From Rhodocyclaceae bacterium (GTDB taxonomy: Bacteria; Pseudomonadota; Gammaproteobacteria; Burkholderiales; Rhodocyclaceae), in NCBI GenBank assembly GCA_027310465.1, contig DAIDAU010000514.1, positions 270 to 64,269 of the forward strand: a stretch of 64,000 nt of DNA. Reading direction: 5' to 3'. The notes beneath the pieces were generated by a model that worked only from the letters and a program-made list of their open reading frames with translations, was not told the origin of the DNA and made no database searches. Positions 1 to 64,000 of this stretch are shown in pieces (positions within the stretch are counted from its first letter, which is position 1; every line of letters starts with the position of its first letter). Made by a program: the position numbers and the translations under genes.

Positions 1-85
1 GCTTGTCCTTCACGTCGCGGGCGATGAAGCGCACGGTGGCGCGGCCGTCGGGCGAGGTCTTGCGGAACAGGGTCCTGATGGACAT
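1..85 (-). CDS. hypothetical early protein, first 28 codons only (gene runs off the left edge)
   Basis: ATG at 83-85 (minus) preceded by AAAGGAGACCATC; reads MSIRTLFRKTSPDGRATVRFIARDVKDK... Confidence 0.5.
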   Translation of the reverse strand, partial: MSIRTLFRKTSPDGRATVRFIARDVKDK

Positions 86-118
86 GATGGTCTCCTTTGG
101 GTGGGGTTTGGTGATGGA

Positions 119-139
119 GGCCGCGCTGCGAACGCGGCC
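119..139 (-). promoter_or_regulatory. intercistronic hairpin, constant-loop family copy 1
   Basis: 7-bp stem GGCCGCG/CGCGGCC around loop CTGCGAA (+ strand; UUCGCAG in the leftward transcript); 33 nt upstream of the start at 85. Confidence 0.6.
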
Positions 140-145
140 GGTTAC

Positions 146-370
146 TCACTCGTAGATGCGCTCGGCGCGGGACAGCATCTGGTCGATGCGGTTCTGCCAG
201 TCGCGCAGCTCGTTGGCGTCGACCATGCGCGCCTCCAGCCGCAGCGCGAGCACGCGGAGGTCATTGAGGTCCTTGCCGAGCAGCGCATAGTCGGCGTCGT
301 TGTCGAACTTGGCGCGTGCCGTCGCGACAGCTTGGGCGCCGAGCAGGTCCAGGGTCTTGCCGGGGATCAT
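146..370 (-). CDS. hypothetical early protein (74 aa)
   Basis: ATGA start/stop coupling with the upstream gene at 367-370; MIPGKTLDLLGAQAV...SRAERIYE; upstream part of the 164-aa track ORF is Arg-rich GC artefact. Confidence 0.6.
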   Translation of the reverse strand: MIPGKTLDLLGAQAVATARAKFDNDADYALLGKDLNDLRVLALRLEARMVDANELRDWQNRIDQMLSRAERIYE

Positions 371-768
371 GCCGACGCCCCCGCCTTGGCCTGTTCGATC
401 GCGGCGTCGAACACCTTGATGATGTTGGTGTGGGCGATAGCGATGCCTCGATCGCCCGTCGCGTCGTCGGGGACGCCGACCTCTCCGTCGTTGACCGGGA
501 CATAGGCGTGGTAGTCTCGCGTCACGTCCGGAAACAGCGAGCGTGCCGCTCCGCTCAGAAGGTCCGTTGCTTCGTCGTAGCATCCCTTGCCGAAGCCGCG
601 GGTGATCTTGGCGACCGCGCCGCTGGCGCACCAAGCGCACGCCGCTCGGTTGGTCGGGGTGACGTCGACGCCGTCGCTATCGACTGCGTGAGTGTTATAG
701 GTCCAGTGCTCTGGATCGGCGATCAGGTTGCGGGCCTCGGTGAGAACTTCGAGAACGGTCTTGGTCAT
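367..768 (-). CDS. hypothetical early protein (133 aa)
   Basis: CAAGGAGACCAGCA-ATG at 768; MTKTVLEVLTEARNLIADPEHW...; balanced composition, Cys pair CAWCASGAV. Confidence 0.7.
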   Translation of the reverse strand: MTKTVLEVLTEARNLIADPEHWTYNTHAVDSDGVDVTPTNRAACAWCASGAVAKITRGFGKGCYDEATDLLSGAARSLFPDVTRDYHAYVPVNDGEVGVPDDATGDRGIAIAHTNIIKVFDAAIEQAKAGASA

Positions 769-869
769 TGCTGGTCTCCTTGCTTGCCGTGTCCGGCGGC
801 GAGTGTGATGAATGACGCGATGGCGATCGCAGTCGCGATCACCAGAGCGACGAGGGTGATGACCTGCAT
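765..869 (-). CDS. small membrane protein (34 aa)
   Basis: ATGA coupling at both ends; MQVITLVALVIATAIAIASFITLAAGHGKQGDQQ, one hydrophobic helix; below the ORF-track size cutoff. Confidence 0.45.
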   Translation of the reverse strand: MQVITLVALVIATAIAIASFITLAAGHGKQGDQQ

Positions 870-964
870 CACGGCGCAATCCCCCACATGGCGGCGAGCA
901 GCATCAGCCATCCGATGGTGAGGTCGAGCGGAGTGAGGGGCTGAATGACGACGGCCTTGCGCAT
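869..964 (-). CDS. small membrane protein (31 aa)
   Basis: Start overlaps upstream TGA (ATGA at 962-966); MRKAVVIQPLTPLDLTIGWLMLLAAMWGIAP. Confidence 0.4.
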   Translation of the reverse strand: MRKAVVIQPLTPLDLTIGWLMLLAAMWGIAP

Positions 965-1122
965 CAGCGGCCTCCCATCACGTAGCCGGCGACCGCGAAC
1001 AGCGACAGCACGGTGCCGCCGAGCGCGACCTCGATCAGTGAGACGTCGAAGTTCCTTTTGAGGAAGCCGTCGACATAGGTGGCGATCGCTCGCGCATCGG
1101 CGAGCAGCTGGATGGACTGCAT
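964..1122 (-). CDS. small membrane protein (52 aa)
   Basis: AAGGAGACCACC-ATG at 1122; MQSIQLLADARAIATYVDGFLKRNFDVSLIEVALGGTVLSLFAVAGYVMGGR. Confidence 0.55.
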   Translation of the reverse strand: MQSIQLLADARAIATYVDGFLKRNFDVSLIEVALGGTVLSLFAVAGYVMGGR

Positions 1123-1141
1123 GGTGGTCTCCTTGGGTTAT

Positions 1142-1158
1142 GCCGTCTGCGAAACGGC
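1142..1158 (-). promoter_or_regulatory. intercistronic hairpin, constant-loop family copy 2
   Basis: GCCGT/CTGCGAA/ACGGC; 19 nt upstream of the start at 1122. Confidence 0.6.
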
Positions 1159-1165
1159 GGGTGGT

Positions 1166-1474
1166 CTAGGTGATGATCGAGAGGATGTGTTCGATGCGGC
1201 GAGCAGTGCCGCCGCAGTCGAGGATGTAGTTCACCTGCTCGGTGGTAGCGCGGACATCGCGTTTCTGCATACGCAGGAGTAGTTCATGGCAGGAGTAGCC
1301 GTTCGGATGCTCTGCCAGAAGCCGCTCGCCCCTGTCGTCCTTATGGAACAGGCCGTGAGTGTCGAGTTGATCGATCACCTTGACCTGCAACGTCCCGAAC
1401 GGCGTCTCGACCGGTTTGCGGATGCGTGGCTCGCTGGAGGGGAGGAGCGATCCGCCAATGTTACGCGAAGGCAT
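1166..1474 (-). CDS. hypothetical early protein (102 aa)
   Basis: GGGAGGTGACCC-ATG at 1474; full track ORF; TAG stop. Confidence 0.7.
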   Translation of the reverse strand: MPSRNIGGSLLPSSEPRIRKPVETPFGTLQVKVIDQLDTHGLFHKDDRGERLLAEHPNGYSCHELLLRMQKRDVRATTEQVNYILDCGGTARRIEHILSIIT

Positions 1475-1889
1475 GGGTCACCTCCCATGCGTGTTCGCCG
1501 AAGCGGTAGTCGCCGCCGCGCGCCAGTATCGGCGGCTTGCGGATCGGATCATCCGGCGGGATGAAGCCGTAACGCTCGGGCTGCGACTCGAGGTGCGCCA
1601 TGCTTTCGCGATAGCGTTGCAGGCACCATGCGTTGAAGGCGTCGACCGTCTCGGGCGGAACCTCGAAGGAGTAGGAGCCGTCGGCGCGGCGGATGCAGTT
1701 GCGCCGACGCAAGATGCCGATCGAGGATTTCCAGTCTGCGCGCACGCCATCACCGTTGGCGAGCGATAGTTCGTAACTATCCACGGAGTGGCGCAGCTCG
1801 GCGAAATAGGTGCCGGTGTCGTCGGTCACCATGTAGTCGACGGTGCCCATGTAGGAGCACTTCCACGTGAAGCGGGGTTCGGTCATCAT
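1461..1889 (-). CDS. hypothetical early protein (142 aa)
   Basis: ATGATG start overlapping upstream TGA (1886-1889), GGGAGGG just upstream; MMTEPRFTWKCSYMGTVDY... Confidence 0.7.
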   Translation of the reverse strand: MMTEPRFTWKCSYMGTVDYMVTDDTGTYFAELRHSVDSYELSLANGDGVRADWKSSIGILRRRNCIRRADGSYSFEVPPETVDAFNAWCLQRYRESMAHLESQPERYGFIPPDDPIRKPPILARGGDYRFGEHAWEVTHAFA

Positions 1890-2365
1890 GCAGCCCTCCC
1901 GCTCGCCAGATTGAAGGCCTCGTTGTGGCTCTTGCCCGCGGCGCGGTGCGTGTCGTAGGACCGCTGCCACGCGATCCAGCGCCGTAGCTCGGCGGCGCGC
2001 TCGGCCTTAAGGCCAGCCTCGGCGATGTGCGTCTCGTCGCTGCCGGCCCTGTTCCAGGCGTTCTGCGCGATGCTGTAGCGCGCGGAGTCGATCACCTCCG
2101 CCAGTGTGCCGTTGCAGATGCAGCTGGCATGGAGTGTCTTGCCGTGTTCGATCAGGTGATCTGGCCCAATGACGCGGTAGGCGCAGTCACCGGTCGGCAT
2201 CTGGTAGGCGATCAGGAGCCAGCCAAACCGCGTTTCCATGTGCGGCTCGTCGGCGGCGCACCAGCGGGCGATCGCGTTCTTGAGGTCGGCCTTGGCCTCA
2301 GTCTTGGTGAGGCCGTAGCCGAGCACGCGGCCCTCGTTCACGGTGACAGTTTTGGATTTATGCAT
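1886..2365 (-). CDS. hypothetical early protein (159 aa)
   Basis: AAGGAGACCACC-ATG at 2365; MHKSKTVTVNEGRVLGYGL... Confidence 0.75.
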   Translation of the reverse strand: MHKSKTVTVNEGRVLGYGLTKTEAKADLKNAIARWCAADEPHMETRFGWLLIAYQMPTGDCAYRVIGPDHLIEHGKTLHASCICNGTLAEVIDSARYSIAQNAWNRAGSDETHIAEAGLKAERAAELRRWIAWQRSYDTHRAAGKSHNEAFNLASGRAA

Positions 2366-2395
2366 GGTGGTCTCCTTGGTTGCGGCTGACTGCGA

Positions 2396-2560
2396 TCAGC
2401 CGATCATGACGATGATGGGGGAAGAGGTGACGGCGAGGCCCTGCGTGTAGAGCTCGGCCTCGCTGTAGCGGATGAACTTGCGCACGGTTGCGAACACGTA
2501 CACAGGACTGGTCTCGCTCGCCCGGCGCAGCACCATGTAATAGGGCCGCGGCTTGCGCAT
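2396..2560 (-). CDS. hypothetical small protein (54 aa)
   Basis: ATG at 2560, 2 nt after upstream TGA (2563-2565); MRKPRPYYMVLRRASETSPVYVF... Confidence 0.5.
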   Translation of the reverse strand: MRKPRPYYMVLRRASETSPVYVFATVRKFIRYSEAELYTQGLAVTSSPIIVMIG

Positions 2561-2562
2561 GG

Positions 2563-2880
2563 TCAGTCGTTGCAGGCGATGTCGTTCGGGCAGTAGCCCT
2601 TGCCTGCGCACTTCTCCGGCGTCCGGCAGAACGGGTAGGGCGGCTTCGGCCAGCGCCAGTAGAACTGCGAACGCGCGCTCTCGACCAGCTTGGTGTCGAC
2701 CACCGCGTTCCAGATGCGCTCGACGTCGGCACGCGGAAACTTCGCGGCTGCCTTCTCGATGCGGGCGTACTCGTCCGCTCCTTTGCGATAGTAGTAGCCG
2801 TCGTCGGAGTAGCTGTAGGTGAGGTCGTGCGCCTTGCAGGCGCGCTCGAAATCCTCGAGCGTGTTGATCTCGGTCGTCAT
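2563..2880 (-). CDS. hypothetical early protein (105 aa), Cys-rich C-terminus
   Basis: AAGGAGACCACC-ATG at 2880; MTTEINTLEDFERACKAHDL... Confidence 0.75.
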   Translation of the reverse strand: MTTEINTLEDFERACKAHDLTYSYSDDGYYYRKGADEYARIEKAAAKFPRADVERIWNAVVDTKLVESARSQFYWRWPKPPYPFCRTPEKCAGKGYCPNDIACND

Positions 2881-2894
2881 GGTGGTCTCCTTGT

Positions 2895-2911
2895 GCCGTC
2901 TGCGAAACGGC
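2895..2911 (-). promoter_or_regulatory. intercistronic hairpin, constant-loop family copy 3
   Basis: GCCGT/CTGCGAA/ACGGC; 14 nt upstream of the start at 2880. Confidence 0.6.
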
Positions 2912-2917
2912 GGTGGG

Positions 2918-3193
2918 TCAGGTGTTGATGATGGGGGCTTCGTCCAGGCGCTTGAGCACCGCCTTCTTGCGGAGCAGCGGCACCAGCTCGGTGGCCTCGA
3001 CCTTGGCGACGTCGGCCCACTCGCGGCCGGTCTCGGCGGTCGCGATCATGCGGGCGAGCTTGGCCTCGATGGCGGTGATCTGGTCCTCGATCGACAGCAT
3101 CGGAGCAGAGAGGAAGACGCCAAGGGCTTCGGTCGACTGCTTGGCGTGGTCGATCACGACGGTCTCGCCGTTGCGGATGGCAATGAGGGTCAT
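2918..3193 (-). CDS. hypothetical early protein (91 aa)
   Basis: GGAGG RBS then ATG at 3193; MTLIAIRNGETVVIDHAKQ... Confidence 0.7.
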   Translation of the reverse strand: MTLIAIRNGETVVIDHAKQSTEALGVFLSAPMLSIEDQITAIEAKLARMIATAETGREWADVAKVEATELVPLLRKKAVLKRLDEAPIINT

Positions 3194-3205
3194 GGCGGCC
3201 TCCGC

Positions 3206-3280
3206 TCACTTGCCGTTGCGATAGGTGGCGAGTTCGAGCTTGCGGATCAGCTTGATGATCTGGATTTGCTTGGCGGACAT
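3206..3280 (-). CDS. possible micro-ORF (24 aa)
   Basis: GAAGGAGACCACC-ATG at 3280; MSAKQIQIIKLIRKLELATYRNGK; supported only by the perfect family TIR. Confidence 0.35.
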   Translation of the reverse strand: MSAKQIQIIKLIRKLELATYRNGK

Positions 3281-3305
3281 GGTGGTCTCCTTCGGTTGGG
3301 GTTGA

Positions 3306-3322
3306 GCCGTCTGCGAAACGGC
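3306..3322 (-). promoter_or_regulatory. intercistronic hairpin, constant-loop family copy 4
   Basis: GCCGT/CTGCGAA/ACGGC, 25 nt upstream of the start at 3280; a second small hairpin GTGCG-AAAAG-CGCAC follows at 3324-3338. Confidence 0.6.
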
Positions 3323-3376
3323 CGTGCGAAAAGCGCACGCTGGAGCGTCGCTACGGGAGCGGCGCTCGGACTTGCG

Positions 3377-3556
3377 CTATTGCTTGATGGACAGCTGCTC
3401 TCTGCTCCAGCAGCGGATGCAGATCGGCTTGCCGTCCTTGGTGAACTTGAAGTTGCTGCGAACCAGCGATGACGTTCGGGGCTTGGACGTCCCGAACGAT
3501 TTGCGGTCGCAGTCGGGATGGGTGCAGACCCATCCGCCGGCGTGCGATTTGGCCAT
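3377..3556 (-). CDS. small zinc-ribbon-like protein (59 aa)
   Basis: Start shares one base with upstream TGA (3554-3558); MAKSHAGGWVCTHPDCDRKSFG...KPICIRCWSREQLSIKQ with CxxC...CxxC; TAG stop. Confidence 0.6.
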   Translation of the reverse strand: MAKSHAGGWVCTHPDCDRKSFGTSKPRTSSLVRSNFKFTKDGKPICIRCWSREQLSIKQ

Positions 3557-3858
3557 CAGTCGCGCACCGGCCAGCCGCGCAGCTCGGCGAGGGTCTTGGC
3601 GGCGGCGATCTGCTCGGCAGTGACCTTGCGGCCCTCGAACACGCTCGCCAGCGAGGCGCCGTGGGCGGGAATGTGCAGATGGCCGAACTCGATCGTGACG
3701 GCGACGGGCCAGGTGTCGCAGATGCCGACGACCTTCTCGCTCTCGATCACGAGGACGTCGCCGGTCTTGACCTCGACCTCTGCGGTGTGGCGGAAGTACC
3801 AGCCGGTCTGGCAGGCATCGTAGGCGGCGCCGGTGCTCGGGAAGTGGTGCGTGCTCAT
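3556..3858 (-). CDS. hypothetical early protein (100 aa)
   Basis: GGAGGCCGCC-ATG at 3858; MSTHHFPSTGAAYDACQTGWYF... Confidence 0.75.
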   Translation of the reverse strand: MSTHHFPSTGAAYDACQTGWYFRHTAEVEVKTGDVLVIESEKVVGICDTWPVAVTIEFGHLHIPAHGASLASVFEGRKVTAEQIAAAKTLAELRGWPVRD

Positions 3859-3867
3859 GGCGGCCTC

Positions 3868-4041
3868 CTACTCGGTCGGGGCGGAATGCAGGATCGTTCT
3901 GCGCGGCAGCTCGCTCACCGGCACGATCTCGGTGCTGGCGGCGAGGAGGCGCTCGGCGCGCTCGGCGTCGGCGTGGCTATGGAACGGCCCGAACACGCGG
4001 GTGGCGCGGCGGCGGTGAGCGATGATCGCGAGTTTCAGCAT
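3868..4041 (-). CDS. hypothetical small protein (57 aa)
   Basis: AAGGAAACCACC-ATG at 4041; MLKLAIIAHRRRATRVFGPFHSH...; rest of the 162-aa track ORF is Arg-rich artefact. Confidence 0.55.
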   Translation of the reverse strand: MLKLAIIAHRRRATRVFGPFHSHADAERAERLLAASTEIVPVSELPRRTILHSAPTE

Positions 4042-4058
4042 GGTGGTTTCCTTGTGAT

Positions 4059-4073
4059 GACGCTGCGAACGTC
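4059..4073 (-). promoter_or_regulatory. intercistronic hairpin, constant-loop family copy 5 (short stem)
   Basis: GACG/CTGCGAA/CGTC; 17 nt upstream of the start at 4041; only a 4-bp stem. Confidence 0.4.
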
Positions 4074-4094
4074 GGGGTTGTCGGGTGGAAGCGA

Positions 4095-4301
4095 TCAGGC
4101 CGGCAGCGCCGGCGGGAACTTGCCGGCGTCGCGCGCTGATGCGATGGCGAGGCGAAGCATCGGGCTCCAGTTCATGGCGCGCACCGGTTCGGCCTTGAAG
4201 CCGTGAGCGCGCCGCGCCATCGCCTTGGTGATCGGCTCCTCCGAGATCAGCTTGGAGCCGTCGGCGAAGAAGAAGACGTGGAAGCGGGTCGTCTTGGCCA
4301 T
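4095..4301 (-). CDS. hypothetical early protein (68 aa)
   Basis: GAGGAGATCAC-ATG at 4301; MAKTTRFHVFFFADGSKLISEEP... Confidence 0.7.
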   Translation of the reverse strand: MAKTTRFHVFFFADGSKLISEEPITKAMARRAHGFKAEPVRAMNWSPMLRLAIASARDAGKFPPALPA

Positions 4302-4310
4302 GTGATCTCC

Positions 4311-4526
4311 TCAGATCGAACGGAAGCCGTCGGCCGTCGCGAGGCGGCGCTTGCACTCGATCGGCTCGATGCGGCGATTGCGGACGCGACCCTCGTCGAG
4401 ATGGAACAGCGCGCCGGCCTCGCGGACTGCTTTGGTCTTGCTGGTCTCCTGCACGACGTAGGTGGCTTGCTGCGAGCGGCCGTTCCTGTCGGTCCAGCGA
4501 ACGATGGCGTCGAAAGTCTTAGTCAT
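4311..4526 (-). CDS. hypothetical early protein (71 aa), first gene of the leftward operon
   Basis: GAGGAGACCACCA-ATG at 4526; MTKTFDAIVRWTDRNGRSQQATYVVQ... Confidence 0.7.
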   Translation of the reverse strand: MTKTFDAIVRWTDRNGRSQQATYVVQETSKTKAVREAGALFHLDEGRVRNRRIEPIECKRRLATADGFRSI

Positions 4527-4550
4527 TGGTGGTCTCCTCGGTTGGCGCAT

Positions 4551-4577
4551 GAAAAAGGCCCCGCTGCGAACGGGGCC
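4551..4577 (-). terminator. constant-loop hairpin copy 6 with U-tract (terminator or attenuator-like) ahead of the first leftward gene
   Basis: Minus strand GGCCCCG-TTCGCAG-CGGGGCC followed by TTTTTC; lies between the control region and the start at 4526. Confidence 0.55.
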
Positions 4578-5665
4578 GGTTGACGTGACAGGGAATAGAG
4601 AGAGGGGAAGGCGGAGGGGCTTAGGGCGGTGCGGCCCGATTAGAGAGAGGTGCCACACTGCGCTAAGCCGCCCGGGCGGTATATGACGGCCCGGGCGGGC
4701 TTTGCGAATTGGCCAGACTTTGCGGGGGATTGCCTGCAAAGCCGGGCTTTACCTATGACGGCCAAATGAATGGAACCGGCAGGGTTACGAACGGCGCTGG
4801 AAACCATGGCAACGGTGCGGGGGCTAATGCGCTAATGAGGCGCGGCCTAAATGCGGGTGCCATACCAGACGGGCTTGGACGCTACCGAAAAGCCCCGGCC
4901 CCATGGTTGCGAGCGCAAACTAGAGGGGCAAGCCACAAGGCCCGTAATGAGGGGCCTTGCGCCCTAGCCCCTGTTGCGTGCGCAAACTGGCGGGGCCGGG
5001 CCTATGCCTTTGGGCACCGCCCCCGGGGGCCTGTATATGACAGGCTTGCCCAAGGGCCGATCCGCTGGCGGGACTCTGCGAGGCTAACGGCAGTAGCTGC
5101 CGAAAGGGCCAAGCCCGAAACGTAGGGGGCTGCTTACCTAGGCCGGAGGAGCGGCCCTACCGGACAGCCGGAAGAGCTACGGAAGAGAATGCACCCGATT
5201 GGTGCATATGTAAAGAGAGAAGCGGCTTTTATTGGCCTAAGCCGTTGAAAACAAAGCAGAAATGCCCGTTTTAGGATGGAACCGGCCCCGCCAGAGCTGG
5301 AACCGGATGCATTTGCATGAAAAAACCGGGCCGAATCAGGCCTTGACAGCCTATTTAAGGTTGCATTGCCGCTTTGGGAGTTGCGGAAAGCCCGGTTTGC
5401 CTTCCGCGTTCCCGAATTGGAAGCCGGATGTGACGTCCCGTTGTGACATCCGGGACATTTGGCCGATGTCACGCCCGAGGCGATCACGGTACCGCGCAAT
5501 CAGATCAATGGCTTAGCCGCGATGTCACGGAGGTCACAAATCGCCCGGGCGATGACCTCGACATGGCCGAGGTCACGGATGTCCGGCCAATGTCCCAGCG
5601 ATGTCACGGGCCAATGTCACGCTTTTCCGCGTGCGGAACGGGACAGCCCGAGGTAGCATTCCCCC
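4578..5665. other. 1.1-kb non-coding control or origin-like region between divergent operons
   Basis: No ORF with protein-like composition on either strand; dense palindromes, direct repeats and iterons (see findings). Confidence 0.7.
5428..5620. repeat. iteron-like array, at least 9 copies of ATGTC(A/C)C or its complement
   Basis: ATGTCAC at 5466, 5522, 5601, 5614; ATGTCCC at 5590; ATGTCCG at 5579; ATGTGAC at 5428; inverted GTGACAT at 5443 and GGGACAT at 5452; extended consensus CGATGTCACGG. Confidence 0.75.
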
Positions 5666-6280
5666 ATGCCGAGCATCACCGGACACAACCACGCCAGATC
5701 GGCGTCGAACCGCTCCCGCCGCCTGGCCGAGCGCTATCTCAAGACCCTCGGCCTCGTCGCCATCGCGATCGAGCCCGACAAATCCGGCGCCCTCTGCCGC
5801 TTGAGCGTGATCGCGCCGGACCTGCGCGGGGAGGGGCATCGCATCTGGTTCCGCTCGCCCGCGGACGCGGACAGGGTGCTGAAGGATCTCCTGAGCCGGG
5901 ACGGCAGGGTCGGCGTGTTCCGGGCCGGGTACCGGGCGAAATGCGCGCAGCATCAGGCCAATAAGCTGATCCGCGAGCGCGCCGCGGAGCTGGGGATCGC
6001 GCTGGTCTCCAACCTGGAGCTGGGTGCCCAGCTCGAGATCCTGACCGATCGCATCGAGCGCGAGGTCGCGCGCATGGCCGACACCGGCGCCATGGCTCCG
6101 CTCAACCGGGAATACGCCGCCTTGCGCAAATCAGCGGCGGGACATCCCGTGGGACATTCGCCGGGACATTCGGGACATCAGGGACAAAAGCTGCCCTGCT
6201 TCAACGATTGGCTCGAGTCGAGGCTGGAAATGATGCTCGCAAATGTGCTAACTCATAACTCATTGAAATCATTGGTATAG
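5666..6280 (+). CDS. hypothetical protein (204 aa) bracketed by its own repeat arrays; candidate DNA-binding or initiator protein
   Basis: Full track ORF starting MPSITGHNHARSASNRSRRLAERYLK...; no domain recognised; function inferred only from context. Confidence 0.65.
   Translation: MPSITGHNHARSASNRSRRLAERYLKTLGLVAIAIEPDKSGALCRLSVIAPDLRGEGHRIWFRSPADADRVLKDLLSRDGRVGVFRAGYRAKCAQHQANKLIRERAAELGIALVSNLELGAQLEILTDRIEREVARMADTGAMAPLNREYAALRKSAAGHPVGHSPGHSGHQGQKLPCFNDWLESRLEMMLANVLTHNSLKSLV
6139..6187 (+). repeat. tandem GGGACAT array inside the 3' part of the 5666 ORF
   Basis: GGGACAT at 6139, 6151, 6163, 6172 and GGGACAA at 6181 (spacing 12, 12, 9, 9 nt); complement of the upstream ATGTCCC motif; encodes GHPVGHSPGHSGHQGQ. 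Confidence 0.7.
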
Positions 6281-6284
6281 ACTG

Positions 6285-6839
6285 ATGTCCGGACGTCGCA
6301 AGCGACCGATTACGATGAGCTCCCGCCAATGGCAGGGAGAGATCAAGCGGAGGGCCGAACGTCAGGGAGCTACGAGGTCGTATTGGAGTCAGGACAAGCC
6401 CTGTAGGCTGAAGGTCAGGACTGCAGAGGAATGGGCCGCAGAGGTCGATAAACAAGTCGCCAATGTCGCCAGATGGCGCAAAGAAAACGCAGCGCATCTC
6501 GCCGCTCTCAAAGTTCAGTGGAATCGGAATAACGCTGATAAAACACGCGGTTACGCGCTCAAGCGGCGGGCCATGATCGAGTCTGCGTCCTACATTCCGC
6601 ACACAGTTCCAATGCCAGACGATGGCCTCTGCCCGTATTGCGGCGTCGCCATGGACGGCACGTATCCGGCAGTCAACGCGCCGGTCATCGACCACACCAT
6701 TCCTCTATCCAAGGGAGGCCGACACACTCCCGACAATACGCTGATGATCTGCAACCGATGCAACTGCATCAAGCGGGACCGACCGGTCTCTTATCTGCTC
6801 GAAAAATTGCACCAAAGTGGTGCACTCGCGAAAACGTGA
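6285..6839 (+). CDS. HNH endonuclease (paralog 1 of 3)
   Basis: CPYCG...IDHTIPLSKGGRHTPDNTLMICNRCNCIKRDR; visibly lower third-position G+C than neighbours. Confidence 0.85.
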   Translation: MSGRRKRPITMSSRQWQGEIKRRAERQGATRSYWSQDKPCRLKVRTAEEWAAEVDKQVANVARWRKENAAHLAALKVQWNRNNADKTRGYALKRRAMIESASYIPHTVPMPDDGLCPYCGVAMDGTYPAVNAPVIDHTIPLSKGGRHTPDNTLMICNRCNCIKRDRPVSYLLEKLHQSGALAKT

Positions 6840-7449
6840 TCAAGACCACTCAAGTCACTGATCCAACGGCGTAAATGCCATCAACCCCTGTCCTGTAATG
6901 CACTACTCTGGTGAAAAACCCTTTGACTTTTCATTTTCAAACGTGCATTCGTGCGCGCGCCCGTTCTGGGAAAATTGCGTGTTGAGGACAAGCGAGCCCA
7001 CAGGCGAGCGCTTCTTCCTCACTCTCCTCTCTCTCTCCCTTCAATAAGGGGTGGTCTTATAGAGTCCTCTGCCGCCAGCCCCGGCAGACGACGAAAGACA
7101 CCCCGCGCTTTCCCAGAGAACTCACGCCAGCGTGACCCGCGCATCGCCCTTGAGGGGCTCGCGGCAAACACGGCGCCCATCACCAACACCTTGCCCCAGC
7201 GCATAGGGACGGCAGCCCCCTCGATCGAGGTCAACACGGTGCCGTCCCGCCCTGGAGCCAGCGCCTTCGCCTTCGCCTTAGCAGAGGGAGAGCCGCGCGC
7301 TATGGGTCATCGACCCTTCAGCCCACGACGGTGCGAGCGCCTGTCGAAACAGCGGCATTTTGTGCGGACCGGTATGAAATCGGTCAAAACCTCATGGAAC
7401 AGCTCAGTTCCATCTGAAAAACAGAACACAACATCGTTGGAGCCAACCA

Positions 7450-7869
7450 ATGCCGTTCGAGACGCTGCAGACCATCACCAAGGACAACCAGCCTCCGACC
7501 GCCAAGCTCTCCTATCTCCGCCCGAAGGATCGCAAGACCGGGCAGTCGAAGCGGGACAGCAAGCCCAATCTCAAGATCACGATCGCCTCGACGGTGTGCG
7601 GCACCTCGAAGTCGGAGCTGTACGAGCTGCTGCTCGGCACCGGCGCGGACGCTGGCAAGATCCGCGTCAAGGGCATCGACACCAAGCGCAGCCCCAAGAA
7701 GGGCCACGGCGTCAAGGTCAAGCAGCTGATGCACGCCTTCGTCTGGGACTTCGGTTATGTGCCGAAGCTCGGCGAGGACATCTTCGAGGACCGCTGCGAG
7801 GTCACCAAGATCGGTGACGAGGAATACGAGATCGCCGGCAAGGCCTCCTGGTTCGAGCACGTCGGCTGA
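7450..7869 (+). CDS. hypothetical protein (139 aa), first gene of the long rightward operon
   Basis: GGAGCCAACCA-ATG; MPFETLQTITKDNQPPTAKLSYL... Confidence 0.75.
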   Translation: MPFETLQTITKDNQPPTAKLSYLRPKDRKTGQSKRDSKPNLKITIASTVCGTSKSELYELLLGTGADAGKIRVKGIDTKRSPKKGHGVKVKQLMHAFVWDFGYVPKLGEDIFEDRCEVTKIGDEEYEIAGKASWFEHVG

Positions 7870-7873
7870 TCCG

Positions 7874-8011
7874 ATGGGCAAGTGGGAGCCGGTTGAAGTC
7901 CTGATCGCCGAGACTGTCGCTGGCGCCGCGGCCATCGCGGCGACCGGGCACAACGGCTACGGCTGGTTCCTGCTGTTCGCGGCTGCGCTGATCGTGGTGA
8001 CCTCGCTATGA
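7874..8011 (+). CDS. small membrane protein (45 aa)
   Basis: MGKWEPVEVLIAETVAGAAAIAATGHNGYGWFLLFAAALIVVTSL; ATGA coupling to the next gene. Confidence 0.5.
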   Translation: MGKWEPVEVLIAETVAGAAAIAATGHNGYGWFLLFAAALIVVTSL

Positions 8012-8151
8012 GTACCGAGACCATCCTGTTCTGCGTGATGATGGCGATCGCGTTGGCGGCGCTCGGCATCTGCTTCTACGGGAGCGACGGCGGTGGCGAG
8101 CCGCACGACTGCATCTGCCATGAGTACAAGCCGGACTGTGACTGCCGGTGA
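8008..8151 (+). CDS. small membrane protein with Cys-rich tail (47 aa)
   Basis: MSTETILFCVMMAIALAALGICFYGSDGGGEPHDCICHEYKPDCDCR; coupled at both ends. Confidence 0.5.
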   Translation: MSTETILFCVMMAIALAALGICFYGSDGGGEPHDCICHEYKPDCDCR

Positions 8152-8378
8152 CCAAGTTCGTCTCGATCAACGGCCAAACCATCCGCCGCAACGCCATCTC
8201 CGGCGAGCGCAAGCCGCCGATCCGGATCGCGAAGTCCCGCCACGACGACAAGCCGGTCTATGCCAGCGAGGTCGAGATCCTCGGCGCGGCCAGGCTGGTC
8301 TACGACCCGGACAAGGCGATCATGCGCTGCGGCGCCCGCCTCGTGCTGGAATGCACCGACGTCAAGATCATCCGGTAG
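8148..8378 (+). CDS. hypothetical protein (76 aa)
   Basis: GTGA coupling at 8148-8151; MTKFVSINGQTIRRNAISGERKPPIRIAK...; TAG stop. Confidence 0.6.
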   Translation: MTKFVSINGQTIRRNAISGERKPPIRIAKSRHDDKPVYASEVEILGAARLVYDPDKAIMRCGARLVLECTDVKIIR

Positions 8379-8435
8379 GACGCCGGATCGTCTACCCTCC
8401 ACCAGAAGCCAGAACGGCCAGAAAAGGGAAGTGTC

Positions 8436-8561
8436 ATGCGCCTCACGATCATCGCGGTTGCGACCGTCATTGCCGCCATCTATCTCGGCCAGATCGCCCA
8501 GACGCTGGACGACATTTCGGCGACGCTGCGAAGCGCCCGCACCGTCACGCTCTCGCACTGA
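8436..8561 (+). CDS. small membrane protein (41 aa)
   Basis: AAAGGGAAG RBS; MRLTIIAVATVIAAIYLGQIAQTLDDISATLRSARTVTLSH. Confidence 0.45.
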   Translation: MRLTIIAVATVIAAIYLGQIAQTLDDISATLRSARTVTLSH

Positions 8562-8573
8562 CGGGAGGGTGAC

Positions 8574-9023
8574 ATGAGCACACTCGCCGGTGAGCTTCAC
8601 GCCTTTGCCAAGAAGATCGAGCAGCTCGAGGATCGCATCCTGCAGCTGGAGGATCTGCTCGGCATGGGCGAGGACGACATGGCGCTGATCCGCAGCGCGA
8701 TCCCGTCCCTGACAGCGCGCGAGGCGCGCCTGCTCGGGCTGCTACGTGCGCGCCGCGGCGTCGTCTCGTTCGAGAACATCATGGACGCGGTCTACGGCGA
8801 CCGCGGCGAGATGCCGGCCACCAAGGTCTACACGGTGACGGTCTCGACCCTGCGCCACAAGATCGCAGAGCTCGGGCTCACGATCACCACCGTCAACGGC
8901 CTCGGCTATTCCATGAGCGAGGACAGCCGCAAGCGCCTCACCAAGATGATGGAGCGGGCGCTGCCCGCGCCGGCCGCTCGCGTCTCGCACGCGCATGGCT
9001 ACGAGACGGTGCTCGCATCATGA
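8574..9023 (+). CDS. winged-helix (OmpR/PhoB-type output domain-like) transcriptional regulator
   Basis: N-terminal coiled coil, then LTAREARLLGLLRARRGVVSFENIMDAVYGD...VTVSTLRHKIAELGLTITTVNGLGYSM. Confidence 0.65.
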   Translation: MSTLAGELHAFAKKIEQLEDRILQLEDLLGMGEDDMALIRSAIPSLTAREARLLGLLRARRGVVSFENIMDAVYGDRGEMPATKVYTVTVSTLRHKIAELGLTITTVNGLGYSMSEDSRKRLTKMMERALPAPAARVSHAHGYETVLAS

Positions 9024-9304
9024 GGCCGCTGCTGCGCCAGGGCGACGAGGTCCTGATCAAGGTGACCGTCCGGGAGAACCACGGCGACGTCCTGATGGTG
9101 CAGCTCGACGAGCCACGCGGCCTGACCCGGTTCCCGGTCGATCTCAGAAGCGTGGTGCTGGAGCCGCAGGGAGCCTCGCTGGTGAGCGCTCCGGAGCTGG
9201 GCTCCTTGTCGACCAAGGTCTGCGCCTATCACGATGGCTGCCCGCCGGACGCGCCTGTCTGCCATCTCTGCGCGGATCTTCAGCCGGCGAGCTTGTCGGC
9301 ATGA
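9020..9304 (+). CDS. hypothetical protein (94 aa)
   Basis: ATGA coupling; MRPLLRQGDEVLIKVTVRENHGDVLMVQL... Confidence 0.65.
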   Translation: MRPLLRQGDEVLIKVTVRENHGDVLMVQLDEPRGLTRFPVDLRSVVLEPQGASLVSAPELGSLSTKVCAYHDGCPPDAPVCHLCADLQPASLSA

Positions 9305-9708
9305 GCGAGTTCGCGAGCGGCACGAGCTATCCGATCGCGACGCTGCCCGACGATCTCCACGACGCGACCATCCCCAACGACCAGCGCTGGGCGCTACGGG
9401 ACGCGCTGTTCTGGAACGACTGCCAGGGCTGGTGGATCGAACACATTGCCGACGTCCGCGGCGACATGAACCGCGGCCAGTGCATCGCCAAGTTCTGGCA
9501 GCCGCTGCCGCATGATCCGATGACGCGGATCGAGATCCTCAAGGAGCGCGGCTATGCCGGCATCTGCGAGGATTGCGACCACGCCATCGCACGAGGCGAA
9601 GCCCATCACTGCTCGCCGTCAGCGGTCGCAGTGGTGCGGGCCCAGCGCGCCCTCAAAGCGCGCCACCAAGCAACAACCCGGAAAATAGGGGAGAAACGTC
9701 ATGCATAA
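9301..9708 (+). CDS. hypothetical protein (135 aa), DUF551-like C-terminal motif
   Basis: ATGA coupling at 9301; ...KFWQPLPHDP resembles the hWxPLPxxP signature of DUF551 (from memory). Confidence 0.55.
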   Translation: MSEFASGTSYPIATLPDDLHDATIPNDQRWALRDALFWNDCQGWWIEHIADVRGDMNRGQCIAKFWQPLPHDPMTRIEILKERGYAGICEDCDHAIARGEAHHCSPSAVAVVRAQRALKARHQATTRKIGEKRHA

Positions 9709-9883
9709 CATTGGCCTGCACGCACTCGGCCTGATCCCATTCATGATGCTGATCGGCTTCTCCATGAGCATCGGCGCTTCGGCCGCCACCGACTGGGACC
9801 CGCCCTATCTCAAGCTCGCCGGCTGGTTGCTCTCAGCGCTCCAGCTGCTCGCCTACATGCTGGTGGTCTGGGTCGGCGTCTGA
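9701..9883 (+). CDS. membrane protein (60 aa)
   Basis: GGGGAG RBS; two hydrophobic helices. Confidence 0.6.
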   Translation: MHNIGLHALGLIPFMMLIGFSMSIGASAATDWDPPYLKLAGWLLSALQLLAYMLVVWVGV

Positions 9884-10242
9884 TGGCCGAGGTCGTCGAT
9901 TTCCTCGCCGCAAGCGCCAAGCGCGCGGCCCGGACGTTCGACGCGCGGCAGGAAGCCGCTCGCCCGGTCTCGAGCCCGGCGCCGTGGCAGCGCGTTCGCT
10001 GCGCCCACAACAGCGGCAACGGCGACTGCCTCGCCAAGTGCGCCGAGGCCTGCATGTGCAATCGCGAGCCGATCACGCTGGGCTTTATCGCCCGGCGCGA
10101 GGTCGCCAAGCTCAAAGCCAACCGCAACCCGCACTCGCCGATGAACGTCGCGCCGCTGCTCCGGCCTGGCCGCGATGCCGGCTCGATCGCCGAGATCGAA
10201 CAGCGCTATGTCGGCGCGATGGCGTTCCTGGAGGATCTGTGA
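9883..10242 (+). CDS. hypothetical protein (119 aa)
   Basis: ATGA-type coupling; MAEVVDFLAASAKRAARTFD... Confidence 0.65.
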   Translation: MAEVVDFLAASAKRAARTFDARQEAARPVSSPAPWQRVRCAHNSGNGDCLAKCAEACMCNREPITLGFIARREVAKLKANRNPHSPMNVAPLLRPGRDAGSIAEIEQRYVGAMAFLEDL

Positions 10243-10379
10243 TGGGCGAGGTCATCCCGTTCCGTCCGCGCCGCAAGGCGGCCGCGCCCGACCTCGTGGT
10301 GCCGATGCTGGTGGCGCCCATCGCGGTCGCGATCGCCTGCACGGCGATCTTCACCGCGCTCTGGCTGCGGAGGTGGTGA
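10242..10379 (+). CDS. small membrane protein (45 aa)
   Basis: TGATG coupling; MGEVIPFRPRRKAAAPDLVVPMLVAPIAVAIACTAIFTALWLRRW. Confidence 0.5.
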   Translation: MGEVIPFRPRRKAAAPDLVVPMLVAPIAVAIACTAIFTALWLRRW

Positions 10380-10723
10380 TGCGGTTCTCCACCGAGATCG
10401 CCGAGCACCGCCCGGTCTATAAGCGGATCGAGCCCAAGAAGCCAGAGCCGCCGGCGATCGTCATCACCGAGAGCGAGTTCGCCCGCAAGCGCCGCGAGGC
10501 CGAGCAGGACCGCATCTGGCGCCTCACGGTGCAGAGCGCCAATGGCGGCGTCGCTCCCGTGGAGCCGAAGCCCGATCCGGTCGGCAGCGTCGATGGCGTC
10601 GACCTCGATTGTCTAGACCTCATCTGCTTCGCCAAGAGCGGCGGGCCGCCGATCGTGTGGCACAGCAATCCGTCCGCCGACGATAGCTGGGCCCGGGCAT
10701 GCTTTCTCCGGAGCGATCGCTGA
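10379..10723 (+). CDS. hypothetical protein (114 aa)
   Basis: TGATG coupling at 10377-10381; MRFSTEIAEHRPVYKRIEPKK... Confidence 0.6.
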   Translation: MRFSTEIAEHRPVYKRIEPKKPEPPAIVITESEFARKRREAEQDRIWRLTVQSANGGVAPVEPKPDPVGSVDGVDLDCLDLICFAKSGGPPIVWHSNPSADDSWARACFLRSDR

Positions 10724-11163
10724 TGTCGGACCGCAACGAGGCTCGCGAGCGCGACCTTGCGCTGCTCGCCCTGATCCTGTGCGCCGTGCTCGCCTTCGCG
10801 ATCGCGGCCTTCTGGTATGAGCCGCCCGCCCTGCACGTGGCGCAGATCACAGCGCCAGCGCCCATGCATGAAACGCATGAGGTCACGCCGCCCGCGGTCA
10901 TCGCTCCTCCGGTCGTTCCGGATGCTCCCGTAGCGCCGTTCGAGCCGGGCGATGCGCCGGTCGCGCTGCCGGTGATCGTTGATCCGGTCACGCCGTCCGC
11001 GCCCTCGCACAGCGACGGCTGCCACGACCAGCACCACTTCAAGGTGACGCACAAGCGCCACCACGGCCACCATCACAAGCGGCGTCGGCATCACCGCCAT
11101 CACCGCAAGCACGCCCATCACAAGCCTCTGCACAAGGCCTCTCACCCCAAGGAGGTCTGCTGA
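10723..11163 (+). CDS. membrane-anchored Pro-rich protein with extreme His/Lys/Arg-rich tail (146 aa)
   Basis: TGATG coupling; MSDRNEARERDLALLALILCAVLAFAIAAFWY...HHFKVTHKRHHGHHHKRRRHHRHHRKHAHHKPLHK. Confidence 0.65.
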   Translation: MSDRNEARERDLALLALILCAVLAFAIAAFWYEPPALHVAQITAPAPMHETHEVTPPAVIAPPVVPDAPVAPFEPGDAPVALPVIVDPVTPSAPSHSDGCHDQHHFKVTHKRHHGHHHKRRRHHRHHRKHAHHKPLHKASHPKEVC

Positions 11164-11387
11164 TGCAGCCGCTCCCCTCGACCCTTGTCCGCGAGCTGAT
11201 GCCCGCGACCGCGCAGGCCAAGCTCCTCGACGACGAGCCGCGCAGCGGCCGTCCGACTGAGGACATGCAGAAGGATGCATGGCGGCGCGCCTCCGCGCCG
11301 CGCTCGCTGACCTCGTGGGTGCTGGGCGATCCGCCGCCTGGCTGCAGCGCGCTCGACAAGATCAAGGCGCTCGGTCAGCGTAGATAG
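11163..11387 (+). CDS. hypothetical protein (74 aa)
   Basis: TGATG coupling; MQPLPSTLVRELMPATAQAKLLDD...; TAG stop, last gene before the tRNA. Confidence 0.6.
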   Translation: MQPLPSTLVRELMPATAQAKLLDDEPRSGRPTEDMQKDAWRRASAPRSLTSWVLGDPPPGCSALDKIKALGQRR

Positions 11388-11489
11388 TTTCACAGTTTGA
11401 ACGAAGTCACCTCGGGTGACACCGTCTCTTTGAGAGCGCAGGCCCGTAACAACCGACCGGGCCCGCCACTTCGTTCATCCCCTTCGTGT

Positions 11490-11565
11490 TGGGTAGTAGC
11501 TCAGACGGTAGAGCACGCGACTGTTAATCGCGGTGTCGCTGGTTCGAGCCCAGCCTTCCCAGCCA
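11490..11565 (+). tRNA. tRNA-Asn (anticodon GTT), CCA encoded
   Basis: Hand-folded cloverleaf. Acceptor TGGGTAG/CTTCCCA has one T:T mismatch at 5:68. D arm GCTC-AGACGGTA-GAGC, anticodon arm CGCGA-CTGTTAA-TCGCG, T arm GCTGG-TTCGAGC-CCAGC. U1-A72 and G73 as in bacterial tRNA-Asn. Confidence 0.85.
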
Positions 11566-11764
11566 TCAGTTTGGGTGCTGCAGCCTCGTAAGAGGTTAGC
11601 CTTGGTCCGGCTATTCCGACACGCCGGCCACCTCCGACCGGACCCTTGCGATGCTTCGGCATTGCGCTGGCCGAGGTCGGAGCGGTGTTGCGACTTTCGG
11701 ATTGGCAACGCCCACCCAACCGGTTCTTCCGCAAGAAACGCCAACCAAGAAAAGGAACGGCAGA

Positions 11765-11920
11765 ATGAGCCATCGCAAGCAGATGCGCTACATGAAGCGC
11801 ATCGCCAAGCAGCAGCGCTACATCCAGCAGGGTCTCAACGGCGATCGCGCCGTCGCGCGGCGCCTGCGCCAGATCGCGGCGGGCTCGCTCAAGGCGGCCA
11901 ACGGCCTGGTGCTCGCATGA
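11765..11920 (+). CDS. hypothetical basic protein (51 aa)
   Basis: AAAAGGAACGGCAGA-ATG; MSHRKQMRYMKRIAKQQRYIQQGL... Confidence 0.55.
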   Translation: MSHRKQMRYMKRIAKQQRYIQQGLNGDRAVARRLRQIAAGSLKAANGLVLA

Positions 11921-12144
11921 ACACGCAGGGCGAACCCACCACCGAGGCTCTCCCGGAGGAGACGCCCGCGCCGTTCAAGGTCGGCCAGACCGTCCACCTC
12001 AACAGTTTCAGCGGCGTTCCGCTGGTGGTGGAGGGACAGTTCACCATCCAGAACGACCCGTCGTCCTGGATCGTCGGCGTCGTCTGGATCGTCGACGAAC
12101 TCCACCTGCAGCGCGCTCAGTTCCCTGCGGATATGCTGAAATGA
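11917..12144 (+). CDS. hypothetical protein (75 aa)
   Basis: ATGA coupling; MNTQGEPTTEALPEETPAPFKVGQTVHL... Confidence 0.6.
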   Translation: MNTQGEPTTEALPEETPAPFKVGQTVHLNSFSGVPLVVEGQFTIQNDPSSWIVGVVWIVDELHLQRAQFPADMLK

Positions 12145-12389
12145 GCGGCCCTCGCGTCGGCGACCGTGTCCAGCTCACCGGCCGCGGCCGCAACATCATC
12201 GGCGACGTCATCAAGCACGTCGAGGCCTCCAAGCAGGCGCCGCTCAAGCGGAACCGGCAGACGACCTTCGCCGACTTCGCCGACGTCACCCCGCCGATCA
12301 CGGAAGGCTTCGTGGTGGTGCAGGACGAGCACGGCGGCAGCCATCTCGCCGACCTCGACGAGGTCACGGTGATCGGGAGGGCGGCATGA
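12141..12389 (+). CDS. hypothetical protein (82 aa)
   Basis: ATGA coupling; MSGPRVGDRVQLTGRGRNIIGDV... Confidence 0.65.
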   Translation: MSGPRVGDRVQLTGRGRNIIGDVIKHVEASKQAPLKRNRQTTFADFADVTPPITEGFVVVQDEHGGSHLADLDEVTVIGRAA

Positions 12390-12631
12390 CGCCCGAGGTT
12401 CGTGGCTTCCAGGTCGGCGACATCGTCAAGTCGCGCCGCATCGTCTCGACCACGGGCGAAGTGTTTGTCGGCATCGTGCAGCAGGCGTTCGTGCCGGAGG
12501 CCGGCGCGCGCTACGCCATCGTCGTCGATGCCAACGGCAAGAGCGGCATGCTGTTCTTCCACGAGCTCGAGTTCGCCACATCGGGCGAGCTGAAGCCGCG
12601 CACGCTGCACGTCGCCAAGGCTCTCGCGTAA
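12386..12631 (+). CDS. hypothetical protein (81 aa)
   Basis: ATGA coupling; MTPEVRGFQVGDIVKSRRIVSTTGEVF... Confidence 0.65.
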   Translation: MTPEVRGFQVGDIVKSRRIVSTTGEVFVGIVQQAFVPEAGARYAIVVDANGKSGMLFFHELEFATSGELKPRTLHVAKALA

Positions 12632-12684
12632 GTCCCTGTCGTTTCACGTGAAACTGTTCCAATAAATTCTACGGGAGAGACGCG

Positions 12685-13353
12685 ATGTCTCACGCCTGTC
12701 CGTACTGCGACGCCTCGTTCAACTGGGGCAAGGACGCAGCGTCCCCCCTCGGGGTCAAGGCCGGAGGTACGCCTGGCTGCGGGGAGAATGCGTTCTGGAA
12801 GCTGCACGGCCACATCGCCGCCGCGCACCCGTCAGAAGGCTTCGACTGCCCGCGCTCCGGCGAGAGCGCACGCCTTCTTCGCAAGGAGCACCGCGACCAC
12901 TGGTTCATGCGCGATGGCTATCGCAGCTGCTCCTATTGCGGCTCGATGCATCCGGAGGATCTGTTCGCGGCGATCGACGCCGGCACGGCCGCGATCAGCG
13001 GCACCGACAAGAACTACAAGATCTATGTCGACATGCCGGCGAAGATGGGCGGCAAGGCGATCTATTCGTCGTGCAGTCACGAAACGCCTGGCTATACGCT
13101 GCTCACCACGGAGCTGTGCGACCAGCACGGTCTCGACAGCTATGCGCGCGAGCACTACGTCGGCAGCTGGGTCAAGATCGAGGACCGCAGCCCCAAGGTG
13201 CACCTGAAGTTCTACTACCAGCACCTCGACGAGGCTGGGCAGGATCGCTTCATCGAGGCGTTCAACGCCAAGAAGCTGAAGCTCAATTCGTTCGGGCTCT
13301 ACGTGGCGCCGTACTTCGCCCGCAAGGTCGGCAAGCCGACGGTGGTGAAGTGA
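12685..13353 (+). CDS. hypothetical Cys/His-rich protein (222 aa)
   Basis: GGGAGAGACGCG-ATG; CPYC...HGHIAAAH and CSYCGSMH motifs. Confidence 0.75.
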   Translation: MSHACPYCDASFNWGKDAASPLGVKAGGTPGCGENAFWKLHGHIAAAHPSEGFDCPRSGESARLLRKEHRDHWFMRDGYRSCSYCGSMHPEDLFAAIDAGTAAISGTDKNYKIYVDMPAKMGGKAIYSSCSHETPGYTLLTTELCDQHGLDSYAREHYVGSWVKIEDRSPKVHLKFYYQHLDEAGQDRFIEAFNAKKLKLNSFGLYVAPYFARKVGKPTVVK

Positions 13354-13436
13354 TGCGCGCGCTGCGCTGGGCTCTGCGCTTCATCTGCGCCAAGCCGCGC
13401 CGGCGCCTGTCGATGGTCATGGGCAGGCACGCATGA
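13353..13436 (+). CDS. possible micro-ORF (27 aa)
   Basis: Coupled at both ends (TGATG, ATGA); MRALRWALRFICAKPRRRLSMVMGRHA. Confidence 0.35.
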   Translation: MRALRWALRFICAKPRRRLSMVMGRHA

Positions 13437-13795
13437 GCCTGTGCGATCGCTGCTATTCGCCGGGCCATTGCTGCAGGAGGTTCACCCCCAACGAGGGCGG
13501 CTTCGAGAAGGTCCACAAGGTGAGCGAGGGCGAGCAGGCCGTCGTCGAGTGGCTGGCCAAGCATCACCTGCCGTTCGATCCGCTGAAGATCCGCGACACG
13601 TCCGATAGCGCGGTCGGCAAGGTCGCGGCCTGGTACTATCGCTGCCCGCATCTCGGGCCCGAGGGCCGCTGCGGCATCTACGAGAGCCGCCCCGACCTCT
13701 GCCGCAGCTTCGAGCCGCAGTCGGACGAGCTGTGCATCCACTATCACGGCACCGAGGCCGGCGACCCGACACTCCCGTTCCCGGAGGCTGCATGA
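13433..13795 (+). CDS. YkgJ-family (CxxCxxCC) Cys-cluster protein
   Basis: CDRCYSPGHCC ... CPHLGPEGRCGIYESRPDLCRSF. Confidence 0.65.
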   Translation: MSLCDRCYSPGHCCRRFTPNEGGFEKVHKVSEGEQAVVEWLAKHHLPFDPLKIRDTSDSAVGKVAAWYYRCPHLGPEGRCGIYESRPDLCRSFEPQSDELCIHYHGTEAGDPTLPFPEAA

Positions 13796-14097
13796 GCCCG
13801 CTCTCCCATAGCGAACGCGGCTTCACGCTGCAGTTCTTCCTGACCGACTACTGGTATTTCGGTCATGCCCGCGTGATCGACGGCATCCCGTATGACCGCG
13901 GCTTCACGCAGGGCTTCGGCTTCTTCGCGGTCGAGGCGCGATGGGTCTCGAAGAAACGCCGCGCGCACCTGTCGCGCCCGTACCCGGGCAGTGAGGTGCT
14001 CGCCAAGGTCTGCAAGAAGCGCGTCAAGCGCGGGGCCACGCCCTGTCACTGGCCGCGCTGCAGCTGTGATATCGGCGCGGAGCCCTACAACCCATGA
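13792..14097 (+). CDS. hypothetical protein (101 aa)
   Basis: ATGA coupling; MSPLSHSERGFTLQFFLTDYWYFGH... Confidence 0.6.
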   Translation: MSPLSHSERGFTLQFFLTDYWYFGHARVIDGIPYDRGFTQGFGFFAVEARWVSKKRRAHLSRPYPGSEVLAKVCKKRVKRGATPCHWPRCSCDIGAEPYNP

Positions 14098-14321
14098 ACG
14101 CCTATTGGATCGTCGCGACGCTCGCGGCCATCGCTGTCTTTGGGGTCGGGGAGGGATACGCCTTCCGCTATCCGGACCGGCAGAACACGCTGTCGCGTGC
14201 GATCTACGAGCTGGGCAGCAAGTGGCCGCTGTCGATCTTCCTGATGGGGATGTTCGCAGGTGGTCTCGCCGTTCACTTCTTCTGGCATTGGTGCCCGGCG
14301 ATCGGTGCTGGCATCGGCTGA
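14094..14321 (+). CDS. membrane protein (75 aa)
   Basis: ATGA coupling; two hydrophobic helices. Confidence 0.6.
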   Translation: MNAYWIVATLAAIAVFGVGEGYAFRYPDRQNTLSRAIYELGSKWPLSIFLMGMFAGGLAVHFFWHWCPAIGAGIG

Positions 14322-14322
14322 C

Positions 14323-14547
14323 ATGCCGCCCCATATCGCCGTCTTCATGAGCCCGCAGGGCGAGCTCATTCGTCTGCCGACCAAGCAGATCGACAAGGTG
14401 CTCCCGCCGTCGGACCGCTTCCGGATGCCCGGGGTGACCTGGCGCTATGGCGACGGCACCCACGCCATCGTTCGCACCAAAGACGGCCGCGCCTTCGCCG
14501 TGATCGAGACGGTGCGCGAGGCCAAGCAGATGGCAGGCCTCAAGTGA
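14323..14547 (+). CDS. hypothetical protein (74 aa)
   Basis: ATG 2 nt after upstream TGA; MPPHIAVFMSPQGELIRLPTKQIDK... Confidence 0.55.
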   Translation: MPPHIAVFMSPQGELIRLPTKQIDKVLPPSDRFRMPGVTWRYGDGTHAIVRTKDGRAFAVIETVREAKQMAGLK

Positions 14548-15305
14548 GCGGCCTCGACAGCATCGACCACCTGCGCGGCGACGAGCTGATCGCCGAGTAC
14601 AAGCGCCGCTACGGCGAGAAGACGCTGCTGGCGTTCTCGCGCGGCAAGGACAGCATCGCGGTGGCGCTGGCGCTCCGGGACAAGATCGACATCATCCCGT
14701 TCTACTACGACGACATCCCGGGGCTCGAGTTCATCGAGGAGAGCCTCGACTATTACGAGCGCAAGCTGTTCGGCCGGCGGATCTTGCGGATGCCGCACCC
14801 GCAGTTCTACAAGCAGCTGCGCGACAACATCTACCAGCCGGTCCGGCGCGCCCAGGTGCTCGCCTCCGCCTCGCTCCCGCACATCGACCACGCCGACGTG
14901 GTCCGCATGGTCAAGGAGCAGGAAGGCATCACCGGCGACATCCTGTCGGCCACCGGCGTGCGCGCGCTCGACAACGCCATCCGCTTCATCTCGATCAGGA
15001 AGCACGGCCCGATCCGCCACGGCGCCGGCAACTGGACCCCGATCTGGGACTGGTCGAAGACGCGCCTGATGGACGAGATCGAGACCAGCGGCATCTCGCT
15101 GCCGGCCGATTACACCTTCCTGCCGCGCTCGCTCGACGGCTTCTCCTACCTCTACATCATCCCGCTGCGGGAGCACTACCCGAGAGACTACGAGCGCATC
15201 CTGCGCTGGATGCCGCTGCTCGAAGCGGAGATCGTCCGCCACGACATCCACAAGCGCCTCTGGGCCGAGATCGACAAGCAAGAACAACAAGGGACATCAC
15301 CATGA
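14544..15305 (+). CDS. PAPS-reductase/PP-loop family protein
   Basis: GTGA coupling; LLAFSRGKDSIAVALAL matches the SGGKDS-type PP-loop motif. Confidence 0.7.
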   Translation: MSGLDSIDHLRGDELIAEYKRRYGEKTLLAFSRGKDSIAVALALRDKIDIIPFYYDDIPGLEFIEESLDYYERKLFGRRILRMPHPQFYKQLRDNIYQPVRRAQVLASASLPHIDHADVVRMVKEQEGITGDILSATGVRALDNAIRFISIRKHGPIRHGAGNWTPIWDWSKTRLMDEIETSGISLPADYTFLPRSLDGFSYLYIIPLREHYPRDYERILRWMPLLEAEIVRHDIHKRLWAEIDKQEQQGTSP

Positions 15306-15526
15306 GCCTGAAATGGATTGCGCTGCTGATGACGGTCGGCGGCTTCATGGCCTGCATCGGTGCCGGTGCGGCCGAGGATGCCTCGCAGCGCCGCGCGTTG
15401 CGCGGAGCCAAGAGCTCGTTCGACAGCGGCCTTATCGTGCTCGAGGTCGCGCTCGGCGTCGGTGGCCTGTTCTCCGCCATCATCGGCGCGATGCTTTTGA
15501 TCGCCGCCGTCTTCATCGCGATCTGA
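15302..15526 (+). CDS. membrane protein (74 aa)
   Basis: ATGA coupling; two hydrophobic helices. Confidence 0.6.
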   Translation: MSLKWIALLMTVGGFMACIGAGAAEDASQRRALRGAKSSFDSGLIVLEVALGVGGLFSAIIGAMLLIAAVFIAI

Positions 15527-15550
15527 TCAACCAAGAAGAAAGAAGAAACG

Positions 15551-15943
15551 ATGTTCGATCCCTTCGTTGCCGTGCTTGTGTTCATCGTCCTGCTCGTCCT
15601 GTTCCTGATGGTGATGTTCCGCCGCGCCGACGTGCGCTCAAAGGACAAGATCGCCCGCCACAAGGCGTTCGAGCGGGCCGCAATCGACTCGGTGGCGCGC
15701 GGGATCAACCTCGGGCCCGGCTTCCCGGACTTCCTCGATCCGGCCAAGTTCAAGCGCGCCGAGCCGAAGTTGAACCTCACCGTGCAGCCGGACATCGGCG
15801 ACCACGGCTTCTTCAACCTGCCGAAGGTCTCGCCGGTCGAGCCCAAGCACCCGGTCGGCAAGCCCGTCGTCAAGACGAAGCGCAAGCCGGCGGCGAAGAA
15901 GGCGCGCAAGCCCGCCAAGCGTCACGCGAAGAAGGCGCGCTGA
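15551..15943 (+). CDS. membrane-anchored protein with Lys-rich tail (130 aa)
   Basis: N-terminal helix FVAVLVFIVLLVLFLMVMF; C-terminus KPVVKTKRKPAAKKARKPAKRHAKKAR. Confidence 0.65.
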   Translation: MFDPFVAVLVFIVLLVLFLMVMFRRADVRSKDKIARHKAFERAAIDSVARGINLGPGFPDFLDPAKFKRAEPKLNLTVQPDIGDHGFFNLPKVSPVEPKHPVGKPVVKTKRKPAAKKARKPAKRHAKKAR

Positions 15944-15944
15944 G

Positions 15945-16421
15945 ATGCATCCGTTCACGGTCTATTTGGCCGGTCCGATCACTGGGCTGACCTACGACGG
16001 TGCTACAGATTGGCGTGCAATCGCCAAGCAGAAACTCGACGAAGCGGGCATCCGTAGTCTGTCGCCGCTGCGCGCGCAGGAGCATCTGCGCGCCGTCGGC
16101 GTTCTGACCCTGGATTGCGCCGGCTATGGCGAAATGAGTGCGCTCACGACGCCGCGCGGCATCTTTGTCCGCGACAGGTTCGATGCGACGACCTGCAACG
16201 TCATCCTGGTGAACCTCTTGGGGGCGGGGCGGGTTTCGCAGGGTTCGATCTGCGAAATTTCGTGGGCGCATTGGTGCCGCATCCCGGTGGTCGCGGTGAT
16301 GGAGCAGCAGGGCAACCTGCACGATCACATCATGGTCACTGAGCAGATCGACTTCCGCGTCACCTCGCTTGACGAGGCGCTTACCGTCGTCAAGGCGATT
16401 GCCGACCGGAGCCAGCCGTGA
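15945..16421 (+). CDS. nucleoside 2-deoxyribosyltransferase-like protein
   Basis: N-terminal VYLAGPITG and later GSICEISWA, resembling the YLAGP and Glu-nucleophile motifs of that fold (from memory). Confidence 0.5.
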   Translation: MHPFTVYLAGPITGLTYDGATDWRAIAKQKLDEAGIRSLSPLRAQEHLRAVGVLTLDCAGYGEMSALTTPRGIFVRDRFDATTCNVILVNLLGAGRVSQGSICEISWAHWCRIPVVAVMEQQGNLHDHIMVTEQIDFRVTSLDEALTVVKAIADRSQP

Positions 16422-17620
16422 CCATCTCGATCCTCAACGCGCCGGCGTCCCAGCTCCCCAAGGTCGGCGCGGCGCTGTTCTCGCTCAACCCCTGGCCGAG
16501 CGTGTCGCAGGACATGGCGATGCTGCAGGCGATCTCCGCCACCATGGTGCGGATCGAGGTGCAGTGGGGCATGGTCGAGGCGACGCAGGGCGTCTACGCA
16601 GTACCCGATGCCACCGACGGCCGCATCGCGGCTGCCAAGGCGGCCGGCATGAGCGTCGTCATCCTGCTCGACTATTCCAACCCGATCTACACCGGCAACG
16701 TGTTCGCGCCGCCGACCACGAACACCCAGCTCACCGCGTGGGGCAATTTCTGCGCCTACATCGCCAGCCTCTACGCCGGACCCGGCGTGTTGTTCGAGGT
16801 CTGGAACGAGCCGAACAACCCGCAGTTCTGGTCGCCCGCGCCGAGCGCCTCGCAATACGGGACCGTGCTGGCGCAGGCCATCAGTGCGATCCGCGCCAAG
16901 GTGCCGTCGGCCCAGATCATCAGCGCCGGCATCGGCGATCTCGCCGCGCCCGGCATCAACGCTGCGCCCTTCATGCAGTCGGTCAACGCGGCCCAGCCCA
17001 ACATGGTCGGGTAGCTCGCCGGCCAGACGCTGCATCCCTACAATCCGGGCCAGCCCGAGACGCTGTTCGCCTACGTCGACAATTACCGCGCGACTGTGCC
17101 GTGCAGCTGCCCGATCGCCATCACCGAGTGGGGCTATTGCGCCTCCTGGCTCGCCGGCCAGGCCAACGCGCCGGAGACCCAGCGCGCCTACTGGGCCGCG
17201 CGCATGATCGGCGCTGCGATTTGCTACGGCATCACCGGGCTGTGCTTCTACAATCTGCGCGACACCGGCACCGACCAGACCAACGACCAGAACACGTTCG
17301 GCCTGTTCGACTTCGGCTTCAAGGCCAAGCCCGCGGTCACCGCGGTCGCCAACGTCATGAAGGCGCTCGCCGGGACCGAGAGCTATGACGCCGAGCGGCT
17401 CGCTAACGGCGTCTACCGCGTCACGCTGCGCAAGGCGAACGGCGGCATCACCAAGCTGCTCTGGACCGACGGCGCCGCGCTCAGCCACGACGAGCCGATG
17501 AACGCTCTCAGCGATGTCCACAACATCATGGGCAATGCTGATGGCTTCCACTTTTCCGGCGGTCATCTCCACATCGCGCTCAGCAAGGACTGGCCGATGC
17601 AGATCGTCTCGGGGAGCTGA
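16418..17620 (+). pseudogene. GH5-type glycoside hydrolase interrupted by one in-frame TAG (17012-17014)
   Basis: Track ORFs 16418-17014 and 17096-17620 are in the same frame with no other stop. LFEVWNEPN lies before the TAG; LHPY and AITEWG lie after it. Confidence 0.8.
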
Positions 17621-17624
17621 TCGC

Positions 17625-18011
17625 ATGAGCCGGCACATGCGGACCGCGATGTTCTACGTGATGGCCGCGATGGCCGTGGTGCTCGCGCTGTTCTGGATGG
17701 GGCGCGCCAGCGCCCGCGGCGGTCCGCACGAGGGCAACAGCCCGGAAGTCTCGCAGTGGTTCTCCGCCCAGCACAATTCGCGCGGCGGCTGGTGCTGCAA
17801 CGATGCCGACGGTCATCGCTATTACGGCGAGTACACCCTCAACGCCGACGGCTCGGTGACCATCCATCGCGAACAGGGCGGCGACATCAAGATCGAAGCC
17901 TGGAAGGTGCTGAGCGGTCCGAACCCGACCGGTTCGGCAGTGTGGTGGTATCTCAACGGCCCGACCGGAGAACCCTCGACGTTCTGCTTCGCGCCGGGGC
18001 CGTTGACTTAA
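17625..18011 (+). CDS. secreted or membrane-anchored hypothetical protein (128 aa)
   Basis: Signal-like MSRHMRTAMFYVMAAMAVVLALFWMGRASA; CCNDADG motif. Confidence 0.65.
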   Translation: MSRHMRTAMFYVMAAMAVVLALFWMGRASARGGPHEGNSPEVSQWFSAQHNSRGGWCCNDADGHRYYGEYTLNADGSVTIHREQGGDIKIEAWKVLSGPNPTGSAVWWYLNGPTGEPSTFCFAPGPLT

Positions 18012-18039
18012 AGATCAACAACAAGAAGGTCGAACACCC

Positions 18040-18249
18040 GTGATCAAGATCATCGCCATGCTGTGCAGCCTCGCCAACCCGACCGACTGCCACGAGCAGC
18101 TGGTCACCTCCTCGAACTTCGAGGACATCTCGCTGCAGTCGTGCCTGATGGGCGCGCCGCAGCTCGCCGACTGGATGAAGAACCATCCGGCCGAGCGCCT
18201 CGCCAAATGGAAATGCGTCATCGGTGGCGCCGAAGGGCGGGGGATCTGA
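18040..18249 (+). CDS. hypothetical protein (69 aa)
   Basis: AAGAAGG RBS, GTG start; MIKIIAMLCSLANPTDCHEQL... Confidence 0.55.
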   Translation: MIKIIAMLCSLANPTDCHEQLVTSSNFEDISLQSCLMGAPQLADWMKNHPAERLAKWKCVIGGAEGRGI

Positions 18250-18250
18250 C

Positions 18251-18445
18251 ATGCTGTTCACGCTCGCGCTGCTCTCGCTGATCACCTCCGGCATCCTGAT
18301 CGCGTTCTGGGCCGACGAATGGTGGAAGGGCAACCTGGCCGACCGCGGTGGCGAGGACTTCCTCGGCGACATCGTGCTGCTGATCGGGCTCGCCTCGATG
18401 GCGCTGCTCTCGCTGCACGACCTGATCGGCCTGATCAGCATCTGA
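18251..18445 (+). CDS. membrane protein (64 aa)
   Basis: MLFTLALLSLITSGILIAFWADEWW...; two helices. Confidence 0.55.
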   Translation: MLFTLALLSLITSGILIAFWADEWWKGNLADRGGEDFLGDIVLLIGLASMALLSLHDLIGLISI

Positions 18446-18741
18446 TGCCTCCGGCTCGCACCAAGCCGCAGCTTCCGTCGCCGCAACGGCCCGTTCTGTT
18501 CCGGGTGCGCGGCTTCGCCGGCCTGAATAACCCGCGCTGCGCGCCGGGCACGCTGCTGGTCGAGACCACGCACGTCTCGACGGCAGGAGCCGTCACCGAG
18601 ATCCTGGCGTGGAAGGGTCGCATGCGCTGCGGCGACGTCGCCTATGGCGAGCTGATCGACCTGCGCGGGTCCAGGCGCATCGTGCGCCGCTTCTCTTACG
18701 AGACGGAAATCGATCGCCTGTTCACGACCGCAGGAGCATGA
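18445..18741 (+). CDS. hypothetical protein (98 aa)
   Basis: TGATG coupling; MPPARTKPQLPSPQRPVLFRVRGF... Confidence 0.55.
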   Translation: MPPARTKPQLPSPQRPVLFRVRGFAGLNNPRCAPGTLLVETTHVSTAGAVTEILAWKGRMRCGDVAYGELIDLRGSRRIVRRFSYETEIDRLFTTAGA

Positions 18742-18853
18742 ACATCGCGACAAGGACGAGGCCGAACACCGCGCCGAAGACGATCTGGCGGGCGAGGCGG
18801 TTTCGCTGTTTGCGTTTGAGCTCGCCGAGCTGACGGGCTGCAAGCTCGTTCAT
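18722..18853 (-). CDS. possible small membrane protein (43 aa), convergent
   Basis: MNELAARQLGELKRKQRNRLARQIVFGAVFGLVLVAMFMLLRS; weak RBS; only the C-terminal part of a 148-aa track ORF looks real. Confidence 0.35.
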   Translation of the reverse strand: MNELAARQLGELKRKQRNRLARQIVFGAVFGLVLVAMFMLLRS

Positions 18854-18902
18854 AACATCAGGGTGATTCACTGCTTTCGCCCTCTTCTTGGTTCCAGAGA
18901 GC

Positions 18903-19424
18903 ATGGCGTTAAAGAAGGTCGAGCGCAAGCCCCTCAAGCAGGCCGGCGGCCTGAAGAAGATGGGGGATGGCGGCGGGATCGCCCAGCGGCGCCTGATCAA
19001 CTCGGCGCTCGACTTCGTGCCGGACGAGGACGACGTCATCGGCGACCTCCCGGAGGACCTCTCGCACGAGCAGGCGCATCTGGAGCGCATGGCGCGCCTC
19101 GAAGCGGCGATGGCGCCCGACCAGGCTGCGACCGGCAACCCGTCCTCGATGATGAAGGCGGACCTCAATCGCCAGCGCGCTGCGCACGACTCGCAGAAGA
19201 TGGCGGACTATTACTGCGTCGTCTGCTTCGCCGACGGCGATGCCGTCTCCGAGTTCCTGCGCAAGGTGAAGTATCCGGACCCGGACGTCACCTTCGTCGA
19301 CGGCCACGTGCTGGCCTCGCTGCTCAACATCGAATTACCGAAGCCGAAGTTCCGGCTTCAGAAGATCCGTCCACCGCAGAAGACCCTCGCGCGGCTCGTG
19401 ACGGAGTTCCCGAAGAAGGCCTGA
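18903..19424 (+). CDS. hypothetical acidic protein (173 aa)
   Basis: MALKKVERKPLKQAGGLKK...; start could also be TTG at 18888. Confidence 0.65.
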   Translation: MALKKVERKPLKQAGGLKKMGDGGGIAQRRLINSALDFVPDEDDVIGDLPEDLSHEQAHLERMARLEAAMAPDQAATGNPSSMMKADLNRQRAAHDSQKMADYYCVVCFADGDAVSEFLRKVKYPDPDVTFVDGHVLASLLNIELPKPKFRLQKIRPPQKTLARLVTEFPKKA

Positions 19425-19494
19425 CCTTCGCGAGGGACTTTGAGGCGCAGCGCCGGCGCCTTCCCCGGCGCATCAACTGGAAGGAGTGATCCAC

Positions 19495-19581
19495 ATGGCC
19501 AAGAAAGCCAAGAAGCGCGTGACCAAAAAGTCCGCGAAGAAGACCAAGCGCAGCTCGAAGAACTCGTCCAAGACGGCGTAG
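19495..19581 (+). CDS. very basic micro-protein (28 aa)
   Basis: GGAAGGAGTGATCCAC-ATG; MAKKAKKRVTKKSAKKTKRSSKNSSKTA; followed by a hairpin. Confidence 0.5.
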   Translation: MAKKAKKRVTKKSAKKTKRSSKNSSKTA

Positions 19582-19608
19582 TTCTGCACCGGTTACACCG
19601 GATGCGCG

Positions 19609-19643
19609 GAGGGCCGTCCTTCAATGGGCGGCCCTCTCGTTTG
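19609..19643 (+). terminator. hairpin with weak U-tract upstream of the packaging genes
   Basis: GAGGGCCG-12 nt-CGGCCCTC then TCGTTTG. Confidence 0.45.
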
Positions 19644-19668
19644 CAGGTACCAACAAGAAACGTGAGCA

Positions 19669-20160
19669 ATGCCGGATACTCCCGACATCCCCGAGAGACA
19701 GGTCGGTCCGACGCCGCTCGCGCAACGAAAGGGGCGCAGGCGTAGGCGCACCACCAAGAACGCGGACACCTCGCCGGCGAACATCCGTTTCCGCGAGCGC
19801 GTCAAGGAAGCGCTCGAATACCGCAAGCTGGGCTACACGTTCCAGGAAATTGCGGACGAGATGAAGTTCGACGTCTCCTATGCCTATCGCCTCGTTAAGT
19901 GGGGCATGGACCAGATCACGGCAGAGCCTGCCGAGGATCTGAAAAAGATGCAGTCGATGCGGCTCGAGGCCATGATGACGGGCGTCATGGACAAGGCGAT
20001 CGCCGGCGACGCCGAGGCCACCCAGACCTGCCTCAACGTCATGGAGATGTTCAACAAGCTCCATGGCCTGCTCGCAGCGCAGAAGCTCGAGCACTCCGGA
20101 GAAGTGCAGGGCGGCGGCAACACCGTCTTCATCATCTCCGAAGCCGATGCCAAGCTCTAA
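19669..20160 (+). CDS. terS: terminase small subunit (HTH-containing)
   Basis: Sits immediately upstream of and overlapping TerL; KLGYTFQEIADEMKFDVSYAYRLV helix-turn-helix. Confidence 0.65.
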   Translation: MPDTPDIPERQVGPTPLAQRKGRRRRRTTKNADTSPANIRFRERVKEALEYRKLGYTFQEIADEMKFDVSYAYRLVKWGMDQITAEPAEDLKKMQSMRLEAMMTGVMDKAIAGDAEATQTCLNVMEMFNKLHGLLAAQKLEHSGEVQGGGNTVFIISEADAKL

Positions 20161-21796
20161 TCGCCCGAAGCGGCCGCGCAGACAGTTCCCGAAGAACGCT
20201 TCCCCCGCCATCGCGGTCGAACAGTCTCCCGCTGCCGTTGGCCACAACAACGGCCCGCACATCTCGACCTGGGGCGAGAGGGGGCCGAACCCGGCCCAGA
20301 TCCCTGCGACCGAGCTGCTCGGCTCGCACCGCCACGTCTGCCTCGTCGGCGGCGCCCGCTCCGGCAAGACCACCACCATCGTGCGCGCCATCGTGATGCG
20401 CGCGCTGCGCTTTCCGAACTCACGCCACGTGATCCTGCGCTTCCGCGCGATCCACGCCGACGCCTCGATCGCGCTCGACACCATGCCGAAGGTGCTGCGC
20501 AACTTCTTCCCCGGCCAGCGCTACAAGCACATCAAGTCGCCGCACAACCTGTTCCGCTTCCCCAACGGCAGCGAGATATGGATCGGCGGCCTCGACGACG
20601 AGCGGCGCGCCGACAAGATCCTCGGCGCCGAATACGCCACGATCTTCCTCAACGAGTGCAGCCAGATCAGCTGGTACTCGGCCAAGCTCGTCATGAGCCG
20701 CCTCGCGCAGGTGATCGAGGGCTGCGCGCAGCGCTTCTGGTGCGACATCAACCCGGTCGGCAAGAGCCACTGGACCAACCGCCTGTTCGGCGACAAGATC
20801 GACCCGGACGATCGCAAGGCGGTGGCGGACCCCGAGAACTACGCTCGGATGTTCGTCAACCCCAAGGACAACCAGCAGAACCTCGACAAGGGTTATTTCG
20901 ACTGGCTGTCGAAACAGAGCGGCAACTACCGCAAGCGCTTCTACGAGGGCCAGTATATCGACGAGGTCACCGGCGCGCTCTGGACGATCGACCTGATCGA
21001 GCAGATGCGTCTGCGGCCAGGCGACGAGCCGGCCGAGTTCGCCCGCACCGTCATCGCGATCGACCCGTCCGGTGCCGGCGAGCAGGGCGACAAGTCCGAC
21101 ATCGAGATGAAGCCGCGCAACGACGAGATCGGCATCATCGTCGCCTCGCTCGGCAATGATCAGCGCGCTTACCTGCGCGCCGACGTCTCGCTGGTCGGCA
21201 GCCCCGAGGAATGGGGCAGGCGCGCGGTCGCCGCCTTCTATCAGTTCGGCGCCGACCACATCATCGCCGAGGGCAATTTCGGCGGCGACATGGTCGCCTA
21301 CGTGATCCGGTCGATCGACCCCAACGTGCCGGTCCGCATCGTCCGTGCCAGCCAGGGCAAGCACATCCGCGCCGAGCCGATCTCGACGCTCTACACCAAC
21401 GATGCCGTGCGCCATGTCGGCGAGTTCAATGAGCTCGAGGACCAGCTCTGTGCTTTCACAACGCTCGGCTATGGCGGCCCGAAATCGCCGGATCGCGCCG
21501 ATGCGTGGATCTGGGCGGTGAACGACCTCTGCCTCGGCTCCGGGGCGAGCAACTGGCTCGAATATTACCGCCGTCTCGCCGAGGCTGCCGGAAACGAGGG
21601 CACGCCAGATCCGCAGCACGGCTACGAGATCACGCCACCGGCCGCGAAGGGCCATCGCGTGCTGGTGCCTGAAGGCGTCGGCTCGCTCTATCTGATCGAC
21701 GGCACGCACATGCTCGTCCCGGCAGACCGTATCGTCACGGTCTCTCCGGAAGACGCGGCCGCCTTCGGACGGCGCGGCTGGCAGGCCGTCACCTGA
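20147..21796 (+). CDS. terL: terminase large subunit
   Basis: Walker A VGGARSGKT, Walker B-like TIFLNECSQ, 549 aa; start ATG 20147 chosen inside the 577-aa track ORF. Confidence 0.9.
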   Translation: MPSSNRPKRPRRQFPKNASPAIAVEQSPAAVGHNNGPHISTWGERGPNPAQIPATELLGSHRHVCLVGGARSGKTTTIVRAIVMRALRFPNSRHVILRFRAIHADASIALDTMPKVLRNFFPGQRYKHIKSPHNLFRFPNGSEIWIGGLDDERRADKILGAEYATIFLNECSQISWYSAKLVMSRLAQVIEGCAQRFWCDINPVGKSHWTNRLFGDKIDPDDRKAVADPENYARMFVNPKDNQQNLDKGYFDWLSKQSGNYRKRFYEGQYIDEVTGALWTIDLIEQMRLRPGDEPAEFARTVIAIDPSGAGEQGDKSDIEMKPRNDEIGIIVASLGNDQRAYLRADVSLVGSPEEWGRRAVAAFYQFGADHIIAEGNFGGDMVAYVIRSIDPNVPVRIVRASQGKHIRAEPISTLYTNDAVRHVGEFNELEDQLCAFTTLGYGGPKSPDRADAWIWAVNDLCLGSGASNWLEYYRRLAEAAGNEGTPDPQHGYEITPPAAKGHRVLVPEGVGSLYLIDGTHMLVPADRIVTVSPEDAAAFGRRGWQAVT

Positions 21797-21822
21797 CGAC
21801 AACGACAGCACGCGAGGCGACC

Positions 21823-22482
21823 ATGCGTTCCTTCATGACGGTGCTGATGGCGATCCTGCTCGGAGCCGCAGCCTATTTCGGCATCACCCATGTCAGGGCG
21901 AGCTACGCGGCCGCGCCGAAGATGGCCGACGCCATGGTCTACGTCCGCATGAACGACAACGAGCATGGCAGCGGCGTCCACATCGGCGGCGGCTACGTCG
22001 TCACCGCGGCCCATGTCGCCGACGAGGTCTCGGAGCTTCCCAAGCTCCTGGCCGGCAAGGTCGCGCCGAAGCCTGCGCTCAAGGTCATCGACACCCTGTC
22101 CAAGGAGCATCGCGTCGAGGTGCTCTGGGTCAACCACACCTACGACATCGCGCTGCTCAAGATCGACAACCCCGGGACCGTCGCCTCGCGCCGGATCTCC
22201 TGCAGCAGCCTCAATGTCGGCCAGCGCCTGTCGTTCGACGGCAACCCGCTCAACCTCCGCAACATCACGATGTGGGGCAAGGTCGCCAGCACCGCGCCGA
22301 CCGAGATCGACCCGTGGAAGTCGGTGGCCGTGATTTCCGGCCAGCTCGTTCCCGGCATGAGCGGCGGCCCGGCCTACAATTCATCGGGTGACGTTGCCGG
22401 CATCAATGTCGGCATCGCCACCGGCTATGCGCTGAGCTTCATCGTGCCCAGCTCCACCGTCTGCCGCCTCCTGGCGCGCTGA
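21823..22482 (+). CDS. membrane-anchored trypsin-like (S1/DegP-type) serine protease
   Basis: N-terminal helix; catalytic triad contexts TAAHV, DIALLKI, GMSGGP. Confidence 0.8.
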   Translation: MRSFMTVLMAILLGAAAYFGITHVRASYAAAPKMADAMVYVRMNDNEHGSGVHIGGGYVVTAAHVADEVSELPKLLAGKVAPKPALKVIDTLSKEHRVEVLWVNHTYDIALLKIDNPGTVASRRISCSSLNVGQRLSFDGNPLNLRNITMWGKVASTAPTEIDPWKSVAVISGQLVPGMSGGPAYNSSGDVAGINVGIATGYALSFIVPSSTVCRLLAR

Positions 22483-22508
22483 TCAGATCGTAAGAAGGGG
22501 CCCCTGCC

Positions 22509-24073
22509 TTGACCACTGTCAATATGACGCCGCCGGCTGATGGATCGCGCAACAACGTCGCCGTGAACGGCCGTACCTATGTCGGCAAGGTCGGCGTCAA
22601 CCAGCAGGTCCCCTCGTTCGACGCGCCGCTCCTCGAGGCCAATGGCTGGACCCGTGTCGCGACCGACGTCGCCAATGTCGGTCATACCGCCTACGGCCAG
22701 GACAACCAGCAGAACCTCGACAAGGGTTATTTCGACTGGCTGTCGAAACAGAGCGGCAACTACCGCAAGCGCTTCTACGAGGGCCAGTATATCGACGAGG
22801 TCACCGGCGCGCTCTGGACGATCGACCTGATCAGGCTTCGGCGCGACCTTGCCGGCCAGGAGCTTGGGAAGCTCCGAGACCTCGTCGGCGACATGGGCCG
22901 CGGTGACGACGTAGCCGCCGCCGATGTGGACGCCGCTGCCACGCGACCTCCGACGGCACGCTGACCAACGTCTCGCTGCTGTGCTCGGGTGGCGCGCTGA
23001 CCTCGGCCGCGATCAACAACGTCGCCTGGTATGGCGGCATTCCCTCGCCGATCAACACGCTCTACATCGCGATGCCGGTCACCAGCGTGCTGCCGCAGAC
23101 CACCGGCAATATCGGCGGCTCGTTCGCCGACCAGAGCTCCTGGGCCAGCGCCTTCGAGGTCGAGACCGACGCGCCCAACATCCAGTTCGGGCTCTTCACC
23201 GACAACGTCAAGAAGATCATGTTCCAGGTCGACGGCCAGTATGTCGACTTCACCGGCTCGACCGGTCCGGGCGCATCCGCCGACACCTATTTCAAGCTCG
23301 CCTTCGCCAGCGCCGGCATCCGCCGCATTCGCGTGCTGGTGCCGACCCATCCGTCCGGCGGCCCGGCGCTGATCAAGACCATCCGCACCGCGCCGCTCTA
23401 CAGCTTCTGGAAGCCGTGCCAGCGCGACGTGATCCGCGTCGGCTGGTCTGGCGACAGCTATTCGGAAGGCACCAACGGGGCAGGGACGGTCTACCCGATC
23501 CCGAACGCGAGCTGGCCGGTGATGACCTGCGAGCTGCTCGGCTTCCGCGACTGCCGCCAGCTCGCCGTCGGCGCGACCGGCTACCTGTCCGACGATGGCG
23601 GCCTGCGCTCCAAGATGCGCGACCAGATCCCGCGCTGGGCGGCGCAGGGCCCGTTCGACCTGCTGGTGTTCGCGCACGGCTACAACGACAGCTCGTTCTC
23701 GGCGAGCGCCATCACCGCCGAGGTGCTGTACGACCTGCAGCTCGTCCGCGCCAACTATCCGACCACCCCGATCGTCGTGCATGGCTGTCAGGCCGGCAAT
23801 TCCGGCCCCGGCGCCAGCCAGATCGCAACCGAGAACGCGATCGCGGCGGCCGTGGCCCAGTTCGCCGATCAGTTCGCGGTGTTCATGCCGGTCTCGACCG
23901 ACATCCCGACCTGGCTCAACGGCACCGGCTATTCCGGCGCCACCAACGCCAGCGGCAATTCCGACATCTATGTCGACCCGGACCACACCCACGCGACCCA
24001 GTCCGGCTACCAGTACCTCTCCTACCGCTCGGCGCGCGCCATCCGCAACGCGCTCGCCAGCATGATCAACTGA
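22509..24073 (+). pseudogene. virion fibre or spike-like protein with C-terminal SGNH/GDSL esterase, split by a 242-bp patch
   Basis: N-terminus is a paralog of the genes at 27036 and 29131 (VNGRxY...ANGW). C-terminal ORF 23072-24073 has GDSYSEG and DPDHTH blocks. The two halves are in different frames and rejoin in frame if 22699-22940 is removed. Confidence 0.8.
22699..22941 (+). repeat. chimeric patch: direct copy of terL 20865-20998 fused to inverted copy of protease 21966-22074
   Basis: Compared base by base by eye: 134/134 identical (direct) and 109/109 identical (reverse complement), abutting with no spacer. Confidence 0.9.
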
Positions 24074-24083
24074 CGGAGCTGTC

Positions 24084-24530
24084 ATGGACATCAAGGAAGC
24101 CGCAGCGCTCGCCGACGGCCTGATCGCTGGCTAGGTCGCCAAGCAGGACGCGATGTGGGGCGATGCCAACGATCGCGCCGATGCCTCCAAGGGCCAGATG
24201 CTGCTCGCCGCCTGCGCGCAGGCGAACGCGGTTGCAGGCGACATGGATCGCCTAACCTTGCTCGCCAGCGCGGATGCCGAAGACCGCGCCGCTGCCGAGA
24301 ACGTCTCGCGCGCGGACATCTTCGAGGAGTGTCGCGAGCACATCTACCCGAGCGACTGGTCCGGCTTCCGCGACTACGGCAGCGACGTCGCCAACCTCGT
24401 GGTCGCAGCCGCCTACCTGCGCAACGAGATCAAGCGCCGCATTGCGAGCGGCGAGAGCACGCACCGCGCCCCGCGTCCGGCCGACAAGCCGTACAACCCG
24501 GCGACCGGCCTGCCGAACACGCTCAACTAA
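24084..24530 (+). pseudogene. hypothetical protein; ORF from ATG 24084 interrupted by in-frame TAG at 24132 (or a shorter CDS from ATG 24153)
   Basis: GGAG RBS 6 nt before 24084. MDIKEAAALADGLIAG-TAG-VAKQDAMWGDANDRA... stays in one frame. Starting at 24153 instead would leave an unusual 80-nt gap. Confidence 0.5.
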
Positions 24531-24560
24531 GCAGCCCTTCATTCCGTCAACGGAGCCGTC

Positions 24561-24872
24561 ATGACCGCCGCATTGGACCCGCTCAAGGGCACGAACAACG
24601 ACCCGTTGATGTCCGGCCGGCACGGCGCGGCCGTCACGCCGAGTGACACCAACGACCTGCCGCACGTCACCTCGTCGCTGATCGTGGCCGTTGGCACCGG
24701 CGGCACCGGCATCACCGTCGTGTATGCCGATGACGGCGATGGCAACGCGGCCAACCAGACCACGTTCATCCCTCTCACGCCTGGTACCTACCAGCTCTAC
24801 GTGCAGGTTCGCCGCGTCATGGCCACCGGCACGACGCTCGGTACTGGCGGCGGCGTGTCTGCGAGCTGGTAA
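24561..24872 (+). CDS. small conserved virion protein (103 aa), possibly head-spike-base-like
   Basis: GGAGCCGTC-ATG; AAVTPSDTNDLPHV...VQVRRVMATGTTLG recalls the spike-base family described for RcGTA head spikes (memory only, unverified). Confidence 0.45.
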   Translation: MTAALDPLKGTNNDPLMSGRHGAAVTPSDTNDLPHVTSSLIVAVGTGGTGITVVYADDGDGNAANQTTFIPLTPGTYQLYVQVRRVMATGTTLGTGGGVSASW

Positions 24873-24880
24873 CAGCACCC

Positions 24881-26527
24881 GTGGCCAATTCGCCCGACGA
24901 GGATCTTGCGAAGATCGCGACCGCGCGCGGCGAGGCCCGCGCCATGCGTGATCTATCGCCGTACGACGTCCGCATGTCCTATGCCGGCACGCCGGTCAAG
25001 CCGAACGTCAACTTCTCCTATACGGGCGCGGACTGGATGGGTCCGCTCACCCCGATGCAGCCGGTGGCGCCTCCGCAAGTCGCCGGCCGCGTCCTCGACT
25101 ACGTCCCCGGCTACAACCTCACCACCCAGCCGCGCTACGCCGAGCCGGTCACGTTCGGGACGCTGCGCGCGCTTGCCGACGCCTATGATCCGCTGCGCCT
25201 CGTGATCGAGCGCCGCAAGGACCAGATGTGCCGGCTGCCGTGGACGATCCGCGCCAAGCACGACGAGCCCGGCAGGAAGCGCCCCTCGGCGAAGGATCTG
25301 CCCAAGCAGGTGCAGAACCGCATTCGGGACATCACCGAGTTCTTCAAGAAGCCGGACCAGGAGAACACCTTCCGCGGCTGGATGCGCTCGCTGCTCGAGG
25401 ACGTGCTCGTGATCGACGCACCCTCGATGTATTGCCAGCGCAACCGCGGCGGCGACCTGATCGGCCTCAACGTCATCGACGGCGCGCTGATCAAGCGCGT
25501 GATCGACGACTGGGGCCGTACCCCGCAGCCGATCCCGTTCGAGGGATCGTTCATGTGGAACGGCGCCGAGATCACCGAGCAGAACCATCAGGCCTACGGC
25601 TTCAAGATGGTGCCGGGCTTTGCGGCCGCGCACATGCTGCCGCGGGGCACGCCGGTCCCGCGCGCCGTCATGCTGCCGCCGGCCTATCAGCAGATCCTCA
25701 AGGGCCTGCCGGCCGTCAACTACACGACGTGGGACCTGTATTATCGCCCGCTCAACAAGCGGCCGAACCGCATCTACGGCTTCTCGCCGGTCGAGCAGGT
25801 CATCAGCACGGTCAACATCGCGATCCGCAGGGCCTATCACCAGCTCGAATATTATCGCGAGGGCAACACGCCGGAGGGCTTCTATTCGCTCCCGGAGGAC
25901 TGGACGCCGGACCAGATCCAGAAGTTCCAGGACTACTGGGACAACCTGATGTCTGGCCAGCTCGGCCAGCGGCGCCGCATCCGCTTCATGGCGGGCAAGG
26001 GCACCTTCACGCCGGTCCGCGAGCCGCCGCTCAAGAACGACTTCGACGAGTGGCTGATCCGCATCGTCTGCCTCGCCTTCTCCTATCCGCCGAACGCGCT
26101 GGTCGCGCTATCGAACCGCTCGATCGCCGACCAGCACGAGAAGCAGGCCGAGGAGGAGGGCATCGAGCCGCTCAAGCAGTGGGCCGAGGAGACCTTCAAC
26201 GAGATCATCGCCAACGATCTCGGCAGCGACGACCTCGAGTTCGCCTGGGTCGAAGAGAACGAGATCGACCAGGCCAAGCAGGCCGAGATCCTCACCACCT
26301 ACGCCAGCAAGGGCGCGCTCACCATCAACCAGATGCGCGAGCGCATGGGTGAGGAACCCGACTCCAACAAGGCGGCCAACATGCTCATGGTGCTGACGCC
26401 GGCCGGCTATGTGCCGATCGACGCGCTGCTCACCGAGAACAAGGTCGCCGATGCCAAGGCGATGGCGGCGGCCGTTCCTAAGCCGGAACCGTCAGTCGCG
26501 ACAACCAAAGAGTCCGAAGAGAGTTGA
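24881..26527 (+). CDS. portal protein
   Basis: 548 aa, position after terminase, acidic C-terminus; start uncertain (GTG 24881 or ATG 24943). Confidence 0.8.
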   Translation: MANSPDEDLAKIATARGEARAMRDLSPYDVRMSYAGTPVKPNVNFSYTGADWMGPLTPMQPVAPPQVAGRVLDYVPGYNLTTQPRYAEPVTFGTLRALADAYDPLRLVIERRKDQMCRLPWTIRAKHDEPGRKRPSAKDLPKQVQNRIRDITEFFKKPDQENTFRGWMRSLLEDVLVIDAPSMYCQRNRGGDLIGLNVIDGALIKRVIDDWGRTPQPIPFEGSFMWNGAEITEQNHQAYGFKMVPGFAAAHMLPRGTPVPRAVMLPPAYQQILKGLPAVNYTTWDLYYRPLNKRPNRIYGFSPVEQVISTVNIAIRRAYHQLEYYREGNTPEGFYSLPEDWTPDQIQKFQDYWDNLMSGQLGQRRRIRFMAGKGTFTPVREPPLKNDFDEWLIRIVCLAFSYPPNALVALSNRSIADQHEKQAEEEGIEPLKQWAEETFNEIIANDLGSDDLEFAWVEENEIDQAKQAEILTTYASKGALTINQMRERMGEEPDSNKAANMLMVLTPAGYVPIDALLTENKVADAKAMAAAVPKPEPSVATTKESEES

Positions 26528-26658
26528 CCTAGCGCTGGTGTTCGCCGTGCGGCGAAACACCCAGCCTTGGGTCAATTTCGGGAAACGAAAATATTCGACT
26601 TCCCAGAAATTTCGGCTTCGCGTAAATGATGCCAACCCTAGAACAGAGGATAAAAAAC

Positions 26659-26817
26659 ATGGCACGTCCCGCAGGATCGTACCGGTGCGCCCGCCGCAAC
26701 GAGGCTCGCAACCGCCGCAAGGAGTGGCGCAAGCAGGGCCTCGGCCAGCGTTGCCCGGTCGTCAGCTATGGCGAGGTGCAGCGCCTCAACCGCATGCACC
26801 AGGCCGCCGCGAAATGA
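26659..26817 (+). CDS. hypothetical basic protein (52 aa)
   Basis: GAGGATAAAAAAC-ATG; MARPAGSYRCARRNEARNRRKEWRK... Confidence 0.5.
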   Translation: MARPAGSYRCARRNEARNRRKEWRKQGLGQRCPVVSYGEVQRLNRMHQAAAK

Positions 26818-27014
26818 GCGCGACCGCCGTCGACAAGGCCGCCGAGGCCAAGGCCAAGCTCGGGCCCGAAGCCAAGTTCATCCTCGGCGAGTTCTGCCGC
26901 ATCCAGCGCGAGAAGTACGGACCCGACTGGAAGCGCAAGCTGGCAGAAGAGATGTCCGCCAAGACCACGCCGATCATCCAGGCGCTGCTCGCCGGTCATC
27001 GGCGGCTGCGCTGA
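26814..27014 (+). CDS. hypothetical protein (66 aa)
   Basis: ATGA coupling; MSATAVDKAAEAKAKLGPEAKFILGEF... Confidence 0.55.
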   Translation: MSATAVDKAAEAKAKLGPEAKFILGEFCRIQREKYGPDWKRKLAEEMSAKTTPIIQALLAGHRRLR

Positions 27015-27035
27015 CCTCAAGAGAGACTTTTGCCT

Positions 27036-28874
27036 ATGACCGTTATGCATCGGCTGATTGCGCCCGGTGGGTCCTCGCCCGTGACCGTCAATGGTCGGGT
27101 CTATAGTCCCTCTGCCGGATACGTCGATGCGCCGATCTTCGACTCCATGGTCCTGCAGGCCAATGGCTGGACGCTGCTGGCCGAAAGCGTCGCTGATGCG
27201 TCGCTCCCGAGCTTCTATCACGGCCAGCGCGTAGGCGAGCTCAGGTTTGATACGGATCTAGGTGAGGTGCTGGTCTGGGACGGGGCGCAGTGGCTCGATC
27301 CCCTTGTGGGAGCGAATGCCTGGTGGCCTCAATATACCGACATGGCTCTGCAATTCGGCAGTCGGTATCAGATCGGCGGCGTCGCCAAGAGCATTTCCGA
27401 CCTCACGTTCGCCCGCGCCAGCACCGCCGAAATCATTCTTGGCGGCTCCCGTCTGTCGTTCGCAAGCGGTCAGCCACGCATCAACAACGGCGCGATTTAT
27501 CTCGATAGCGTCGGCGCGACCAACCTGATTTCCAGCCCGGAGGACCACTCTACCGGATGGACCAATGCCCAGGTCACCGTCGGCGCGTTGGCGAACCTCG
27601 GCGGCGGGACAGTGCCGTTCTATCCCGTGATGGAAACGGCGGTAACGAACGTTCACACGCATCGCCGGACAATTACGACCGCTGCTAGTGCATTTGGTGG
27701 CTACGGCTATATCGCACCGACGCTGGGTCGAACCAAATTTCGGATTGAACTGACCGCGAACACAGGCAACGGTCTTCGGTTTGAGTTTGATCTTAGCGGT
27801 AGCGGCAGCGTGACGACTCCGATTGGAACGGGAGCCTCGCCAGCGACGGCGGTTTCTTACGGTGTGATCCAACTCGCCGATGGGGTGTGGCTCTGGTATA
27901 TCACCGGCACGTGGCCAGCCGACAGTCACACCTCGATCCAGTTCTGGATGTATCTGCGCGACGCGACCGGCGCCACGTCCTATGCTGGCGATATCGCAAT
28001 GGGAGCGTATTACGGGCCCGTGATGCTTAACGCGTCGTCGACGGTGGTGGACTATACGGCGAGCACGCGCGCTGCGGAGAGTCTTTCGATCCCCTTGACG
28101 GACGGCCCTTGGAGCTTCCGTGTCCGCAATGTCAGCGCCGACGAATGGCGCGGCATGGTGACGGTCTCTGGCGGGGCCTACGCGCTGACGCCGCCGAGCG
28201 GGTCGACGACCATCACGAAGGTCGAGGGCTACCAGCTCGACTACATGCACGATTTCACAGCAGACGCCGACACGCTGCCCGGTGACATCGGAACTGGTTG
28301 GGATTGTCGAGGCGGCTATGTGGCCAGCTACCCGCTCCCCACCAACACAAAGGTGCATATTAGCGGCGGCAAGGTCGTTACCGATGTTGGCGATGTTTGC
28401 TATATGACTCGCGTCTTTTCGAGCCCCGTTCACTACATGGAGCAAGTCGTTTCATGGACTGACACGGGAGGCGCCGGGATCGAGGCAACGGGCGCGATGT
28501 TTGCGACTGCCGATCCCAACATCATTAGCAATATGCCACATCATACTCTCTCCCGCGACGTGACGACGATCGGTCAGCGCATCAATGGCGGTACGATCTC
28601 GACACTGCAAGCTCTGAATTTCACGCCGAACCCGGCAGAGGATGGCACGCAATTCCCGTGGCGGCACTCCACAACAGCGAGCGGAACGGTCGTCGAGGCC
28701 GTCCGCAACAGCGAGCGGCAAACATATTCCGACGCGAGCTTGGGCGACGCTGGCGCAACGCCGGTTGGAACGCGGGCGGTTTGGGAGATTTACCAGCCAG
28801 ACGCGGCGGCCGGTAACACGCTGTCGGTCTACAAGGTGGCCGCACGCTATCGGCCTGTGATTTTGGCTGCGTAA
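27036..28874 (+). CDS. large fibre or receptor-binding-like protein with ANGW-type N-terminal module (612 aa)
   Basis: MTVMHRLIAPGGSSPVTVNGRVYSPSAGYVDAPIFDSMVLQANGW...GELRFDTDLGEVLVWDGAQW; lower G+C by eye; TTG 27030 is an alternative start. Confidence 0.75.
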   Translation: MTVMHRLIAPGGSSPVTVNGRVYSPSAGYVDAPIFDSMVLQANGWTLLAESVADASLPSFYHGQRVGELRFDTDLGEVLVWDGAQWLDPLVGANAWWPQYTDMALQFGSRYQIGGVAKSISDLTFARASTAEIILGGSRLSFASGQPRINNGAIYLDSVGATNLISSPEDHSTGWTNAQVTVGALANLGGGTVPFYPVMETAVTNVHTHRRTITTAASAFGGYGYIAPTLGRTKFRIELTANTGNGLRFEFDLSGSGSVTTPIGTGASPATAVSYGVIQLADGVWLWYITGTWPADSHTSIQFWMYLRDATGATSYAGDIAMGAYYGPVMLNASSTVVDYTASTRAAESLSIPLTDGPWSFRVRNVSADEWRGMVTVSGGAYALTPPSGSTTITKVEGYQLDYMHDFTADADTLPGDIGTGWDCRGGYVASYPLPTNTKVHISGGKVVTDVGDVCYMTRVFSSPVHYMEQVVSWTDTGGAGIEATGAMFATADPNIISNMPHHTLSRDVTTIGQRINGGTISTLQALNFTPNPAEDGTQFPWRHSTTASGTVVEAVRNSERQTYSDASLGDAGATPVGTRAVWEIYQPDAAAGNTLSVYKVAARYRPVILAA

Positions 28875-29130
28875 CACTCAGCCTGGGTCGGATGGCAGAT
28901 TGCAACCAGCGACAAAGGTCTCGATAGCATCGAGGCTGGCTTGATCTGGGAAACCATGTGCGTCAGGGTTTTTTGGCTTCTATGGCCAGAGCCCTGACAA
29001 ACCTGTTCTCAGCTTCGACTGCCTTGAAAGCGGGATCGCTGTGAATGATACCGTCCACTCCCTTCAGGCGAGTGGGCCGCTCACGCCTTCCACTCACACA
29101 CACTCCAAACACAGACAAGGAAATACGTCG

Positions 29131-29424
29131 ATGGCAATGCATCGCTTGATCCCTCCTGCCAGCGGTCCGACGATCGTCGCGAATGGGCGATCCTACAACC
29201 CCGCCGCCGGCGCACAGGACGTGCCTGACTTTGACGCCGTCATTCTCGAGGCCAACGGCTGGAGCGTGATCGGTCATGCGTCCGGCACCACGGCGTCGCG
29301 CCCGACGACGTCATCGGCCGGCACGCGGCTGGTAACCGGCTTCAAGTTCTTCGATAGCACGATCGGCAAGACCGTGACGTGGGACGGCAAGGCCTGGCGC
29401 AAGGAAGACGGCACCGTCGGCTAA
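29131..29424 (+). CDS. stand-alone ANGW-module protein (97 aa)
   Basis: MAMHRLIPPASGPTIVANGRSYNPAAGAQDVPDFDAVILEANGW...GFKFFDSTIGKTVTWDGKAW; paralog of the N-termini at 22509 and 27036. Confidence 0.7.
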   Translation: MAMHRLIPPASGPTIVANGRSYNPAAGAQDVPDFDAVILEANGWSVIGHASGTTASRPTTSSAGTRLVTGFKFFDSTIGKTVTWDGKAWRKEDGTVG

Positions 29425-29464
29425 CGCCATTCAACCATCGCGCTTGAAGGGGAGATATCTTCTC

Positions 29465-29668
29465 ATGGACATGACCGCGCCAGCCGGCGTCGCCGGCACG
29501 CTCTACTGCACCTCTGGCCTCGTCTACAGCAATGTCACTGCCGGCGCCACGATCAACGTGAACCCGGCGGATGTTCCGGAGCTGACCGCGATGGGTTTCA
29601 CGCCATCCGTCACGACGACCAACTTCCCGGTCGTCGAGGAATCGAACCCCCCGATCTTTACCGAGTAA
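29465..29668 (+). CDS. hypothetical protein (67 aa)
   Basis: GGGGAGATATCTTCTC-ATG; MDMTAPAGVAGTLYCTSGLVYSNV... Confidence 0.55.
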   Translation: MDMTAPAGVAGTLYCTSGLVYSNVTAGATINVNPADVPELTAMGFTPSVTTTNFPVVEESNPPIFTE

Positions 29669-29677
29669 CTCTCGCCC

Positions 29678-32600
29678 ATGTCCACCTTTGCAGCGCCCGC
29701 ATCGGCCACGTCGGGCCTGCAGGGCTATGACCTCGAAGGCGCCGATCGTCCGGCGCGTCGCAAGGTCAGTAAGGGCGAGGCGCGCTACGGCGACAACGCC
29801 AAGACCAAGCAGTGCATGTCCTGCGTGATGTTCCTTGCGCCGGACGCCTGCACCAAGGTCACGGGCAAGATCGCCCCGACCGGCCACTGCAAGTTCTACT
29901 ACGGCTTTGCCAACGTCGAGAAGGCGGCCGGTACCGCCTCGTTCCGCGCCGCCGGCATCGCGCTGGTCGAGAAGGAATACGGCAAGGCCCTGTTCATCAA
30001 GCGCAGCGGCGAGGGCGACCACGCCGGCGAATGGTGCTTCCCGGGCGGCGGCATCGACGGCAGCGAGACGCCGCTTGAGGCGGCGCTCCGCGAGGCCGTC
30101 GAGGAAGTCGGCTTCACGGTCCCGCACGATGGCGACCTCACCACGTTCGTTGCCACCATCGAGAGCAACGGCGTCGAGTTCACGACCTTCTTCCAGCGCG
30201 TCGACAAGGCGTTCGAGGCGAAGCTCAACGAGGAGCACACCGACTATCGCTGGGAGCCGCTGGAGAGGCCGCCGCAGCCGCTACATCCCGGCGTGCGCGC
30301 CGTGCTGCCGATGGTGGTCTCGGCCGCCACCGAGCTGACGCTCAAGAGCGCCAAGCGCACGCTCTACGTCAGGCGCCCGCTGATCAACGGCGAGCACCTC
30401 GTGAACTGGGCCAAGGCCAACGGGTTCGCGACCACGCTCCCCGACACCGACATGCATGTGACGATCGCCTACTCGAAAGAGGCGGTCGACTGGGACGCGG
30501 TACCGCGGTCATCACTCCCCATCCTACGGATCGAAGGCGGCGGCCGTGAGCTTGCCCGCTTCGGAAAAGACGGCGAAGCCGTCGTGCTCAAGCTCGAGTC
30601 TGAGGAGCTTGCCGCACGTCATCGGGAGATCAGGCAGGCCGGCGCCTCTTGGGACTGGCCCTACTACAAGCCGAACGTGACGCTGACTTATGCGGGCAAG
30701 GACATCTCGCTCGACGAGCTTGCGGCATTTGACGGCGTTCTCGAGTTCGGACCCGAAGCCTGGGCCGAAGTGCAAGACAACTACATGGACAGCGTCGTCG
30801 AAAAGCACGACGGAGTGGAGCAACATATGGACAATCTTTCCCTGTTTGTGCCGGTGCTGAAGGTCGACGCCAAGCAGCGCATGGTCTACGGCACGGCAGT
30901 CATCGAGCAGCCCGATCGCACCAACGAGATCTTCGACTACGCGAGCTCGAAGCCCGAGTTCGAGAAGTGGTCGAGCGAGGTCGAGAAGGCTTCCGGCGGC
31001 AAGAGCCTCGGCAACGTGCGCTCGATGCACGGCAAGGTCGCGGCCGGCAAGCTCACCGACATCGGCTTCGACGACGAGCGCAAGGCGATCGACGTCGCCG
31101 CCAAGGTGGTCGACGAGGAGGAGTGGCAGAAGGTCCAGGAGGGCGTCTACACCGGCTTCTCGATCGGCGGCCGCTATCTGAAGAAGTGGCAGGACGGCGC
31201 CTACAAGCGCTATACCGCAGCGCCCAGCGAGGTCTCGCTGGTCGATCTGCCGTGCGTCAAGGACGCCACCTTCGCGCTGATCAAGGCCGACGGCAGCGAG
31301 GAGCTGCGCAAGTTCGCCTCCACCGAGCAGGCTGTCGAGGACGGCAAGACCGAGCCCGTCGAGATCACCAACGACATGGTCGCCAAGCGCGCCGAGGAGC
31401 TGGCCAAGGTCTCCGGCAAGCCCTGGGCCGATCACGTCGACGAGGCGCGCGCCGCGCTCGAAGCCGAGGCCGTCGCCAAGGCGGCCGAGAAGGATGCCAA
31501 GCCTGCGGACGGCGAGGGCGAGGTCGCGAAGGGCACTGAGGCCGAGGTTATCGCTCCGGTGGTCACCGTCGATGTCGATGGCGCCAAGCTCGCCGACACG
31601 GTCGTCAAGGGCGTCGACGACGACATCGAGCAGGTCTGGACCTCAAAGCGCCTGCCCGGCAAATCGTTCGCCAAGAAGGCGGAGCTGCGCGAGGCACTGA
31701 ATGCGCTCGACATCGAGGAGGAGGCGGCGCGGAAAGCTGCGCCCGTGCTCGACCTGATCAAGGGCGTCACCAATCCCGAGGCCAAGGCCGATCCGAAGGC
31801 CGATCCGAAGGCCGAGGTCAAGCCGGAAGGCGAGGGCGCGGTCGAAAAGCGCGAGTTCTCCGACAGCGAGCGCGAGAAGGACGCGAAGAGTGGCGCAGCC
31901 GAAGCCGACGGCTCCTATCCGATCGAGAACGCGACGGACCTGGAGAACGCGGTCAAGGCCTACGGCCGCTCCAAGAACAAGGCCAAGACCAAGCGCCACA
32001 TCATCAAGCGCGCCCGCGCGCTCGGTCTCACCGACAAGCTCCCCGAGGGCTGGGTGAAGAAGGTGGCCGACGGCGAGGATCTCGCCAAGGGCGCCTCGCT
32101 CTATCTGGTCGCAGACCTCATGTATATGCTGAGCTGCGTCGAGAGCCTCGAGGAGCGCGCAGAGCTCTCCGCCGAGGTGTTCGGCGGCATCGACGTGCCC
32201 AAGGAGCTGACCGATCGCTTCGGCAGCCTGCTGGTCGATCTCGGCGACATCACCGCCGACATTCTCGACGTCGTGCTGGCCGACACCCGCAACGAGGAGG
32301 CCGCCGAGGCCGCTGCGAAGGCGGCTCCGGTCATGGACCTCTTCAAGCGCGGCGCCCGCAACTCGGCCTCCGACAAGGCCCTGATCAAGCAGGCGCACGA
32401 CATCCTGGTCACGCTCGACAAGGATGCCTGCGCCGGCGTCATGGGCAAGGCGGAAGGCGGTGATCTGGAGAAGGCGGCCAAGGTCGAGGCGCTCTCGTCC
32501 GAGGTCGAGCGTCTCACCGGCGCGCTGGAGATCGAGAAGTCCACCAACAGCAAGGCGCTGGCGGCGATCGCCGAAGGCGTCGAGGCGCTGAAGAGCCAGC

Positions 32601-32833
32601 TCGAAAAGGTCAACGGCGACAACAAGGAGCTGGCGGAGAAGCTGGAGAAGGCGCAGGGCGACCTGTCGGCGATCCGCTCGACGCCGCTGCCTGCGCCCGC
32701 CGGTCCCTACCGCGTGGTCGAGAAGACGGTCGATACCCTGACCGTCGGACAGACCGGCGAGGTTGACGAGACGACGCTGCGCAAGAACGCAGAGCTCGCC
32801 AAGCTCAACCGCACCATCTGGGCCGGTCGGTAA
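29678..32833 (+). CDS. 1051-aa polyvalent head protein: Cys cluster + Nudix + 2H-phosphoesterase-like + XkdF-type prohead protease-like + scaffold-like tail
   Basis: Nudix box GGGIDGSETPLEAALREAVEEVG (aa 123-145). MHVTIAYS (aa 259) and KPNVTLTY (aa 331). LFVPVLKVDAKQRMVYGTAVIEQPDRTNEIFDY...GNVRSMHG. Acidic, coiled-coil C-terminal half with DGSYPIENATDLENAVKAYGR. Confidence 0.75.
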   Translation: MSTFAAPASATSGLQGYDLEGADRPARRKVSKGEARYGDNAKTKQCMSCVMFLAPDACTKVTGKIAPTGHCKFYYGFANVEKAAGTASFRAAGIALVEKEYGKALFIKRSGEGDHAGEWCFPGGGIDGSETPLEAALREAVEEVGFTVPHDGDLTTFVATIESNGVEFTTFFQRVDKAFEAKLNEEHTDYRWEPLERPPQPLHPGVRAVLPMVVSAATELTLKSAKRTLYVRRPLINGEHLVNWAKANGFATTLPDTDMHVTIAYSKEAVDWDAVPRSSLPILRIEGGGRELARFGKDGEAVVLKLESEELAARHREIRQAGASWDWPYYKPNVTLTYAGKDISLDELAAFDGVLEFGPEAWAEVQDNYMDSVVEKHDGVEQHMDNLSLFVPVLKVDAKQRMVYGTAVIEQPDRTNEIFDYASSKPEFEKWSSEVEKASGGKSLGNVRSMHGKVAAGKLTDIGFDDERKAIDVAAKVVDEEEWQKVQEGVYTGFSIGGRYLKKWQDGAYKRYTAAPSEVSLVDLPCVKDATFALIKADGSEELRKFASTEQAVEDGKTEPVEITNDMVAKRAEELAKVSGKPWADHVDEARAALEAEAVAKAAEKDAKPADGEGEVAKGTEAEVIAPVVTVDVDGAKLADTVVKGVDDDIEQVWTSKRLPGKSFAKKAELREALNALDIEEEAARKAAPVLDLIKGVTNPEAKADPKADPKAEVKPEGEGAVEKREFSDSEREKDAKSGAAEADGSYPIENATDLENAVKAYGRSKNKAKTKRHIIKRARALGLTDKLPEGWVKKVADGEDLAKGASLYLVADLMYMLSCVESLEERAELSAEVFGGIDVPKELTDRFGSLLVDLGDITADILDVVLADTRNEEAAEAAAKAAPVMDLFKRGARNSASDKALIKQAHDILVTLDKDACAGVMGKAEGGDLEKAAKVEALSSEVERLTGALEIEKSTNSKALAAIAEGVEALKSQLEKVNGDNKELAEKLEKAQGDLSAIRSTPLPAPAGPYRVVEKTVDTLTVGQTGEVDETTLRKNAELAKLNRTIWAGR

Positions 32834-33216
32834 TGTCCGGCAACGACAAGCGCAACCTCCCCGACGACAGCGCGGGGAGGAAGCGCATGCCGATGGCGAG
32901 CGGCCTCCTGGATTACTTCCCGGATGCCCTCGCCGAGGTCGCCTTCGTCTCGTGGTTCGGCAACGAGAAGCACAATCCCGGCGAGCCGCTGCATCACGCC
33001 CGCGGCAAGTCGATGGACCATCCCGACTGCATCATGCGTCACATGACGCAGCGCGGCGGCTTCGACATCGTCGAGATCGCCGGGGTCCAGTACAAGATCC
33101 GCCACTCCGCCGCGATGGCGTGGCGTGCGCTCGCCCTCCTGCAGGAGGAGCTTGAGCAGGAACACGGTCTGCCTCTGCCGCGCGGTGCGCGGATCGAAGA
33201 GGCGACCAAGGCTTAA
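32833..33216 (+). CDS. dATP/dGTP diphosphohydrolase-domain-like (DUF5664-like) protein
   Basis: TAATG coupling; LLDYFPDALAEVAFVSWFGNEKHNPGEPLHH...HPDCIMRHM...HSAAMAWRALALLQ fits that family as I recall it. Confidence 0.5.
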   Translation: MSGNDKRNLPDDSAGRKRMPMASGLLDYFPDALAEVAFVSWFGNEKHNPGEPLHHARGKSMDHPDCIMRHMTQRGGFDIVEIAGVQYKIRHSAAMAWRALALLQEELEQEHGLPLPRGARIEEATKA

Positions 33217-33365
33217 CGAAATTCCTGCGCGCATCCACTCCGGGGACGGTCTGGGTGTCGCGTCTTGAAAGCAAGCCGCCGGAGACGGTGGCCCGAGAGA
33301 CGACCCCGCATTGCTGCCGGAGACGGCGGCGCATCACCCCCACACCCCTCAATGGAGATAACGCG

Positions 33366-34976
33366 ATGAACGCCATCGTGAAGGCGCGCGAGATCCAGTT
33401 CTCCGAAGTGCTGCCGCATGAGCTGCAGAAGAACTGGGCGCCGATCTACAACCAGATGGGCATGATCGACCGCCAGGCGGTCGCTGCCGAAGTCACCAAC
33501 TTCCTCGAAGCCGTGCGCAAGTCCCAGTCCCAGACGGACTTCATGCCCGACTTCCTGGCCAAGAGCACGTTCCAGCAGGCGGGTTCGGCCACCTCCGGCC
33601 TGACCTACTACGACCTCGAGCTCGGCGCCAAGTTCCTCTATCCCGTCCTGACGCCGCTGCGCAACGAGATCCCGCGCGTCTCCGGCAAGGGCGGCATTCA
33701 GGCGGCGTGGCGCGCCGTGACCGGCGTCAACACCTCCGGCCTGCGTATCGGCGTCTCCGCCGGTAACCGCGGTGGTGTGCAGGCGGTCTCGACCCAGGAC
33801 TATCTGGCGACCTACCGCGGCATCGGTCTGGAGACCAACGTCGACTTCGAGGCCGAGTATGCCGGCCGCGGCTTCGACGACATCCGCGCGATCGCGGCCA
33901 AGACCGGCCTCGAAGCGACGATGATCGGCGAGGAGATCCTGATCCTCGGCGGCCTCGGCTCCTACGGTCTCGGCACCACGCCGACCCCGTCGCTGGCCGC
34001 TGCCACCACGGGCGGCTCGCTCGCGACCGCGACCTATTCGGTCATCTGCGTGGCGCTGTCGCTCGACGGCTTCATCAACGGTTCGGTTGCCGGCGGCGTC
34101 CAGGCCTCCATCACCCGCACCAATGCGGACGGCTCGACCGACACCTTCGGTGGCGGCGCGGCCCAGAAGTCGACCAACGCCACCGTGGCCGTCACCGGCC
34201 CGAACGGCTCGGTCTCGGCCACCGTTACCGCCGTCCAGGGCGCGTGCGGTTACGCCTGGTTCTGGGGTGCGGCCGGCTCGGAAGTGCTCGGCGCGATCAC
34301 CTCGATCAACTCGGTGTCGATCACGGCGGCCGCGACCGGCACCCAGACCGCGGCGTCCATGCCGTCGGCTGACTGGTCGAAGAACGCGCTGGTGTTCGAC
34401 GGCCTGATCTACCAGGCTCTGGCGAGCGGCTCCAATGCCTACGTCGCCCTGCAGCCGACCGGCACCGCTGGCGTCGGCACCCCGCTGACCGCTGACGGCG
34501 CCGGTGGTGTCGTCGAGATCGACGCGGCGCTGCAGGACCGTTGGGACCGCTTCCGTCTGTCCCCGGACACCATCTGGGTGAACAGCCAGGAGGCCTCGAG
34601 CCTGTCGAAGAAGATCCTGCAGGGCAACAGCAATGCGGCCCAGCGCTTCGTCTTCCAGAGCGAGCGGGACAACATCGGCGGCGGCATCATGGTCCGCACC
34701 TATCTGAACAAGTTCAGCATGGGTGGTGCCAAGACGCTGGATATCCGTATCCACCCGAACCTGCCGCCCGGTACCATCCTGATGACCTCGCGCTCGCTGC
34801 CCTATCCGGTCAGCGGCGTGAACAACATCATCCAGATGCGCTACCGTCAGGACTACTACCAGATCGAGTGGCCGCTCCGCACCCGTAAGTACGAGTCGGG
34901 CGTCTACGCCGACGAGGTGCTGCAGCACTACTTCCCGCCGAGCATGTGCGTCATCAGCAACATCGCCAATGGCTAA
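33366..34976 (+). CDS. major capsid protein
   Basis: GGAGATAACGCG-ATG; 536 aa directly after the protease/scaffold gene; strong hairpin terminator downstream; start chosen inside the 573-aa track ORF. Confidence 0.8.
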   Translation: MNAIVKAREIQFSEVLPHELQKNWAPIYNQMGMIDRQAVAAEVTNFLEAVRKSQSQTDFMPDFLAKSTFQQAGSATSGLTYYDLELGAKFLYPVLTPLRNEIPRVSGKGGIQAAWRAVTGVNTSGLRIGVSAGNRGGVQAVSTQDYLATYRGIGLETNVDFEAEYAGRGFDDIRAIAAKTGLEATMIGEEILILGGLGSYGLGTTPTPSLAAATTGGSLATATYSVICVALSLDGFINGSVAGGVQASITRTNADGSTDTFGGGAAQKSTNATVAVTGPNGSVSATVTAVQGACGYAWFWGAAGSEVLGAITSINSVSITAAATGTQTAASMPSADWSKNALVFDGLIYQALASGSNAYVALQPTGTAGVGTPLTADGAGGVVEIDAALQDRWDRFRLSPDTIWVNSQEASSLSKKILQGNSNAAQRFVFQSERDNIGGGIMVRTYLNKFSMGGAKTLDIRIHPNLPPGTILMTSRSLPYPVSGVNNIIQMRYRQDYYQIEWPLRTRKYESGVYADEVLQHYFPPSMCVISNIANG

Positions 34977-34984
34977 TCGCTACC

Positions 34985-35016
34985 GGGGAGCGCGTTCGCG
35001 CGCTCCCCACCATTTT
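34985..35016 (+). terminator. intrinsic terminator or attenuator after the capsid gene
   Basis: GGGGAGCGCG-TTCG-CGCGCTCCCC (10-bp stem, UUCG loop), then ACCATTTTCC. Confidence 0.7.
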
Positions 35017-35071
35017 CCCGTTAGGCCATTTTCAAAGAGCCACAACCCCAATCATCTTCGGAGAAATCACA

Positions 35072-35629
35072 ATGGTTCGCATGCGCGCACGCCACGGCGT
35101 CACCGGCTTTTCCCATGACGGCGAGAGCCACGAGGTCGACGAGCACGGTCACATCGAAGTGAACGAGAGCCACGTCGAGGCCGCCAAGTCGCACGGTTTC
35201 GAGGTTGCGCATGAAGAGGCGGCCGCTGTCGTGAAGAAGATCGAGCAGGTGGTCGACGACCTCGTGCATATGTCGCGCACCGAAGCGCTGGAGATGCTGG
35301 AGCACCTCGGCGTCGTCATCACCGGCCACATGAATGCCGGCGATCTGGTCGCTGCGCTCAAGGGCGCCTGCGCCGGCGTCGCCGCCAAGATCGAACGCGA
35401 CGTCGAAAAGGCGAAGGACGCAGTCAAGGACGCGGTCAAGGATGTGGCGACGGAAGTGGGCACGTCCGAGGCTCCCAAGGCCGAAGAGACGAAGTCCGAC
35501 GCCAAGCCGGAAGATGCCAATGACGGCGCCAAGGACGAGGCCAAGGACGGTGCCGCGCGCACCGAGACGCTGAAGCTGAAGAACCATCAGCCGAACCAGC
35601 AGCACGGCCACCACAATCGCCGCGGCTGA
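35072..35629 (+). CDS. hypothetical head-module protein (185 aa), acidic/Lys-rich
   Basis: GGAGAAATCACA-ATG; MVRMRARHGVTGFSHDGESHEVDEHGHIEV... Confidence 0.65.
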   Translation: MVRMRARHGVTGFSHDGESHEVDEHGHIEVNESHVEAAKSHGFEVAHEEAAAVVKKIEQVVDDLVHMSRTEALEMLEHLGVVITGHMNAGDLVAALKGACAGVAAKIERDVEKAKDAVKDAVKDVATEVGTSEAPKAEETKSDAKPEDANDGAKDEAKDGAARTETLKLKNHQPNQQHGHHNRRG

Positions 35630-35664
35630 TCGTCAGCGTTAGTCTGTAGGGAAGGGCGTACGTC

Positions 35665-36576
35665 ATGCTGGTCTGGTCGGGCAAGCTCGCGAGCGAGATC
35701 AAGTCGTATCCGATCGACTGGACCGTCAACCTCGCCGGCGAGACCATCGCTTCTTCGGCATGGTCGATCGTCGGCGAGGACGTCACGCAGGAGGCTTCTC
35801 CTGCGCTGGTGATCGAGGCCTCGCCCGCGCCGTCCTTCACGACCACCCAGGCCACGGTCTGGCTCGGTGCCGGCACCGCCGGCATCACCTATGTCCTGCA
35901 GAACACGGTCACGACGAGCGGCGGCCGCACGCTGACCCAGCAGGCCGAGCTGCCGGTCGTCGCCAACCTGTCGAGCGACGATCTAACCACGGTCGCGGCC
36001 GCGCTCAACTGGATCGGCCAGCCCGCCGACACCGACGGCTCGGTCGCGCGCATCATCAGCCAGATGTCGGCGCAGGTGCAGGGCGAGCTCGGCTACAAGG
36101 TCAAGCAGCAGTCCTATACGAGGACCTTCGACGGGCAGGGGCTGCGCAAGCTGTTCGTGCCCGACCTGCCGCTGATCTCGGTGCAGTCGCTCAGCATCAA
36201 CGGCGTCACGGTGCCGCAAGGCTCGATGGCGGGCGGTTCCCAGCAGGCCGGCTTCTACAACAACGCCAGCTCGATCGCGCTGATCGGCTATTGCTTCGAG
36301 CCCGGCTTTCAGAACATCCAGATCACCTACACCGCCGGACGGGCCACGGTTCCCGCCGATCTCGAGCGCGCGGTGCTGGACTGGATCAAGATCGTCGCCG
36401 CCGGCAAGGCGCTGATCGGTTTCGGCGTCAACGCCACCTCGATCCGCGCCGGCGATACCGGCATCGAGTTCGGCGGCAAGGGCGACTCGACCGACCAGAA
36501 GCTGATCCCGATCCCGACGCAGATCTACAGCGTGCTGCGGCGTTATATCCGCGTCGTGCCAATCTCAGGGTTCTGA
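35665..36576 (+). CDS. head-tail connector or adaptor-like protein (303 aa)
   Basis: Position after the capsid gene; central DLTTVAAALNWIGQPADTDGSVARIISQMSAQVQGELG resembles gp6-type connector helices. Confidence 0.55.
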   Translation: MLVWSGKLASEIKSYPIDWTVNLAGETIASSAWSIVGEDVTQEASPALVIEASPAPSFTTTQATVWLGAGTAGITYVLQNTVTTSGGRTLTQQAELPVVANLSSDDLTTVAAALNWIGQPADTDGSVARIISQMSAQVQGELGYKVKQQSYTRTFDGQGLRKLFVPDLPLISVQSLSINGVTVPQGSMAGGSQQAGFYNNASSIALIGYCFEPGFQNIQITYTAGRATVPADLERAVLDWIKIVAAGKALIGFGVNATSIRAGDTGIEFGGKGDSTDQKLIPIPTQIYSVLRRYIRVVPISGF

Positions 36577-36581
36577 TCGCC

Positions 36582-36731
36582 ATGGACAGCAAGACGCGCC
36601 GCATGATCCGCCGCCACGTCAAGGAGATGGCAGAGCAGGCCGCCGAGGCCAAGGTGGAGGCGGTCAAGCGCTACGCCCATGGCTTTGCGCTCACCATGAC
36701 CTTGATGTTCAACCCCGGCGAGTTCGAGTGA
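36582..36731 (+). CDS. hypothetical small protein (49 aa)
   Basis: MDSKTRRMIRRHVKEMAEQAAEAKVEAVKRY... Confidence 0.5.
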   Translation: MDSKTRRMIRRHVKEMAEQAAEAKVEAVKRYAHGFALTMTLMFNPGEFE

Positions 36732-36732
36732 G

Positions 36733-37131
36733 ATGGGATCGTTCCTCTATCCGCGGACGATCGAGATCCGTCGGATCAACACGGGCGCCGGCGCTACCGA
36801 CACCAATATCGGCCTGATCGGCTATTCCGGCGATGCGCTCGCGCCCACCACCAAGGACCCGGCGCAGGGCGAGACCGTGCTGTTCACCGCTATCCCGGCG
36901 AACATTCAGGCCATGCAGATGGGCCGCAAGGCTACAGGCGGCGGCGGCCTGCCGACGCAGGGCTCGCAGCATCCGAGCTGGAAGGTGATCATCCCGCCCG
37001 GCGCCGTCCCCAAGGACTCGATCCGCGACGGCGACATCATCGTCGACGATCAGGGCTACCGCTATCAGGTGGCGCAGAATTACTGGAACTCGCTCGGCTA
37101 TCAGGCCGCCTGCATGCGACTGGAGGCGTAA
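36733..37131 (+). CDS. neck or head-closure-like protein (132 aa)
   Basis: Position only; tightly packed in the head-tail joining block. Confidence 0.5.
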   Translation: MGSFLYPRTIEIRRINTGAGATDTNIGLIGYSGDALAPTTKDPAQGETVLFTAIPANIQAMQMGRKATGGGGLPTQGSQHPSWKVIIPPGAVPKDSIRDGDIIVDDQGYRYQVAQNYWNSLGYQAACMRLEA

Positions 37132-38010
37132 GTGGCCGACCTGTCCGACGTTACCGCCTATCTGGCGCAGGCGGTTGCCAATGCCGTCTATCCGAACGGC
37201 ACCGCGCAGCCGTCGATCGCCGCGATGGACGTCCGCATCTTCGAGGGCTGGCCGATCGCCGACCAGCTCAACCTCGACATGCAGGGCAAGTATGTCCCGG
37301 CGGGCGCCACCGTGCCGGTGGCACGGCCCGGCGGGCCGGTCGCCAACGTCTCGATCTTCCCGATGATGGGGACCGGCAAGGCCACCTATCAGGTCCTCAA
37401 CAAGACCTATGTGATTGCCGAGCCCGTGCTCGGCATGTCGTTTTCGATCTCCGGCAACACCATCACGGTGAGCGGACAGCCGAACGCCGGCGAATACCTG
37501 ACCGTTGTCGCTGACGGCGGCCACGCCTATTCGCGGACCGGTACCAACACGCAGGCGCTGCTCGCAGCGCTCGCGGCGGACGCGGTGACGGACTATCCCG
37601 GCACCACGTCCGATGCCACCACGCTGACGATCCCGGTCAGCCATTCCATGGTGGTCCGTCAGGGCGGCGCCGGCACGATGGGCCGCACCACCCATCGCCA
37701 GTGCCAGAGCGTGATGGTGACGGTGTGGTCGCCAAATCGCAGCGTGCGCAACGTGCTTGCCTCGGCGATCGACGTTGCGCTCAAGAACGCCAACAAGGTG
37801 TCGATGCCCGACACCTCGCAGGCCACTGTCATCTACAGCCGCACCAACACCATCGACGATCAGCAGACCACGCCGGTCTACCGGCGCGACCTGATCTATG
37901 ACGTCGACTACGCCACCGTGCAGCAGTTCCCGGGCTACACGATCACCTCGACGCAGACCTCGATCATCAGCGAGGTCGACAACACCACAACCGCCAACGC
38001 TATCATCTAA
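37132..38010 (+). CDS. neck or tail-completion-like protein (292 aa)
   Basis: GTG directly after TAA; position before the sheath gene. Confidence 0.5.
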   Translation: MADLSDVTAYLAQAVANAVYPNGTAQPSIAAMDVRIFEGWPIADQLNLDMQGKYVPAGATVPVARPGGPVANVSIFPMMGTGKATYQVLNKTYVIAEPVLGMSFSISGNTITVSGQPNAGEYLTVVADGGHAYSRTGTNTQALLAALAADAVTDYPGTTSDATTLTIPVSHSMVVRQGGAGTMGRTTHRQCQSVMVTVWSPNRSVRNVLASAIDVALKNANKVSMPDTSQATVIYSRTNTIDDQQTTPVYRRDLIYDVDYATVQQFPGYTITSTQTSIISEVDNTTTANAII

Positions 38011-38023
38011 GAGGGCCAGAGCC

Positions 38024-38206
38024 GTGAATTTCCATCTCGTGTGCGTCCATCCCTTCAAGCACTACGCGAAGGGCCAGAAGATCACCGACCCGGACGAGGT
38101 CGCGCGCCTGTCTCAGGATCGCGATCATCACTTCGTTCGCGTCCCGGCTCCGGCCGAGGAGTCCGCCGCAGCTCCGGAACATCCGCAGGACGATACCGAG
38201 CACTAA
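38024..38206 (+). CDS. hypothetical small protein (60 aa)
   Basis: GTG start; VNFHLVCVHPFKHYAKGQKITDPDEV... Confidence 0.45.
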   Translation: MNFHLVCVHPFKHYAKGQKITDPDEVARLSQDRDHHFVRVPAPAEESAAAPEHPQDDTEH

Positions 38207-38232
38207 GGCCCGCCACATCCACCGCATCCGAC

Positions 38233-38256
38233 CCCGCCCCTTGAGGCGGGTTTTTT
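38233..38256 (+). terminator. intrinsic terminator
   Basis: CCCGCC-CCTTGA-GGCGGG then TTTTTT; followed by the TGGAGAT RBS of the sheath gene. Confidence 0.8.
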
Positions 38257-38271
38257 ATTGGAGATCACGAA

Positions 38272-40230
38272 ATGACCGGTAACGTCTTCCTCGACGGTCA
38301 GCAGAATCTCGCCGCGCTGACCGTCCCCGGCGTGTATGGCGATATCATTCTGCCGACCGGTATGATCCTCGGCACGCCGACCAACATCGAAGGCCTGGTC
38401 GGCGTCGCGAGCTGGGGTCCTCTCAACGCGCTGATCCCGGTGTCGAAGCCGATTGACGCGGCGACCTCGATCGGCAGCCCGGTGATCCGCAGCTACGACA
38501 TGGCGTCCTATGTCGCGGCGGCCTGCCAGGTCGGGCCCGCGGTCGGCTTCTTCTGCGTGCGCGTCTCCGACGGCACCGACGTCGCCGCCACGGTCTCGGT
38601 GCAGTCCGGCGCGATCACGCTGGCCGGCAAGTACACCGGCACGCTCGGCAACGGCATCACGTTCTCGATCCAGAACGGCTCGGCCAAGAACAGCTACATG
38701 GGCGTCGTCGCCTTCCCGGGCCTCGTCCCCGAGCAGTTCAACAACGTCGCCGGCCCGACCCCGGCGAGCGGCACCGCGACGTTCGCGGCCAATCCGGCCG
38801 CCAACGACACCCTGACGATCGCCGGTACCGCGATCACCTTTGTCGCCTCCGGCGCGACCGGCACCCAGGTCAACATCGGCTCCTCGCTGGCGGTCACGCT
38901 GTCGAACCTCTTGACCTTCCTGCAGGGCTCGACCGATGCCGGCCTCGTCAAATGCACCTACAGCGTCGCCGGCTCGGTGCTGACGATCACCGCCAACCAG
39001 TTCAACGGCACCGGCGCCAATGCCGGCACCGGCGGCAACTCGCTGACGCTCGCCAAGACCTCGACCGCGATCACGCTGTCCGGTGCGACCCTGTCTGGCG
39101 GCGTCGGTACCTGGCAGACGTTCTGGACCAACCTCGCCAACGCCATCAACAACGGCACGGCATATCACGGCCCCAGCCAGTTCGTGATTGCGACCGCGGG
39201 CACCTCGACCCTGGCGCCGACGCTGTCGACCACGCTGCAGCTCTCTGGCGGCACCGACGGCGCCTCCGGCGTCACCGATGCGACGCTGATGGGGCAGGAC
39301 GTCACCCCGCGCAAGGGCATGTACGCGCTGCGCGGCTCGAACTGCGACGGCTTCACGCTGTGCGACCTGTCGACCTCGGCGGACTACGCTGCGATCGCCT
39401 CGTTCGCGATCGGTGAGACCATGCTGCCGGTGTTCGCCACGACCTCGGGCGACACCACCGCAGATACGCTCTCGATCCGCATCAACTCCGGCATCGACAC
39501 GCCGTGGTTCTGGCTGATCAAGGGCGACTGGCCGACGTTCTACGACAGCTACAACCAGGTCTCGCGCCTGATCAACCCGTCGGCGTTCGGACTCGGCATC
39601 ATCGGCAACCTGTCGCCGCAGCAGTCGCCGCTCAACAAGCCGCTGCAGGGCATCTCCGCCACGCAGACGACGCAGCTCGGCCAGACCTATTCCGACACCG
39701 AGCTGTCGCAGATCAACACCGGCGGCATCGACGTCATCCTGGGGCCGAACTCCTCGCCGGGCGGCTACTACTTCTCGTTTGCCACGGGGCGCAACACCTC
39801 GTCCAACACCGCGGCGAACGGGATCGAGTACACCCGTATGACCAACTTCCTGATCCGCGCTGCGCAGAGCAAGGCGGCAGGATCGTTCGTCGGTCAGCTG
39901 CAGTCGATCCAGCCCGACGACGAGACGCGGGCCAAGGCCAAGGCGCTGTTCGACGGCTTCTCGGCGCAGCTCGCCTCCTCCGAGGTCGGTCTTGGCATCA
40001 ACGGGCAGGGCATGATCGACCGGCCCTGGTCGGTGCAGTGCGACCTCAACAACAACCCGCCCGACCTGCAGGCGAGGGGCTATCTGTTCCTGTACTGGAA
40101 GGTCCGCTACCTCAACGTGATCCGCTACTTCGTGGTCAAGTTCCAGGGCGGCGGCAACGTCACGGTCACGGTCCAGACCACGCAGCCCTCGCCGAGCCAG
40201 TTCGCTCAGAACGTCAACTCGTCGGTCTAA
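38272..40230 (+). CDS. contractile tail sheath protein
   Basis: 652 aa; N-terminal [11 protein letters not shown] and [13 protein letters not shown] motifs; followed by tube and chaperone genes. Confidence 0.85.
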
Positions 40231-40741
40231 GGTTGGCGAACTCGCCGTAATACGCAGTGGCGGCTTTCTCGTAAGCCGCCGCTGCCTCAGTCACGAGTTC
40301 AAACAATCCGAGATGGATACTCTTGCCATCCACTTGGATCTTCGCGCGCCAGCTCTTCGTGGCGGCATTCCAGTGGACGCCCTTATAGCCACTGGTGTTG
40401 TCCACCCTCTTGGCTTTGTTGGCATGGTTCTGTCCGCGCGTCGCGGGTCTGATGTTGCCCCACGAATTGTTGGAGCGCTTGCGATCACGATGGTCAACGT
40501 CCGCGGCGGGCCACTCACCGGTCACGATCAGATATGCCAATCGATGTGCCCGGTATTGGCGACCATCGATCATGATCACGACGTAGCCGTCTTTGAGTGT
40601 CCCGGCCTCAGTGCCGGCATCCCGAACATTCACCGCGCGACGCAGACCATCGCGCCACTTCCACGTGAAGCGACCGCTGATGGGATCGTAGTCGAGCATC
40701 GATAAAACCCGTTCCCGGGTGAGTTCTTCTGTGTCCGTCAT
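40214..40741 (-). CDS. HNH (HNH_3-type) + AP2-domain homing endonuclease
   Basis: [46 protein letters not shown], then [43 protein letters not shown]; low G+C; start uncertain (40741 or 40816). Confidence 0.8.
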
Positions 40742-40808
40742 GTGCGGATCATAGCAGAAAACGTCTTCAAATCCAGCCAAATAGGAGGCTACCATTCCAG
40801 TCAACGGC

Positions 40809-41231
40809 ATGAACACCGGCCAGGACTATTCGATCATGTTCTACGATGGCGCGAGCGGCACCATCGTCGACCTCGGCGACATCCAGAACGTGCGCAAGCA
40901 GGCGCTCAAGCACGACATCAAGTCGGCACCCTACAACAAGCTGCCGCGCTACGGCTACGTGCCGGACGGCTACCGCTTCCAGTTCACCATCACCCGCACC
41001 GGGCCTGCGCTCGAAGACTTCATGGTGCAGGCGGAGGCCAACTTCAATCAGGGCAAGGTGCAGAAGCCCGGGTTTCTCAACGAGACCATCACCAACCCCG
41101 ACGGCAGCGTCAGCCGCTACCAGTACACGCAGTTCGTGATCTTCCTCGACGATCACGGCGACATCAGCCGTGACAAGCCGGTCACGCTGAAGCTGGAGGG
41201 CATGGCGTCCAGCCGCGTCGCCATCGCCTGA
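40809..41231 (+). CDS. tail tube protein
   Basis: 140 aa, between the sheath and chaperone genes. Confidence 0.6.
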   Translation: MNTGQDYSIMFYDGASGTIVDLGDIQNVRKQALKHDIKSAPYNKLPRYGYVPDGYRFQFTITRTGPALEDFMVQAEANFNQGKVQKPGFLNETITNPDGSVSRYQYTQFVIFLDDHGDISRDKPVTLKLEGMASSRVAIA

Positions 41232-41277
41232 TCATCATCACCACTCCGCAAACAGATAAGAGGAGCACGTAAGCCCC

Positions 41278-41664
41278 ATGGCCACCGAGAGCGAACTCAA
41301 ACTCGCCCGCTACGGCAAGGTCGAGAAGAACGCCGATGCGCTTGGTCGCGTCATCGGCGTCCGCCGTCTCAAGCCGTCCGAGCAGGCGCGCATCACCGAG
41401 TTCACCGCCGGCCTGTCCGGCACCGAAGAGGTGACGACGCCCGATGGCACCAAGCTGTCGGCGCCGCTGCGCCTGCCTTTGGTGCTCGCGGCCTCGGTCT
41501 GCGAGATCGACGGCATGCCGATCCCGTTCCCGCGCAACCGCGCCGAGCTCGATGCGATCTATGACCGCCTCGATGCGGAAGGCCTTGCCGCCGCCAGCGT
41601 CGGCGTCGCCAAGCTGCAGACCGTGGACACCGGTCCGGAGACGCTCGCTGAAGTAAAAAACTAG
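41278..41664 (+). CDS. tail assembly chaperone (short, zero-frame product)
   Basis: 128 aa; ends ...EVKN-TAG inside the slippery run A-AAA-AAC. Confidence 0.7.
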   Translation: MATESELKLARYGKVEKNADALGRVIGVRRLKPSEQARITEFTAGLSGTEEVTTPDGTKLSAPLRLPLVLAASVCEIDGMPIPFPRNRAELDAIYDRLDAEGLAAASVGVAKLQTVDTGPETLAEVKN

Positions 41665-41843
41665 TCGAGGACTCCGTTTTCCGGCTGACCTGCTGGGCAA
41701 TTCAAAACGGAGTCCCGTTCGACGTGGCTCACTCCATGAGCGATGCGGAGCTGCTCGGCTATGCCATCAGCTTCGCCAAGCTCAAGAACGGCGACAAAAC
41801 CTGGGATTGGGATAGGATGAATTTTATTGATTCGCCCCAATGA
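41278..41843 (+). CDS. tail assembly chaperone, -1 frameshift product (G-GT / E-E' analogue)
   Basis: A shift at 41655-41661 opens a 62-codon -1 frame (KKLVEDSVFRLTCWAIQNGVPFDVAHSMSDAELLGYAISFAKLKNG...) ending at TGA 41841-41843. Confidence 0.6.
41655..41715 (+). promoter_or_regulatory. programmed -1 frameshift signal
   Basis: Heptamer A AAA AAC in correct phase (41655-41661), 7-nt spacer, perfect 12-bp stem GGACTCCGTTTT (41669-41680) / AAAACGGAGTCC (41704-41715). Confidence 0.7.
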
Positions 41844-42469
41844 CCACCACACTCCCTAGAGCATACAGCGGTCCTACGGTATCGCGTTCTGAGGCGCTTC
41901 AGACTGGCTTGAAGCGCTTCTTCGATGGTAGGCCGTGCCCGCACGGGCACGTGGCCGAGCGTCTAGTGTCGAATTACACCTGCATGGAATGTACTCGGCT
42001 GAGGAAATTCTCTCTACCGGAGGACCAGATCGAAAAGAAGCGCCAGTATATGAGGGACTGGCGTCGCAAAAACCCTGAAGTGGCTAGGGTCCGTCGCAGG
42101 GAATACATTCTCAACAATCGAGAGAAGCACTATGCTGCAATCATCGCGTGGCATAAGGCAAACCCTGATCGCCTGCGTGAAATCAAATTGTCCGCTAAGC
42201 ATAGAAGGCGGGCCAGGATCGCACAGTGGGATGGATGCCACTACACTACGGAAGAGCTTGTGGCGCTTTGGGAGTCTGTCCCGCATCGTTGTGCAGCCTG
42301 CAGCTGCGACATTACGGTAGAGACCCGACACATCGACCACATCGTCCCGTTGGCGCGTGGCGGATCAAATTCCATCCGTAACATCCAGTTCCTTTGCGCT
42401 CACTGCAACAGGGTCAAGAATGCGCGTGATCCTGCGGTCTTCATGCGCGAGCTTGGGTTCCTAATCTGA
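41840..42469 (+). CDS. HNH endonuclease (paralog 2 of 3)
   Basis: HIDHIVPLARGGSNSIRNIQFLCAHCNRVKNARDP; Arg-rich repeats upstream; ATGA-coupled to the end of the frameshift ORF; low G+C. Confidence 0.85.
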   Translation: MTTTLPRAYSGPTVSRSEALQTGLKRFFDGRPCPHGHVAERLVSNYTCMECTRLRKFSLPEDQIEKKRQYMRDWRRKNPEVARVRRREYILNNREKHYAAIIAWHKANPDRLREIKLSAKHRRRARIAQWDGCHYTTEELVALWESVPHRCAACSCDITVETRHIDHIVPLARGGSNSIRNIQFLCAHCNRVKNARDPAVFMRELGFLI

Positions 42470-43734
42470 TGCGGGTCGGCACCATCACCATCGACGGCAA
42501 AGAGGTCGGCGTCGTCAGTCTCAACGACACGACGACGTTCGACACGTTCGTGCCCAACCTCGATGGCTATACCCCGATGGGGCGCGCGGCCGATGCGCCG
42601 ATCGGCGGCGAGATGGGCGGCCCCGGCGGTCATCCGTCGGGCGCGCACCATCATCATTATGTCGGCCATCACGCCGGCGAAGAGCCGTACACGCCGCACA
42701 AGAACCGGCATCACTATGTCGGGCACCATCCCTCGAGCCCCGGGCACGATCACGCGCCGGGCCGTCCGGTGCGGCAGGGATCGGCCGAGGTCGACCAGGC
42801 GATCGTGGACGCGGCCCGCGCTCACCACCTCGACCCCAACACCATGCGCGCGGTCGCCTCGATCGAGAGCGACATGAACCCGTCGTCGAACGCCAACCGG
42901 GCAACCCAGTACAAGGGCCTGTACCAGATCGGCCGCGACGAGTGGCGCAGGTTCGGCGAGGGCAACATCTACAGCGCCCACGACAACGCGATGGCGGCGG
43001 CGCGCATGTTCGAAGCCAACCGCAACCAGTTCCGCGAGCACTTCCACCGCGACCCGACCGACGCTGAGCTCTACATGATGCATCAGCAAGGGCTCGGCTT
43101 CTATACCCGCGGCGCCATGACCAACATCAGCGGTAATCCCTATCCGGGGATGCATGGTGCCCAGACCCACGACAGCTTCGAGGCCGGCTGGGGCCACGAG
43201 GTCGAACGCCGCAAGGAGCAGTTCGCTCACGGCGGGGCGGCGACGGCGAGCGCACCGCGCCCGACGGTCAGCCCGGGTGCCGTCGAGAGCCCGAGCGGCG
43301 ATCCAGCCGCGTTCATCATGCATCACACCGGCGGCCGCGGATCGGTCGAAGGCGTCGAGAACACGCTGCACCAGCGCGGCCTCGGCGTGCAATACATCAT
43401 GGACCGCGAGGGCAACATCACCGAAGCCGGCGGCCACTCGCACATGCTGCCCGGATGGGGCAAGGGCGAAGGCCTCTCCAACCAGAACACGGTTGGCATG
43501 GAGGTCATCGCCAAGGACAACAACGACGTCACGCCGGCGCAGATCGCGGCAGCCAAGGCCTTTATCGCCAATCGGTACCCGCATACACCGGTCTATGGCC
43601 ATGGCGAAGTCAACCCGGGCCACAAGGAGGCCGACGAGGGCATGGCGATCGTCAATGCCATTCGCGCCGATCGCGCGGCCGGCAAATCGGACGCCGCCGA
43701 CAAACCGTTCGATCCGGAGACCATGGCGCCATGA
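42469..43734 (+). CDS. virion-associated peptidoglycan hydrolase: His-rich N-terminus + lytic transglycosylase + amidase_2-like
   Basis: ASIESDMNPSS...YKGLYQ (SLT-like); AFIMHHTGG...VYGHGEV (PGRP/amidase-like). Confidence 0.7.
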   Translation: MRVGTITIDGKEVGVVSLNDTTTFDTFVPNLDGYTPMGRAADAPIGGEMGGPGGHPSGAHHHHYVGHHAGEEPYTPHKNRHHYVGHHPSSPGHDHAPGRPVRQGSAEVDQAIVDAARAHHLDPNTMRAVASIESDMNPSSNANRATQYKGLYQIGRDEWRRFGEGNIYSAHDNAMAAARMFEANRNQFREHFHRDPTDAELYMMHQQGLGFYTRGAMTNISGNPYPGMHGAQTHDSFEAGWGHEVERRKEQFAHGGAATASAPRPTVSPGAVESPSGDPAAFIMHHTGGRGSVEGVENTLHQRGLGVQYIMDREGNITEAGGHSHMLPGWGKGEGLSNQNTVGMEVIAKDNNDVTPAQIAAAKAFIANRYPHTPVYGHGEVNPGHKEADEGMAIVNAIRADRAAGKSDAADKPFDPETMAP

Positions 43735-44171
43735 CCAAAGAGCTGTCCATCCTGGAGTTTGTCGCGCTGACGGCAACGCTCGGTCTCGAGGTCGAGCACG
43801 CCGCGCATGAGGCGCTCGAAGGCTGCGGCGACATGGTCGAGAAAGAGGCCAAGCGCGTCATCGGCACCTACGACTATGGCTGGCCGCAGCTCGCGGACTC
43901 CACCAAGAAGGACCGCGTCGACCATGGCTACCCGGCCAACGAGCCGCTGTTGCGCTCGGGCCATATGCGCGACAGCATCGAGCACAAGGTCGAGCATGAC
44001 GAGGTGCAGATCGGATCTAACGAGCAGGTCGCAGTCTGGCAGGAACTCGGCACGCCGACGATCCCGCCGCGCTCGTTCCTGGAAGGGGCCTTGAAGAAGA
44101 AAACGCCAGAGGTGCTCGACAAGATCGGGCGCACCGTGGTCGGCAAGCTGTCCGGGACGGAGCGGACCTAG
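43731..44171 (+). CDS. HK97 gp10-like tail or neck component
   Basis: ATGA coupling; ...GYPANEPLLRSGHMRDSIEHKV...GTPTIPPRSFL. Confidence 0.55.
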   Translation: MTKELSILEFVALTATLGLEVEHAAHEALEGCGDMVEKEAKRVIGTYDYGWPQLADSTKKDRVDHGYPANEPLLRSGHMRDSIEHKVEHDEVQIGSNEQVAVWQELGTPTIPPRSFLEGALKKKTPEVLDKIGRTVVGKLSGTERT

Positions 44172-44632
44172 CCGGCGACGGCCTTGATCAGGAACGCGAA
44201 GACCAGGGTGGCGGCCGCAATCGCCCCCATCCCGACGATGGCGAGCGGCCAGCGGATGAACCACGGCAATCGCGGCGGCGACTTGGGCGGCTGATCGGGC
44301 TGGCTCGCCAGCTTGATGATCTGCGGAACCGCCTCCGGGGCGACCTGCTGGATCGGTTCTCCCAGACGACCCGCGCACTCGATCACCGCGCCGATGGCGA
44401 TCGAGGCGGGGACCGCAAACCACTCGTTGATGACGTTCTGGCGGGCCAGGAGCGCGTGCGCGGCGAACTCGACGTTGGTGCCGACCCCGGACGTCGCGCC
44501 GATGTAGGCGAACGACAGGCGGTCTGCCGATCCGGTCTGGAGCTGGGCGATCCGCTGGATCGGATCGCGAGACGAGCCGATCTTATGCCGGCCGCTCTGG
44601 TCGGCGATCACATAGACGAACGACCCGGTCAT
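44168..44632 (-). CDS. GIY-YIG/T5orf172-like nuclease domain protein with C-terminal membrane helix
   Basis: GGGGGGA-ATG at 44632; FVYVIADQSGRHKIGSSRDPIQRIAQLQTGS...NEWF; alternative start at 44746. Confidence 0.6.
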   Translation of the reverse strand: MTGSFVYVIADQSGRHKIGSSRDPIQRIAQLQTGSADRLSFAYIGATSGVGTNVEFAAHALLARQNVINEWFAVPASIAIGAVIECAGRLGEPIQQVAPEAVPQIIKLASQPDQPPKSPPRLPWFIRWPLAIVGMGAIAAATLVFAFLIKAVAG

Positions 44633-44841
44633 TCCCCCCGTAGAACCTGCGGGTGAGGTCCTGGTGAACCTGCCGAAGTCGCTCGCTCCGAAACTGACGC
44701 CGGGCCTGATGCCGAAGAGGCGCGGGCCGGTGAAGAAAAATCTCATATAGAAGCCCTTTGTGCTATGTTCTTGGGGCCGAGTGCCGGCAGCGCGCCAACG
44801 CTACCGACACTCTAACCACCCTGCGCGTAGGAGCGCTCAGA

Positions 44842-45429
44842 ATGGCTGAAACCCAGCCTAGCAGGGTATGCACAGTTTGTCGCATATCCAAGCCTCTCTC
44901 TGATTTTACGCCCACAAAATGCTGCTGCAGGCCGTGCGCTGCAACGCAGGCGCGGCAGAGGCGTCGAGCCAGAGATCAGGCAACGGCCAAGAGAATCCGC
45001 CGAGAGCAATACTTACGACATCGGGACAAGGAACTCGCTGTTGCTGCAGGATACAGGGCGTCCGGGAGGCATCGAGATATCCAGGTCGCCTTCCGGTCGC
45101 GGCACCCGGGCTACTATAAGCAGCTCTACGCTATCAGGCAGGCCGTCGACCCCGAGCGCTATAGGGTTTACGCAAGGCGGCGCCGCGCCCTGATCCGAGG
45201 CGCCGAAGGGCGCCATACCGCTGAAGATATTCAGGCTATCCGCGAGCGCCAAAACGACCGGTGCGCCGCCTGCAAGACTGATCTTCTTGGCAAAGGCGAG
45301 GTTGATCACATCAAGGCGCTATTCCGCGGTGGTTCGAATTGGCCATCAAATCTGCAGCTGCTTTGCATCACCTGCAATCGACGCAAGGGACATCGCGATG
45401 AATTAACGTTCATGCGCGAGTATGCCTGA
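44842..45429 (+). CDS. HNH endonuclease (paralog 3 of 3)
   Basis: AGGAGCGCTCAGA-ATG; CTVC...CRPC, Arg-rich repeats, EVDHIKALFRGGSNWPSNLQLLCITCNRRKGHRDE. Confidence 0.85.
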   Translation: MAETQPSRVCTVCRISKPLSDFTPTKCCCRPCAATQARQRRRARDQATAKRIRREQYLRHRDKELAVAAGYRASGRHRDIQVAFRSRHPGYYKQLYAIRQAVDPERYRVYARRRRALIRGAEGRHTAEDIQAIRERQNDRCAACKTDLLGKGEVDHIKALFRGGSNWPSNLQLLCITCNRRKGHRDELTFMREYA

Positions 45430-45448
45430 TCTGTGAGGAAATAACGTA

Positions 45449-47281
45449 ATGGACGTGTATCGGATCGGCGTATCGATCGCGCTCGCCAACGGCGTCTCGC
45501 CGGTGCTCGCGATCATAGGTAAGGATCTGCTCGGCCTCAACACGTCGATCAAGGGCATCGAGCAGAATTTTGGCGGCTGGGCCAAGGCGCTGGTCGGCGT
45601 CGGCGCGATCCTGACCGGCACCACCATCCTCGGTGCCATGACCAAGCTGGTCGAGAAGACCAAGGACTTCCAGGACGAGCTGATCAAGCTGCAGCGCCTC
45701 GGCGGCGACATCGGGCAGGCCGCCGCGAGCGGCGCGCTGACCAGCCGCGCCTTCGACATGGCCAACCGCGTGCCGATGAAGGTCGAGGACCTCCTCAAGG
45801 TGAAGGGCTCGACCTATTCGATCATCGGCGAAGAAGAGTCGATGAAGATCTGGGAGCCGCTGGCGCGCTATGCCTGGGTGGCCGGTCGCGAGAAGAACGG
45901 CGCTCATGGCGGCGGCGGCAAGGACGATCTGCAGGCCCTGATCCGCGCCGGCGAAATGAGCGGGCGCATCTACGGCGCCGACAGCCAGATCAGCTCCGAG
46001 AAGCTGACCAAGTTTATCGACGAGGTCACCAAGGTCACGGCCGCGACCCACGGCATGGTCAACCCGCAGTCGATCCTGGCGCTGGCGCAGCAGGGCGGTC
46101 CGGCGCTGCGCGGCCTCACCGACGAAGGCTTCCTGACGCTGCTCGTGCAGTCGCAGGCGATGGGCGGCCACCGCGCCGGTACCGCCTATCTGTCGCTCTG
46201 GCAGCAGCTCGCCGGCGGCACCATGATGAAGCGCACCGCCGAAGGCATGCAGGAGATGGGTTTCCTGAAGCCGAACGAGTGGTCGAGCGAGGGCGGCCAC
46301 GTCTCGATCTCGCCGGAGGCCTCCAAGCGGCTGATGACGATGATCGGCAAGGACCCGTTGTCGTTCGCCGGGCAGATCAACGCCGAACTCGCCAAGCGCG
46401 GCATCACCGACCCCGCCGAGCAGTTCCAGGCGGTCATGCGGATGACCGGCCGGCAGACCACGCAGCGCTTCACCGCTGAAGAGGTCATCGCCTTCAACCA
46501 GATGAAGGCCGAGATCGAACGGCTGAAGCAGGGCGTCGGCGTCAGCGGCTCCATGGACCTGATGCACGACAAGAGCATCTCGGCGAACATGCAGGCGGTC
46601 TCGAACGCCTGGAACAACCTGATCATCGCCGTCGGCGGCCCGCAGGGCGAGAACTTCGTCAAGATCCTGCAGGGCATCACCTCGGCGATCCAGAGCGCGA
46701 CGAGCTTCGCCAACGCCCACCCCGACGCCATCAAGACCATGCTGGCCGCGGTCGGCGCCATCGCCGCCGCGCTGGTTGCGATCGGCGGCATCTCGCTGGT
46801 GGCGCTTGCGGGCCTGCCGGGCCTGATCACCGCGGGCGTGGCGGCCATCACCGCCATCATCGCCATCAACTGGCAGAAGATCGTCGAGGACTTCACCCAC
46901 TTCAAGGATGCGGTGACCGGCCTTGGCAGCATCGCCTGGCAGAAGATCACCTCGATGTTCGACGGCATCAAGAACGCGATCTCGTCATTCATCGACGCCG
47001 TCGCCAATATCCTCGGCAAGGTCGGCTGGATGTTCGGCTTCGGCAGTAACAAGATGCCGGGGATCGAGGAGCACCCGCTCAAGCACAAAAGCATGTTCAA
47101 CCCGTCTGTCGCGCCGACCAAGGCCTCGCCGATCGCGCTCTCGCTCGACATCGACGGACGCACGCTCGCACAGGCGATGTCCGACCAGTTCGAGTCCCTC
47201 TACGGCTATCCGACCGGGGCCCCGTCACCCGACGGCTCCGGACGCTTCTATGGCGGCGACCACAACTTCACGAGCACCTAA
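45449..47281 (+). CDS. tape measure protein
   Basis: 610 aa, Gly/Ala-rich helical and hydrophobic segments; position after the chaperone block. Confidence 0.8.
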   Translation: MDVYRIGVSIALANGVSPVLAIIGKDLLGLNTSIKGIEQNFGGWAKALVGVGAILTGTTILGAMTKLVEKTKDFQDELIKLQRLGGDIGQAAASGALTSRAFDMANRVPMKVEDLLKVKGSTYSIIGEEESMKIWEPLARYAWVAGREKNGAHGGGGKDDLQALIRAGEMSGRIYGADSQISSEKLTKFIDEVTKVTAATHGMVNPQSILALAQQGGPALRGLTDEGFLTLLVQSQAMGGHRAGTAYLSLWQQLAGGTMMKRTAEGMQEMGFLKPNEWSSEGGHVSISPEASKRLMTMIGKDPLSFAGQINAELAKRGITDPAEQFQAVMRMTGRQTTQRFTAEEVIAFNQMKAEIERLKQGVGVSGSMDLMHDKSISANMQAVSNAWNNLIIAVGGPQGENFVKILQGITSAIQSATSFANAHPDAIKTMLAAVGAIAAALVAIGGISLVALAGLPGLITAGVAAITAIIAINWQKIVEDFTHFKDAVTGLGSIAWQKITSMFDGIKNAISSFIDAVANILGKVGWMFGFGSNKMPGIEEHPLKHKSMFNPSVAPTKASPIALSLDIDGRTLAQAMSDQFESLYGYPTGAPSPDGSGRFYGGDHNFTST

Positions 47282-47284
47282 CAC

Positions 47285-47725
47285 ATGGCAGACGTTCTGA
47301 CGCTGGGCGGAGTGGTCTTCGACGACTTCTCCACCCCTCGCGAGATGATGGGCGGTGGCTCGCAGGCCATGGTCGTCCACAAGCTGCCCGGCGGCGAGCG
47401 CGTCATTGACACGCTCGGCCCGGACGAGGCGGACATCCACTGGCAGGGCCAGTTCTTCAGCGACGACGCCTATTCGACTGCGCTACTGCTCGACGCCATG
47501 CGCGCGGCGGGCCAGGTACTCCCGCTCAGCTGGGGCGGCCAGTTCCGCCTGGTGATCATCTCCAACTTCATCTATCGCGTGCGCCGGCTGCCGAACTGGG
47601 TGCTCTACGAGATCACCTGCACGGTCTACCAGAACCCGCAGCTCGGCGCGCTCGCAGGGATCTCCTCGAGCGTCGACAGCCTCATTCAAGACGACCTCGG
47701 GCTTGCCATAGGGCTGCTGTCATGA
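47285..47725 (+). CDS. tail or baseplate-associated protein (146 aa)
   Basis: Position after the tape measure; MADVLTLGGVVFDDFSTPREMMGGG... Confidence 0.5.
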   Translation: MADVLTLGGVVFDDFSTPREMMGGGSQAMVVHKLPGGERVIDTLGPDEADIHWQGQFFSDDAYSTALLLDAMRAAGQVLPLSWGGQFRLVIISNFIYRVRRLPNWVLYEITCTVYQNPQLGALAGISSSVDSLIQDDLGLAIGLLS

Positions 47726-48036
47726 GCATTCCAGCCAATATCGCCACCGAGCTGACCAACCTGCAGGCGCAGGTGATCGAGGCCGCGCCGCTCACCGCGG
47801 CGAGCAAGGCGACGCGCACGGCCATCAAACTCAACGCAGCCCAGCTCGTCGCCGACGTGCAGGCGGCGCTGATCGCGCCGAACAACCTGCTCGACACTTG
47901 GGCGGCGCCCCTGATGCCGAACGACATCGCCACCGGCATCAATTCGGTCGTCAGCGCCGCGAAGGATCAGAGCAATCTTGCCCTGATGCGCGGCGTCGTC
48001 GGCCGCGCCGCCAGCGCCCTCGACCAGCTCCCATAA
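47722..48036 (+). CDS. hypothetical tail-module protein (104 aa)
   Basis: ATGA coupling. Confidence 0.55.
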   Translation: MSIPANIATELTNLQAQVIEAAPLTAASKATRTAIKLNAAQLVADVQAALIAPNNLLDTWAAPLMPNDIATGINSVVSAAKDQSNLALMRGVVGRAASALDQLP

Positions 48037-48049
48037 GGGAATAAGGCCC

Positions 48050-48277
48050 ATGACTGCTCCCGTCGGATATATCGCCGCGACCATTCCGGCCGAGGTCGTT
48101 CGCGCCTCCGGTACGACGCTGTTTCACATCGCCATGCAGCAGTTCGGCGATCCCTTGCAGTGGACCGCGATCGCCGATCTCAACGACATGGTCGACCCGT
48201 GGGTGACGAAGCAGGCCGACATCCTGATCCCTCCGGTGCTGCCGGCGGGAACGCCGAGCGGGATTTTGGGGCTCTAA
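48050..48277 (+). CDS. LysM-like tail protein (P2 gpX-like)
   Basis: 75 aa; TLFHIAMQQFGDPLQWTAIADLNDM...ILIPP. Confidence 0.6.
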   Translation: MTAPVGYIAATIPAEVVRASGTTLFHIAMQQFGDPLQWTAIADLNDMVDPWVTKQADILIPPVLPAGTPSGILGL

Positions 48278-48287
48278 GGGCGCACAC

Positions 48288-49313
48288 ATGGCGATCGTTA
48301 CAGGGGCCGGGCCGCATCTTGCGTGGCTGACGGTGAACGGCGCGACGTTCCCGATCGAGCACGGCAGCGTCGAGCAGAACGCCAAGCGCAAGTCCTCGAC
48401 CTTCTCGGCCTCGATCCCGCTGTCCTATCCGGGCGCCTACGACACGCTCGCCACGATCGGCGACAACACCTGCACCATCGGCGTCCTGACGCGCGGCATG
48501 AGCGCCACGCTGTTCACCGGCGAGATCGACGATGTCGATTGCGACCTGATCCGTCGCATCATTCGCGTGACCGGCCGCGACAAGTCGGCCAAGCTGCACG
48601 AGAACAAGACCTCGGAGAAGTGGGTCAACAAGAAGACCACCGACGTCGTGCAGGACCTGATCGGCCGCGTCGGCCTGTCTGGCAACATCTCGGCGGCGGG
48701 CATCCTCGCCGGCAAGAAGCTCGAGCAGGACTTCGTCAAGATCTCAGACAATGTGAGCTTCGCCTACATCATCCACAAGCTCGCCGAGCTCGACGGCGCG
48801 CGCTGGTTCGTCGATGCCAACGGCAGGTTCAACTACGTGCCGTTCAACGCCAGCTCCGGCATCTATTCCATCACCATCAACCAGCACGCTCGCCAGATCT
48901 TCGCCGACTGCCTGCATTTCAACATCAAGCGCAACGTGCAGGCCGGCAAGACCGTCGTCGCGACCGTGAAGTCCTGGCACCCGAAGAAAAAGCAGGTGTT
49001 CGAGTACAAGTCGACGGTCCCCGGCAGCGGCGGTCCCGTCAACTACAACTATCACCTGCCGAACCTGATGCAGGACCACGTCACCAGCTACGCCCGCGCG
49101 CAGGCCAATCACAAGGTGATGCACGAGATGACCGTCAACACCACCGTGGTCGGCGACCCCAGCGTCGCCGCCGGCATGGGCCTGTCGGTCTCCGGCACCG
49201 ACTATTTCGACCAGGTCTACAACATCGATCACGTGCATCACTCGATCGGCATGCAGGGCCATCGCACCAGCATCGTGGCGCGCGCGCCGAAACAGGGAAG
49301 GTCGGCATCGTGA
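48288..49313 (+). CDS. baseplate hub / late-control-D-like protein
   Basis: 341 aa; position between the LysM protein and the spike; ...LAELDGARWFVDANGRFNYVPF. Confidence 0.6.
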   Translation: MAIVTGAGPHLAWLTVNGATFPIEHGSVEQNAKRKSSTFSASIPLSYPGAYDTLATIGDNTCTIGVLTRGMSATLFTGEIDDVDCDLIRRIIRVTGRDKSAKLHENKTSEKWVNKKTTDVVQDLIGRVGLSGNISAAGILAGKKLEQDFVKISDNVSFAYIIHKLAELDGARWFVDANGRFNYVPFNASSGIYSITINQHARQIFADCLHFNIKRNVQAGKTVVATVKSWHPKKKQVFEYKSTVPGSGGPVNYNYHLPNLMQDHVTSYARAQANHKVMHEMTVNTTVVGDPSVAAGMGLSVSGTDYFDQVYNIDHVHHSIGMQGHRTSIVARAPKQGRSAS

Positions 49314-50071
49314 GCGGCGGCGGCGACCTCGAAAACGTCATCCTGTCGACCATCGAGCGCTGGTGGGCTGGCCGCTATTCCGAGAAGCACGGCATCGTCA
49401 CCAGCTACGATCCGAAGAAATATCTCGCCAAGGTGACGTTCCAGCCCGAAGGGCAGGAGTCCGGCTGGCTGCCGATCGAGACCGGCCATGTCGGCGAGGG
49501 CTACGGTATCACCATCGGCCTGCAGCCGGGGCAGGGCGGCGTCAGCTCCAAGGGCGAGGGCGGCCAGGCCGGTCCGCAGCAGAACAACCAGGGCGACCAG
49601 GTCATCGTCCGCTATCAGGAAGGCGACATCGAGTCCGGCAAGATCGTCCAGCGCGTCCACTCCGATCAGGACACGCCGCCCGAGACGCATTCCGGCGAGA
49701 TGATCCTCTGGACGCGCTTCCAGAAGAGCGGCGGCAAGAAGCCGGACTCCGCCGACGGCGGCCAGGGCGGTAACGGCCAGCAGGTCAAGTTCGGCAAGGA
49801 CGGCTCGCTGTCGCTGACCGACGGCAACGGCGCCACCATCAAGCTCGACGGCAACGGCAACATCATCATCGACTGCAAGACGCTGACGATCGTCGGCTCG
49901 GCCGACGTCGGCATCAAGGCCGGCGGCACTGTCGAGGTCAAGGCCGGCGGCAAGCTCGGGCTCGACTCCGGCGTTGCCGTGGTCGTGCAGGGCAAGGGCG
50001 ACGTCTCCGACGGCTCGGTCTCACCGCCCAAGGATCAGCCTGCGATCGATCCGTTCGAGGTTCCGGCATGA
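49310..50071 (+). CDS. baseplate central spike (gpV-like)
   Basis: GTGA coupling; GIVTSYDPKKYLAKVTFQPEGQESGWLPI OB-fold-like N-terminus; Gly-rich beta-helix-like C-terminus. Confidence 0.7.
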   Translation: MSGGGDLENVILSTIERWWAGRYSEKHGIVTSYDPKKYLAKVTFQPEGQESGWLPIETGHVGEGYGITIGLQPGQGGVSSKGEGGQAGPQQNNQGDQVIVRYQEGDIESGKIVQRVHSDQDTPPETHSGEMILWTRFQKSGGKKPDSADGGQGGNGQQVKFGKDGSLSLTDGNGATIKLDGNGNIIIDCKTLTIVGSADVGIKAGGTVEVKAGGKLGLDSGVAVVVQGKGDVSDGSVSPPKDQPAIDPFEVPA

Positions 50072-50283
50072 CGACGATCGACCTCAGTTTCCGCATCGAT
50101 CAGGCGAACGCCGAGATCTACGTCAACAGCATCAGCGCGCCGCTGACGACCCCGGTCGGGCTCGCCGCCAACGTCTCCTATGTCAGCTTCGCCAAGGGCG
50201 CCGGCACGGTCATCTACAACGACCGTCCGGCCATCCCCGAGCTCTTCACCGACCCGTCGCCGTACCAGAGCTACATCAACTAG
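50068..50283 (+). CDS. hypothetical baseplate-module protein (71 aa), ends at TAG in frame with the next ORF
   Basis: ATGA coupling; see finding on TAG 50281. Confidence 0.55.
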   Translation: MTTIDLSFRIDQANAEIYVNSISAPLTTPVGLAANVSYVSFAKGAGTVIYNDRPAIPELFTDPSPYQSYIN

Positions 50284-50295
50284 TGGCTCGCGACG

Positions 50296-50928
50296 ATGTT
50301 GCAGCTCACCACCAATCCGCTGACGCTGGCGCAGGCGCAGGCGGTCAAATGCGCGCTGGTCAACGCGATCTATTTCGTCAAGCGGACGGCGCCGGTCACG
50401 GTCGCCGTCGGCGGCACCTCGTACCAGTGGGACGCTGCCGACGCTGCGGTCGGCCGCATGTCGACCGCGGCGAGCCTTGCCTACATCAGCGATCTCAACA
50501 GCGTGCTGAGCAGTATCGACAGCCAGATGGCGAGCCTGATCACCGCGCTCAACACCAACGTCGACGACCACAACAACCTGATCGCCAACCTGCAGAGCGA
50601 CCTCAACAGCTGGGTTTCCTCGCTCAACACCAATGAGAGCCCGATCCCTGGCTGGGTCACGATGGGCAACATGACGGTGCCGGCGAACAACATGGCCCAC
50701 GTCTCGTGGTCCAACCCATCGGCCATCACGGTCCCGACGATCCAGCTTCTGCCCTACGGAGGAACTGCGCTGGTCACGCTGCAGCCGAGCGACGTCAAGG
50801 CGATCATGCAGGCGATCGGCAACCAGTATGCGGCCAAGTCTCTCGTCAACGAGCAGAAGCAGGCCGCGATCAACGCACTGACGACGGCGCACGACGTCAT
50901 CAACTATGACGCAACCACGGGCTGGTGA
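50296..50928 (+). CDS. hypothetical baseplate-module protein (210 aa)
   Basis: No recognisable RBS in the 12 nt after TAG 50281; may be the continuation of 50068. Confidence 0.6.
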   Translation: MLQLTTNPLTLAQAQAVKCALVNAIYFVKRTAPVTVAVGGTSYQWDAADAAVGRMSTAASLAYISDLNSVLSSIDSQMASLITALNTNVDDHNNLIANLQSDLNSWVSSLNTNESPIPGWVTMGNMTVPANNMAHVSWSNPSAITVPTIQLLPYGGTALVTLQPSDVKAIMQAIGNQYAAKSLVNEQKQAAINALTTAHDVINYDATTGW

Positions 50929-51296
50929 TGACCGATCTCTCTCTCGAATGGCATGACGACTTCGCGGTCGATGCGACCGGGGACCTGCTGCTCGTCGACG
51001 GCGACGACGAAGTGAGGCAGCGGCTGGAGCGCCGCCTGTTCACCGAGGTGCAAGGCTACGTCTGGCACCCCGAATACGGCGCAGGCCTGCCGCAGAAGAT
51101 CGGCAGCGTGCTGTCACGCAGCCAGATCCAGTCCGTCGTCTCGGCGCAGCTCGCGCTCGAGGCCTCCGTCGCGCCGAACCCGCCGGCGCAGCTCACTATC
51201 GACCAGAACGCGAACGACCCATCGCTCGTGACCATAGGCATCCAGTATTGGGACGCCAAGACCGGACAGAGCGTCTCCTTCTCGATCACTGCGTAA
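50925..51296 (+). CDS. baseplate wedge protein (gpW/gp25-like)
   Basis: 123 aa, ATGA coupling, directly upstream of the J-like gene. Confidence 0.6.
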   Translation: MMTDLSLEWHDDFAVDATGDLLLVDGDDEVRQRLERRLFTEVQGYVWHPEYGAGLPQKIGSVLSRSQIQSVVSAQLALEASVAPNPPAQLTIDQNANDPSLVTIGIQYWDAKTGQSVSFSITA

Positions 51297-51310
51297 CCCG
51301 CGAGGCGTGA

Positions 51311-52519
51311 ATGCCGACTCTCCCGACCCAGTCGTTCCGGACGCTGGTCACAAACATCGTGGCCGGCATCCAGGGGCGCTCTTCCAAACTGACCAACTTC
51401 GCGATCGGCTCGACCTTGCGGGCGATCTCGGAGGGCTTTGCCGGCCTGTTCCTCTGGTTTCAGGCGCTGGTGCTGCAGGTCATGCAGGCAGCCCGCCTGT
51501 CGACCGCAAGCGGCGCCGACGTCGACACCTTCACGGCCGACTTCATGCCGATCGTGCCGGGCAGCAAGACGGCGGATCTGCCGCAGGGCTCGCCGCGCCT
51601 TGGCGCGCAGGCCGCAAGCGGCCAGGTCACGTTCTCGCGCTTCACGGCAGCGCCTTCGACCTGTTTCATCCCGGTCGGCGCCACGGTGCAGACCAATGAC
51701 GGATCACAGACCTTCGCGGTCACCGTCGATCCGACCAATCCGAACTACAACGGCGTCCTCAACGGCTATACGCTGGCCTCCTCTGTCGCATCGATCATCG
51801 TGCCGGTGCAGGCGGTCAAGGCGGGTCTTGCCGGCAACGTGCTCGCCAACACCATTACGGTCATCACGAGCCCGATCACCGGCATCGACAGCGTGACCAA
51901 CGTCGCCGCCTTCACCAATGGCGCCGATCAGGAGAGCGACAGCGCGCTGAAGCGGCGGTTCGCCGCCTACATCCTCGGCCTCTCGCGCGGCGACCATTAC
52001 GGCCTCAATGCCGCGATCCTCGGCACCGACGTCACGGTGCAGTGGACCCTGACCGAGGGCTTCAACTACGACGGCAGCTATCATCCGGGGTACTTCTTCG
52101 TCGTCGCCGACGATGGCTCGGGAACTCCGAGCCCGGACTTCCTCGCAACCGTCGCAACGGCCGCCAATAACGTGCGCCCGCTCGGCGTGCAGTGCGCCGT
52201 GTTCCCGCCCGTCGTCTTCATCGCCAACGTCTCGATGGTGCTGACCACGGCCGCCGGATACGACCACACCACCGTGGTGGCGCAGGTGGCAGCGGCCGTC
52301 GCCCAGAACATCAACGCGCTCGGGCTCGGCAATCCGTTGCCGTGGTCGCAGCTCTCAGCATGGGCCTACGCCATCCCCGGCGTCACCATGGTGCAGAACG
52401 TGCTGCTCAACGGCGCCGGCGGCGATGCCGCCTCCATCATCACCTACAAGCTCTCGCAGGATCGGACCGCGCAGATTGCCTACGCGACGGTCAAGGCCGG
52501 CACGATGATCATCTCGTAA
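51311..52519 (+). CDS. baseplate J-like protein
   Basis: 402 aa, position and size; MPTLPTQSFRTLVTNIVAGIQGRSSKLTNFAIGSTLRAISE... Confidence 0.7.
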   Translation: MPTLPTQSFRTLVTNIVAGIQGRSSKLTNFAIGSTLRAISEGFAGLFLWFQALVLQVMQAARLSTASGADVDTFTADFMPIVPGSKTADLPQGSPRLGAQAASGQVTFSRFTAAPSTCFIPVGATVQTNDGSQTFAVTVDPTNPNYNGVLNGYTLASSVASIIVPVQAVKAGLAGNVLANTITVITSPITGIDSVTNVAAFTNGADQESDSALKRRFAAYILGLSRGDHYGLNAAILGTDVTVQWTLTEGFNYDGSYHPGYFFVVADDGSGTPSPDFLATVATAANNVRPLGVQCAVFPPVVFIANVSMVLTTAAGYDHTTVVAQVAAAVAQNINALGLGNPLPWSQLSAWAYAIPGVTMVQNVLLNGAGGDAASIITYKLSQDRTAQIAYATVKAGTMIIS

Positions 52520-52531
52520 GGACAGCACCCC

Positions 52532-52951
52532 ATGGCCAACTTCAACAAGTTCAATCCGTTCATCGGCGACCTCGCGACCAAGGTCCACAACCTCAACGCC
52601 GACTCGCTCAAGGTCATGCTGACGAACGTGGCGCCGGCAGCGGCCAACCACCTCAAGGCCGATATCACCGAGATCGTAGCCGGCAACGGCTACGTCGCCG
52701 GCGGCAGCGTGGCCGCCTTCGTCTCCGGCAATGACACCAATGGCCAGTACAAGCTGATCCTGTCGCCGGTGACGTTCACCGCAGCCGGCGGCTCCATCGC
52801 CTCGTTCCAGTATGCCGTGCTCTACAACGCGACCGCCGCCGGAGGCAATCTGATCGGGTGGTGGGACTACGGCTCTCCGCTCACGGTCACCAACGGCAAT
52901 AGCTTCACGGTCGGCCTCGACCAGACTAACGGCGTCCTGACGCTCCAGTAA
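52532..52951 (+). CDS. hypothetical tail protein (139 aa)
   Basis: Position between the J-like and fibre genes. Confidence 0.55.
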   Translation: MANFNKFNPFIGDLATKVHNLNADSLKVMLTNVAPAAANHLKADITEIVAGNGYVAGGSVAAFVSGNDTNGQYKLILSPVTFTAAGGSIASFQYAVLYNATAAGGNLIGWWDYGSPLTVTNGNSFTVGLDQTNGVLTLQ

Positions 52952-52964
52952 GGCGTATCCCCAC

Positions 52965-54284
52965 ATGGCTGCTTTCCTTGACAATTGCCGGTTCAACCCG
53001 ACGGCAGGCGGTGTCGCCGACTTCGTCTACTCGACGGTGATCACCGGCTACCAGTCGCCCGCTGCGGCAGGCGCTGTCGACGGTCGCAAGTACAAGTACA
53101 TGGCGATCTCGTCCGACCAGAGCACCTGGGAAATGGGCGAGGGCACGTGGACCGCGGCCTCGACGACGCTGTCGCGCACCACCGTGCTCTACAATTCTGC
53201 CGGCACCGGCACTGCGACCGGCCAGAGTAGGGCCGGAACCAAGATCGACTTCGCCTCCGCGCCGCAGGTCTTCATCATCGGCATCAAGGAGGACATGCTC
53301 GCCTTCGACGAGCCCAACAATTTCTCGACCGCGCAGCAGGAGACGGCGCGAGTCAATCTGCTCGCCAATCCCATCACCGCCTTCACCGGCACCGTTGTGG
53401 AAAGCCATGCCGCTGGTGCCGTCACCTTCGCCGTCAAGACCATGGGCGGCGCCGATCCGAGCGCGCTGACGCCGGTCGTCTTCGCGTTCCAGAATGGCGC
53501 AGGCGGCGTTGCCTTCGTCAGCGTGACGGCGCCGCTGTCGATCACCGTCCCGTCCGGTGCGACCCTCGGCCAGACCGCCAACGGCGCCCCCTTTCGGGTC
53601 TGGATCGCGGCCTTCAACGACGGCGGCACGGTGCGACTGGCGGTCTACACCAGCTCCGCCAACAAGCTCGGATTTACCGCTCCGCTGGAAGACTATACGG
53701 CGAGCAGCACGCTGACGCCCGGCGGCAGCTCTCAGGTGTTCTACACCACCGGAGCAGCCGTCACGTCGAAATACTGGATGTGGATCGCGAACGCGACCTA
53801 CGAGAGCGGTCTGGCGACGGCGGGTACCTGGGCCGTCTCGCCCACGGTCCTCGCTTTGGTCGATGAATCCTCGCCGCGGCCGGGCGACATCATTCAGTGC
53901 CTCGTCTCGCCAGGACCATCCGGCGCGCTGTCGGTCTCCGATACCACCGGCACTTACGACGTCATCTCGCAGAACTTCACGATGCTGTCGGCGGCAAACC
54001 TCGTCGAGGTTGACAGCCTCGCCTACATCTACTTCCGCACCGGCGCGGCCGGCGCGCAAGGCACCCTCGTCTTGACCAACGGCACCGCCAGCATCTCGCC
54101 GGGGAGCACTTCGTACTACAACGGCGCCTCCACAGACTTCATCGGTGCCGTCAACATCGTGGCCTACGACAAGCCGAACGCGCTTTCCGTCACCTACAAG
54201 CTGCGGGCGAGTAACTCCTCTAGCGGCTCCGGAACGATCCAGTATTCCGGCTGGAATTTCCGCATCCGCGAAATCTTCACTTGA
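52965..54284 (+). CDS. tail fibre-like protein (439 aa)
   Basis: Ser/Thr/Gly/Ala-rich, position after the baseplate genes. Confidence 0.6.
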   Translation: MAAFLDNCRFNPTAGGVADFVYSTVITGYQSPAAAGAVDGRKYKYMAISSDQSTWEMGEGTWTAASTTLSRTTVLYNSAGTGTATGQSRAGTKIDFASAPQVFIIGIKEDMLAFDEPNNFSTAQQETARVNLLANPITAFTGTVVESHAAGAVTFAVKTMGGADPSALTPVVFAFQNGAGGVAFVSVTAPLSITVPSGATLGQTANGAPFRVWIAAFNDGGTVRLAVYTSSANKLGFTAPLEDYTASSTLTPGGSSQVFYTTGAAVTSKYWMWIANATYESGLATAGTWAVSPTVLALVDESSPRPGDIIQCLVSPGPSGALSVSDTTGTYDVISQNFTMLSAANLVEVDSLAYIYFRTGAAGAQGTLVLTNGTASISPGSTSYYNGASTDFIGAVNIVAYDKPNALSVTYKLRASNSSSGSGTIQYSGWNFRIREIFT

Positions 54285-54302
54285 TCTGCAAGGGCTCCAT
54301 CG

Positions 54303-54755
54303 ATGATCCCCACTCCCAACGTAGACGCCATCCTCGCGCTGCGCCCCGGCGCGGCATGGGCGATGTGGAACGATGACCTCACGACGCTGGTCTGGAAGGA
54401 CCAGACCCAGACGCAGCCGACCTCGGCTGAAATCGCCGCGGAGGTGCAGCGCCAGGCGAGCGTCGGCCCCGTCCCGCCGTCCATCACGCGGCGCCAGTTC
54501 TTCCAGCAGCTCTCGGTGCAGTCGATCATCAGCCGTTCCGACGTCGTCAATGCACTCAGGATTGGCGCGATCCCGACGCCGCTGCAGAACCTGATCAACG
54601 GTATGCCGGCGGACAAGCAGTTCTCCGCCACCGCGCTGATCGAGGGCGAGGCGATCTTCCGCCGCACCCATCCGCTCGTCGCCACGATCGGAGGCGCCTT
54701 CGGCTGGAATACGACGCAGATCGACCAGTTCTTCCAGGCCGCCAACCTCCTCTGA
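54303..54755 (+). CDS. hypothetical tail-fibre-associated protein (150 aa)
   Basis: Position. Confidence 0.5.
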   Translation: MIPTPNVDAILALRPGAAWAMWNDDLTTLVWKDQTQTQPTSAEIAAEVQRQASVGPVPPSITRRQFFQQLSVQSIISRSDVVNALRIGAIPTPLQNLINGMPADKQFSATALIEGEAIFRRTHPLVATIGGAFGWNTTQIDQFFQAANLL

Positions 54756-54772
54756 CAAGGGATTGCTGACCC

Positions 54773-55720
54773 GTGACTCTGGGATCTGACGCACTCGGCC
54801 ATCAGGCGCTTGGCTCTAACGGAGGCAGCTCCAACGTCGTCTCGCTGGGCGGCAATTTCGTTGCTACGGGACAAGCCGCAACGCTCGTCGACACGCGCGT
54901 CGCCTCTGCCGGCGCCTTCGCACTGACCGGAGTGAGCGCGAGCTTCACCATCGGGTTTGCGGTCGCCCCCGCTGTCTTCAGTGAAGTGACCATCGATGCA
55001 AGCCTGCAATGGTCCGGGCTGAAAATCGTGGTGCCGGCGGTCGATCGGACCGGCACCTCCGACAATATCGTCCAGCGCATCAAGCAGGTCATCCCGAAGC
55101 GCTGGTTCAAATGGCTGGCCTCGATCCGCGATGCCATCCTGGGCGGTGTCTCCGACAGCGCGGCGTGGTGCTACAGCCTGGTCAAATACGCCCGGGCCCA
55201 GACCCGCCTGTTCACGGCCTACGGCGTCTGGCTCGACATCTTCGCCTATGACTTCCTCGGCCTCTACATCCAGCGCCGCGGCACCAGCGACGATGCCTTC
55301 CGGGCCGTGATCCGCGCCACCATCCTGCAGGAGCGCGTCACGCGCGCCGGCATGGCGAATGCGATCACGACCGTGACCGGCAAGCAGCCATGGATCTTCG
55401 AGCCCTGGAACACCTATGACACCGGCGGCTACAGCGGCAAGGGCGCGACGTGCGGCTCGTTCGGCTACGGCGTCGGGCAGGGCGGCTATGGCAACATGAA
55501 CCTGCCGTGCCAGACCTTCATGCTCGTGCATAAGGGCGCCGGCGCCGGCGTCCCCGGCATCGGCGGCTACGGCAGCTCGCTCGATGGCTACGGATCGGGC
55601 GCTGGCGAATATGTCGGCCCGCAGACCGAAGAGAGCGGCATCACCCAGCAGATGATCTACGACCTGATCAACAACACCAAGCCGACCGGCACGACGTGCT
55701 GGACGCAGGTCGTCGTCTAA
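54773..55720 (+). CDS. hypothetical tail protein (315 aa), Gly-rich segment
   Basis: GTG start uncertain; GYGVGQGGYGNM...GIGGYGSSLDGYGSGAGEY. Confidence 0.55.
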   Translation: MTLGSDALGHQALGSNGGSSNVVSLGGNFVATGQAATLVDTRVASAGAFALTGVSASFTIGFAVAPAVFSEVTIDASLQWSGLKIVVPAVDRTGTSDNIVQRIKQVIPKRWFKWLASIRDAILGGVSDSAAWCYSLVKYARAQTRLFTAYGVWLDIFAYDFLGLYIQRRGTSDDAFRAVIRATILQERVTRAGMANAITTVTGKQPWIFEPWNTYDTGGYSGKGATCGSFGYGVGQGGYGNMNLPCQTFMLVHKGAGAGVPGIGGYGSSLDGYGSGAGEYVGPQTEESGITQQMIYDLINNTKPTGTTCWTQVVV

Positions 55721-55746
55721 CACCATCCCACCACATCCATCTCCCC

Positions 55747-55774
55747 AAAACCCGCCCTTGCAGGCGGGTTTTTT
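55747..55774 (+). terminator. intrinsic terminator (bidirectional shape)
   Basis: AAAACCCGCC-CTTGCA-GGCGGGTTTTTT. Confidence 0.8.
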
Positions 55775-55792
55775 CATGCAAGGACCGTTGCA

Positions 55793-57850
55793 ATGACTGA
55801 TCGTGTCATCGTGTATCCTGGCGCGCTTCCGCAGGATACCGACCAGCTCTACACCAACAAGTTCGCCATGATCGCGGAGGCGTTCCAGAACGCCGCCATC
55901 CTCGGCAACTCGACGGTGGTTGCTGGTCTGGCCTGCACGCCGACGGCTCCCGCATCGCTGCAGGTCAATATCGGCACCGGCTCGATCTTCCAGATCGACC
56001 CGACGGACGCGACGCCTTACGGCTCGCTCGGCGTCGACAATGCCTCGATCATGAAGATGGGCACCAACCAGGCGCCGGTGACGCTCACGATCACGCCACC
56101 CAGCACCGCCGGCTACAGCCAGGTCTATCTGGTGCAGGCGATCTTGCAGGACGTTGACGCTGGCGCGACCGTTCTCAGCTATTACAACTCGTCGAACCCG
56201 CTGCAGCCGTACTCCGGTCCGAACAATTCCGGATCGTCGAACTACACCCAGCGGCTCACCAAATGCACGATCGCGCTCAAGGCAGGCGTGGCCGCGACCA
56301 CCGGCACGCAGACCGCCCCGACGCCCGATGCCGGCTATGTCGGGCTCTACACCATCACCGTCGCCAACGGCGCCACCCAGATCACTTCGGCGGCGATCAC
56401 GCAGCTCTCCACCGCGCCGTTCTTCCCGACGCTGCCGAGCGTCCCGAGCAACGTGCAGAACGGCACGTGGCTGTGGGGTACCGATACCGGCGCGGCCAAC
56501 GCCTATGTCGTCAACGTGCCCTATCCGGTGCCGGTTGCCTACGTCGCCGGCATGACGATCCGCTTCAAGGCGGCCAACGCCAACTCCGGCGCGTCGACCG
56601 TCAACGTCAACGGCCTCGGCGCTGTCGCGATCAAGCGCGCCGGCGGCGCCGCGCTTGCCTCCGGCGACATCCTGTCCGGCCAGGTGCTCGAGCTCACCTA
56701 TGACGGCGTCAACTTCCAGATGGCGAACTATCTGGGCATCAGCGCCGGCACCACCACCAACAACTTCACCTCGGTCAATATCCCCTACGTCAACGACACC
56801 GGCGCGCAGAATGCGCTGGTCGCGACCTATTCGCCGGCGATCACCAGCGGCCAGCAGATCGCGGGCCTGTTCCTGTCGGTGAAGCTCGCCAACGCCATCA
56901 CCGGCGCCTGCACGATCAACGTCAACGGGCTCGGGGTGAAGAACCTCATGCTCGGAGATCTCACCAACCCGCCCTACAACGTCTTCACCGCGGGCATGGT
57001 GCTGCTGATCGTCTACGACGGCACGCAGTACCAGATCGTCGGCACCTCGCAGGGCATATTCGCCAAGAAGCCGACGGCGAACTATACGATCTACGTCAAC
57101 ACCTCGACCGGCAGCGACACGCTCTACGACGGCACCTCGGCCACCGTCGGCACCGGCACGTCCGGCCCGCTCAAGACGATCCGGAAGGCGGTCAACGTCG
57201 CCTATGGCTACTCTCCGAGCCAGTACACCATCACCATCCAGGTCGCGGCCGGCACCTACAACGAGAGCATCCAGACGCCGGCCTATGCCGGTCCGAACCT
57301 CGTCATCAACGGCGCAGGCTCGACCCAGACCTACATCAACAGCGGTGCCGGCAACTGCTTCTACGTCACCGGACCGAACACCATGACGGTGCAGAACGTC
57401 TCGGCGCAGACCAACGGGCTCTATCCGTGGGCCGCGTTTGCTGCGAGCCAGGGCGCCACGCTCAACACCAACAACACGGCGACCGGAAACGCCTCGATCG
57501 TGTTCTATGCCGCGACGGGTGCCACTACCAATCCCGGCAACCATACCTTCAACGGCAACTCCAACGCGATCTTCTGGCCGATCTACAACGGCAGCATCAA
57601 CCTCGGCACCTATACCTACACGTTCTCGACCGCGATCTCGGTGACGTGGGGCGTCGGCTACCCGACCGGCCTCGGCTCGCTGTCGATCAACAACGTCAAC
57701 CCGCCTACCTTCGTCAATCCGAGCTTCGTGAGCGGCCCGAAGTATCGCGCTGGCCTCAACGGCATCATCTCCGCCAACGGGCTCGGTGCCAACTTCCTGC
57801 CGGGATCGGTGGCCGGCACCACCGACACCGGCGGCCAGGTCAGCTGGTAA
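55793..57850 (+). CDS. tail fibre or receptor-binding protein (685 aa)
   Basis: Own transcription unit between two terminators; Thr/Gly/Asn-rich, beta-helix-like C-terminal half. Confidence 0.65.
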   Translation: MTDRVIVYPGALPQDTDQLYTNKFAMIAEAFQNAAILGNSTVVAGLACTPTAPASLQVNIGTGSIFQIDPTDATPYGSLGVDNASIMKMGTNQAPVTLTITPPSTAGYSQVYLVQAILQDVDAGATVLSYYNSSNPLQPYSGPNNSGSSNYTQRLTKCTIALKAGVAATTGTQTAPTPDAGYVGLYTITVANGATQITSAAITQLSTAPFFPTLPSVPSNVQNGTWLWGTDTGAANAYVVNVPYPVPVAYVAGMTIRFKAANANSGASTVNVNGLGAVAIKRAGGAALASGDILSGQVLELTYDGVNFQMANYLGISAGTTTNNFTSVNIPYVNDTGAQNALVATYSPAITSGQQIAGLFLSVKLANAITGACTINVNGLGVKNLMLGDLTNPPYNVFTAGMVLLIVYDGTQYQIVGTSQGIFAKKPTANYTIYVNTSTGSDTLYDGTSATVGTGTSGPLKTIRKAVNVAYGYSPSQYTITIQVAAGTYNESIQTPAYAGPNLVINGAGSTQTYINSGAGNCFYVTGPNTMTVQNVSAQTNGLYPWAAFAASQGATLNTNNTATGNASIVFYAATGATTNPGNHTFNGNSNAIFWPIYNGSINLGTYTYTFSTAISVTWGVGYPTGLGSLSINNVNPPTFVNPSFVSGPKYRAGLNGIISANGLGANFLPGSVAGTTDTGGQVSW

Positions 57851-57861
57851 CGGGGCGCGGC

Positions 57862-58107
57862 ATGACCTTCAACTCGCTTATCCTGTTTGATCCGAACGAC
57901 TGGTACTGGATCTCGACCGATGGTCGGATCTACTCCAGCGCGCGGAACAAGATCGTCTACAGCTACGACTTCGCCTATGTCGCCTTCCTTCAGGCGCATG
58001 GGGCCGCGACGCCGTGGCCGAAGGATGCCAGCGGTCAGCAGACCAACGCGGCGCTACAGGCCGTGCTGCTGACCTACGGCATCAACGTGACCATCCCGAC
58101 CCAGTAG
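57862..58107 (+). CDS. hypothetical protein (81 aa), possible fibre assembly factor
   Basis: MTFNSLILFDPNDWYWISTDGRIYSSARNK...; TAG stop. Confidence 0.5.
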   Translation: MTFNSLILFDPNDWYWISTDGRIYSSARNKIVYSYDFAYVAFLQAHGAATPWPKDASGQQTNAALQAVLLTYGINVTIPTQ

Positions 58108-58152
58108 CGGGCCGGCTCTCCCAAGCATCTTCAACAAGCGAGAACAACAGCA

Positions 58153-58178
58153 AGCCGCGCCACCGAGCGCGGCTTTTT
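58153..58178 (+). terminator. intrinsic terminator
   Basis: AGCCGCGC-CACCGA-GCGCGGCT then TTTT; followed by TGGAGAT RBS. Confidence 0.8.
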
Positions 58179-58192
58179 CGTGGAGATTTCAG

Positions 58193-59392
58193 ATGAACGA
58201 CTTCTACGGGATTGCCGCGCTCGCCGCGGTGATCGTTGTCTATATCGGCGAGAAGGTCCAGCAGTATCTTCTGACCTCGGTGCTGCGCGAGGCGCTGAAG
58301 CAGGCGCAGGCGCAGATCAACAGTCTCAACAGCATCAAGGCCGCGCCGCCCATCGTGGTGACGCAGCCGGCTCTGCCGCAGCCGCCGGTCCCGCAGCTGC
58401 CTGCACCGAGCCCTGCGCCGGCACCTTCGCCGGTGCCGACCATCTCCGGTCCGTTCGCCGGCGCGCCGGCCTGGTTCCAGTGGGCGCTGCACGAGATCGG
58501 CTTCCACGAGCAGGGCGACAACCGCGGTCTCGACCGCTATATCGCGCTCGCCCATACCGGCGCCAATGGCGAGCCGTGGTGCGCGATCTTCGCCAACGCA
58601 GCCCTCGAAGCTACCGGCGTGATGGGTTCGCGCTCGGCCTCTTCGCAGAGCTTCCGCTCCAACCCGAACTTCGTGCAGCTCGAAAAGCCGGCGCTCGGGG
58701 CGATCGCCGTGTTCTGGCGGGGCTCGCCGAGCTCCGGCCTCGGCCATGTCGGCTTCTACCGCGGCGAGAATGCCAACCGCGTCTGGACGCTCGGCGGCAA
58801 CGAGCACGACATGGTGCAGATCGAGGCACTTCCGAAGAGCACCAGCGGCTTCGGTCTGGTCGGCTATTGGTGGCCGAAGGCCGTGCCGCTTCCGTCCGGC
58901 GGCCCGGTGATGATGCCGACCGGCTCGGCGCTCTCCATCACCCACGATCCCTCGGCCGCAAGTGTCGCGAGCGATGCATCCGCGCACGTCAAGAGTGGCG
59001 TGCAGGAGAACATCACCGCGACCGTGTTCGGCGACGACGGCCATAACGCCGCCTACGGCTTTCGCCTCGACAACACCTCGCCCGGCGTCGCGCTGCCGTT
59101 CCGTTTCTCCGGGACGCGCCCGCGCGTACGGGTCAGCAACGCCCACACCGGAGCCAGCGTCGATTGCGACATCGTCGATGTCGGTCCGTGGAACACGCAT
59201 GACCCGTATTGGCAGACCGGAACGCGGCCGCAGGCCGAGACCGGGACTGACCTCGGCCAGGTCTCCGCACCCCGCCACACCAACGGCGCGGGCATCGACC
59301 TGACCCCGGCGGCAGCCGCCGCCATCCAGATCGACGGCAAGGGGCTCGTCAACTGGTCCTTCATCGACAGCCCCGCAATCAAAGTGGAGTAG
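58193..59392 (+). CDS. endolysin: N-terminal membrane anchor + Pro-rich linker + NlpC/P60-CHAP-like (TIGR02594-like) domain + C-terminal domain
   Basis: FYGIAALAAVIVVYIG helix; PWCAIFANAAL ... GLGHVGFY Cys/His contexts. Confidence 0.7.
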   Translation: MNDFYGIAALAAVIVVYIGEKVQQYLLTSVLREALKQAQAQINSLNSIKAAPPIVVTQPALPQPPVPQLPAPSPAPAPSPVPTISGPFAGAPAWFQWALHEIGFHEQGDNRGLDRYIALAHTGANGEPWCAIFANAALEATGVMGSRSASSQSFRSNPNFVQLEKPALGAIAVFWRGSPSSGLGHVGFYRGENANRVWTLGGNEHDMVQIEALPKSTSGFGLVGYWWPKAVPLPSGGPVMMPTGSALSITHDPSAASVASDASAHVKSGVQENITATVFGDDGHNAAYGFRLDNTSPGVALPFRFSGTRPRVRVSNAHTGASVDCDIVDVGPWNTHDPYWQTGTRPQAETGTDLGQVSAPRHTNGAGIDLTPAAAAAIQIDGKGLVNWSFIDSPAIKVE

Positions 59393-59398
59393 AAGAAA

Positions 59399-59695
59399 AT
59401 GGATATGAAGTCCGTGCAGGAAGCAGCCGCGACCGCCGAGAAGGTGGTCGAGGGTGTGATGAAGTTCGAGCCCTACATCGCCACCATCGCCGGTGCCGTC
59501 GTTCCCGGCGCCGCCCCGGTCGTGGCTGTCGTGCAGCCGATGGTCGCGGCCGCCGCGCCCTTCGTCGAGAACGCCCTCAAGGCGCTCGCCGAGGGTAATG
59601 GCGGCAACGTCATGGGTGCCTTCATCCAGCTGCTGCAGCACCTGACGCCTGGTCATCCGAACGTCTCGACGCTCGACGTTCCGCAGGCCTCGTAA
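59399..59695 (+). CDS. hydrophobic small protein (98 aa), holin candidate
   Basis: GGAG RBS; YIATIAGAVVPGAAPVVAVVQPMVAAAAPFV; position after the endolysin. Confidence 0.45.
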   Translation: MDMKSVQEAAATAEKVVEGVMKFEPYIATIAGAVVPGAAPVVAVVQPMVAAAAPFVENALKALAEGNGGNVMGAFIQLLQHLTPGHPNVSTLDVPQAS

Positions 59696-59723
59696 GCGCA
59701 TCCCGACAGAAAGCCAGGAGCAG

Positions 59724-60122
59724 GTGGGCGATCTCGTAGCCGTCGCCGGCATTGCCGGCGGCGTCGGATGTCTGGTCGCGGGCCTCGTGTCCGCGGCCAT
59801 TTACTTCATCGACCGTGGTCGCAACGAAGGGGGCGCCAAGACAAGCATCACGAACCTCGACAGCGCAGTCAAGCAGGCCAACGAACGTGCCGAGAGCGCC
59901 CATGCACGAGCCGATGCGCTCGACAAGGACATGCACTCGTTCCGGGAGATGGTTGCGCGGGACTACGTCACCTACGAGCGCATGCGCGAGTTCAAGACCG
60001 AGTTGATGACCGCCATTCAGTCCCAGTCCGGGGCGATGTCGGCCATCCACCAGCGTCTTGACTCGATCATTCGCTCGATAGCAGCGGCAGGCCGCTCGAA
60101 GCAGTCGGTCGACGGCGACTAA
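59724..60122 (+). CDS. membrane-anchored coiled-coil protein (132 aa), spanin or holin-accessory candidate
   Basis: AGGAGCAG-GTG; N-terminal helix, then heptad-like region. Confidence 0.45.
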   Translation: MGDLVAVAGIAGGVGCLVAGLVSAAIYFIDRGRNEGGAKTSITNLDSAVKQANERAESAHARADALDKDMHSFREMVARDYVTYERMREFKTELMTAIQSQSGAMSAIHQRLDSIIRSIAAAGRSKQSVDGD

Positions 60123-60143
60123 GACCAACAGGGTAGGGTGTCA

Positions 60144-61415
60144 ATGGCGAAGCGGCGCAATCGGTTTTCTGACAGATCTGACGAGGCTCTCAAGGAGATT
60201 GCTGACGCCTTCGACGCCAACGGCCGGAACTACCTCAAGGCGGCAGCTGCCTTGCAGATGTCGGTCGGCATGCTGGAGAAGCGGCTCATCCTCGCCTCAG
60301 AGCGTGGGCTGCTTCTCCATCACGCTCCGAATGCCATGCCAGGGTTCTCGCTCACCAAGGTGACGACCGACCCCGACGGCGGCCAGCACGTCACGCAGAA
60401 GCGTGAACATGGCGAGCCGTTCGAGATGCCGAAGACGCACTTCCTCGGCAAGATGACGGTGCAGCGCGACCCGGAAGGGCGCGTCGTGCAGGACTGGATC
60501 AGGGTGATGCCCGACCAGGTCATGCGCGAGGCCGCGATGCGCGAGATGGTGGAGGCTCTCAAGGAGGGCCTGCCGACCGAAGCGCCGGCGACGCTGTTGC
60601 CGCTCGCGCGCAACGAAGACCTCCTCAACCAGTACACCGTCACCGATCTGCACTTCGGCTCGCTGTCGTGGCGGGAGGAGACCGGAACCGACTACGACCT
60701 CAAGATCGCCGAGCAGCTCGTGCTCGACTGGTTCGCGATGGCGATCCGGCTGTCGCCGAACGCCCACACCGCGGTGCTGGCCCAGCTCGGCGACCTCCTG
60801 CACTTCGACAGCCTGGAGAGCGTGACGCCGACCAACCGCCACGTCATCGACAGCGACTCGCGCTTTGCCAAGATCGTCCGCATCGTGATCCGCACCATGC
60901 GGCGTGTGATCAAGATGCTGCTCGAAAAGCACGAGCACGTCCACATCATCATGGCGGACGCCAACCACGACCCGGCCTCGGAAATCTGGCTGCGCGAGAT
61001 GTTCGCCGCCTTCTACGAGGACGAGCCGCGGCTGTCGGTCGAGCGCAGCCCCTCGACCTACAACGCCTTCGAGTGGGGCGACGTCTCGCTGTTCTATCAC
61101 CACGGTCACCGCAAGAAGCCCAAGCAGGTCGACACCGTGTTCGCCGGCCGCTTCCGCGAGCTCTACGGCAAGACCAAATTCTCCTACGGCCACACCGGCC
61201 ACCTGCATTCGGACGCGCTGTTCTCCGGCAACCTGATGAAGGTCGAGCAGCACGAGACGCTCGCCGGCAGGTCCTCCTATGAAGCCCAGGGCGGCTGGCT
61301 CTCCGAGCAGTCCGCCAAGGTGATCACATATTCGAAGCGCTTCGGCGAAGTCGGGCGCATCACACTCACTCCGGCCATGGTGCAAGGCGCTATGGCCGCA
61401 GCGCAGGCCGCGTAA
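60144..61415 (+). CDS. calcineurin-like metallophosphoesterase-motif protein with N-terminal HTH-like region
   Basis: Ordered motifs DLHFG, GDLLH, DANHD, HHGH, GHTGHLH. Confidence 0.6.
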   Translation: MAKRRNRFSDRSDEALKEIADAFDANGRNYLKAAAALQMSVGMLEKRLILASERGLLLHHAPNAMPGFSLTKVTTDPDGGQHVTQKREHGEPFEMPKTHFLGKMTVQRDPEGRVVQDWIRVMPDQVMREAAMREMVEALKEGLPTEAPATLLPLARNEDLLNQYTVTDLHFGSLSWREETGTDYDLKIAEQLVLDWFAMAIRLSPNAHTAVLAQLGDLLHFDSLESVTPTNRHVIDSDSRFAKIVRIVIRTMRRVIKMLLEKHEHVHIIMADANHDPASEIWLREMFAAFYEDEPRLSVERSPSTYNAFEWGDVSLFYHHGHRKKPKQVDTVFAGRFRELYGKTKFSYGHTGHLHSDALFSGNLMKVEQHETLAGRSSYEAQGGWLSEQSAKVITYSKRFGEVGRITLTPAMVQGAMAAAQAA

Positions 61416-61453
61416 GCTATGACGACGATCTGACTACTCCCGAAGGAAACTTG

Positions 61454-61484
61454 GAGCCCCGCATTCGTACGGGGCTCTTTTTTT
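61454..61484 (+). terminator. intrinsic terminator
   Basis: GAGCCCCG-CATTCGTA-CGGGGCTC then TTTTTTT; followed by TGGAGAT RBS. Confidence 0.85.
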
Positions 61485-61498
61485 GTTTGGAGATCTGA

Positions 61499-61864
61499 AT
61501 GAGCCATCCGCTGACGCCGGACTCGATCGCGCTGCTCTACGAATATCACCGCTCGCTGCCGCCGTTCCGCAGCATCAAGAAGATGCCGCACGCCGATGGC
61601 GTCGAGTTCCGGATCGTCAAGGACCGCGCGCGGATCGCCTGGTGTCAGTGGATGGGCGATCGCTTCCGGATCGCGATCTCAGCCAACGGCGTCAGCCAGA
61701 CCGCAACGCTGGCGATGTATCTCGGCCACGAGATGTGCCACGTCGCCGAGGACGTCACCGGCCATAACCCGGGTGGCAACGAGAACGTCCACGGCGCCTA
61801 TTTTCGCAAGCTCGCTGCGCGGTTCTGCAAGATCCACGGCTTCGACCTGAAGGCCTTCTTCTGA
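61499..61864 (+). CDS. SprT-like zinc metallopeptidase-motif protein
   Basis: LGHEMCHVAED (HExxH) in a 121-aa protein. Confidence 0.6.
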   Translation: MSHPLTPDSIALLYEYHRSLPPFRSIKKMPHADGVEFRIVKDRARIAWCQWMGDRFRIAISANGVSQTATLAMYLGHEMCHVAEDVTGHNPGGNENVHGAYFRKLAARFCKIHGFDLKAFF

Positions 61865-62088
61865 TGACATCCGCCATCATCGTCTTCGCCATCATGACGG
61901 CACTCGACTTCGTCTGGGCGCGCTACACCGCGGCCGTCACCGACAAGCGGCGCCTGGCCGCCGCGCTCTACTCAGGCGCCATCGTCGGCCTCGGCGGTTT
62001 TTCCACCATCAGTTATGTCGACAATCACTGGATGCTGATCCCGGCGGTTGCCGGCGCGCTGTTCGGCACCTATCTGGCGGTGCGCTAG
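61864..62088 (+). CDS. membrane protein (74 aa)
   Basis: TGATG coupling; two or three hydrophobic helices; TAG stop. Confidence 0.6.
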   Translation: MTSAIIVFAIMTALDFVWARYTAAVTDKRRLAAALYSGAIVGLGGFSTISYVDNHWMLIPAVAGALFGTYLAVR

Positions 62089-62533
62089 GCCCCTCGATGA
62101 TCTCGCGCGCGGCCGCAAGCACTTCGCGCGGCGTCCTGAAGCGGCGCAGCGGCGTCGGACCATCCTCGCTCCAGTCGGTAAAGTGGTGATGGACGATGGT
62201 GCGCAGCGCCTCCCAAGCGGTTTCTTCGTCCCATTCCGGCTCGTAGTAGCCGGACGTGGCGCCGACCATCAGCGTGCCCTTGCGCGGGCTGTGCGGAGGC
62301 CACATCACGATATAGCCGCCATGCTTGTCGCGGGCTGGACGCTTGAGAGACAGTTCACGGCCTGACGGGTCGCTATGGGGCGACCGTAGGCGCTCGAAGT
62401 GCTTGCGGGCGCGGATCAGGAGTCCAGTGTAATTATCGCACTTCTCGGCTCGGAATTGCTGCCGGCTGTCCCCGAGCAGCGGCAGCAGCGGCGCCGCGCG
62501 CTTCGACAGCTTCTTGAGGATGCGCAGGTTCAC
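62009..62533 (-). CDS. hypothetical protein (174 aa), last gene of the right-hand leftward operon
   Basis: ATGA coupling at 62530-62533; MNLRILKKLSKRAAPLLPLLGDSRQQF...; 3' end overlaps the convergent gene by 80 nt. Confidence 0.6.
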   Translation of the reverse strand: MNLRILKKLSKRAAPLLPLLGDSRQQFRAEKCDNYTGLLIRARKHFERLRSPHSDPSGRELSLKRPARDKHGGYIVMWPPHSPRKGTLMVGATSGYYEPEWDEETAWEALRTIVHHHFTDWSEDGPTPLRRFRTPREVLAAAREIIEGPSAPPDRCRTARRQPPGSASSDCRHN

Positions 62534-62757
62534 GGCTGTATCCTCGCCTCGTGGTGTCGCTCCAACACAGCGCGGCAGCGCTTGCAGTCGAACGGCTTGC
62601 CCTTGCCGGTCAGATCCAAGATGTGAGTTCCGTCATCCGTGTATCCGGTGATGACGCTACCATCCTCGTTGGAGGTCACGTCATTGTGCAGCTTGATGCC
62701 GCAGGCGGTCTTGGCGCCATGCTTGTCGGCAGCCGGGATGAAGCGATGGACGGTCAT
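62530..62757 (-). CDS. hypothetical protein (75 aa)
   Basis: ATGA coupling at 62754-62757; MTVHRFIPAADKHGAKTACGIKLH... Confidence 0.6.
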   Translation of the reverse strand: MTVHRFIPAADKHGAKTACGIKLHNDVTSNEDGSVITGYTDDGTHILDLTGKGKPFDCKRCRAVLERHHEARIQP

Positions 62758-62945
62758 GGCGCGAGATCGCAAACGTCCCATTCGTAGCAGGCCTCCCACG
62801 CCGCCTCGTCGTCGGGGACGCCTCGCTTGATGGCTTCGTCGAAGGCAACCATGACCTCGAGCTCGAGGCCGTTCTTGCGCGCGATGCGCGCGGCGCAGTC
62901 GCGCCAGGTCTCACCTTCCAACCTCTTGATCGCAAGACCCACCAT
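62754..62945 (-). CDS. hypothetical protein (63 aa)
   Basis: Start overlaps upstream TGA; MVGLAIKRLEGETWRDCAARIARKNG... Confidence 0.55.
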   Translation of the reverse strand: MVGLAIKRLEGETWRDCAARIARKNGLELEVMVAFDEAIKRGVPDDEAAWEACYEWDVCDLAP

Positions 62946-63127
62946 CACACAAGCTCCTTCTCGACGGCAAGCCAGCGAGGCATCGTCCACGTTCCATCGC
63001 CGTTGCGCTCGACGATGTTTTTCGGCACCCACACGGCCCGCTTGCCGTCGAAGATCTTGTAGGCGCGCTCGGTTTCCATGCGCAGCTCGGCCTCGATATC
63101 GACGAGCTTGGATTCAACGGTCGGCAT
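62945..63127 (-). CDS. hypothetical protein (60 aa)
   Basis: GGGAGCCTGCCC-ATG at 63127; MPTVESKLVDIEAELRMETERAYKIFDGKRAVWVPK... Confidence 0.6.
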   Translation of the reverse strand: MPTVESKLVDIEAELRMETERAYKIFDGKRAVWVPKNIVERNGDGTWTMPRWLAVEKELV

Positions 63128-63308
63128 GGGCAGGCTCCCTAAATTGCAGACCTTCGGCGCGCGCCCATTCACGCCCCTCGGACGCGGCGCCTTCTGCGGT
63201 CTCGAACGAGCTGATCCCGACGACATCCGGGATGCCGTCGCGGCCAATGAGGACGGCAAACCAGCCGCGGATGCCGCTGGTGACGGTGATGAACGGCGCG
63301 GAGGTCAT
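63114..63308 (-). CDS. hypothetical protein (64 aa)
   Basis: AAGGAGGTAGCTACGTC-ATG at 63308; MTSAPFITVTSGIRGWFAVLIGRDG... Confidence 0.6.
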   Translation of the reverse strand: MTSAPFITVTSGIRGWFAVLIGRDGIPDVVGISSFETAEGAASEGREWARAEGLQFREPAHADR

Positions 63309-63703
63309 GACGTAGCTACCTCCTTCTTGCCGAAGGTGGTGAGCGGCCGGATCACCTCGGCACGCTCCTTGTGCCACTGCGCCTCGGCGTACTCTTCCTT
63401 GCCGGCCGCCTCGTACTGGCGGTCGTTGTGCCAGCTCCAGAGTGCATCCCACTCGCCGGCGATCAGTCCGATCGGAGGTTTGTAGTCTGGATGATGGACG
63501 CAGCCCGCATTGTGGATGACGGCGCCACAACCGCTCGCATCGCACATGATGCAGCGATATTCCTCTGCGCCGCCGGCCGACAGCTCGGCAGAGCGACCAG
63601 TCCTAACCACCAACTTGTCAGGATCGATACTGATCGTCTCCGGCTTCCTACAGCCAGGGCGACCGCACCATGGCGTTCTCATAACAGGCGTGCATTTGCA
63701 CAT
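63305..63703 (-). CDS. Cys-rich hypothetical protein (132 aa)
   Basis: AAGGAGACCACCG-ATG at 63703; MCKCTPVMRTPWCGRPGCRKPE...CIMCDASGCG. Confidence 0.7.
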   Translation of the reverse strand: MCKCTPVMRTPWCGRPGCRKPETISIDPDKLVVRTGRSAELSAGGAEEYRCIMCDASGCGAVIHNAGCVHHPDYKPPIGLIAGEWDALWSWHNDRQYEAAGKEEYAEAQWHKERAEVIRPLTTFGKKEVATS

Positions 63704-63977
63704 CGGTGGTCTCCTTGGTGTGGGCTTCCAGCTGCGACCGGAAGGAGGGGTGGGCGACGATTTTGTCCTCGATCCGCCAGATCGTCGGGACGCGGCGAAA
63801 CTCGCCGCCGTGGCGCTTGATCAGCTTCTTGCGGACGCGCTTCGAGCGGTTCTTGCTGTCCGGGAACAACCGCTCCTCGGTGTCCTTGAGCGCATGGGTT
63901 GAATAGGTGATGGTCAGGCGCGGCGGAGGTGGCGGGTTGAACTCACGGATCGCCTGCCGCATCTTCTCGATGGTCAT
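63648..63977 (-). CDS. hypothetical protein (109 aa)
   Basis: MTIEKMRQAIREFNPPPPPRLTITYSTHALK...; 3' end overlaps the next gene by 56 nt and contains its RBS; TAG stop. Confidence 0.6.
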   Translation of the reverse strand: MTIEKMRQAIREFNPPPPPRLTITYSTHALKDTEERLFPDSKNRSKRVRKKLIKRHGGEFRRVPTIWRIEDKIVAHPSFRSQLEAHTKETTDVQMHACYENAMVRSPWL

Positions 63978-64000
63978 CGCGCCATCGCTGGCGTTCGAGA

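Follow-up and report, generated by a model that had tools for sequence, protein, structure and literature searches.

A chimeric patch copied from two neighbouring genes interrupts a predicted esterase gene in a large phage genome

How does a phage gene come to be split by exact copies of pieces of two of its neighbours? The 64-kb window considered here (the whole stretch of DNA that was analysed) holds a gene for a predicted SGNH esterase that, according to an earlier note on this DNA, is split by a chimeric patch derived from two neighbouring genes, a description that proved right. Self-BLASTN of the window recovered both exact matches. Positions 22699–22832 are a direct copy of 20865–20998 in the large-terminase gene, identical at 134 of 134 bases and with no extension possible at either end. 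The protease-derived part, previously given as 22833–22941 against the reverse complement of 21966–22074, is indeed identical at 109 of 109 bases and runs one base further, so that 22832–22941 is the exact reverse complement of 21966–22075 (110/110). Base 22832, a C, is common to the two copies and corresponds to 22075 in the protease gene. The length of 242 bp claimed before is correct as the net insertion; the matched tract is really 243 nt, and the two segments are joined directly with a 1-nt overlap, where they had been described as abutting.

In the whole 64-kb window, self-BLASTN and an exact-repeat census put the next-longest exact repeats at 20 nt, which excludes a chance origin of the 134- and 110-nt copies. 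Neither search found a second patch of this kind in the window, and the 243-nt unit is present there once. Both inserted segments are copies of sequence from the same genome, one taken in direct and the other in inverted orientation, and both source genes are intact. The templates lie 624–733 nt and 1701–1834 nt from the insertion site, both upstream, such that the two donors and the acceptor all fall inside 2.1 kb, and the copies show zero divergence. The insertion is evolutionarily recent, and the phage that carries it is large, with a genome of at least 79 kb.

Table 1. Coordinates of the patch, its templates and the surrounding genes, numbered along the window.
Feature	Position	Strand	Remark
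Large-terminase gene	ATG 20147 to stop 21796	+	Terminase_3/6N/6C
Source template 1, within large-terminase gene	20865..20998	+	kept intact
Trypsin-like serine protease gene	21823–22482	+	Trypsin_2
Source template 2, within trypsin-like serine protease gene	21966..22075	+	kept intact
Esterase 5′ fragment: N-terminal 'ANGW' module and linker	22524..22698	+	alternative TTG start 22509
Chimeric 146-aa ORF: module, 44 terminase-derived residues, antisense-protease codons, TGA	22524..22964	+	
GCCA at target departure point	22696..22699	+	4-nt direct repeat with 22938–22941
Patch part 1: direct terminase copy, 134 nt	22699..22832	+	read in the terminase's own frame
Patch part 2: inverted protease copy, 110 nt	22832..22941	−	exact match to 21966–22075
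Second GCCA, last 4 nt of protease-derived copy	22938..22941	+	4-nt microhomology at return junction
Esterase 3′ fragment: β-sandwich and SGNH hydrolase body, 376 aa, CE2-like fold	22943..24073	+	GDS, GYND, DxxH blocks
Downstream 148-aa ORF, also decaying	24084..24530	+	
ANGW-module paralogous carrier, 612 aa	27036..28874	+	
Third ANGW-module carrier, 97 aa	29131..29424	+	

Excision of the 242 nt (22699–22940 or 22700–22941, with a 1-nt 'A' ambiguity) rejoins the halves in frame, as had been claimed, giving an open frame of 440 aa, or of 435 aa when counted from ATG 22524. At the excision point the rejoined ORF shows no gap against 12 homologues: it reads ...HTAYG-H-ATSDGTLT... where they read ...PPTVAVxATSDGTLT... 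With the patch present, translation proceeds through terminase-frame codons and ends at the TGA at 22962–22964, and the two esterase fragments, 5′ and 3′, no longer share a reading frame. The resulting chimeric ORF carries the gene annotation P0044 in the NCBI source record, and a homology search with it returned itself as the sole match; the corresponding search with the terminase brought up no fragments. The patch lies in a short linker, one codon upstream of the enzyme body, and the N-terminal 'ANGW' module that precedes it is, as previously noted, common to the esterase gene and the genes at 27036 and 29131.

Several observations indicate what the interrupted gene would have encoded. The residues G234-D235-S236, G310-Y311-N312-D313 and D411...H414 are invariant in 13 aligned sequences, and D171, S172, N248, D249, D347 and H350 (body numbering) are invariant in 30 sequences. 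A Pfam PF13472 assignment is precomputed on the esterase product. An AlphaFold2 model has a pLDDT of 93.8, and its top Foldseek matches are CE2 esterases (E about 1e-16, TM 0.6–0.7); a sequence-profile search of the PDB gave spurious TAL-effector matches only, and the fold search was informative instead. SGNH enzymes of carbohydrate esterase family 2 (CE2; PDB 2waa, 2wao, 2wab and Est2A 4dev) are the closest known family, with which the phage protein shares a two-domain fold of β-sandwich and SGNH hydrolase and the conserved GDS, GxND and DxxH blocks, whereas sequence identity is only 12–16% and the phage protein has an extra N-terminal module common to two other phage genes. From the shared N-terminal module and the gene position, the esterase appears to be borne on the virion: in a relative, an intact GDSL gene is positioned between terminase and portal, and a homologue is found among the structural genes of a podovirus. 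As read from the sequence, the insertion uncouples the N-terminal module from the predicted CE2-like SGNH esterase, and the gene is now a pseudogene.

The phage is related to Bradyrhizobium phages, and its closest relatives infect or reside in Bradyrhizobium. Searches with peptide patterns in IMG/VR and GTDB representative genomes found no near-identical phage with an uninterrupted gene, the exact 31-nt pattern just left of the patch retrieved no uninterrupted relative from JGI metagenomes, IMG/VR or GTDB, and the repaired 435-aa and 440-aa proteins have no exact match among 15 billion proteins. The ancestral uninterrupted state is therefore deduced from homologues at 43–62% identity; the best homologues found are 43–65% identical. 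Self-alignment of a 25-kb stretch of the cultured relative BDU-MI-1 showed no such patch; Logan contigs hold no repeated 31-mers by construction, so self-BLAST of related Logan loci is uninformative on patches.

A patch of this structure could also be an artefact, that is, an in-vitro chimera formed during amplification or ligation, or an assembler mis-join, absent from the phage population. Chimeras generated by multiple-displacement amplification typically join nearby sequences in inverted orientation, a pattern that the patch resembles; moreover, a single study site lies behind all of the data, and of the three junctions (J1, 22698/22699; J2, 22832/22833; J3, 22941/22942) J2 is seen in the deposited NCBI assembly alone. 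Against this stand the per-run assemblies of environmental metagenomes from copper-mine tailings (PMC7327174). Logan contigs are built from per-run k=31 graphs in which singleton k-mers are removed and every 31-mer is distinct (PMC12424806). In SRR5161788 and SRR5161795 they terminate at 20894; in SRR5161788 and SRR5161794 they start at 22912, reading from 30 nt of patch through J3 into the esterase. These breaks sit exactly k−1 = 30 nt inside both repeats, which means that reads from at least three runs contain the novel junctions; SRR5161788, SRR5161794 and SRR5161795 differ by private SNPs. The contig start at 22912, not 22938, further indicates that the un-inserted junction (...TACGGCCACGCGACC...) is absent or minor, the patch path and not the un-inserted path being the one extended in SRR5161788 and SRR5161794. 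Two different assemblers agree, Logan discards singleton k-mers, and a random chimera would be expected to miss the exact departure base and not to become consensus in several libraries. The same k-mer set fits two other segment orders, including an inversion between the 110-nt repeats, and the deposited order is the only one that leaves both terminase and protease intact. We conclude that the patch is a real mutation present in several metagenomes; the assembly chimera that the earlier note had listed as an alternative is now very unlikely.

The junctions themselves bear on how the patch arose. All three were formed without the loss or gain of a single base. If synthesis proceeded on the plus strand, junction microhomology amounts to 1 nt (A), 1 nt (C) and 4 nt (GCCA); read in the opposite direction it is 1, 1 and 1 nt. 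A 1-nt match at two of three junctions is no better than chance, and the odds of the 4-nt GCCA match arising by coincidence are roughly 1/64–1/256. The absence of terminal inverted repeats and of a transposase had been recognized from the outset, and both hold; the accompanying statement that no target-site duplication is seen did not mention the flanking GCCA. Since the right-hand GCCA belongs to, and is contiguous with, the protease-derived copy, we read this repeat as junction microhomology and reject a 4-bp target-site duplication as the simplest reading. A scan for promoters and terminators around the patch returned nothing meaningful.

We favour serial template switching of the FoSTeS/MMBIR kind as the origin of the insertion that pseudogenised the gene, with a probability of roughly 0.6. 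A growing plus-strand 3′ end would have quit its template at ...TACGGCCA (22699) and landed 1.83 kb back in the terminase gene, where it would have re-primed on minimal homology and copied 134 nt. A strand switch would have come next, with 109–110 nt of the protease gene copied in the opposite direction, whereupon the terminal GCCA could have re-annealed to the exact departure point and normal synthesis resumed. Template switching of such low processivity would add 242 nt, cost no target base and spare both sources. Both templates lie 0.6–1.8 kb upstream; in a genome of 79 kb or more, random fragments would do so with a probability of roughly (4/79)^2, about 0.003. The hallmarks described for FoSTeS/MMBIR are direct and inverted templates, junction microhomology and a return to the original template (PMC2621351). 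Filler DNA from template-switching repair, the explanation that had been listed first, is thus the one that the evidence favours; of the 'five nuclease genes' then cited alongside it, Pfam scans of 56 ORFs recovered only the nuclease domain of the terminase and a single T5orf172/MUG113 ORF.

The main rival, considerably less probable, is end-joining capture, in which Ku/LigD NHEJ or another ligation would have sealed a double-strand break in the linker with two free pieces of the phage's own DNA, 134 bp and 109 bp long, placed in tandem and one of them inverted. Homology of 0–1 nt at two junctions fits ligation, and Sinorhizobium meliloti NHEJ captures linear DNA at a chromosomal break in either orientation, occasionally as two cassettes in tandem (PMC6379672); the Bradyrhizobium association of the closest phage relatives also speaks for this route, as does a gene annotated as a LigD-type ligase in BDU-MI-1. 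However, unfaithful NHEJ would not usually leave three junctions with zero loss or gain of bases, the two fragments originate within 2 kb of the break (about 0.003 if random), capture does not account for the 4-nt GCCA match where the patch rejoins the target, and neither the 56 window ORFs nor a tblastn search of the window and left flank with the LigD-like protein of BDU-MI-1 revealed a Ku/LigD homologue. That both sources and the target belong to one co-oriented, probably co-transcribed gene block would fit a different route, by which cDNA of a polycistronic terminase-protease-esterase transcript, made by a host or phage reverse transcriptase, would have bridged a break. A preprint (bioRxiv 10.1101/2022.03.14.484287) describes group II intron-like reverse transcriptases that perform microhomology-mediated end joining with template switching. 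Nothing in the locus requires an RNA intermediate, though, the copies are error-free over 243 nt, and no window ORF of at least 290 aa contains a reverse-transcriptase (RVT) domain, so we consider reverse-transcription filler highly improbable.

Least probable of all is a mobile or programmed element, whether a MITE-like insertion, the variable region of a diversity-generating retroelement (DGR), an intron, an intein or a reversible switch controlling the esterase. The insertion point coincides exactly with a domain boundary, and the patch's flanking 4-nt GCCA repeat means that precise excision would restore the gene; yet the halves of the patch are plain pieces of coding sequence from neighbouring genes, terminal inverted repeats are absent (best end-to-end match 9/14) and the unit is found once. 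An IS, MITE or transposon was rejected on the missing terminal inverted repeats, the single copy of the 243-nt unit and a Pfam search of 56 window ORFs that found no transposase domain. The 'unknown copy-and-paste mechanism' proposed before likewise finds no backing: terminal inverted repeats are missing, the unit has no second copy, and neither a transposase nor a reverse transcriptase is found close by. For a DGR, the copies have 0 mismatches and 35 of 35 adenines of the terminase-derived copy are unchanged, which argues against DGR-type A-mutagenesis, and ORFs of at least 290 aa are free of RVT domains. A self-splicing intron or intein was set aside on a gathering-threshold Rfam scan that shows tRNA-Asn only, and on a patch that shifts the frame and is built of neighbouring coding sequence.

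Damage to the locus continued beyond the patch. In the downstream 148-aa ORF, a GAG→TAG change at 24132 is present in the window and in SRR5161794, where a further TAC→TAA change occurs at 24416; the same ORF is intact in SRR5161788, and a +1 frameshift affects the esterase remnant in some samples. This later damage to the esterase remnant and the next ORF fits relaxed selection after the first hit, and suggests that the phage can do without the enzyme in that habitat. The insertion has also introduced a perfect inverted repeat of 110 bp and a direct repeat of 134 bp, which are possible substrates for inversion or deletion and, by inference only, for RNase III-type cleavage of the transcript.

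Phage mosaicism is usually credited to homologous or 'relaxed' recombination together with a vague 'illegitimate recombination', of which clear scars are rare. The patch is a clean, fully traceable scar resolved to base level at its junctions, and it indicates that complex multi-template insertions, like those described in cancer genomes and human copy-number variants, also form and survive among phages in nature. It provides a natural loss-of-function allele of a predicted CE2-like esterase that is apparently particle-borne. For assembly, it illustrates that exact-repeat patches fragment de Bruijn-graph assemblies and can pass for chimeras. Very doubtfully, the patch could be the product of a recurrent phage or host process, in which a low-processivity polymerase or primase-polymerase acts at breaks that arise preferentially at module boundaries of receptor-binding or depolymerase genes; were this true, the pasting in of short nearby pieces would offer phage tail genes a raw means of creating linkers and shuffling domains. 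The event amounts to one loss-of-function mutation, and its mechanistic class is known; the patch is most likely a familiar type of mutation that a phage has preserved with unusual clarity, and not a new kind of genetic element.

Comparable insertions are known from several systems. In RNA viruses, copy-choice inserts of own-genome or host RNA occur in influenza HA and in pestivirus genomes. As in these, a polymerase jump in the phage would have carried part of one viral gene into the coding sequence of another; RNA-virus copy-choice involves an RNA polymerase and usually a selected gain-of-function insert, whereas here a frame-breaking insert lies in a DNA phage. The NHEJ capture in S. meliloti (Dupuy et al., PMC6379672) shares the alphaproteobacterial setting, insertion in either orientation and tandem double inserts, but it used supplied exogenous cassettes with compatible ends and frequently deleted those ends, whereas the phage patch consists of endogenous local pieces joined without loss or addition. 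Templated insertions or filler DNA at double-strand breaks in yeast and cancer are likewise copied from nearby sequence, including in inverted orientation, as described in two reports (PMC8421209, PMC11724301); the yeast inserts in the latter are mostly about 5–34 bp and arise by foldback beside the break, in contrast to tracts of 110–134 nt taken from 0.6–1.8 kb away. The closest system is FoSTeS/MMBIR (Hastings et al. 2009, PMC2621351), proposed earlier for lac amplification in E. coli. Likened from the sequence alone, the phage patch differs from such cases in having 1-nt homology at two junctions and in having arisen where replication is recombination-driven, and its scale is about 0.1 kb per segment with less than 2 kb of travel, compared with kilobases to megabases in human copy-number variants. 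In both, nearby sequence is copied in while the sources are kept, the segments abut in direct and inverted orientation with short or no junction homology, and synthesis finally returns to the original template.

The insertion in the esterase gene consists of two perfect copies of neighbouring sequence. Direct reading and string comparison gave 134/134 identity, on the same strand, between its first part and a segment of the large-terminase gene, reproducing a match reported in an earlier note, and exact identity over 109 nt between its second part and the reverse complement of a segment of the trypsin-like protease gene. The earlier description of the two copies as abutting was incomplete, as the inverted match gains one further base (22832 paired with 22075) and a single C is common to both. 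A BLASTN self-comparison and a census of exact repeats of at least 16 nt across the whole 64-kb window, run as the earlier note had proposed in search of further patches, found these two repeats standing alone; the next-longest exact repeat is 20 nt, against 134 and 110 nt here, ruling out a chance origin. The donors lie 624-733 nt (protease) and 1701-1834 nt (terminase) upstream of the insertion site, a proximity expected about 3 times in 1000 for random pieces of a phage genome of at least 79 kb (the span of two Logan contigs).

Coordinates of the patch, its sources and other features of the window
Feature	Coordinates	Strand	Length	Content
Source 1, large-terminase gene	ATG 20147 to 21796			Terminase_3, Terminase_6N, Terminase_6C domains
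Source 2, trypsin-like protease gene	21823-22482			Trypsin_2 domain
Terminase-derived copy	22699-22832		134 nt	20865-20998, same strand
Protease-derived copy	22833-22941		109 nt	21966-22074, reverse complement
ORF following the esterase	24084-24530	+	148 aa	same ORF at L001 1174-1620 and L005 1242-1505
Shared-module gene	27036-28874	+	612 aa	
Shared-module gene	from 29131		97 aa	
NUDIX-Acb1 fusion ORF	29678-32833	+	1051 aa	NUDIX hydrolase, Acb1 anti-CBASS domain (E 6.5e-35), XkdF-type S78 prohead-protease-like domain
Diphosphohydrolase ORF	32833-33216	+		dATP/dGTP diphosphohydrolase N-terminal domain (PF18909, MazZ-like, E 1e-9)
Deoxyribosyltransferase ORF	15945-16421	+		nucleoside 2-deoxyribosyltransferase-like
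Cellulase-like ORF	16418-17014	+	198 aa	weak glycoside hydrolase family 5 (cellulase) match, E 2e-6
T5orf172/MUG113 ORF	44168-44746	-		GIY-YIG-related
Hairpin-forming motif, three copies	1141-1160, 2894-2913, 3306-3322			GCCGTCTGCGAAACGGC
Start-site motif, two copies	1118-1136, 2361-2379		19 nt	spans ribosome-binding site and start codon

Described as plus-strand synthesis, none of the three junctions lost target bases or added untemplated ones. At the departure junction (22698/22699) the target ends in ...TACGGCCA and the terminase copy begins A/GGAC, its source being preceded by ...CCCCA, with 1 nt shared. At the internal switch (22832/22833) the terminase copy ends in ...GATC and the protease source is preceded by ...GCGC, again sharing 1 nt, the overlapping C. 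At the return junction (22941/22942) the protease copy ends in ...GCTGCCA and the target restarts with CGCG after its own ...CGGCCA, sharing the 4 nt GCCA.

The NCBI source record is a 68,564-nt contig that annotates a chimeric 146-aa ORF and a 333-aa esterase remnant. Searches of the phage GenBank collection, IMG/VR and GTDB representatives did not find this phage; at 99.95-100% identity, four SRA runs from one site (SRR5161788, SRR5161794, SRR5161795 and SRR5161805) contain it in their Logan assemblies, and two of these runs are described as metagenomes of sediment and groundwater at a Brazilian copper mine tailings dam (PMC7327174). In Logan, every run is assembled on its own at k = 31, once-seen k-mers are dropped and no 31-mer recurs among a run's contigs (PMC12424806), so that the contigs on either side of a repeat must stop exactly 30 nt into it. 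Contigs end at 20894 (20865 + 29) in SRR5161788 (31,672 nt) and SRR5161795, a result that calls for two sequences leading into the terminase segment, one of them through the departure junction. Contigs start at 22912 (22941 - 29) in SRR5161788 (45,274 nt) and SRR5161794 (45,244 nt), with the final 30 nt of the patch running straight into the esterase body across the return junction. An abundant un-inserted junction would put the contig start at 22938, past the shared GCCA; the observed start therefore indicates that the patch allele is dominant over the un-inserted one. Private substitutions and one indel set the runs apart from one another and from the window, so they do not all go back to a single data set. 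Because breaks exactly 30 nt inside the repeats recur in runs with such private differences (SRR5161788, SRR5161794 and SRR5161795), an assembler error or random library chimera, including the assembly chimera entertained previously, is very unlikely. The deposited assembly is the sole source for the internal switch. The k-mer graph alone permits two further segment orders; only the deposited order keeps terminase and protease intact and fits the synteny of relatives.

With the patch in place, translation from ATG 22524 (or TTG 22509) reads terminase codons in their own frame, followed by protease codons in antisense, and stops at a TGA at 22962-22964. Excision of 242 nt (22699-22940 or 22700-22941, one A being ambiguous) followed by translation yielded an open frame of 435 or 440 aa ending at 24073; both the stop and the in-frame rejoining agree with the earlier reading. 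The repaired protein has 42 homologues in a large protein collection, among them one of Bradyrhizobium phage BDU-MI-1, annotated as hypothetical, and some carrying the JGI name lysophospholipase L1-like esterase. Aligned with 12 homologues, it is collinear over the excision point (...HTAYG-H-ATSDGTLT... against consensus ...PPTVAVxATSDGTLT...), so that the target came through the insertion without losing a base. The model of the 376-aa body 3' of the patch (pLDDT 93.8) best matches the carbohydrate esterase family 2 structures 2waa, 2wao, 2wab and Est2A (E ~1e-16, TM 0.6-0.7), which comprise an N-terminal β-sandwich and a C-terminal SGNH domain, and the GDS, GYND and DxxH blocks of the esterase are invariant in alignments. 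The N-terminal ~45 residues (...VNGR.Y...FD...L.ANGW) recur, as the earlier note had observed, at the start of the 612-aa and 97-aa genes. The patch occupies a short linker one codon 5' of the conserved body, thereby separating the shared module from the enzyme. Virion association of the esterase is a reasonable inference from the gene order of a related 107-kb contig, L008 (terminase, small gene, intact 711-aa GDSL protein, portal, NUDIX/Acb1 fusion), and from a homologue among the structural genes of a podovirus-like contig. The 612-aa protein itself exists in three variants over the runs (P0172, P0173 and P0174; SNPs 27307 and 28587), suggesting ongoing variation in a putative receptor-binding protein.

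The chimeric 146-aa product comprises the module, 44 terminase-derived residues and then nonsense sequence. Judged from sequence, the esterase body is probably untranslated or poorly translated: no ribosome-binding site is visible at its nearest in-frame ATG (23072), and a product starting there would lack the first 43 of 376 residues, part of the β-sandwich. Four of the 12 differences between samples and window fall within 1.5 kb here, and the lesions within 1.8 kb. They include an additional C at 23233 in SRR5161788, GAG to TAG at 24132 in the window and SRR5161794, and TAC to TAA at 24416 in SRR5161794; SRR5161805 is suggested to be polymorphic here because its contig begins at 24133. Both stops lie in the next ORF, which is intact in SRR5161788 and has no Pfam or PHROG match. 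This pattern suggests that selection on the esterase and its neighbour may have relaxed once the first hit had occurred, low-coverage sequencing or assembly error being another possible source. Between samples, 6 of 11 substitutions (10615, 24132, 24416, 27307, 35521 and 39162; against Logan contigs) are G:C<->T:A transversions, the signature of 8-oxoguanine damage; the excess could stem from oxidative stress in the copper tailings or from a low-coverage library-preparation artefact. Two long repeats arise from the patch: a perfect inverted one of 110 bp, with arms 756 nt apart that are predicted to pair as a single long stem in the transcript, and a direct one of 134 bp whose copies are 1.7 kb apart. 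Both could be substrates for inversion, for lethal deletion or for cleavage by RNase III.

Elsewhere in the window, the NUDIX-Acb1 fusion, which L008 retains in the same place behind the portal, may represent an anti-defence enzyme within a head-module polyprotein. The diphosphohydrolase and deoxyribosyltransferase-like ORFs suggest that the phage may manipulate nucleotide pools or modify DNA bases, and the cellulase-like ORF precedes the terminase, in the early/middle region. The hairpin-forming motif recurs in the minus-strand early-gene block; it and the 19-nt motif are probably shared terminators or translation-initiation cassettes. The T5orf172/MUG113 ORF, on the opposite strand within an otherwise co-oriented tail-gene block, resembles a selfish or nuclease-type gene that was inserted there.

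A mobile-element or programmed reading of the patch has no positive support. Terminal inverted repeats are absent (best end match 9/14), as the earlier note had seen, and Pfam scans of 56 ORFs contain no transposase; with the patch occurring only once as a unit, an IS or MITE is rejected. The same scans returned no reverse transcriptase, Ku, LigD or recombinase, and their nuclease-type matches are limited to the terminase nuclease domain and the T5orf172/MUG113 ORF, leaving the five nuclease genes counted earlier unconfirmed. Adenine-directed retro-mutagenesis is excluded because none of the 35 adenines in the terminase-derived copy has changed; this, together with the lack of a reverse transcriptase among the 56 ORFs, also excludes a DGR. 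A cDNA-mediated variant likewise has no positive support. An intron is rejected, the Rfam scan matching tRNA-Asn only. The main rival, in which two free fragments were ligated into a double-strand break, has a precedent in Ku/LigD end-joining in Sinorhizobium meliloti, which gives inverted and tandem double inserts (PMC6379672); it gains plausibility from the Bradyrhizobium affinity of the phage group and from a LigD-like gene in BDU-MI-1. That phage carries, ~6 kb from its esterase homologue, a gene for a 200-aa protein annotated 'ATP-dependent DNA ligase clustered with Ku protein, LigD' (L016 5145-5747; KY940711.1 98790-99392), although the window holds no homologue of it (tblastn best E 0.14). 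Perfect conservation of all ends, the closeness of both donors to the site and the GCCA match at the return junction argue against ligation.

We favour, on sequence grounds, a templated insertion of the fork-stalling/template-switching or microhomology-mediated break-induced replication (FoSTeS/MMBIR) type, because the combination of features in the patch is the signature described for that class (PMC2621351). One bout of low-processivity synthesis that switched template three times would yield the patch, the steps being reconstructed from the end product. The donors are nearby and retained in the genome, one direct and one inverted segment are directly joined, junction homology is slight, and the target resumes, at the 4-nt homology, at the exact point of departure. 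Four structural criteria support placing the patch in this class; the microhomology of 1, 1 and 4 nt is equivocal. The patch is a new and unusually legible case of a known class of mutation rather than a new kind of element, in a natural phage population, a setting in which such scars have seldom been documented.

Follow-up and report, generated by a model that had tools for sequence, protein, structure and literature searches.

What is an array of enzymes doing at the front of a phage head protein? The question is raised by a single open reading frame (ORF) in a 64,000-nucleotide stretch of DNA from a Rhodocyclaceae bacterium (GCA_027310465.1, DAIDAU010000514.1:270-64269; hereafter the window), in which iron-sulfur, Nudix and 2H phosphoesterase domains precede a prohead protease and a scaffold-like tail. 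The best reading of the evidence, to which a probability of roughly 0.55 is assigned, is that the ORF encodes a modular head-assembly polyprotein whose enzymes would reach the capsid interior as an anti-signalling payload.

Locus and Domain Organization

The features of the ORF and its neighbors are as follows, with positions counted from the first letter of the window.

29678-32833, + strand: whole ORF, putative cargo-protease-scaffold polyprotein (ATG start, 1051 aa, 113.7 kDa, pI 5.0, uninterrupted)
29681-29740, + strand: leader motif STFAAPASATSGLQGYDLEG, aa 2-21
29756-29905, + strand: HiPIP-type domain, aa 27-76, predicted [4Fe-4S] ligands Cys46, Cys49, Cys58 and Cys71
29942-30322, + strand: Nudix hydrolase domain, aa 89-215 (Nudix box at 30047-30115)
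30344-30802, + strand: Acb1-type 2H phosphoesterase domain, aa 223-375
30455-30463, + strand: first 2H motif, H260-V-T262
30674-30682, + strand: second 2H motif, N333-V-T335, with Asn where the catalytic His is expected (codon AAC at 30674-30676)
30812-30829, + strand: candidate internal ribosome-binding site GGAGTGGAG (30812-30820) and in-frame ATG (30827-30829, Met384)
30830-31312, + strand: XkdF/assemblin-like prohead serine protease domain, aa 385-545, with candidate catalytic pair His451 (31028-31030) and Ser495 (31160-31162)
31313-31849, + strand: acidic Ala/Glu-rich linker, part helical and part disordered
31850-32053, + strand: conserved basic block, aa 725-792
32054-32830, + strand: C-terminal helical scaffold-like region, aa 793-1051
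24881-26527, + strand: portal protein gene (context)
32833-33216, + strand: MazZ-N-like NTP diphosphohydrolase-type gene, 127 aa (context)
33366-34976, + strand: probable major capsid protein gene (context)

As the sequence-only reading had stated, the ORF is unbroken and lies between the portal side and the major capsid gene, which is also the position of prohead protease genes. Its TAA stop shares bases with the ATG that opens the following gene (TAATG). The portal gene was recognized by PF04860 (E=2e-18) and phrog_2662 (E=7e-70), and the MazZ-N-like gene by PF18909 (E=1.3e-9), the latter occupying the same position downstream of the fusion gene in two relatives (L007 and L010). The capsid assignment is based on homology and on synteny in L007-L010: the product is 27% identical, across 85% of its length, to the major capsid protein of Arthrobacter phage Sonali, and its relatives are annotated as major capsid proteins. 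Four relatives, one of them a Bradyrhizobium erythrophlei prophage, conserve the gene order terminase-portal-fusion-capsid. The five-part organization is not due to chance: over 20 homologues, 43-60% identical, show the same architecture. All five domain calls made at the outset survived parsing by profiles and by AF2 models and fold comparison, and two of them, the Cys cluster and the 2H domain, were sharpened.

The Protease-Scaffold Core

The C-terminal two thirds of the protein (aa 384-1051) is best explained as the usual assembly and maturation factor of the phage group, in which a prohead serine protease is joined to a helical scaffold. The match of aa 394-499 to Pfam Peptidase_S78_2 is borderline (24.3 bits vs a cut-off of 24), and the XkdF-like protease segment proposed earlier is backed by the PHROG head maturation protease family phrog_9427 (E=6.7e-8), by tblastn matches at 1e-7 to annotated capsid maturation proteases, and by 54 BFVD fold matches at E<=1e-3, chiefly labelled 'prohead protease', COG3740 or XkdF (best compact match, TM 0.67 and rmsd 2.8 A). 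The fold search of this domain against the PDB yielded nothing significant, with HCMV protease as a weak match (probability 0.47). Both H451 and S495 are invariant across 87 sequences, and by analogy with HK97 gp4 and T4 gp21, judged by the order in which His and Ser follow and by the distance between them, they may form the catalytic pair.

The tail (aa 546-1051) has a pI of 4.8 and was modelled as long helices, one of them, in the C-terminal region, of 72 residues, which agrees with the acidic scaffold-like tail first noticed. In the linker, ChaB, SH3-like or collagen inserts occur in homologues. The YPIEN...AYGR motif remarked on at the same time belongs to the basic block, which the family alignment showed to be family-wide (consensus REFS..ER.KDA..G.A..DGSYPIEN..DL.NA..AYGR...KRHI..RA.ALG...LPEGW) and which is common to small stand-alone phage proteins (BFVD matches at 46-48% identity over 71 columns).

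The core resembles the prohead protease-scaffold fusions of T1-like Drexlerviridae in having an N-terminal serine protease and then a helical scaffold, in the location of the gene between portal and capsid genes, and in a likely in-frame nested start; it differs in the 383-aa enzyme array placed ahead of an XkdF-type (S78_2) protease. Lambda C/Nu3 and P2 gpO are also protease-scaffold fusions, with or without nested products. Compared with such nested genes, the nested product here is deduced from a conserved Shine-Dalgarno (SD) site and ATG.

The ATG in question, Met384, marks the boundary between enzyme array and core, and translation from it would yield a cargo-free protease-scaffold of 668 aa (71.7 kDa). 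Methionine occupies this site in 42 of the 44 members with an internal protease domain, compared with 2.3% as the background frequency of Met, and core-only homologues begin exactly at this position. An SD-like motif accompanies this ATG in four of five fused genes vs 5 of 71 other in-frame ATGs (Fisher p=5e-4), and the SD is strong at the internal ATG and weak at the annotated start. The conservation of both the ATG and its SD site suggests additional production of a shorter, cargo-free form from Met384. This start, the permuted and optional modules described below, the earlier description of polyvalent proteins and the role of prohead proteases as CBASS triggers were all absent from the sequence-only reading.

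The N-Terminal Modules

The leader motif is near-invariant in some 36 of the 120 family members and occurs once in the window. Behind it, the four residues of the Cys cluster reported earlier (C46, C49, C58 and C71) are present, and profile comparison identifies them as part of a HiPIP-type domain. A profile of 14 such modules matched PioC (PDB 6xyv) at E=8.9e-12 with all four Cys aligned and over its full length (positions 2-52 vs 3-53 of 54), and other HiPIPs in the PDB at E=3e-5 and 2e-3. The NCBIfam Iro iron oxidase model matched at E=3e-6, below its cut-off. Pfam HIPIP (PF01355) was matched by three of the 14 modules (best E=0.006), the module of the 1051-aa ORF giving no match in this profile search, and the AF2 model of the region is poor (pLDDT <50). 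With the small HiPIPs (6xyv, 3h31 and 1isu) the domain shares the full-length match to the 54-aa PioC, the Cys spacing C-x2-C-x8-C-x12-C, and a conserved Tyr and Gly-x-Cys. Those proteins are Tat-exported periplasmic carriers, whereas here the domain, for which cluster binding is predicted, is internal to a cytoplasmic phage polyprotein. No twin-arginine (Tat) signal was found ahead of aa 27-76, where the conserved leader stands, and an exported periplasmic electron carrier was ruled out, the domain being internal and without such a signal.

The Nudix region, which also matches the portal family phrog_15528, was assigned by PF00293 well above the cut-off (aa 90-210, 66.8 vs 21.1 bits, E=2.5e-18). 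The canonical Nudix box of the sequence-only reading fits GX5EX7REUXEEXGU exactly (G124-x5-E130-x7-R138-E139-A-V-E142-E143-V-G145-F146); its numbering, aa 123-145 or nt 30044-30112, was one residue off, the box covering aa 124-146. The box is canonical in 18 of 18 homologues, and from its sequence the module looks fully competent. The closest folds found by Foldseek are BdRppH, MutT2 and Ap4A hydrolases, and the NCBIfam Nudix equivalog models all scored far under their cut-offs (best, MutT, 35.9 vs 97.9). In the literature searched, no anti-defence Nudix of this kind is reported.

The 2H domain likewise passed its profile cut-off by a wide margin (PF23474, aa 227-370, 120.4 vs 27 bits, E=6.5e-35, profile positions 1-142 of 144), and its confident AF2 model (pLDDT >90) matched 7t26 in Foldseek (E=1.5e-9, TM(target) 0.74). 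The two motifs, with Asn for the second His, are as originally described, and profile and fold now place the domain in the Acb1 family. The mechanism and HxT/HxT tetrad of Acb1 have been described, with H44A, a change at the first rather than the second catalytic His, as the inactive control (PMC9117128). In the alignment with Acb1 of phage FBB1, N333 takes the place of the second catalytic His, a residue retained in 26 of 27 and 78 of 78 Acb1 domains compared. Since all 104 others have His and Asn occurs here alone among 105 domains, the domain has probably lost catalysis or serves at most to bind its ligand, which strengthens the earlier caution that the change could alter or abolish activity. 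The domain shares with the anti-CBASS nuclease Acb1 (T4 gene 57B; FBB1 Acb1, 7t26/7t27) the family profile, the fold, the 2H core as a whole and the first of the two HxT motifs. Acb1 is a free enzyme of ~150 aa, whereas the present domain lies within a 1051-aa head protein and has an incomplete tetrad, its second motif being N333-V-T335.

Modularity and Carriers in the Family

Approximately 84 of the 120 family members (about 70%) start at the protease domain and consist of the core only; the remainder have differing sets and orders of leader, HiPIP, Nudix and Acb1 modules, and both Nudix-Acb1 (5) and Acb1-Nudix (7) occur. A search for modules as separate genes, which had been proposed as a check, found stand-alone Acb1 copies. 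Two of them (P0121 and P0123) terminate at '...EK', the point where the fusions run on, as expected if fusion arose through loss of a stop codon. Stand-alone copies are located between portal and MuF genes, adjoining ADP-ribosyltransferase toxin-family (PF03496) or Sequestin genes.

Among 78 representative proteins with this Acb1 type, the partners include portal (18), MuF (8), DUF2213 (7), Peptidase_S78 (6) and S78_2 (6), as well as ADP-ribosyltransferase and Zeta toxin domains. With a single jackhmmer-extended protease profile, a protease domain was detected C-terminal to Acb1 in 21 of 140 representatives. The same type was also observed at the portal C-termini of cultured phages, including cyanophage Pam3 gp3 (8hds, E=1.6e-15), Pseudomonas phage phiPSA1, Rhizobium RHph and Synechococcus phages. 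These portal fusions bear a closely related domain (44-46% identity) on a head-interior structural protein; they differ in that the carrier is the portal, the domain is C-terminal, both His are intact, and the copy number is presumably fixed at 12 per virion, compared with releasable scaffold-linked cargo here. The usual fusion partners of Acb1-type domains are proteins of the head interior, namely portal, MuF and prohead proteases. Together with the DUF2213, S78 and S78_2 partners, this gives comparative backing to the earlier idea that fusion would place the enzymes in the capsid interior.

Alternative Explanations

The alternative that fares best, itself unlikely, is that the enzymes act late in the cytoplasm of the virion-producing cell and are packaged incidentally: prohead protease activity and protease-scaffold proteins are sensed by many CBASS systems at a late stage of infection, and fusing a signal-destroying antidote to this trigger, or to other late head proteins, would ensure the same timing and amount. 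It was reported that prohead proteases activate CD-NTases via cleavage (bioRxiv 10.64898/2026.03.04.709575) and that CBASS escape mutations fall in the prohead protease-scaffold fusion of T1-like phages (bioRxiv 10.1101/2023.05.21.541620). The 21 representatives with Acb1 upstream of a protease and the Pfam S78 and S78_2 partners, six each, are in line with such a role, and the HiPIP cluster is more easily squared with action in the producer cell. However, portal and MuF fusions outnumber protease fusions and neither carrier is a known CBASS trigger, the ADP-ribosyltransferase and Zeta toxin effectors borne by the same proteins are typical of injected polyvalent proteins, and assembled cargo would be enclosed in procapsids. 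In portal fusions, the Acb1 domain lies at the C-terminus, and in solved portals this end points into the capsid. Late action and delivery are not mutually exclusive.

It is improbable that the enzymes serve nucleotide or RNA housekeeping, with the Nudix domain and the MazZ-like gene cleaning up or remodelling RNA 5' ends or nucleotide pools, the 2H domain healing or processing RNA ends, and fusion being a convenience of expression. The Nudix folds closest to the module (RppH, MutT and Ap4A hydrolases), the MazZ-N-like gene that directly follows, both here and in two relatives, and the PHROG label 'RNA ligase' (phrog_755) on the 2H region would fit this role. Against it, the 2H domain scores far better with Acb1 (120 bits) than with any other model, LigT-type models matching some relatives only weakly, and repeated fusion to portal, MuF and prohead proteases is unexpected for such enzymes. 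An RNA ligase partner was absent from every locus examined, and Iyer et al. likewise saw none (PMC5512222).

Least probable by its evidence is that the N-terminal 383 residues are a relic, with the Met384 form as the functional product and the His-to-Asn change as a first step of loss or a sequencing or assembly error: the uniqueness of Asn333, the strong internal and weak annotated SD, and the AAC base call, which lacks independent support because the only other contig with the 1051-aa protein is from the same genome, are outweighed by a 1149-nt extension free of stops and frameshifts, a perfect Nudix box, and an Acb1 module whose identity to its relatives (53-64%) is no lower than that of the Nudix module (50-64%).

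Proposed Enzyme Cargo of the Phage Head

Head loading through the scaffold or core has well-known examples. T4 Alt, the T4 internal proteins IPI-III and P1 Dar are anti-host proteins that are loaded in this way, cut by the prohead protease and delivered with the DNA. The logic is the same here, and the difference is that those proteins are encoded by separate genes with short targeting sequences, whereas the cargo of the present ORF is covalently joined to the protease-scaffold. Such capsid-targeted injected proteins of T4 and P1 were summarized in a 2017 study by Iyer, Burroughs, Anand, de Souza and Aravind (PMC5512222), in which the present kind of protein, 2H with a C-terminal assemblin-like peptidase included, was already described by prediction under the name "polyvalent proteins". 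In that study, packaging, injection and degradation of nucleotide signals were predicted for 2H domains joined to portal or MuF and for polyvalent proteins with an assemblin-like peptidase at the C-terminus, downstream of the effectors. The 1051-aa protein carries at least two effector-type domains on one polypeptide, encoded among the late packaging genes of a portal-terminase phage. It differs in that a full scaffold follows the peptidase, making the carrier the phage's own essential protease-scaffold, and in its HiPIP domain, Nudix/Acb1 pair and conserved nested start. In addition, a virion ejection protein inhibiting CBASS has been reported (bioRxiv 10.1101/2025.07.23.666291).

Several observations argue against the capsid-cargo reading. 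Ejection of the HiPIP module is disfavored because unfolding for passage through the tail would cost its [4Fe-4S] cluster. The closest Nudix folds are those of RppH, MutT and Ap4A hydrolases rather than ADP-ribose pyrophosphatases, and the literature searched holds no report of T4 Acb1, a free protein, packaged in virions. Moreover, an anti-CBASS function should not be assumed in this particular phage, because its Acb1 module is without a catalytic His. The borderline Pfam score of the protease and the lack of a significant PDB match for its fold count against the reading as well.

From the combined evidence, we infer the following course of packaging, processing and delivery, with likely substrates and an anti-defence role. 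Leader, HiPIP, Nudix and Acb1-type 2H nuclease modules would have accreted ahead of the protease-scaffold core. The scaffold part of the long form would co-assemble with the capsid protein and bring the N-terminal enzymes into the procapsid interior, while the short form from Met384 probably provides most of the scaffold. The protease would then cleave the polyprotein, leaving the enzyme modules in the head to enter the next host with the DNA. Delivered in this way, the enzymes would be in place ahead of phage gene expression and could hydrolyse nucleotide immune signals or related nucleotides, with CBASS cyclic oligonucleotides as the expected targets of Acb1-type domains.

Domain architecture and gene neighbourhood

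The open reading frame at 29678-32833 (+) begins with ATG and runs for 1051 codons without interruption, as the sequence-only reading had proposed, and all five parts which that reading distinguished are present in it. Profile searches combined with parsing of the AF2 model by Foldseek upheld the Nudix and 2H assignments, the latter as an Acb1-type domain. In Pfam, NUDIX (PF00293; aa 90-210, E=2.5e-18), Acb1 (PF23474; aa 227-370, E=6.5e-35, 120 bits vs a cut-off of 27) and Peptidase_S78_2 (XkdF; aa 394-499, borderline at 24.3 bits vs a cut-off of 24) were detected, and the PHROGs matches comprised MutT/NUDIX, head maturation protease and a 2H family named 'RNA ligase'. The protein thus contains Acb1, Nudix, HiPIP and XkdF-protease family members, with an incomplete catalytic tetrad in the Acb1 domain. 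The scaffold-like tail (aa 546-1051, encoded on the (+) strand) is acidic as described (pI 4.8) and forms long helices in the structure model.

The proposed XkdF-like prohead protease segment gained backing from several sources besides the borderline Pfam score and the PHROG match. Searching the protease-scaffold model against PDB folds gave no significant match (HCMV protease, probability 0.47), and viral predicted structures were the only informative fold library: 54 BFVD entries matched the protease with E<=1e-3, the majority of them bearing the name prohead protease, COG3740 or XkdF. Across 87 family members, His451 and Ser495 never vary. The predicted placement between the portal side and the major capsid gene was also confirmed, and the same portal-target-capsid synteny occurs in Brevundimonas phages, a Bradyrhizobium erythrophlei prophage (LT670817.1, ~3.09-3.11 Mb) and three metagenomic relatives. 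The neighbouring features are as follows.

11490-11565, (+): tRNA-Asn(GTT)
21823-22482, (+): trypsin-like serine peptidase (PF13365, E=8e-17; PHROG 'protease')
23333-24073, (+): GDSL lipase/acylhydrolase-like gene (PF13472; also a head-decoration PHROG)
24881-26527: portal gene, 5' side of the target
27036-28874, (+): 612-aa ORF between portal and target
32833-33216, (+): MazZ-N-like gene, 127 aa (PF18909, E=1.3e-9)
33366-34976: probable major capsid gene, 3' side of the target
40214-40816, (-): ORF beside the HNH gene; the corresponding gene call of the identical contig L002 is annotated HNH_3/AP2
41840-42469, (+): HNH endonuclease gene (Pfam HNH_5/HNH), interrupting the structural region

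Several features of this region are of separate interest. The trypsin-like peptidase gene directly follows the large terminase gene (20063-21796) and gives the head/packaging module a second protease. No match to the 612-aa ORF was found in Pfam, PHROGs, NCBIfam or PDB; relatives carry a GDSL-lipase-like protein at or near its position, and in two related loci, L007 and L010, the head modules contain longer GDSL versions of 476 and 711 aa. The 127-aa product is similar to MazZ, a dATP/dGTP diphosphohydrolase, in the N-terminal domain of the latter, and represents a second nucleotide hydrolase, located between the protease-scaffold and capsid genes; its ATG overlaps the target stop codon (TAATG), and it occupies the same place in L007 and L010. 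Within the target itself, a conserved basic block, DGSYPIEN...AYGR...KRHI..RA.ALG (window 31850-32053, aa 725-792), also exists as a stand-alone unit in small phage proteins (BFVD A0A8S5VKP5 and A0A8S5SAG3; 46-48% identity, rmsd ~1 A), and the DUF6582 inserts of other family members are similar in style.

Modularity of the family and a nested start

A full-length search recovered 267 relatives, the best 120 of which were parsed with profiles made from the window's own segments. Approximately 84 of these 120, the core-only relatives, have the protease domain at their very N-terminus and a length of 590-700 aa, and some 36 bear N-terminal additions in many combinations. Leader-first sets include leader only, leader-HiPIP, leader-HiPIP-Nudix, leader-Nudix-Acb1 and leader-Acb1-Nudix; Acb1-leader, Acb1 alone and two HiPIPs plus Acb1 were also found, and the linkers of other members hold ChaB, SH3-like, collagen or DUF6582 inserts. 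The existence of both Nudix-Acb1 and Acb1-Nudix orders implies repeated shuffling. Stand-alone Acb1 proteins also exist, and they are sited in head modules. The closest of them end in '...VTEK' or '...IKEK' exactly where the fusions continue, a pattern expected if an upstream acb1 gene had been fused through stop-codon loss. The (V/T)EK motif precedes both the leader and the REFS block and also closes Acb1, and it had been considered as a mark of protease cleavage sites; this was rejected because stand-alone Acb1 proteins natively end in '...EK', which makes the motif part of the Acb1 module.

The boundary between the N-terminal cargo and the protease-scaffold core coincides with a conserved methionine. 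Core-only relatives begin M-x-x-L-x-L-F-(V/I)-P, and Met is kept at that spot in 42 of the 44 members with an internal protease domain (background Met frequency, 2.3%). The window codon for Met384 (ATG, 30827-30829) is preceded by GGAGTGGAG, the second GGAG of which lies 6 nt upstream; at the gene's annotated start the ribosome-binding site is much weaker. DNA was obtained for five fused genes, and in four of them GGAG, AGGA or GAGG lies 4-16 nt upstream of the internal ATG, vs 5 of 71 other in-frame ATGs of those genes (Fisher p=5e-4). By analogy with other nested head-assembly genes, these signals suggest that a 668-aa cargo-free protease-scaffold may also be translated from the gene, in which case the 1051-aa form would be a minority species bringing the cargo.

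The Acb1-type domain and Asn333

The 2H domain is a true Acb1-family domain. AF2 pLDDT exceeds 90 across it, and the top Foldseek match was Acb1 of phage FBB1 (7t26; E=1.5e-9, TM 0.74). A Burkholderia phage phosphodiesterase (9q2y) ranked next; a literature search on this BCSR5 enzyme returned nothing. By sequence, the best PDB match was to the cyanophage Pam3 portal, in its C-terminal part (8hds, residues 466-612; E=1.6e-15); in the portion of the Pam3 structure paper available, this Acb1-like region goes unmentioned.

In Acb1, an HxT/HxT tetrad performs acid-base catalysis, and H44A (first His) and H44A/H113A served as catalytically inactive controls (PMC9117128). The two 2H-type motifs noted earlier, the second with Asn in place of His, correspond to H260-V-T262 and N333-V-T335 (Asn codon AAC at 30674-30676). 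HxT...HxT is kept in 26 of 27 family Acb1 domains, Asn being present only in the window copy, and both His are invariant in 78 further representatives of the wider Acb1-type family. The suggestion that this change may alter or abolish activity is strengthened by the uniqueness of the Asn, the loss itself being a prediction from sequence. A sensible reading is that nuclease activity has been lost in this phage, whose domain may still bind ligand. The only other contig with the protein (Logan SRR5161788) shows zero differences across the gene and comes from the same genome, so it gives Asn333 no confirmation against a base-call error. Faster decay of the Acb1 module than of the Nudix module was ruled out, their identities to relatives being alike (53-64% vs 50-64%), and the Acb1 module does not appear, as far as these identities indicate, to be visibly decaying.

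With the Acb1 domain as sole query, a word-indexed homologue search gave only 7 small proteins, and an exhaustive search of representatives was needed. An HMMER scan of 1.84 billion representative proteins yielded 2037 at E<=1e-3. The 140 nearest new representatives have a median length of 541 aa, only 20 being 250 aa or shorter. In a Pfam census covering 78 of the 140, the partners were portal families (18), MuF (8), ADP-ribosyltransferases (8), DUF2213 (7), Peptidase_S78 (6), Peptidase_S78_2 (6), Nudix (4), Zeta toxin (2) and ChaB (1). Own profiles placed a prohead protease domain C-terminal to Acb1 in 21 of the 140 and paired Acb1 with the HiPIP module in 3 others. Among cultured phages, the domain was found at the C-terminus of annotated portals of Pseudomonas phage phiPSA1, Rhizobium RHph and Synechococcus phages. 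Stand-alone copies have similar surroundings. In a locus of a Phycisphaerales metagenome-assembled genome (L004, GCA_043955495.1), a terminase gene precedes a portal gene whose product ends in an ADP-ribosyltransferase toxin-family (PF03496) domain; another PF03496 gene, stand-alone Acb1 and MuF come next (4993-8705 from portal to MuF). This looks like an effector cluster within a head module. The order at another locus (L006, 1677-4229) is MuF, a 58-aa Sequestin-family gene and stand-alone Acb1, the nuclease here adjoining an immune-signal sponge in a head module. The common denominator of these copies is fusion, or adjacency, to capsid-interior proteins.

HiPIP, Nudix and leader modules

The Cys cluster recognized in the sequence-only reading could be sharpened, on profile evidence, to a HiPIP domain. 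A profile built from an alignment of 14 module copies from family members matched the 54-residue PioC (6xyv) over its full length (E=8.9e-12), the conserved Tyr, G-x-C and each of the four Cys falling in register; it also matched two more HiPIPs (E=3e-5 and 2e-3); NCBIfam Iro iron oxidase, itself a HiPIP, matched at E=3e-6. Since the Pfam HIPIP model was weakly matched and AF2 model quality is poor over the region, binding of a [4Fe-4S] cluster is a prediction. A literature search for HiPIP domains in phages found none.

The canonical Nudix box (aa 124-146) fits GX5EX7REUXEEXGU exactly and is intact in 18 of 18 homologues. The nearest folds by Foldseek were BdRppH, MutT2 and Ap4A hydrolases, not ADP-ribose pyrophosphatases. 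No NCBIfam equivalog model came near its own cut-off, and a literature search for Nudix anti-Thoeris enzymes found none.

The leader (window 29681-29740, aa 2-21) has a nearly invariant sequence, (E/D)K-STFxAPxSATSGLQ(G/N)YDLEG, often followed by a poly-Arg/Lys run, and gave no database match. It is shared with relatives P0017, P0020-P0022, P0028-P0034, P0081, P0084, P0086 and P0096, and may stand at the N-terminus, after Acb1, after a ~170-aa domain or after the protease domain. The idea of a capsid-targeting signal common to other window proteins was discarded, a six-frame scan finding the leader in the target ORF only. The ~170-aa N-terminal module ahead of the leader (MRDDERFTPADQLP...HE.AE.I.M..G..YD...PPG.AHY.ANG.EK) carries no annotation; it is present in P0017, P0020, P0028, P0029, P0032, P0033, P0038 and P0047 and absent from the window protein.

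Possible roles and implications

The best-supported model, with a probability of roughly 55%, is that of a polyvalent head protein working as a capsid-targeted effector carrier, following the logic proposed for polyvalent proteins. The scaffold part would recruit the long form to procapsids and the protease would process the polyprotein; the enzyme modules would stay in the head, enter the next cell alongside the DNA and remove nucleotide signals or related nucleotides ahead of phage gene expression. The polyvalent-protein paper drew attention to fusions of 2H domains with MuF and portal and to assemblin-like peptidases at C-termini, with degradation of defence nucleotides as the likely role (PMC5512222). 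Experimental precedent for virion-borne anti-CBASS activity comes from a CBASS effector that is blocked by a virion ejection protein (bioRxiv 10.1101/2025.07.23.666291). Established here are the anatomy of the protein and how it compares across relatives; packaging, cleavage, ejection and substrates are inferred. Against this model, a HiPIP cluster would be lost on unfolding through the tail, and the window Acb1 copy is probably dead.

A doubtful alternative is a late cytoplasmic antidote, in which fusion of Acb1 to the trigger is a device of timing and stoichiometry. According to a 2026 preprint by Hobbs and Kranzusch (bioRxiv 10.64898/2026.03.04.709575), CD-NTases are switched on by prohead protease activity, and CBASS escape mutations are located in protease-scaffold fusions (bioRxiv 10.1101/2023.05.21.541620); however, fusions to portal and MuF are commoner, which points to capsid location, not the protease itself, as the shared theme. 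Antidote and cargo delivery can coexist. An unlikely elaboration is a coupling of trigger and antidote: prohead protease activity is what many CBASS CD-NTases sense, and each trigger molecule would carry its own module (Acb1-type, possibly Nudix) for destroying or binding the signal. In this phage the His-to-Asn change would then make the nuclease a high-copy stoichiometric sponge, and an oxygen-tolerant HiPIP cluster would be a previously unrecognized iron-sulfur component of a phage head protein. Nucleotide or RNA housekeeping, suggested by the RppH/MutT-like Nudix fold and the conserved, overlapping MazZ-N-like gene directly downstream, is similarly improbable and leaves the recurrent head-protein fusion unexplained. 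It is very unlikely that the N-terminal part is a relic or dispensable, or that codon 333 reflects a base-call error.

The general concept has been public since 2017, and this variant would not surprise a specialist in phage counter-defence. The literature searched, including a search for Acb1+Nudix fusions, gave no description of the essential protease-scaffold as cargo carrier, of the HiPIP module, conserved leader and conserved nested start in such proteins, or of the Nudix+Acb1 pair in both orders. The HiPIP domain and leader peptide are new parts for phage head proteins. Relatives are currently labelled 'NUDIX domain-containing protein' or 'Anti-CBASS protein Acb1', and what bears the former label in Bradyrhizobium prophages is the head maturation protease/scaffold, which offers a lesson for annotation.

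The protease fusions tie in with the recent finding that prohead proteases trigger CBASS, a link that makes this family timely. If the polyvalent head protein is truly packaged, phages pre-load enzymes against nucleotide signals into the capsid with their own essential protease-scaffold as the carrier, and counter-defence would act before any phage gene is expressed. The family-defining T4 Acb1 is a free enzyme, whereas among the approximately 2,000 representative clusters with an Acb1-type domain, the domain is joined to portal, MuF or prohead proteases in most of those closest to the target; most natural "Acb1" may therefore be virion-associated.
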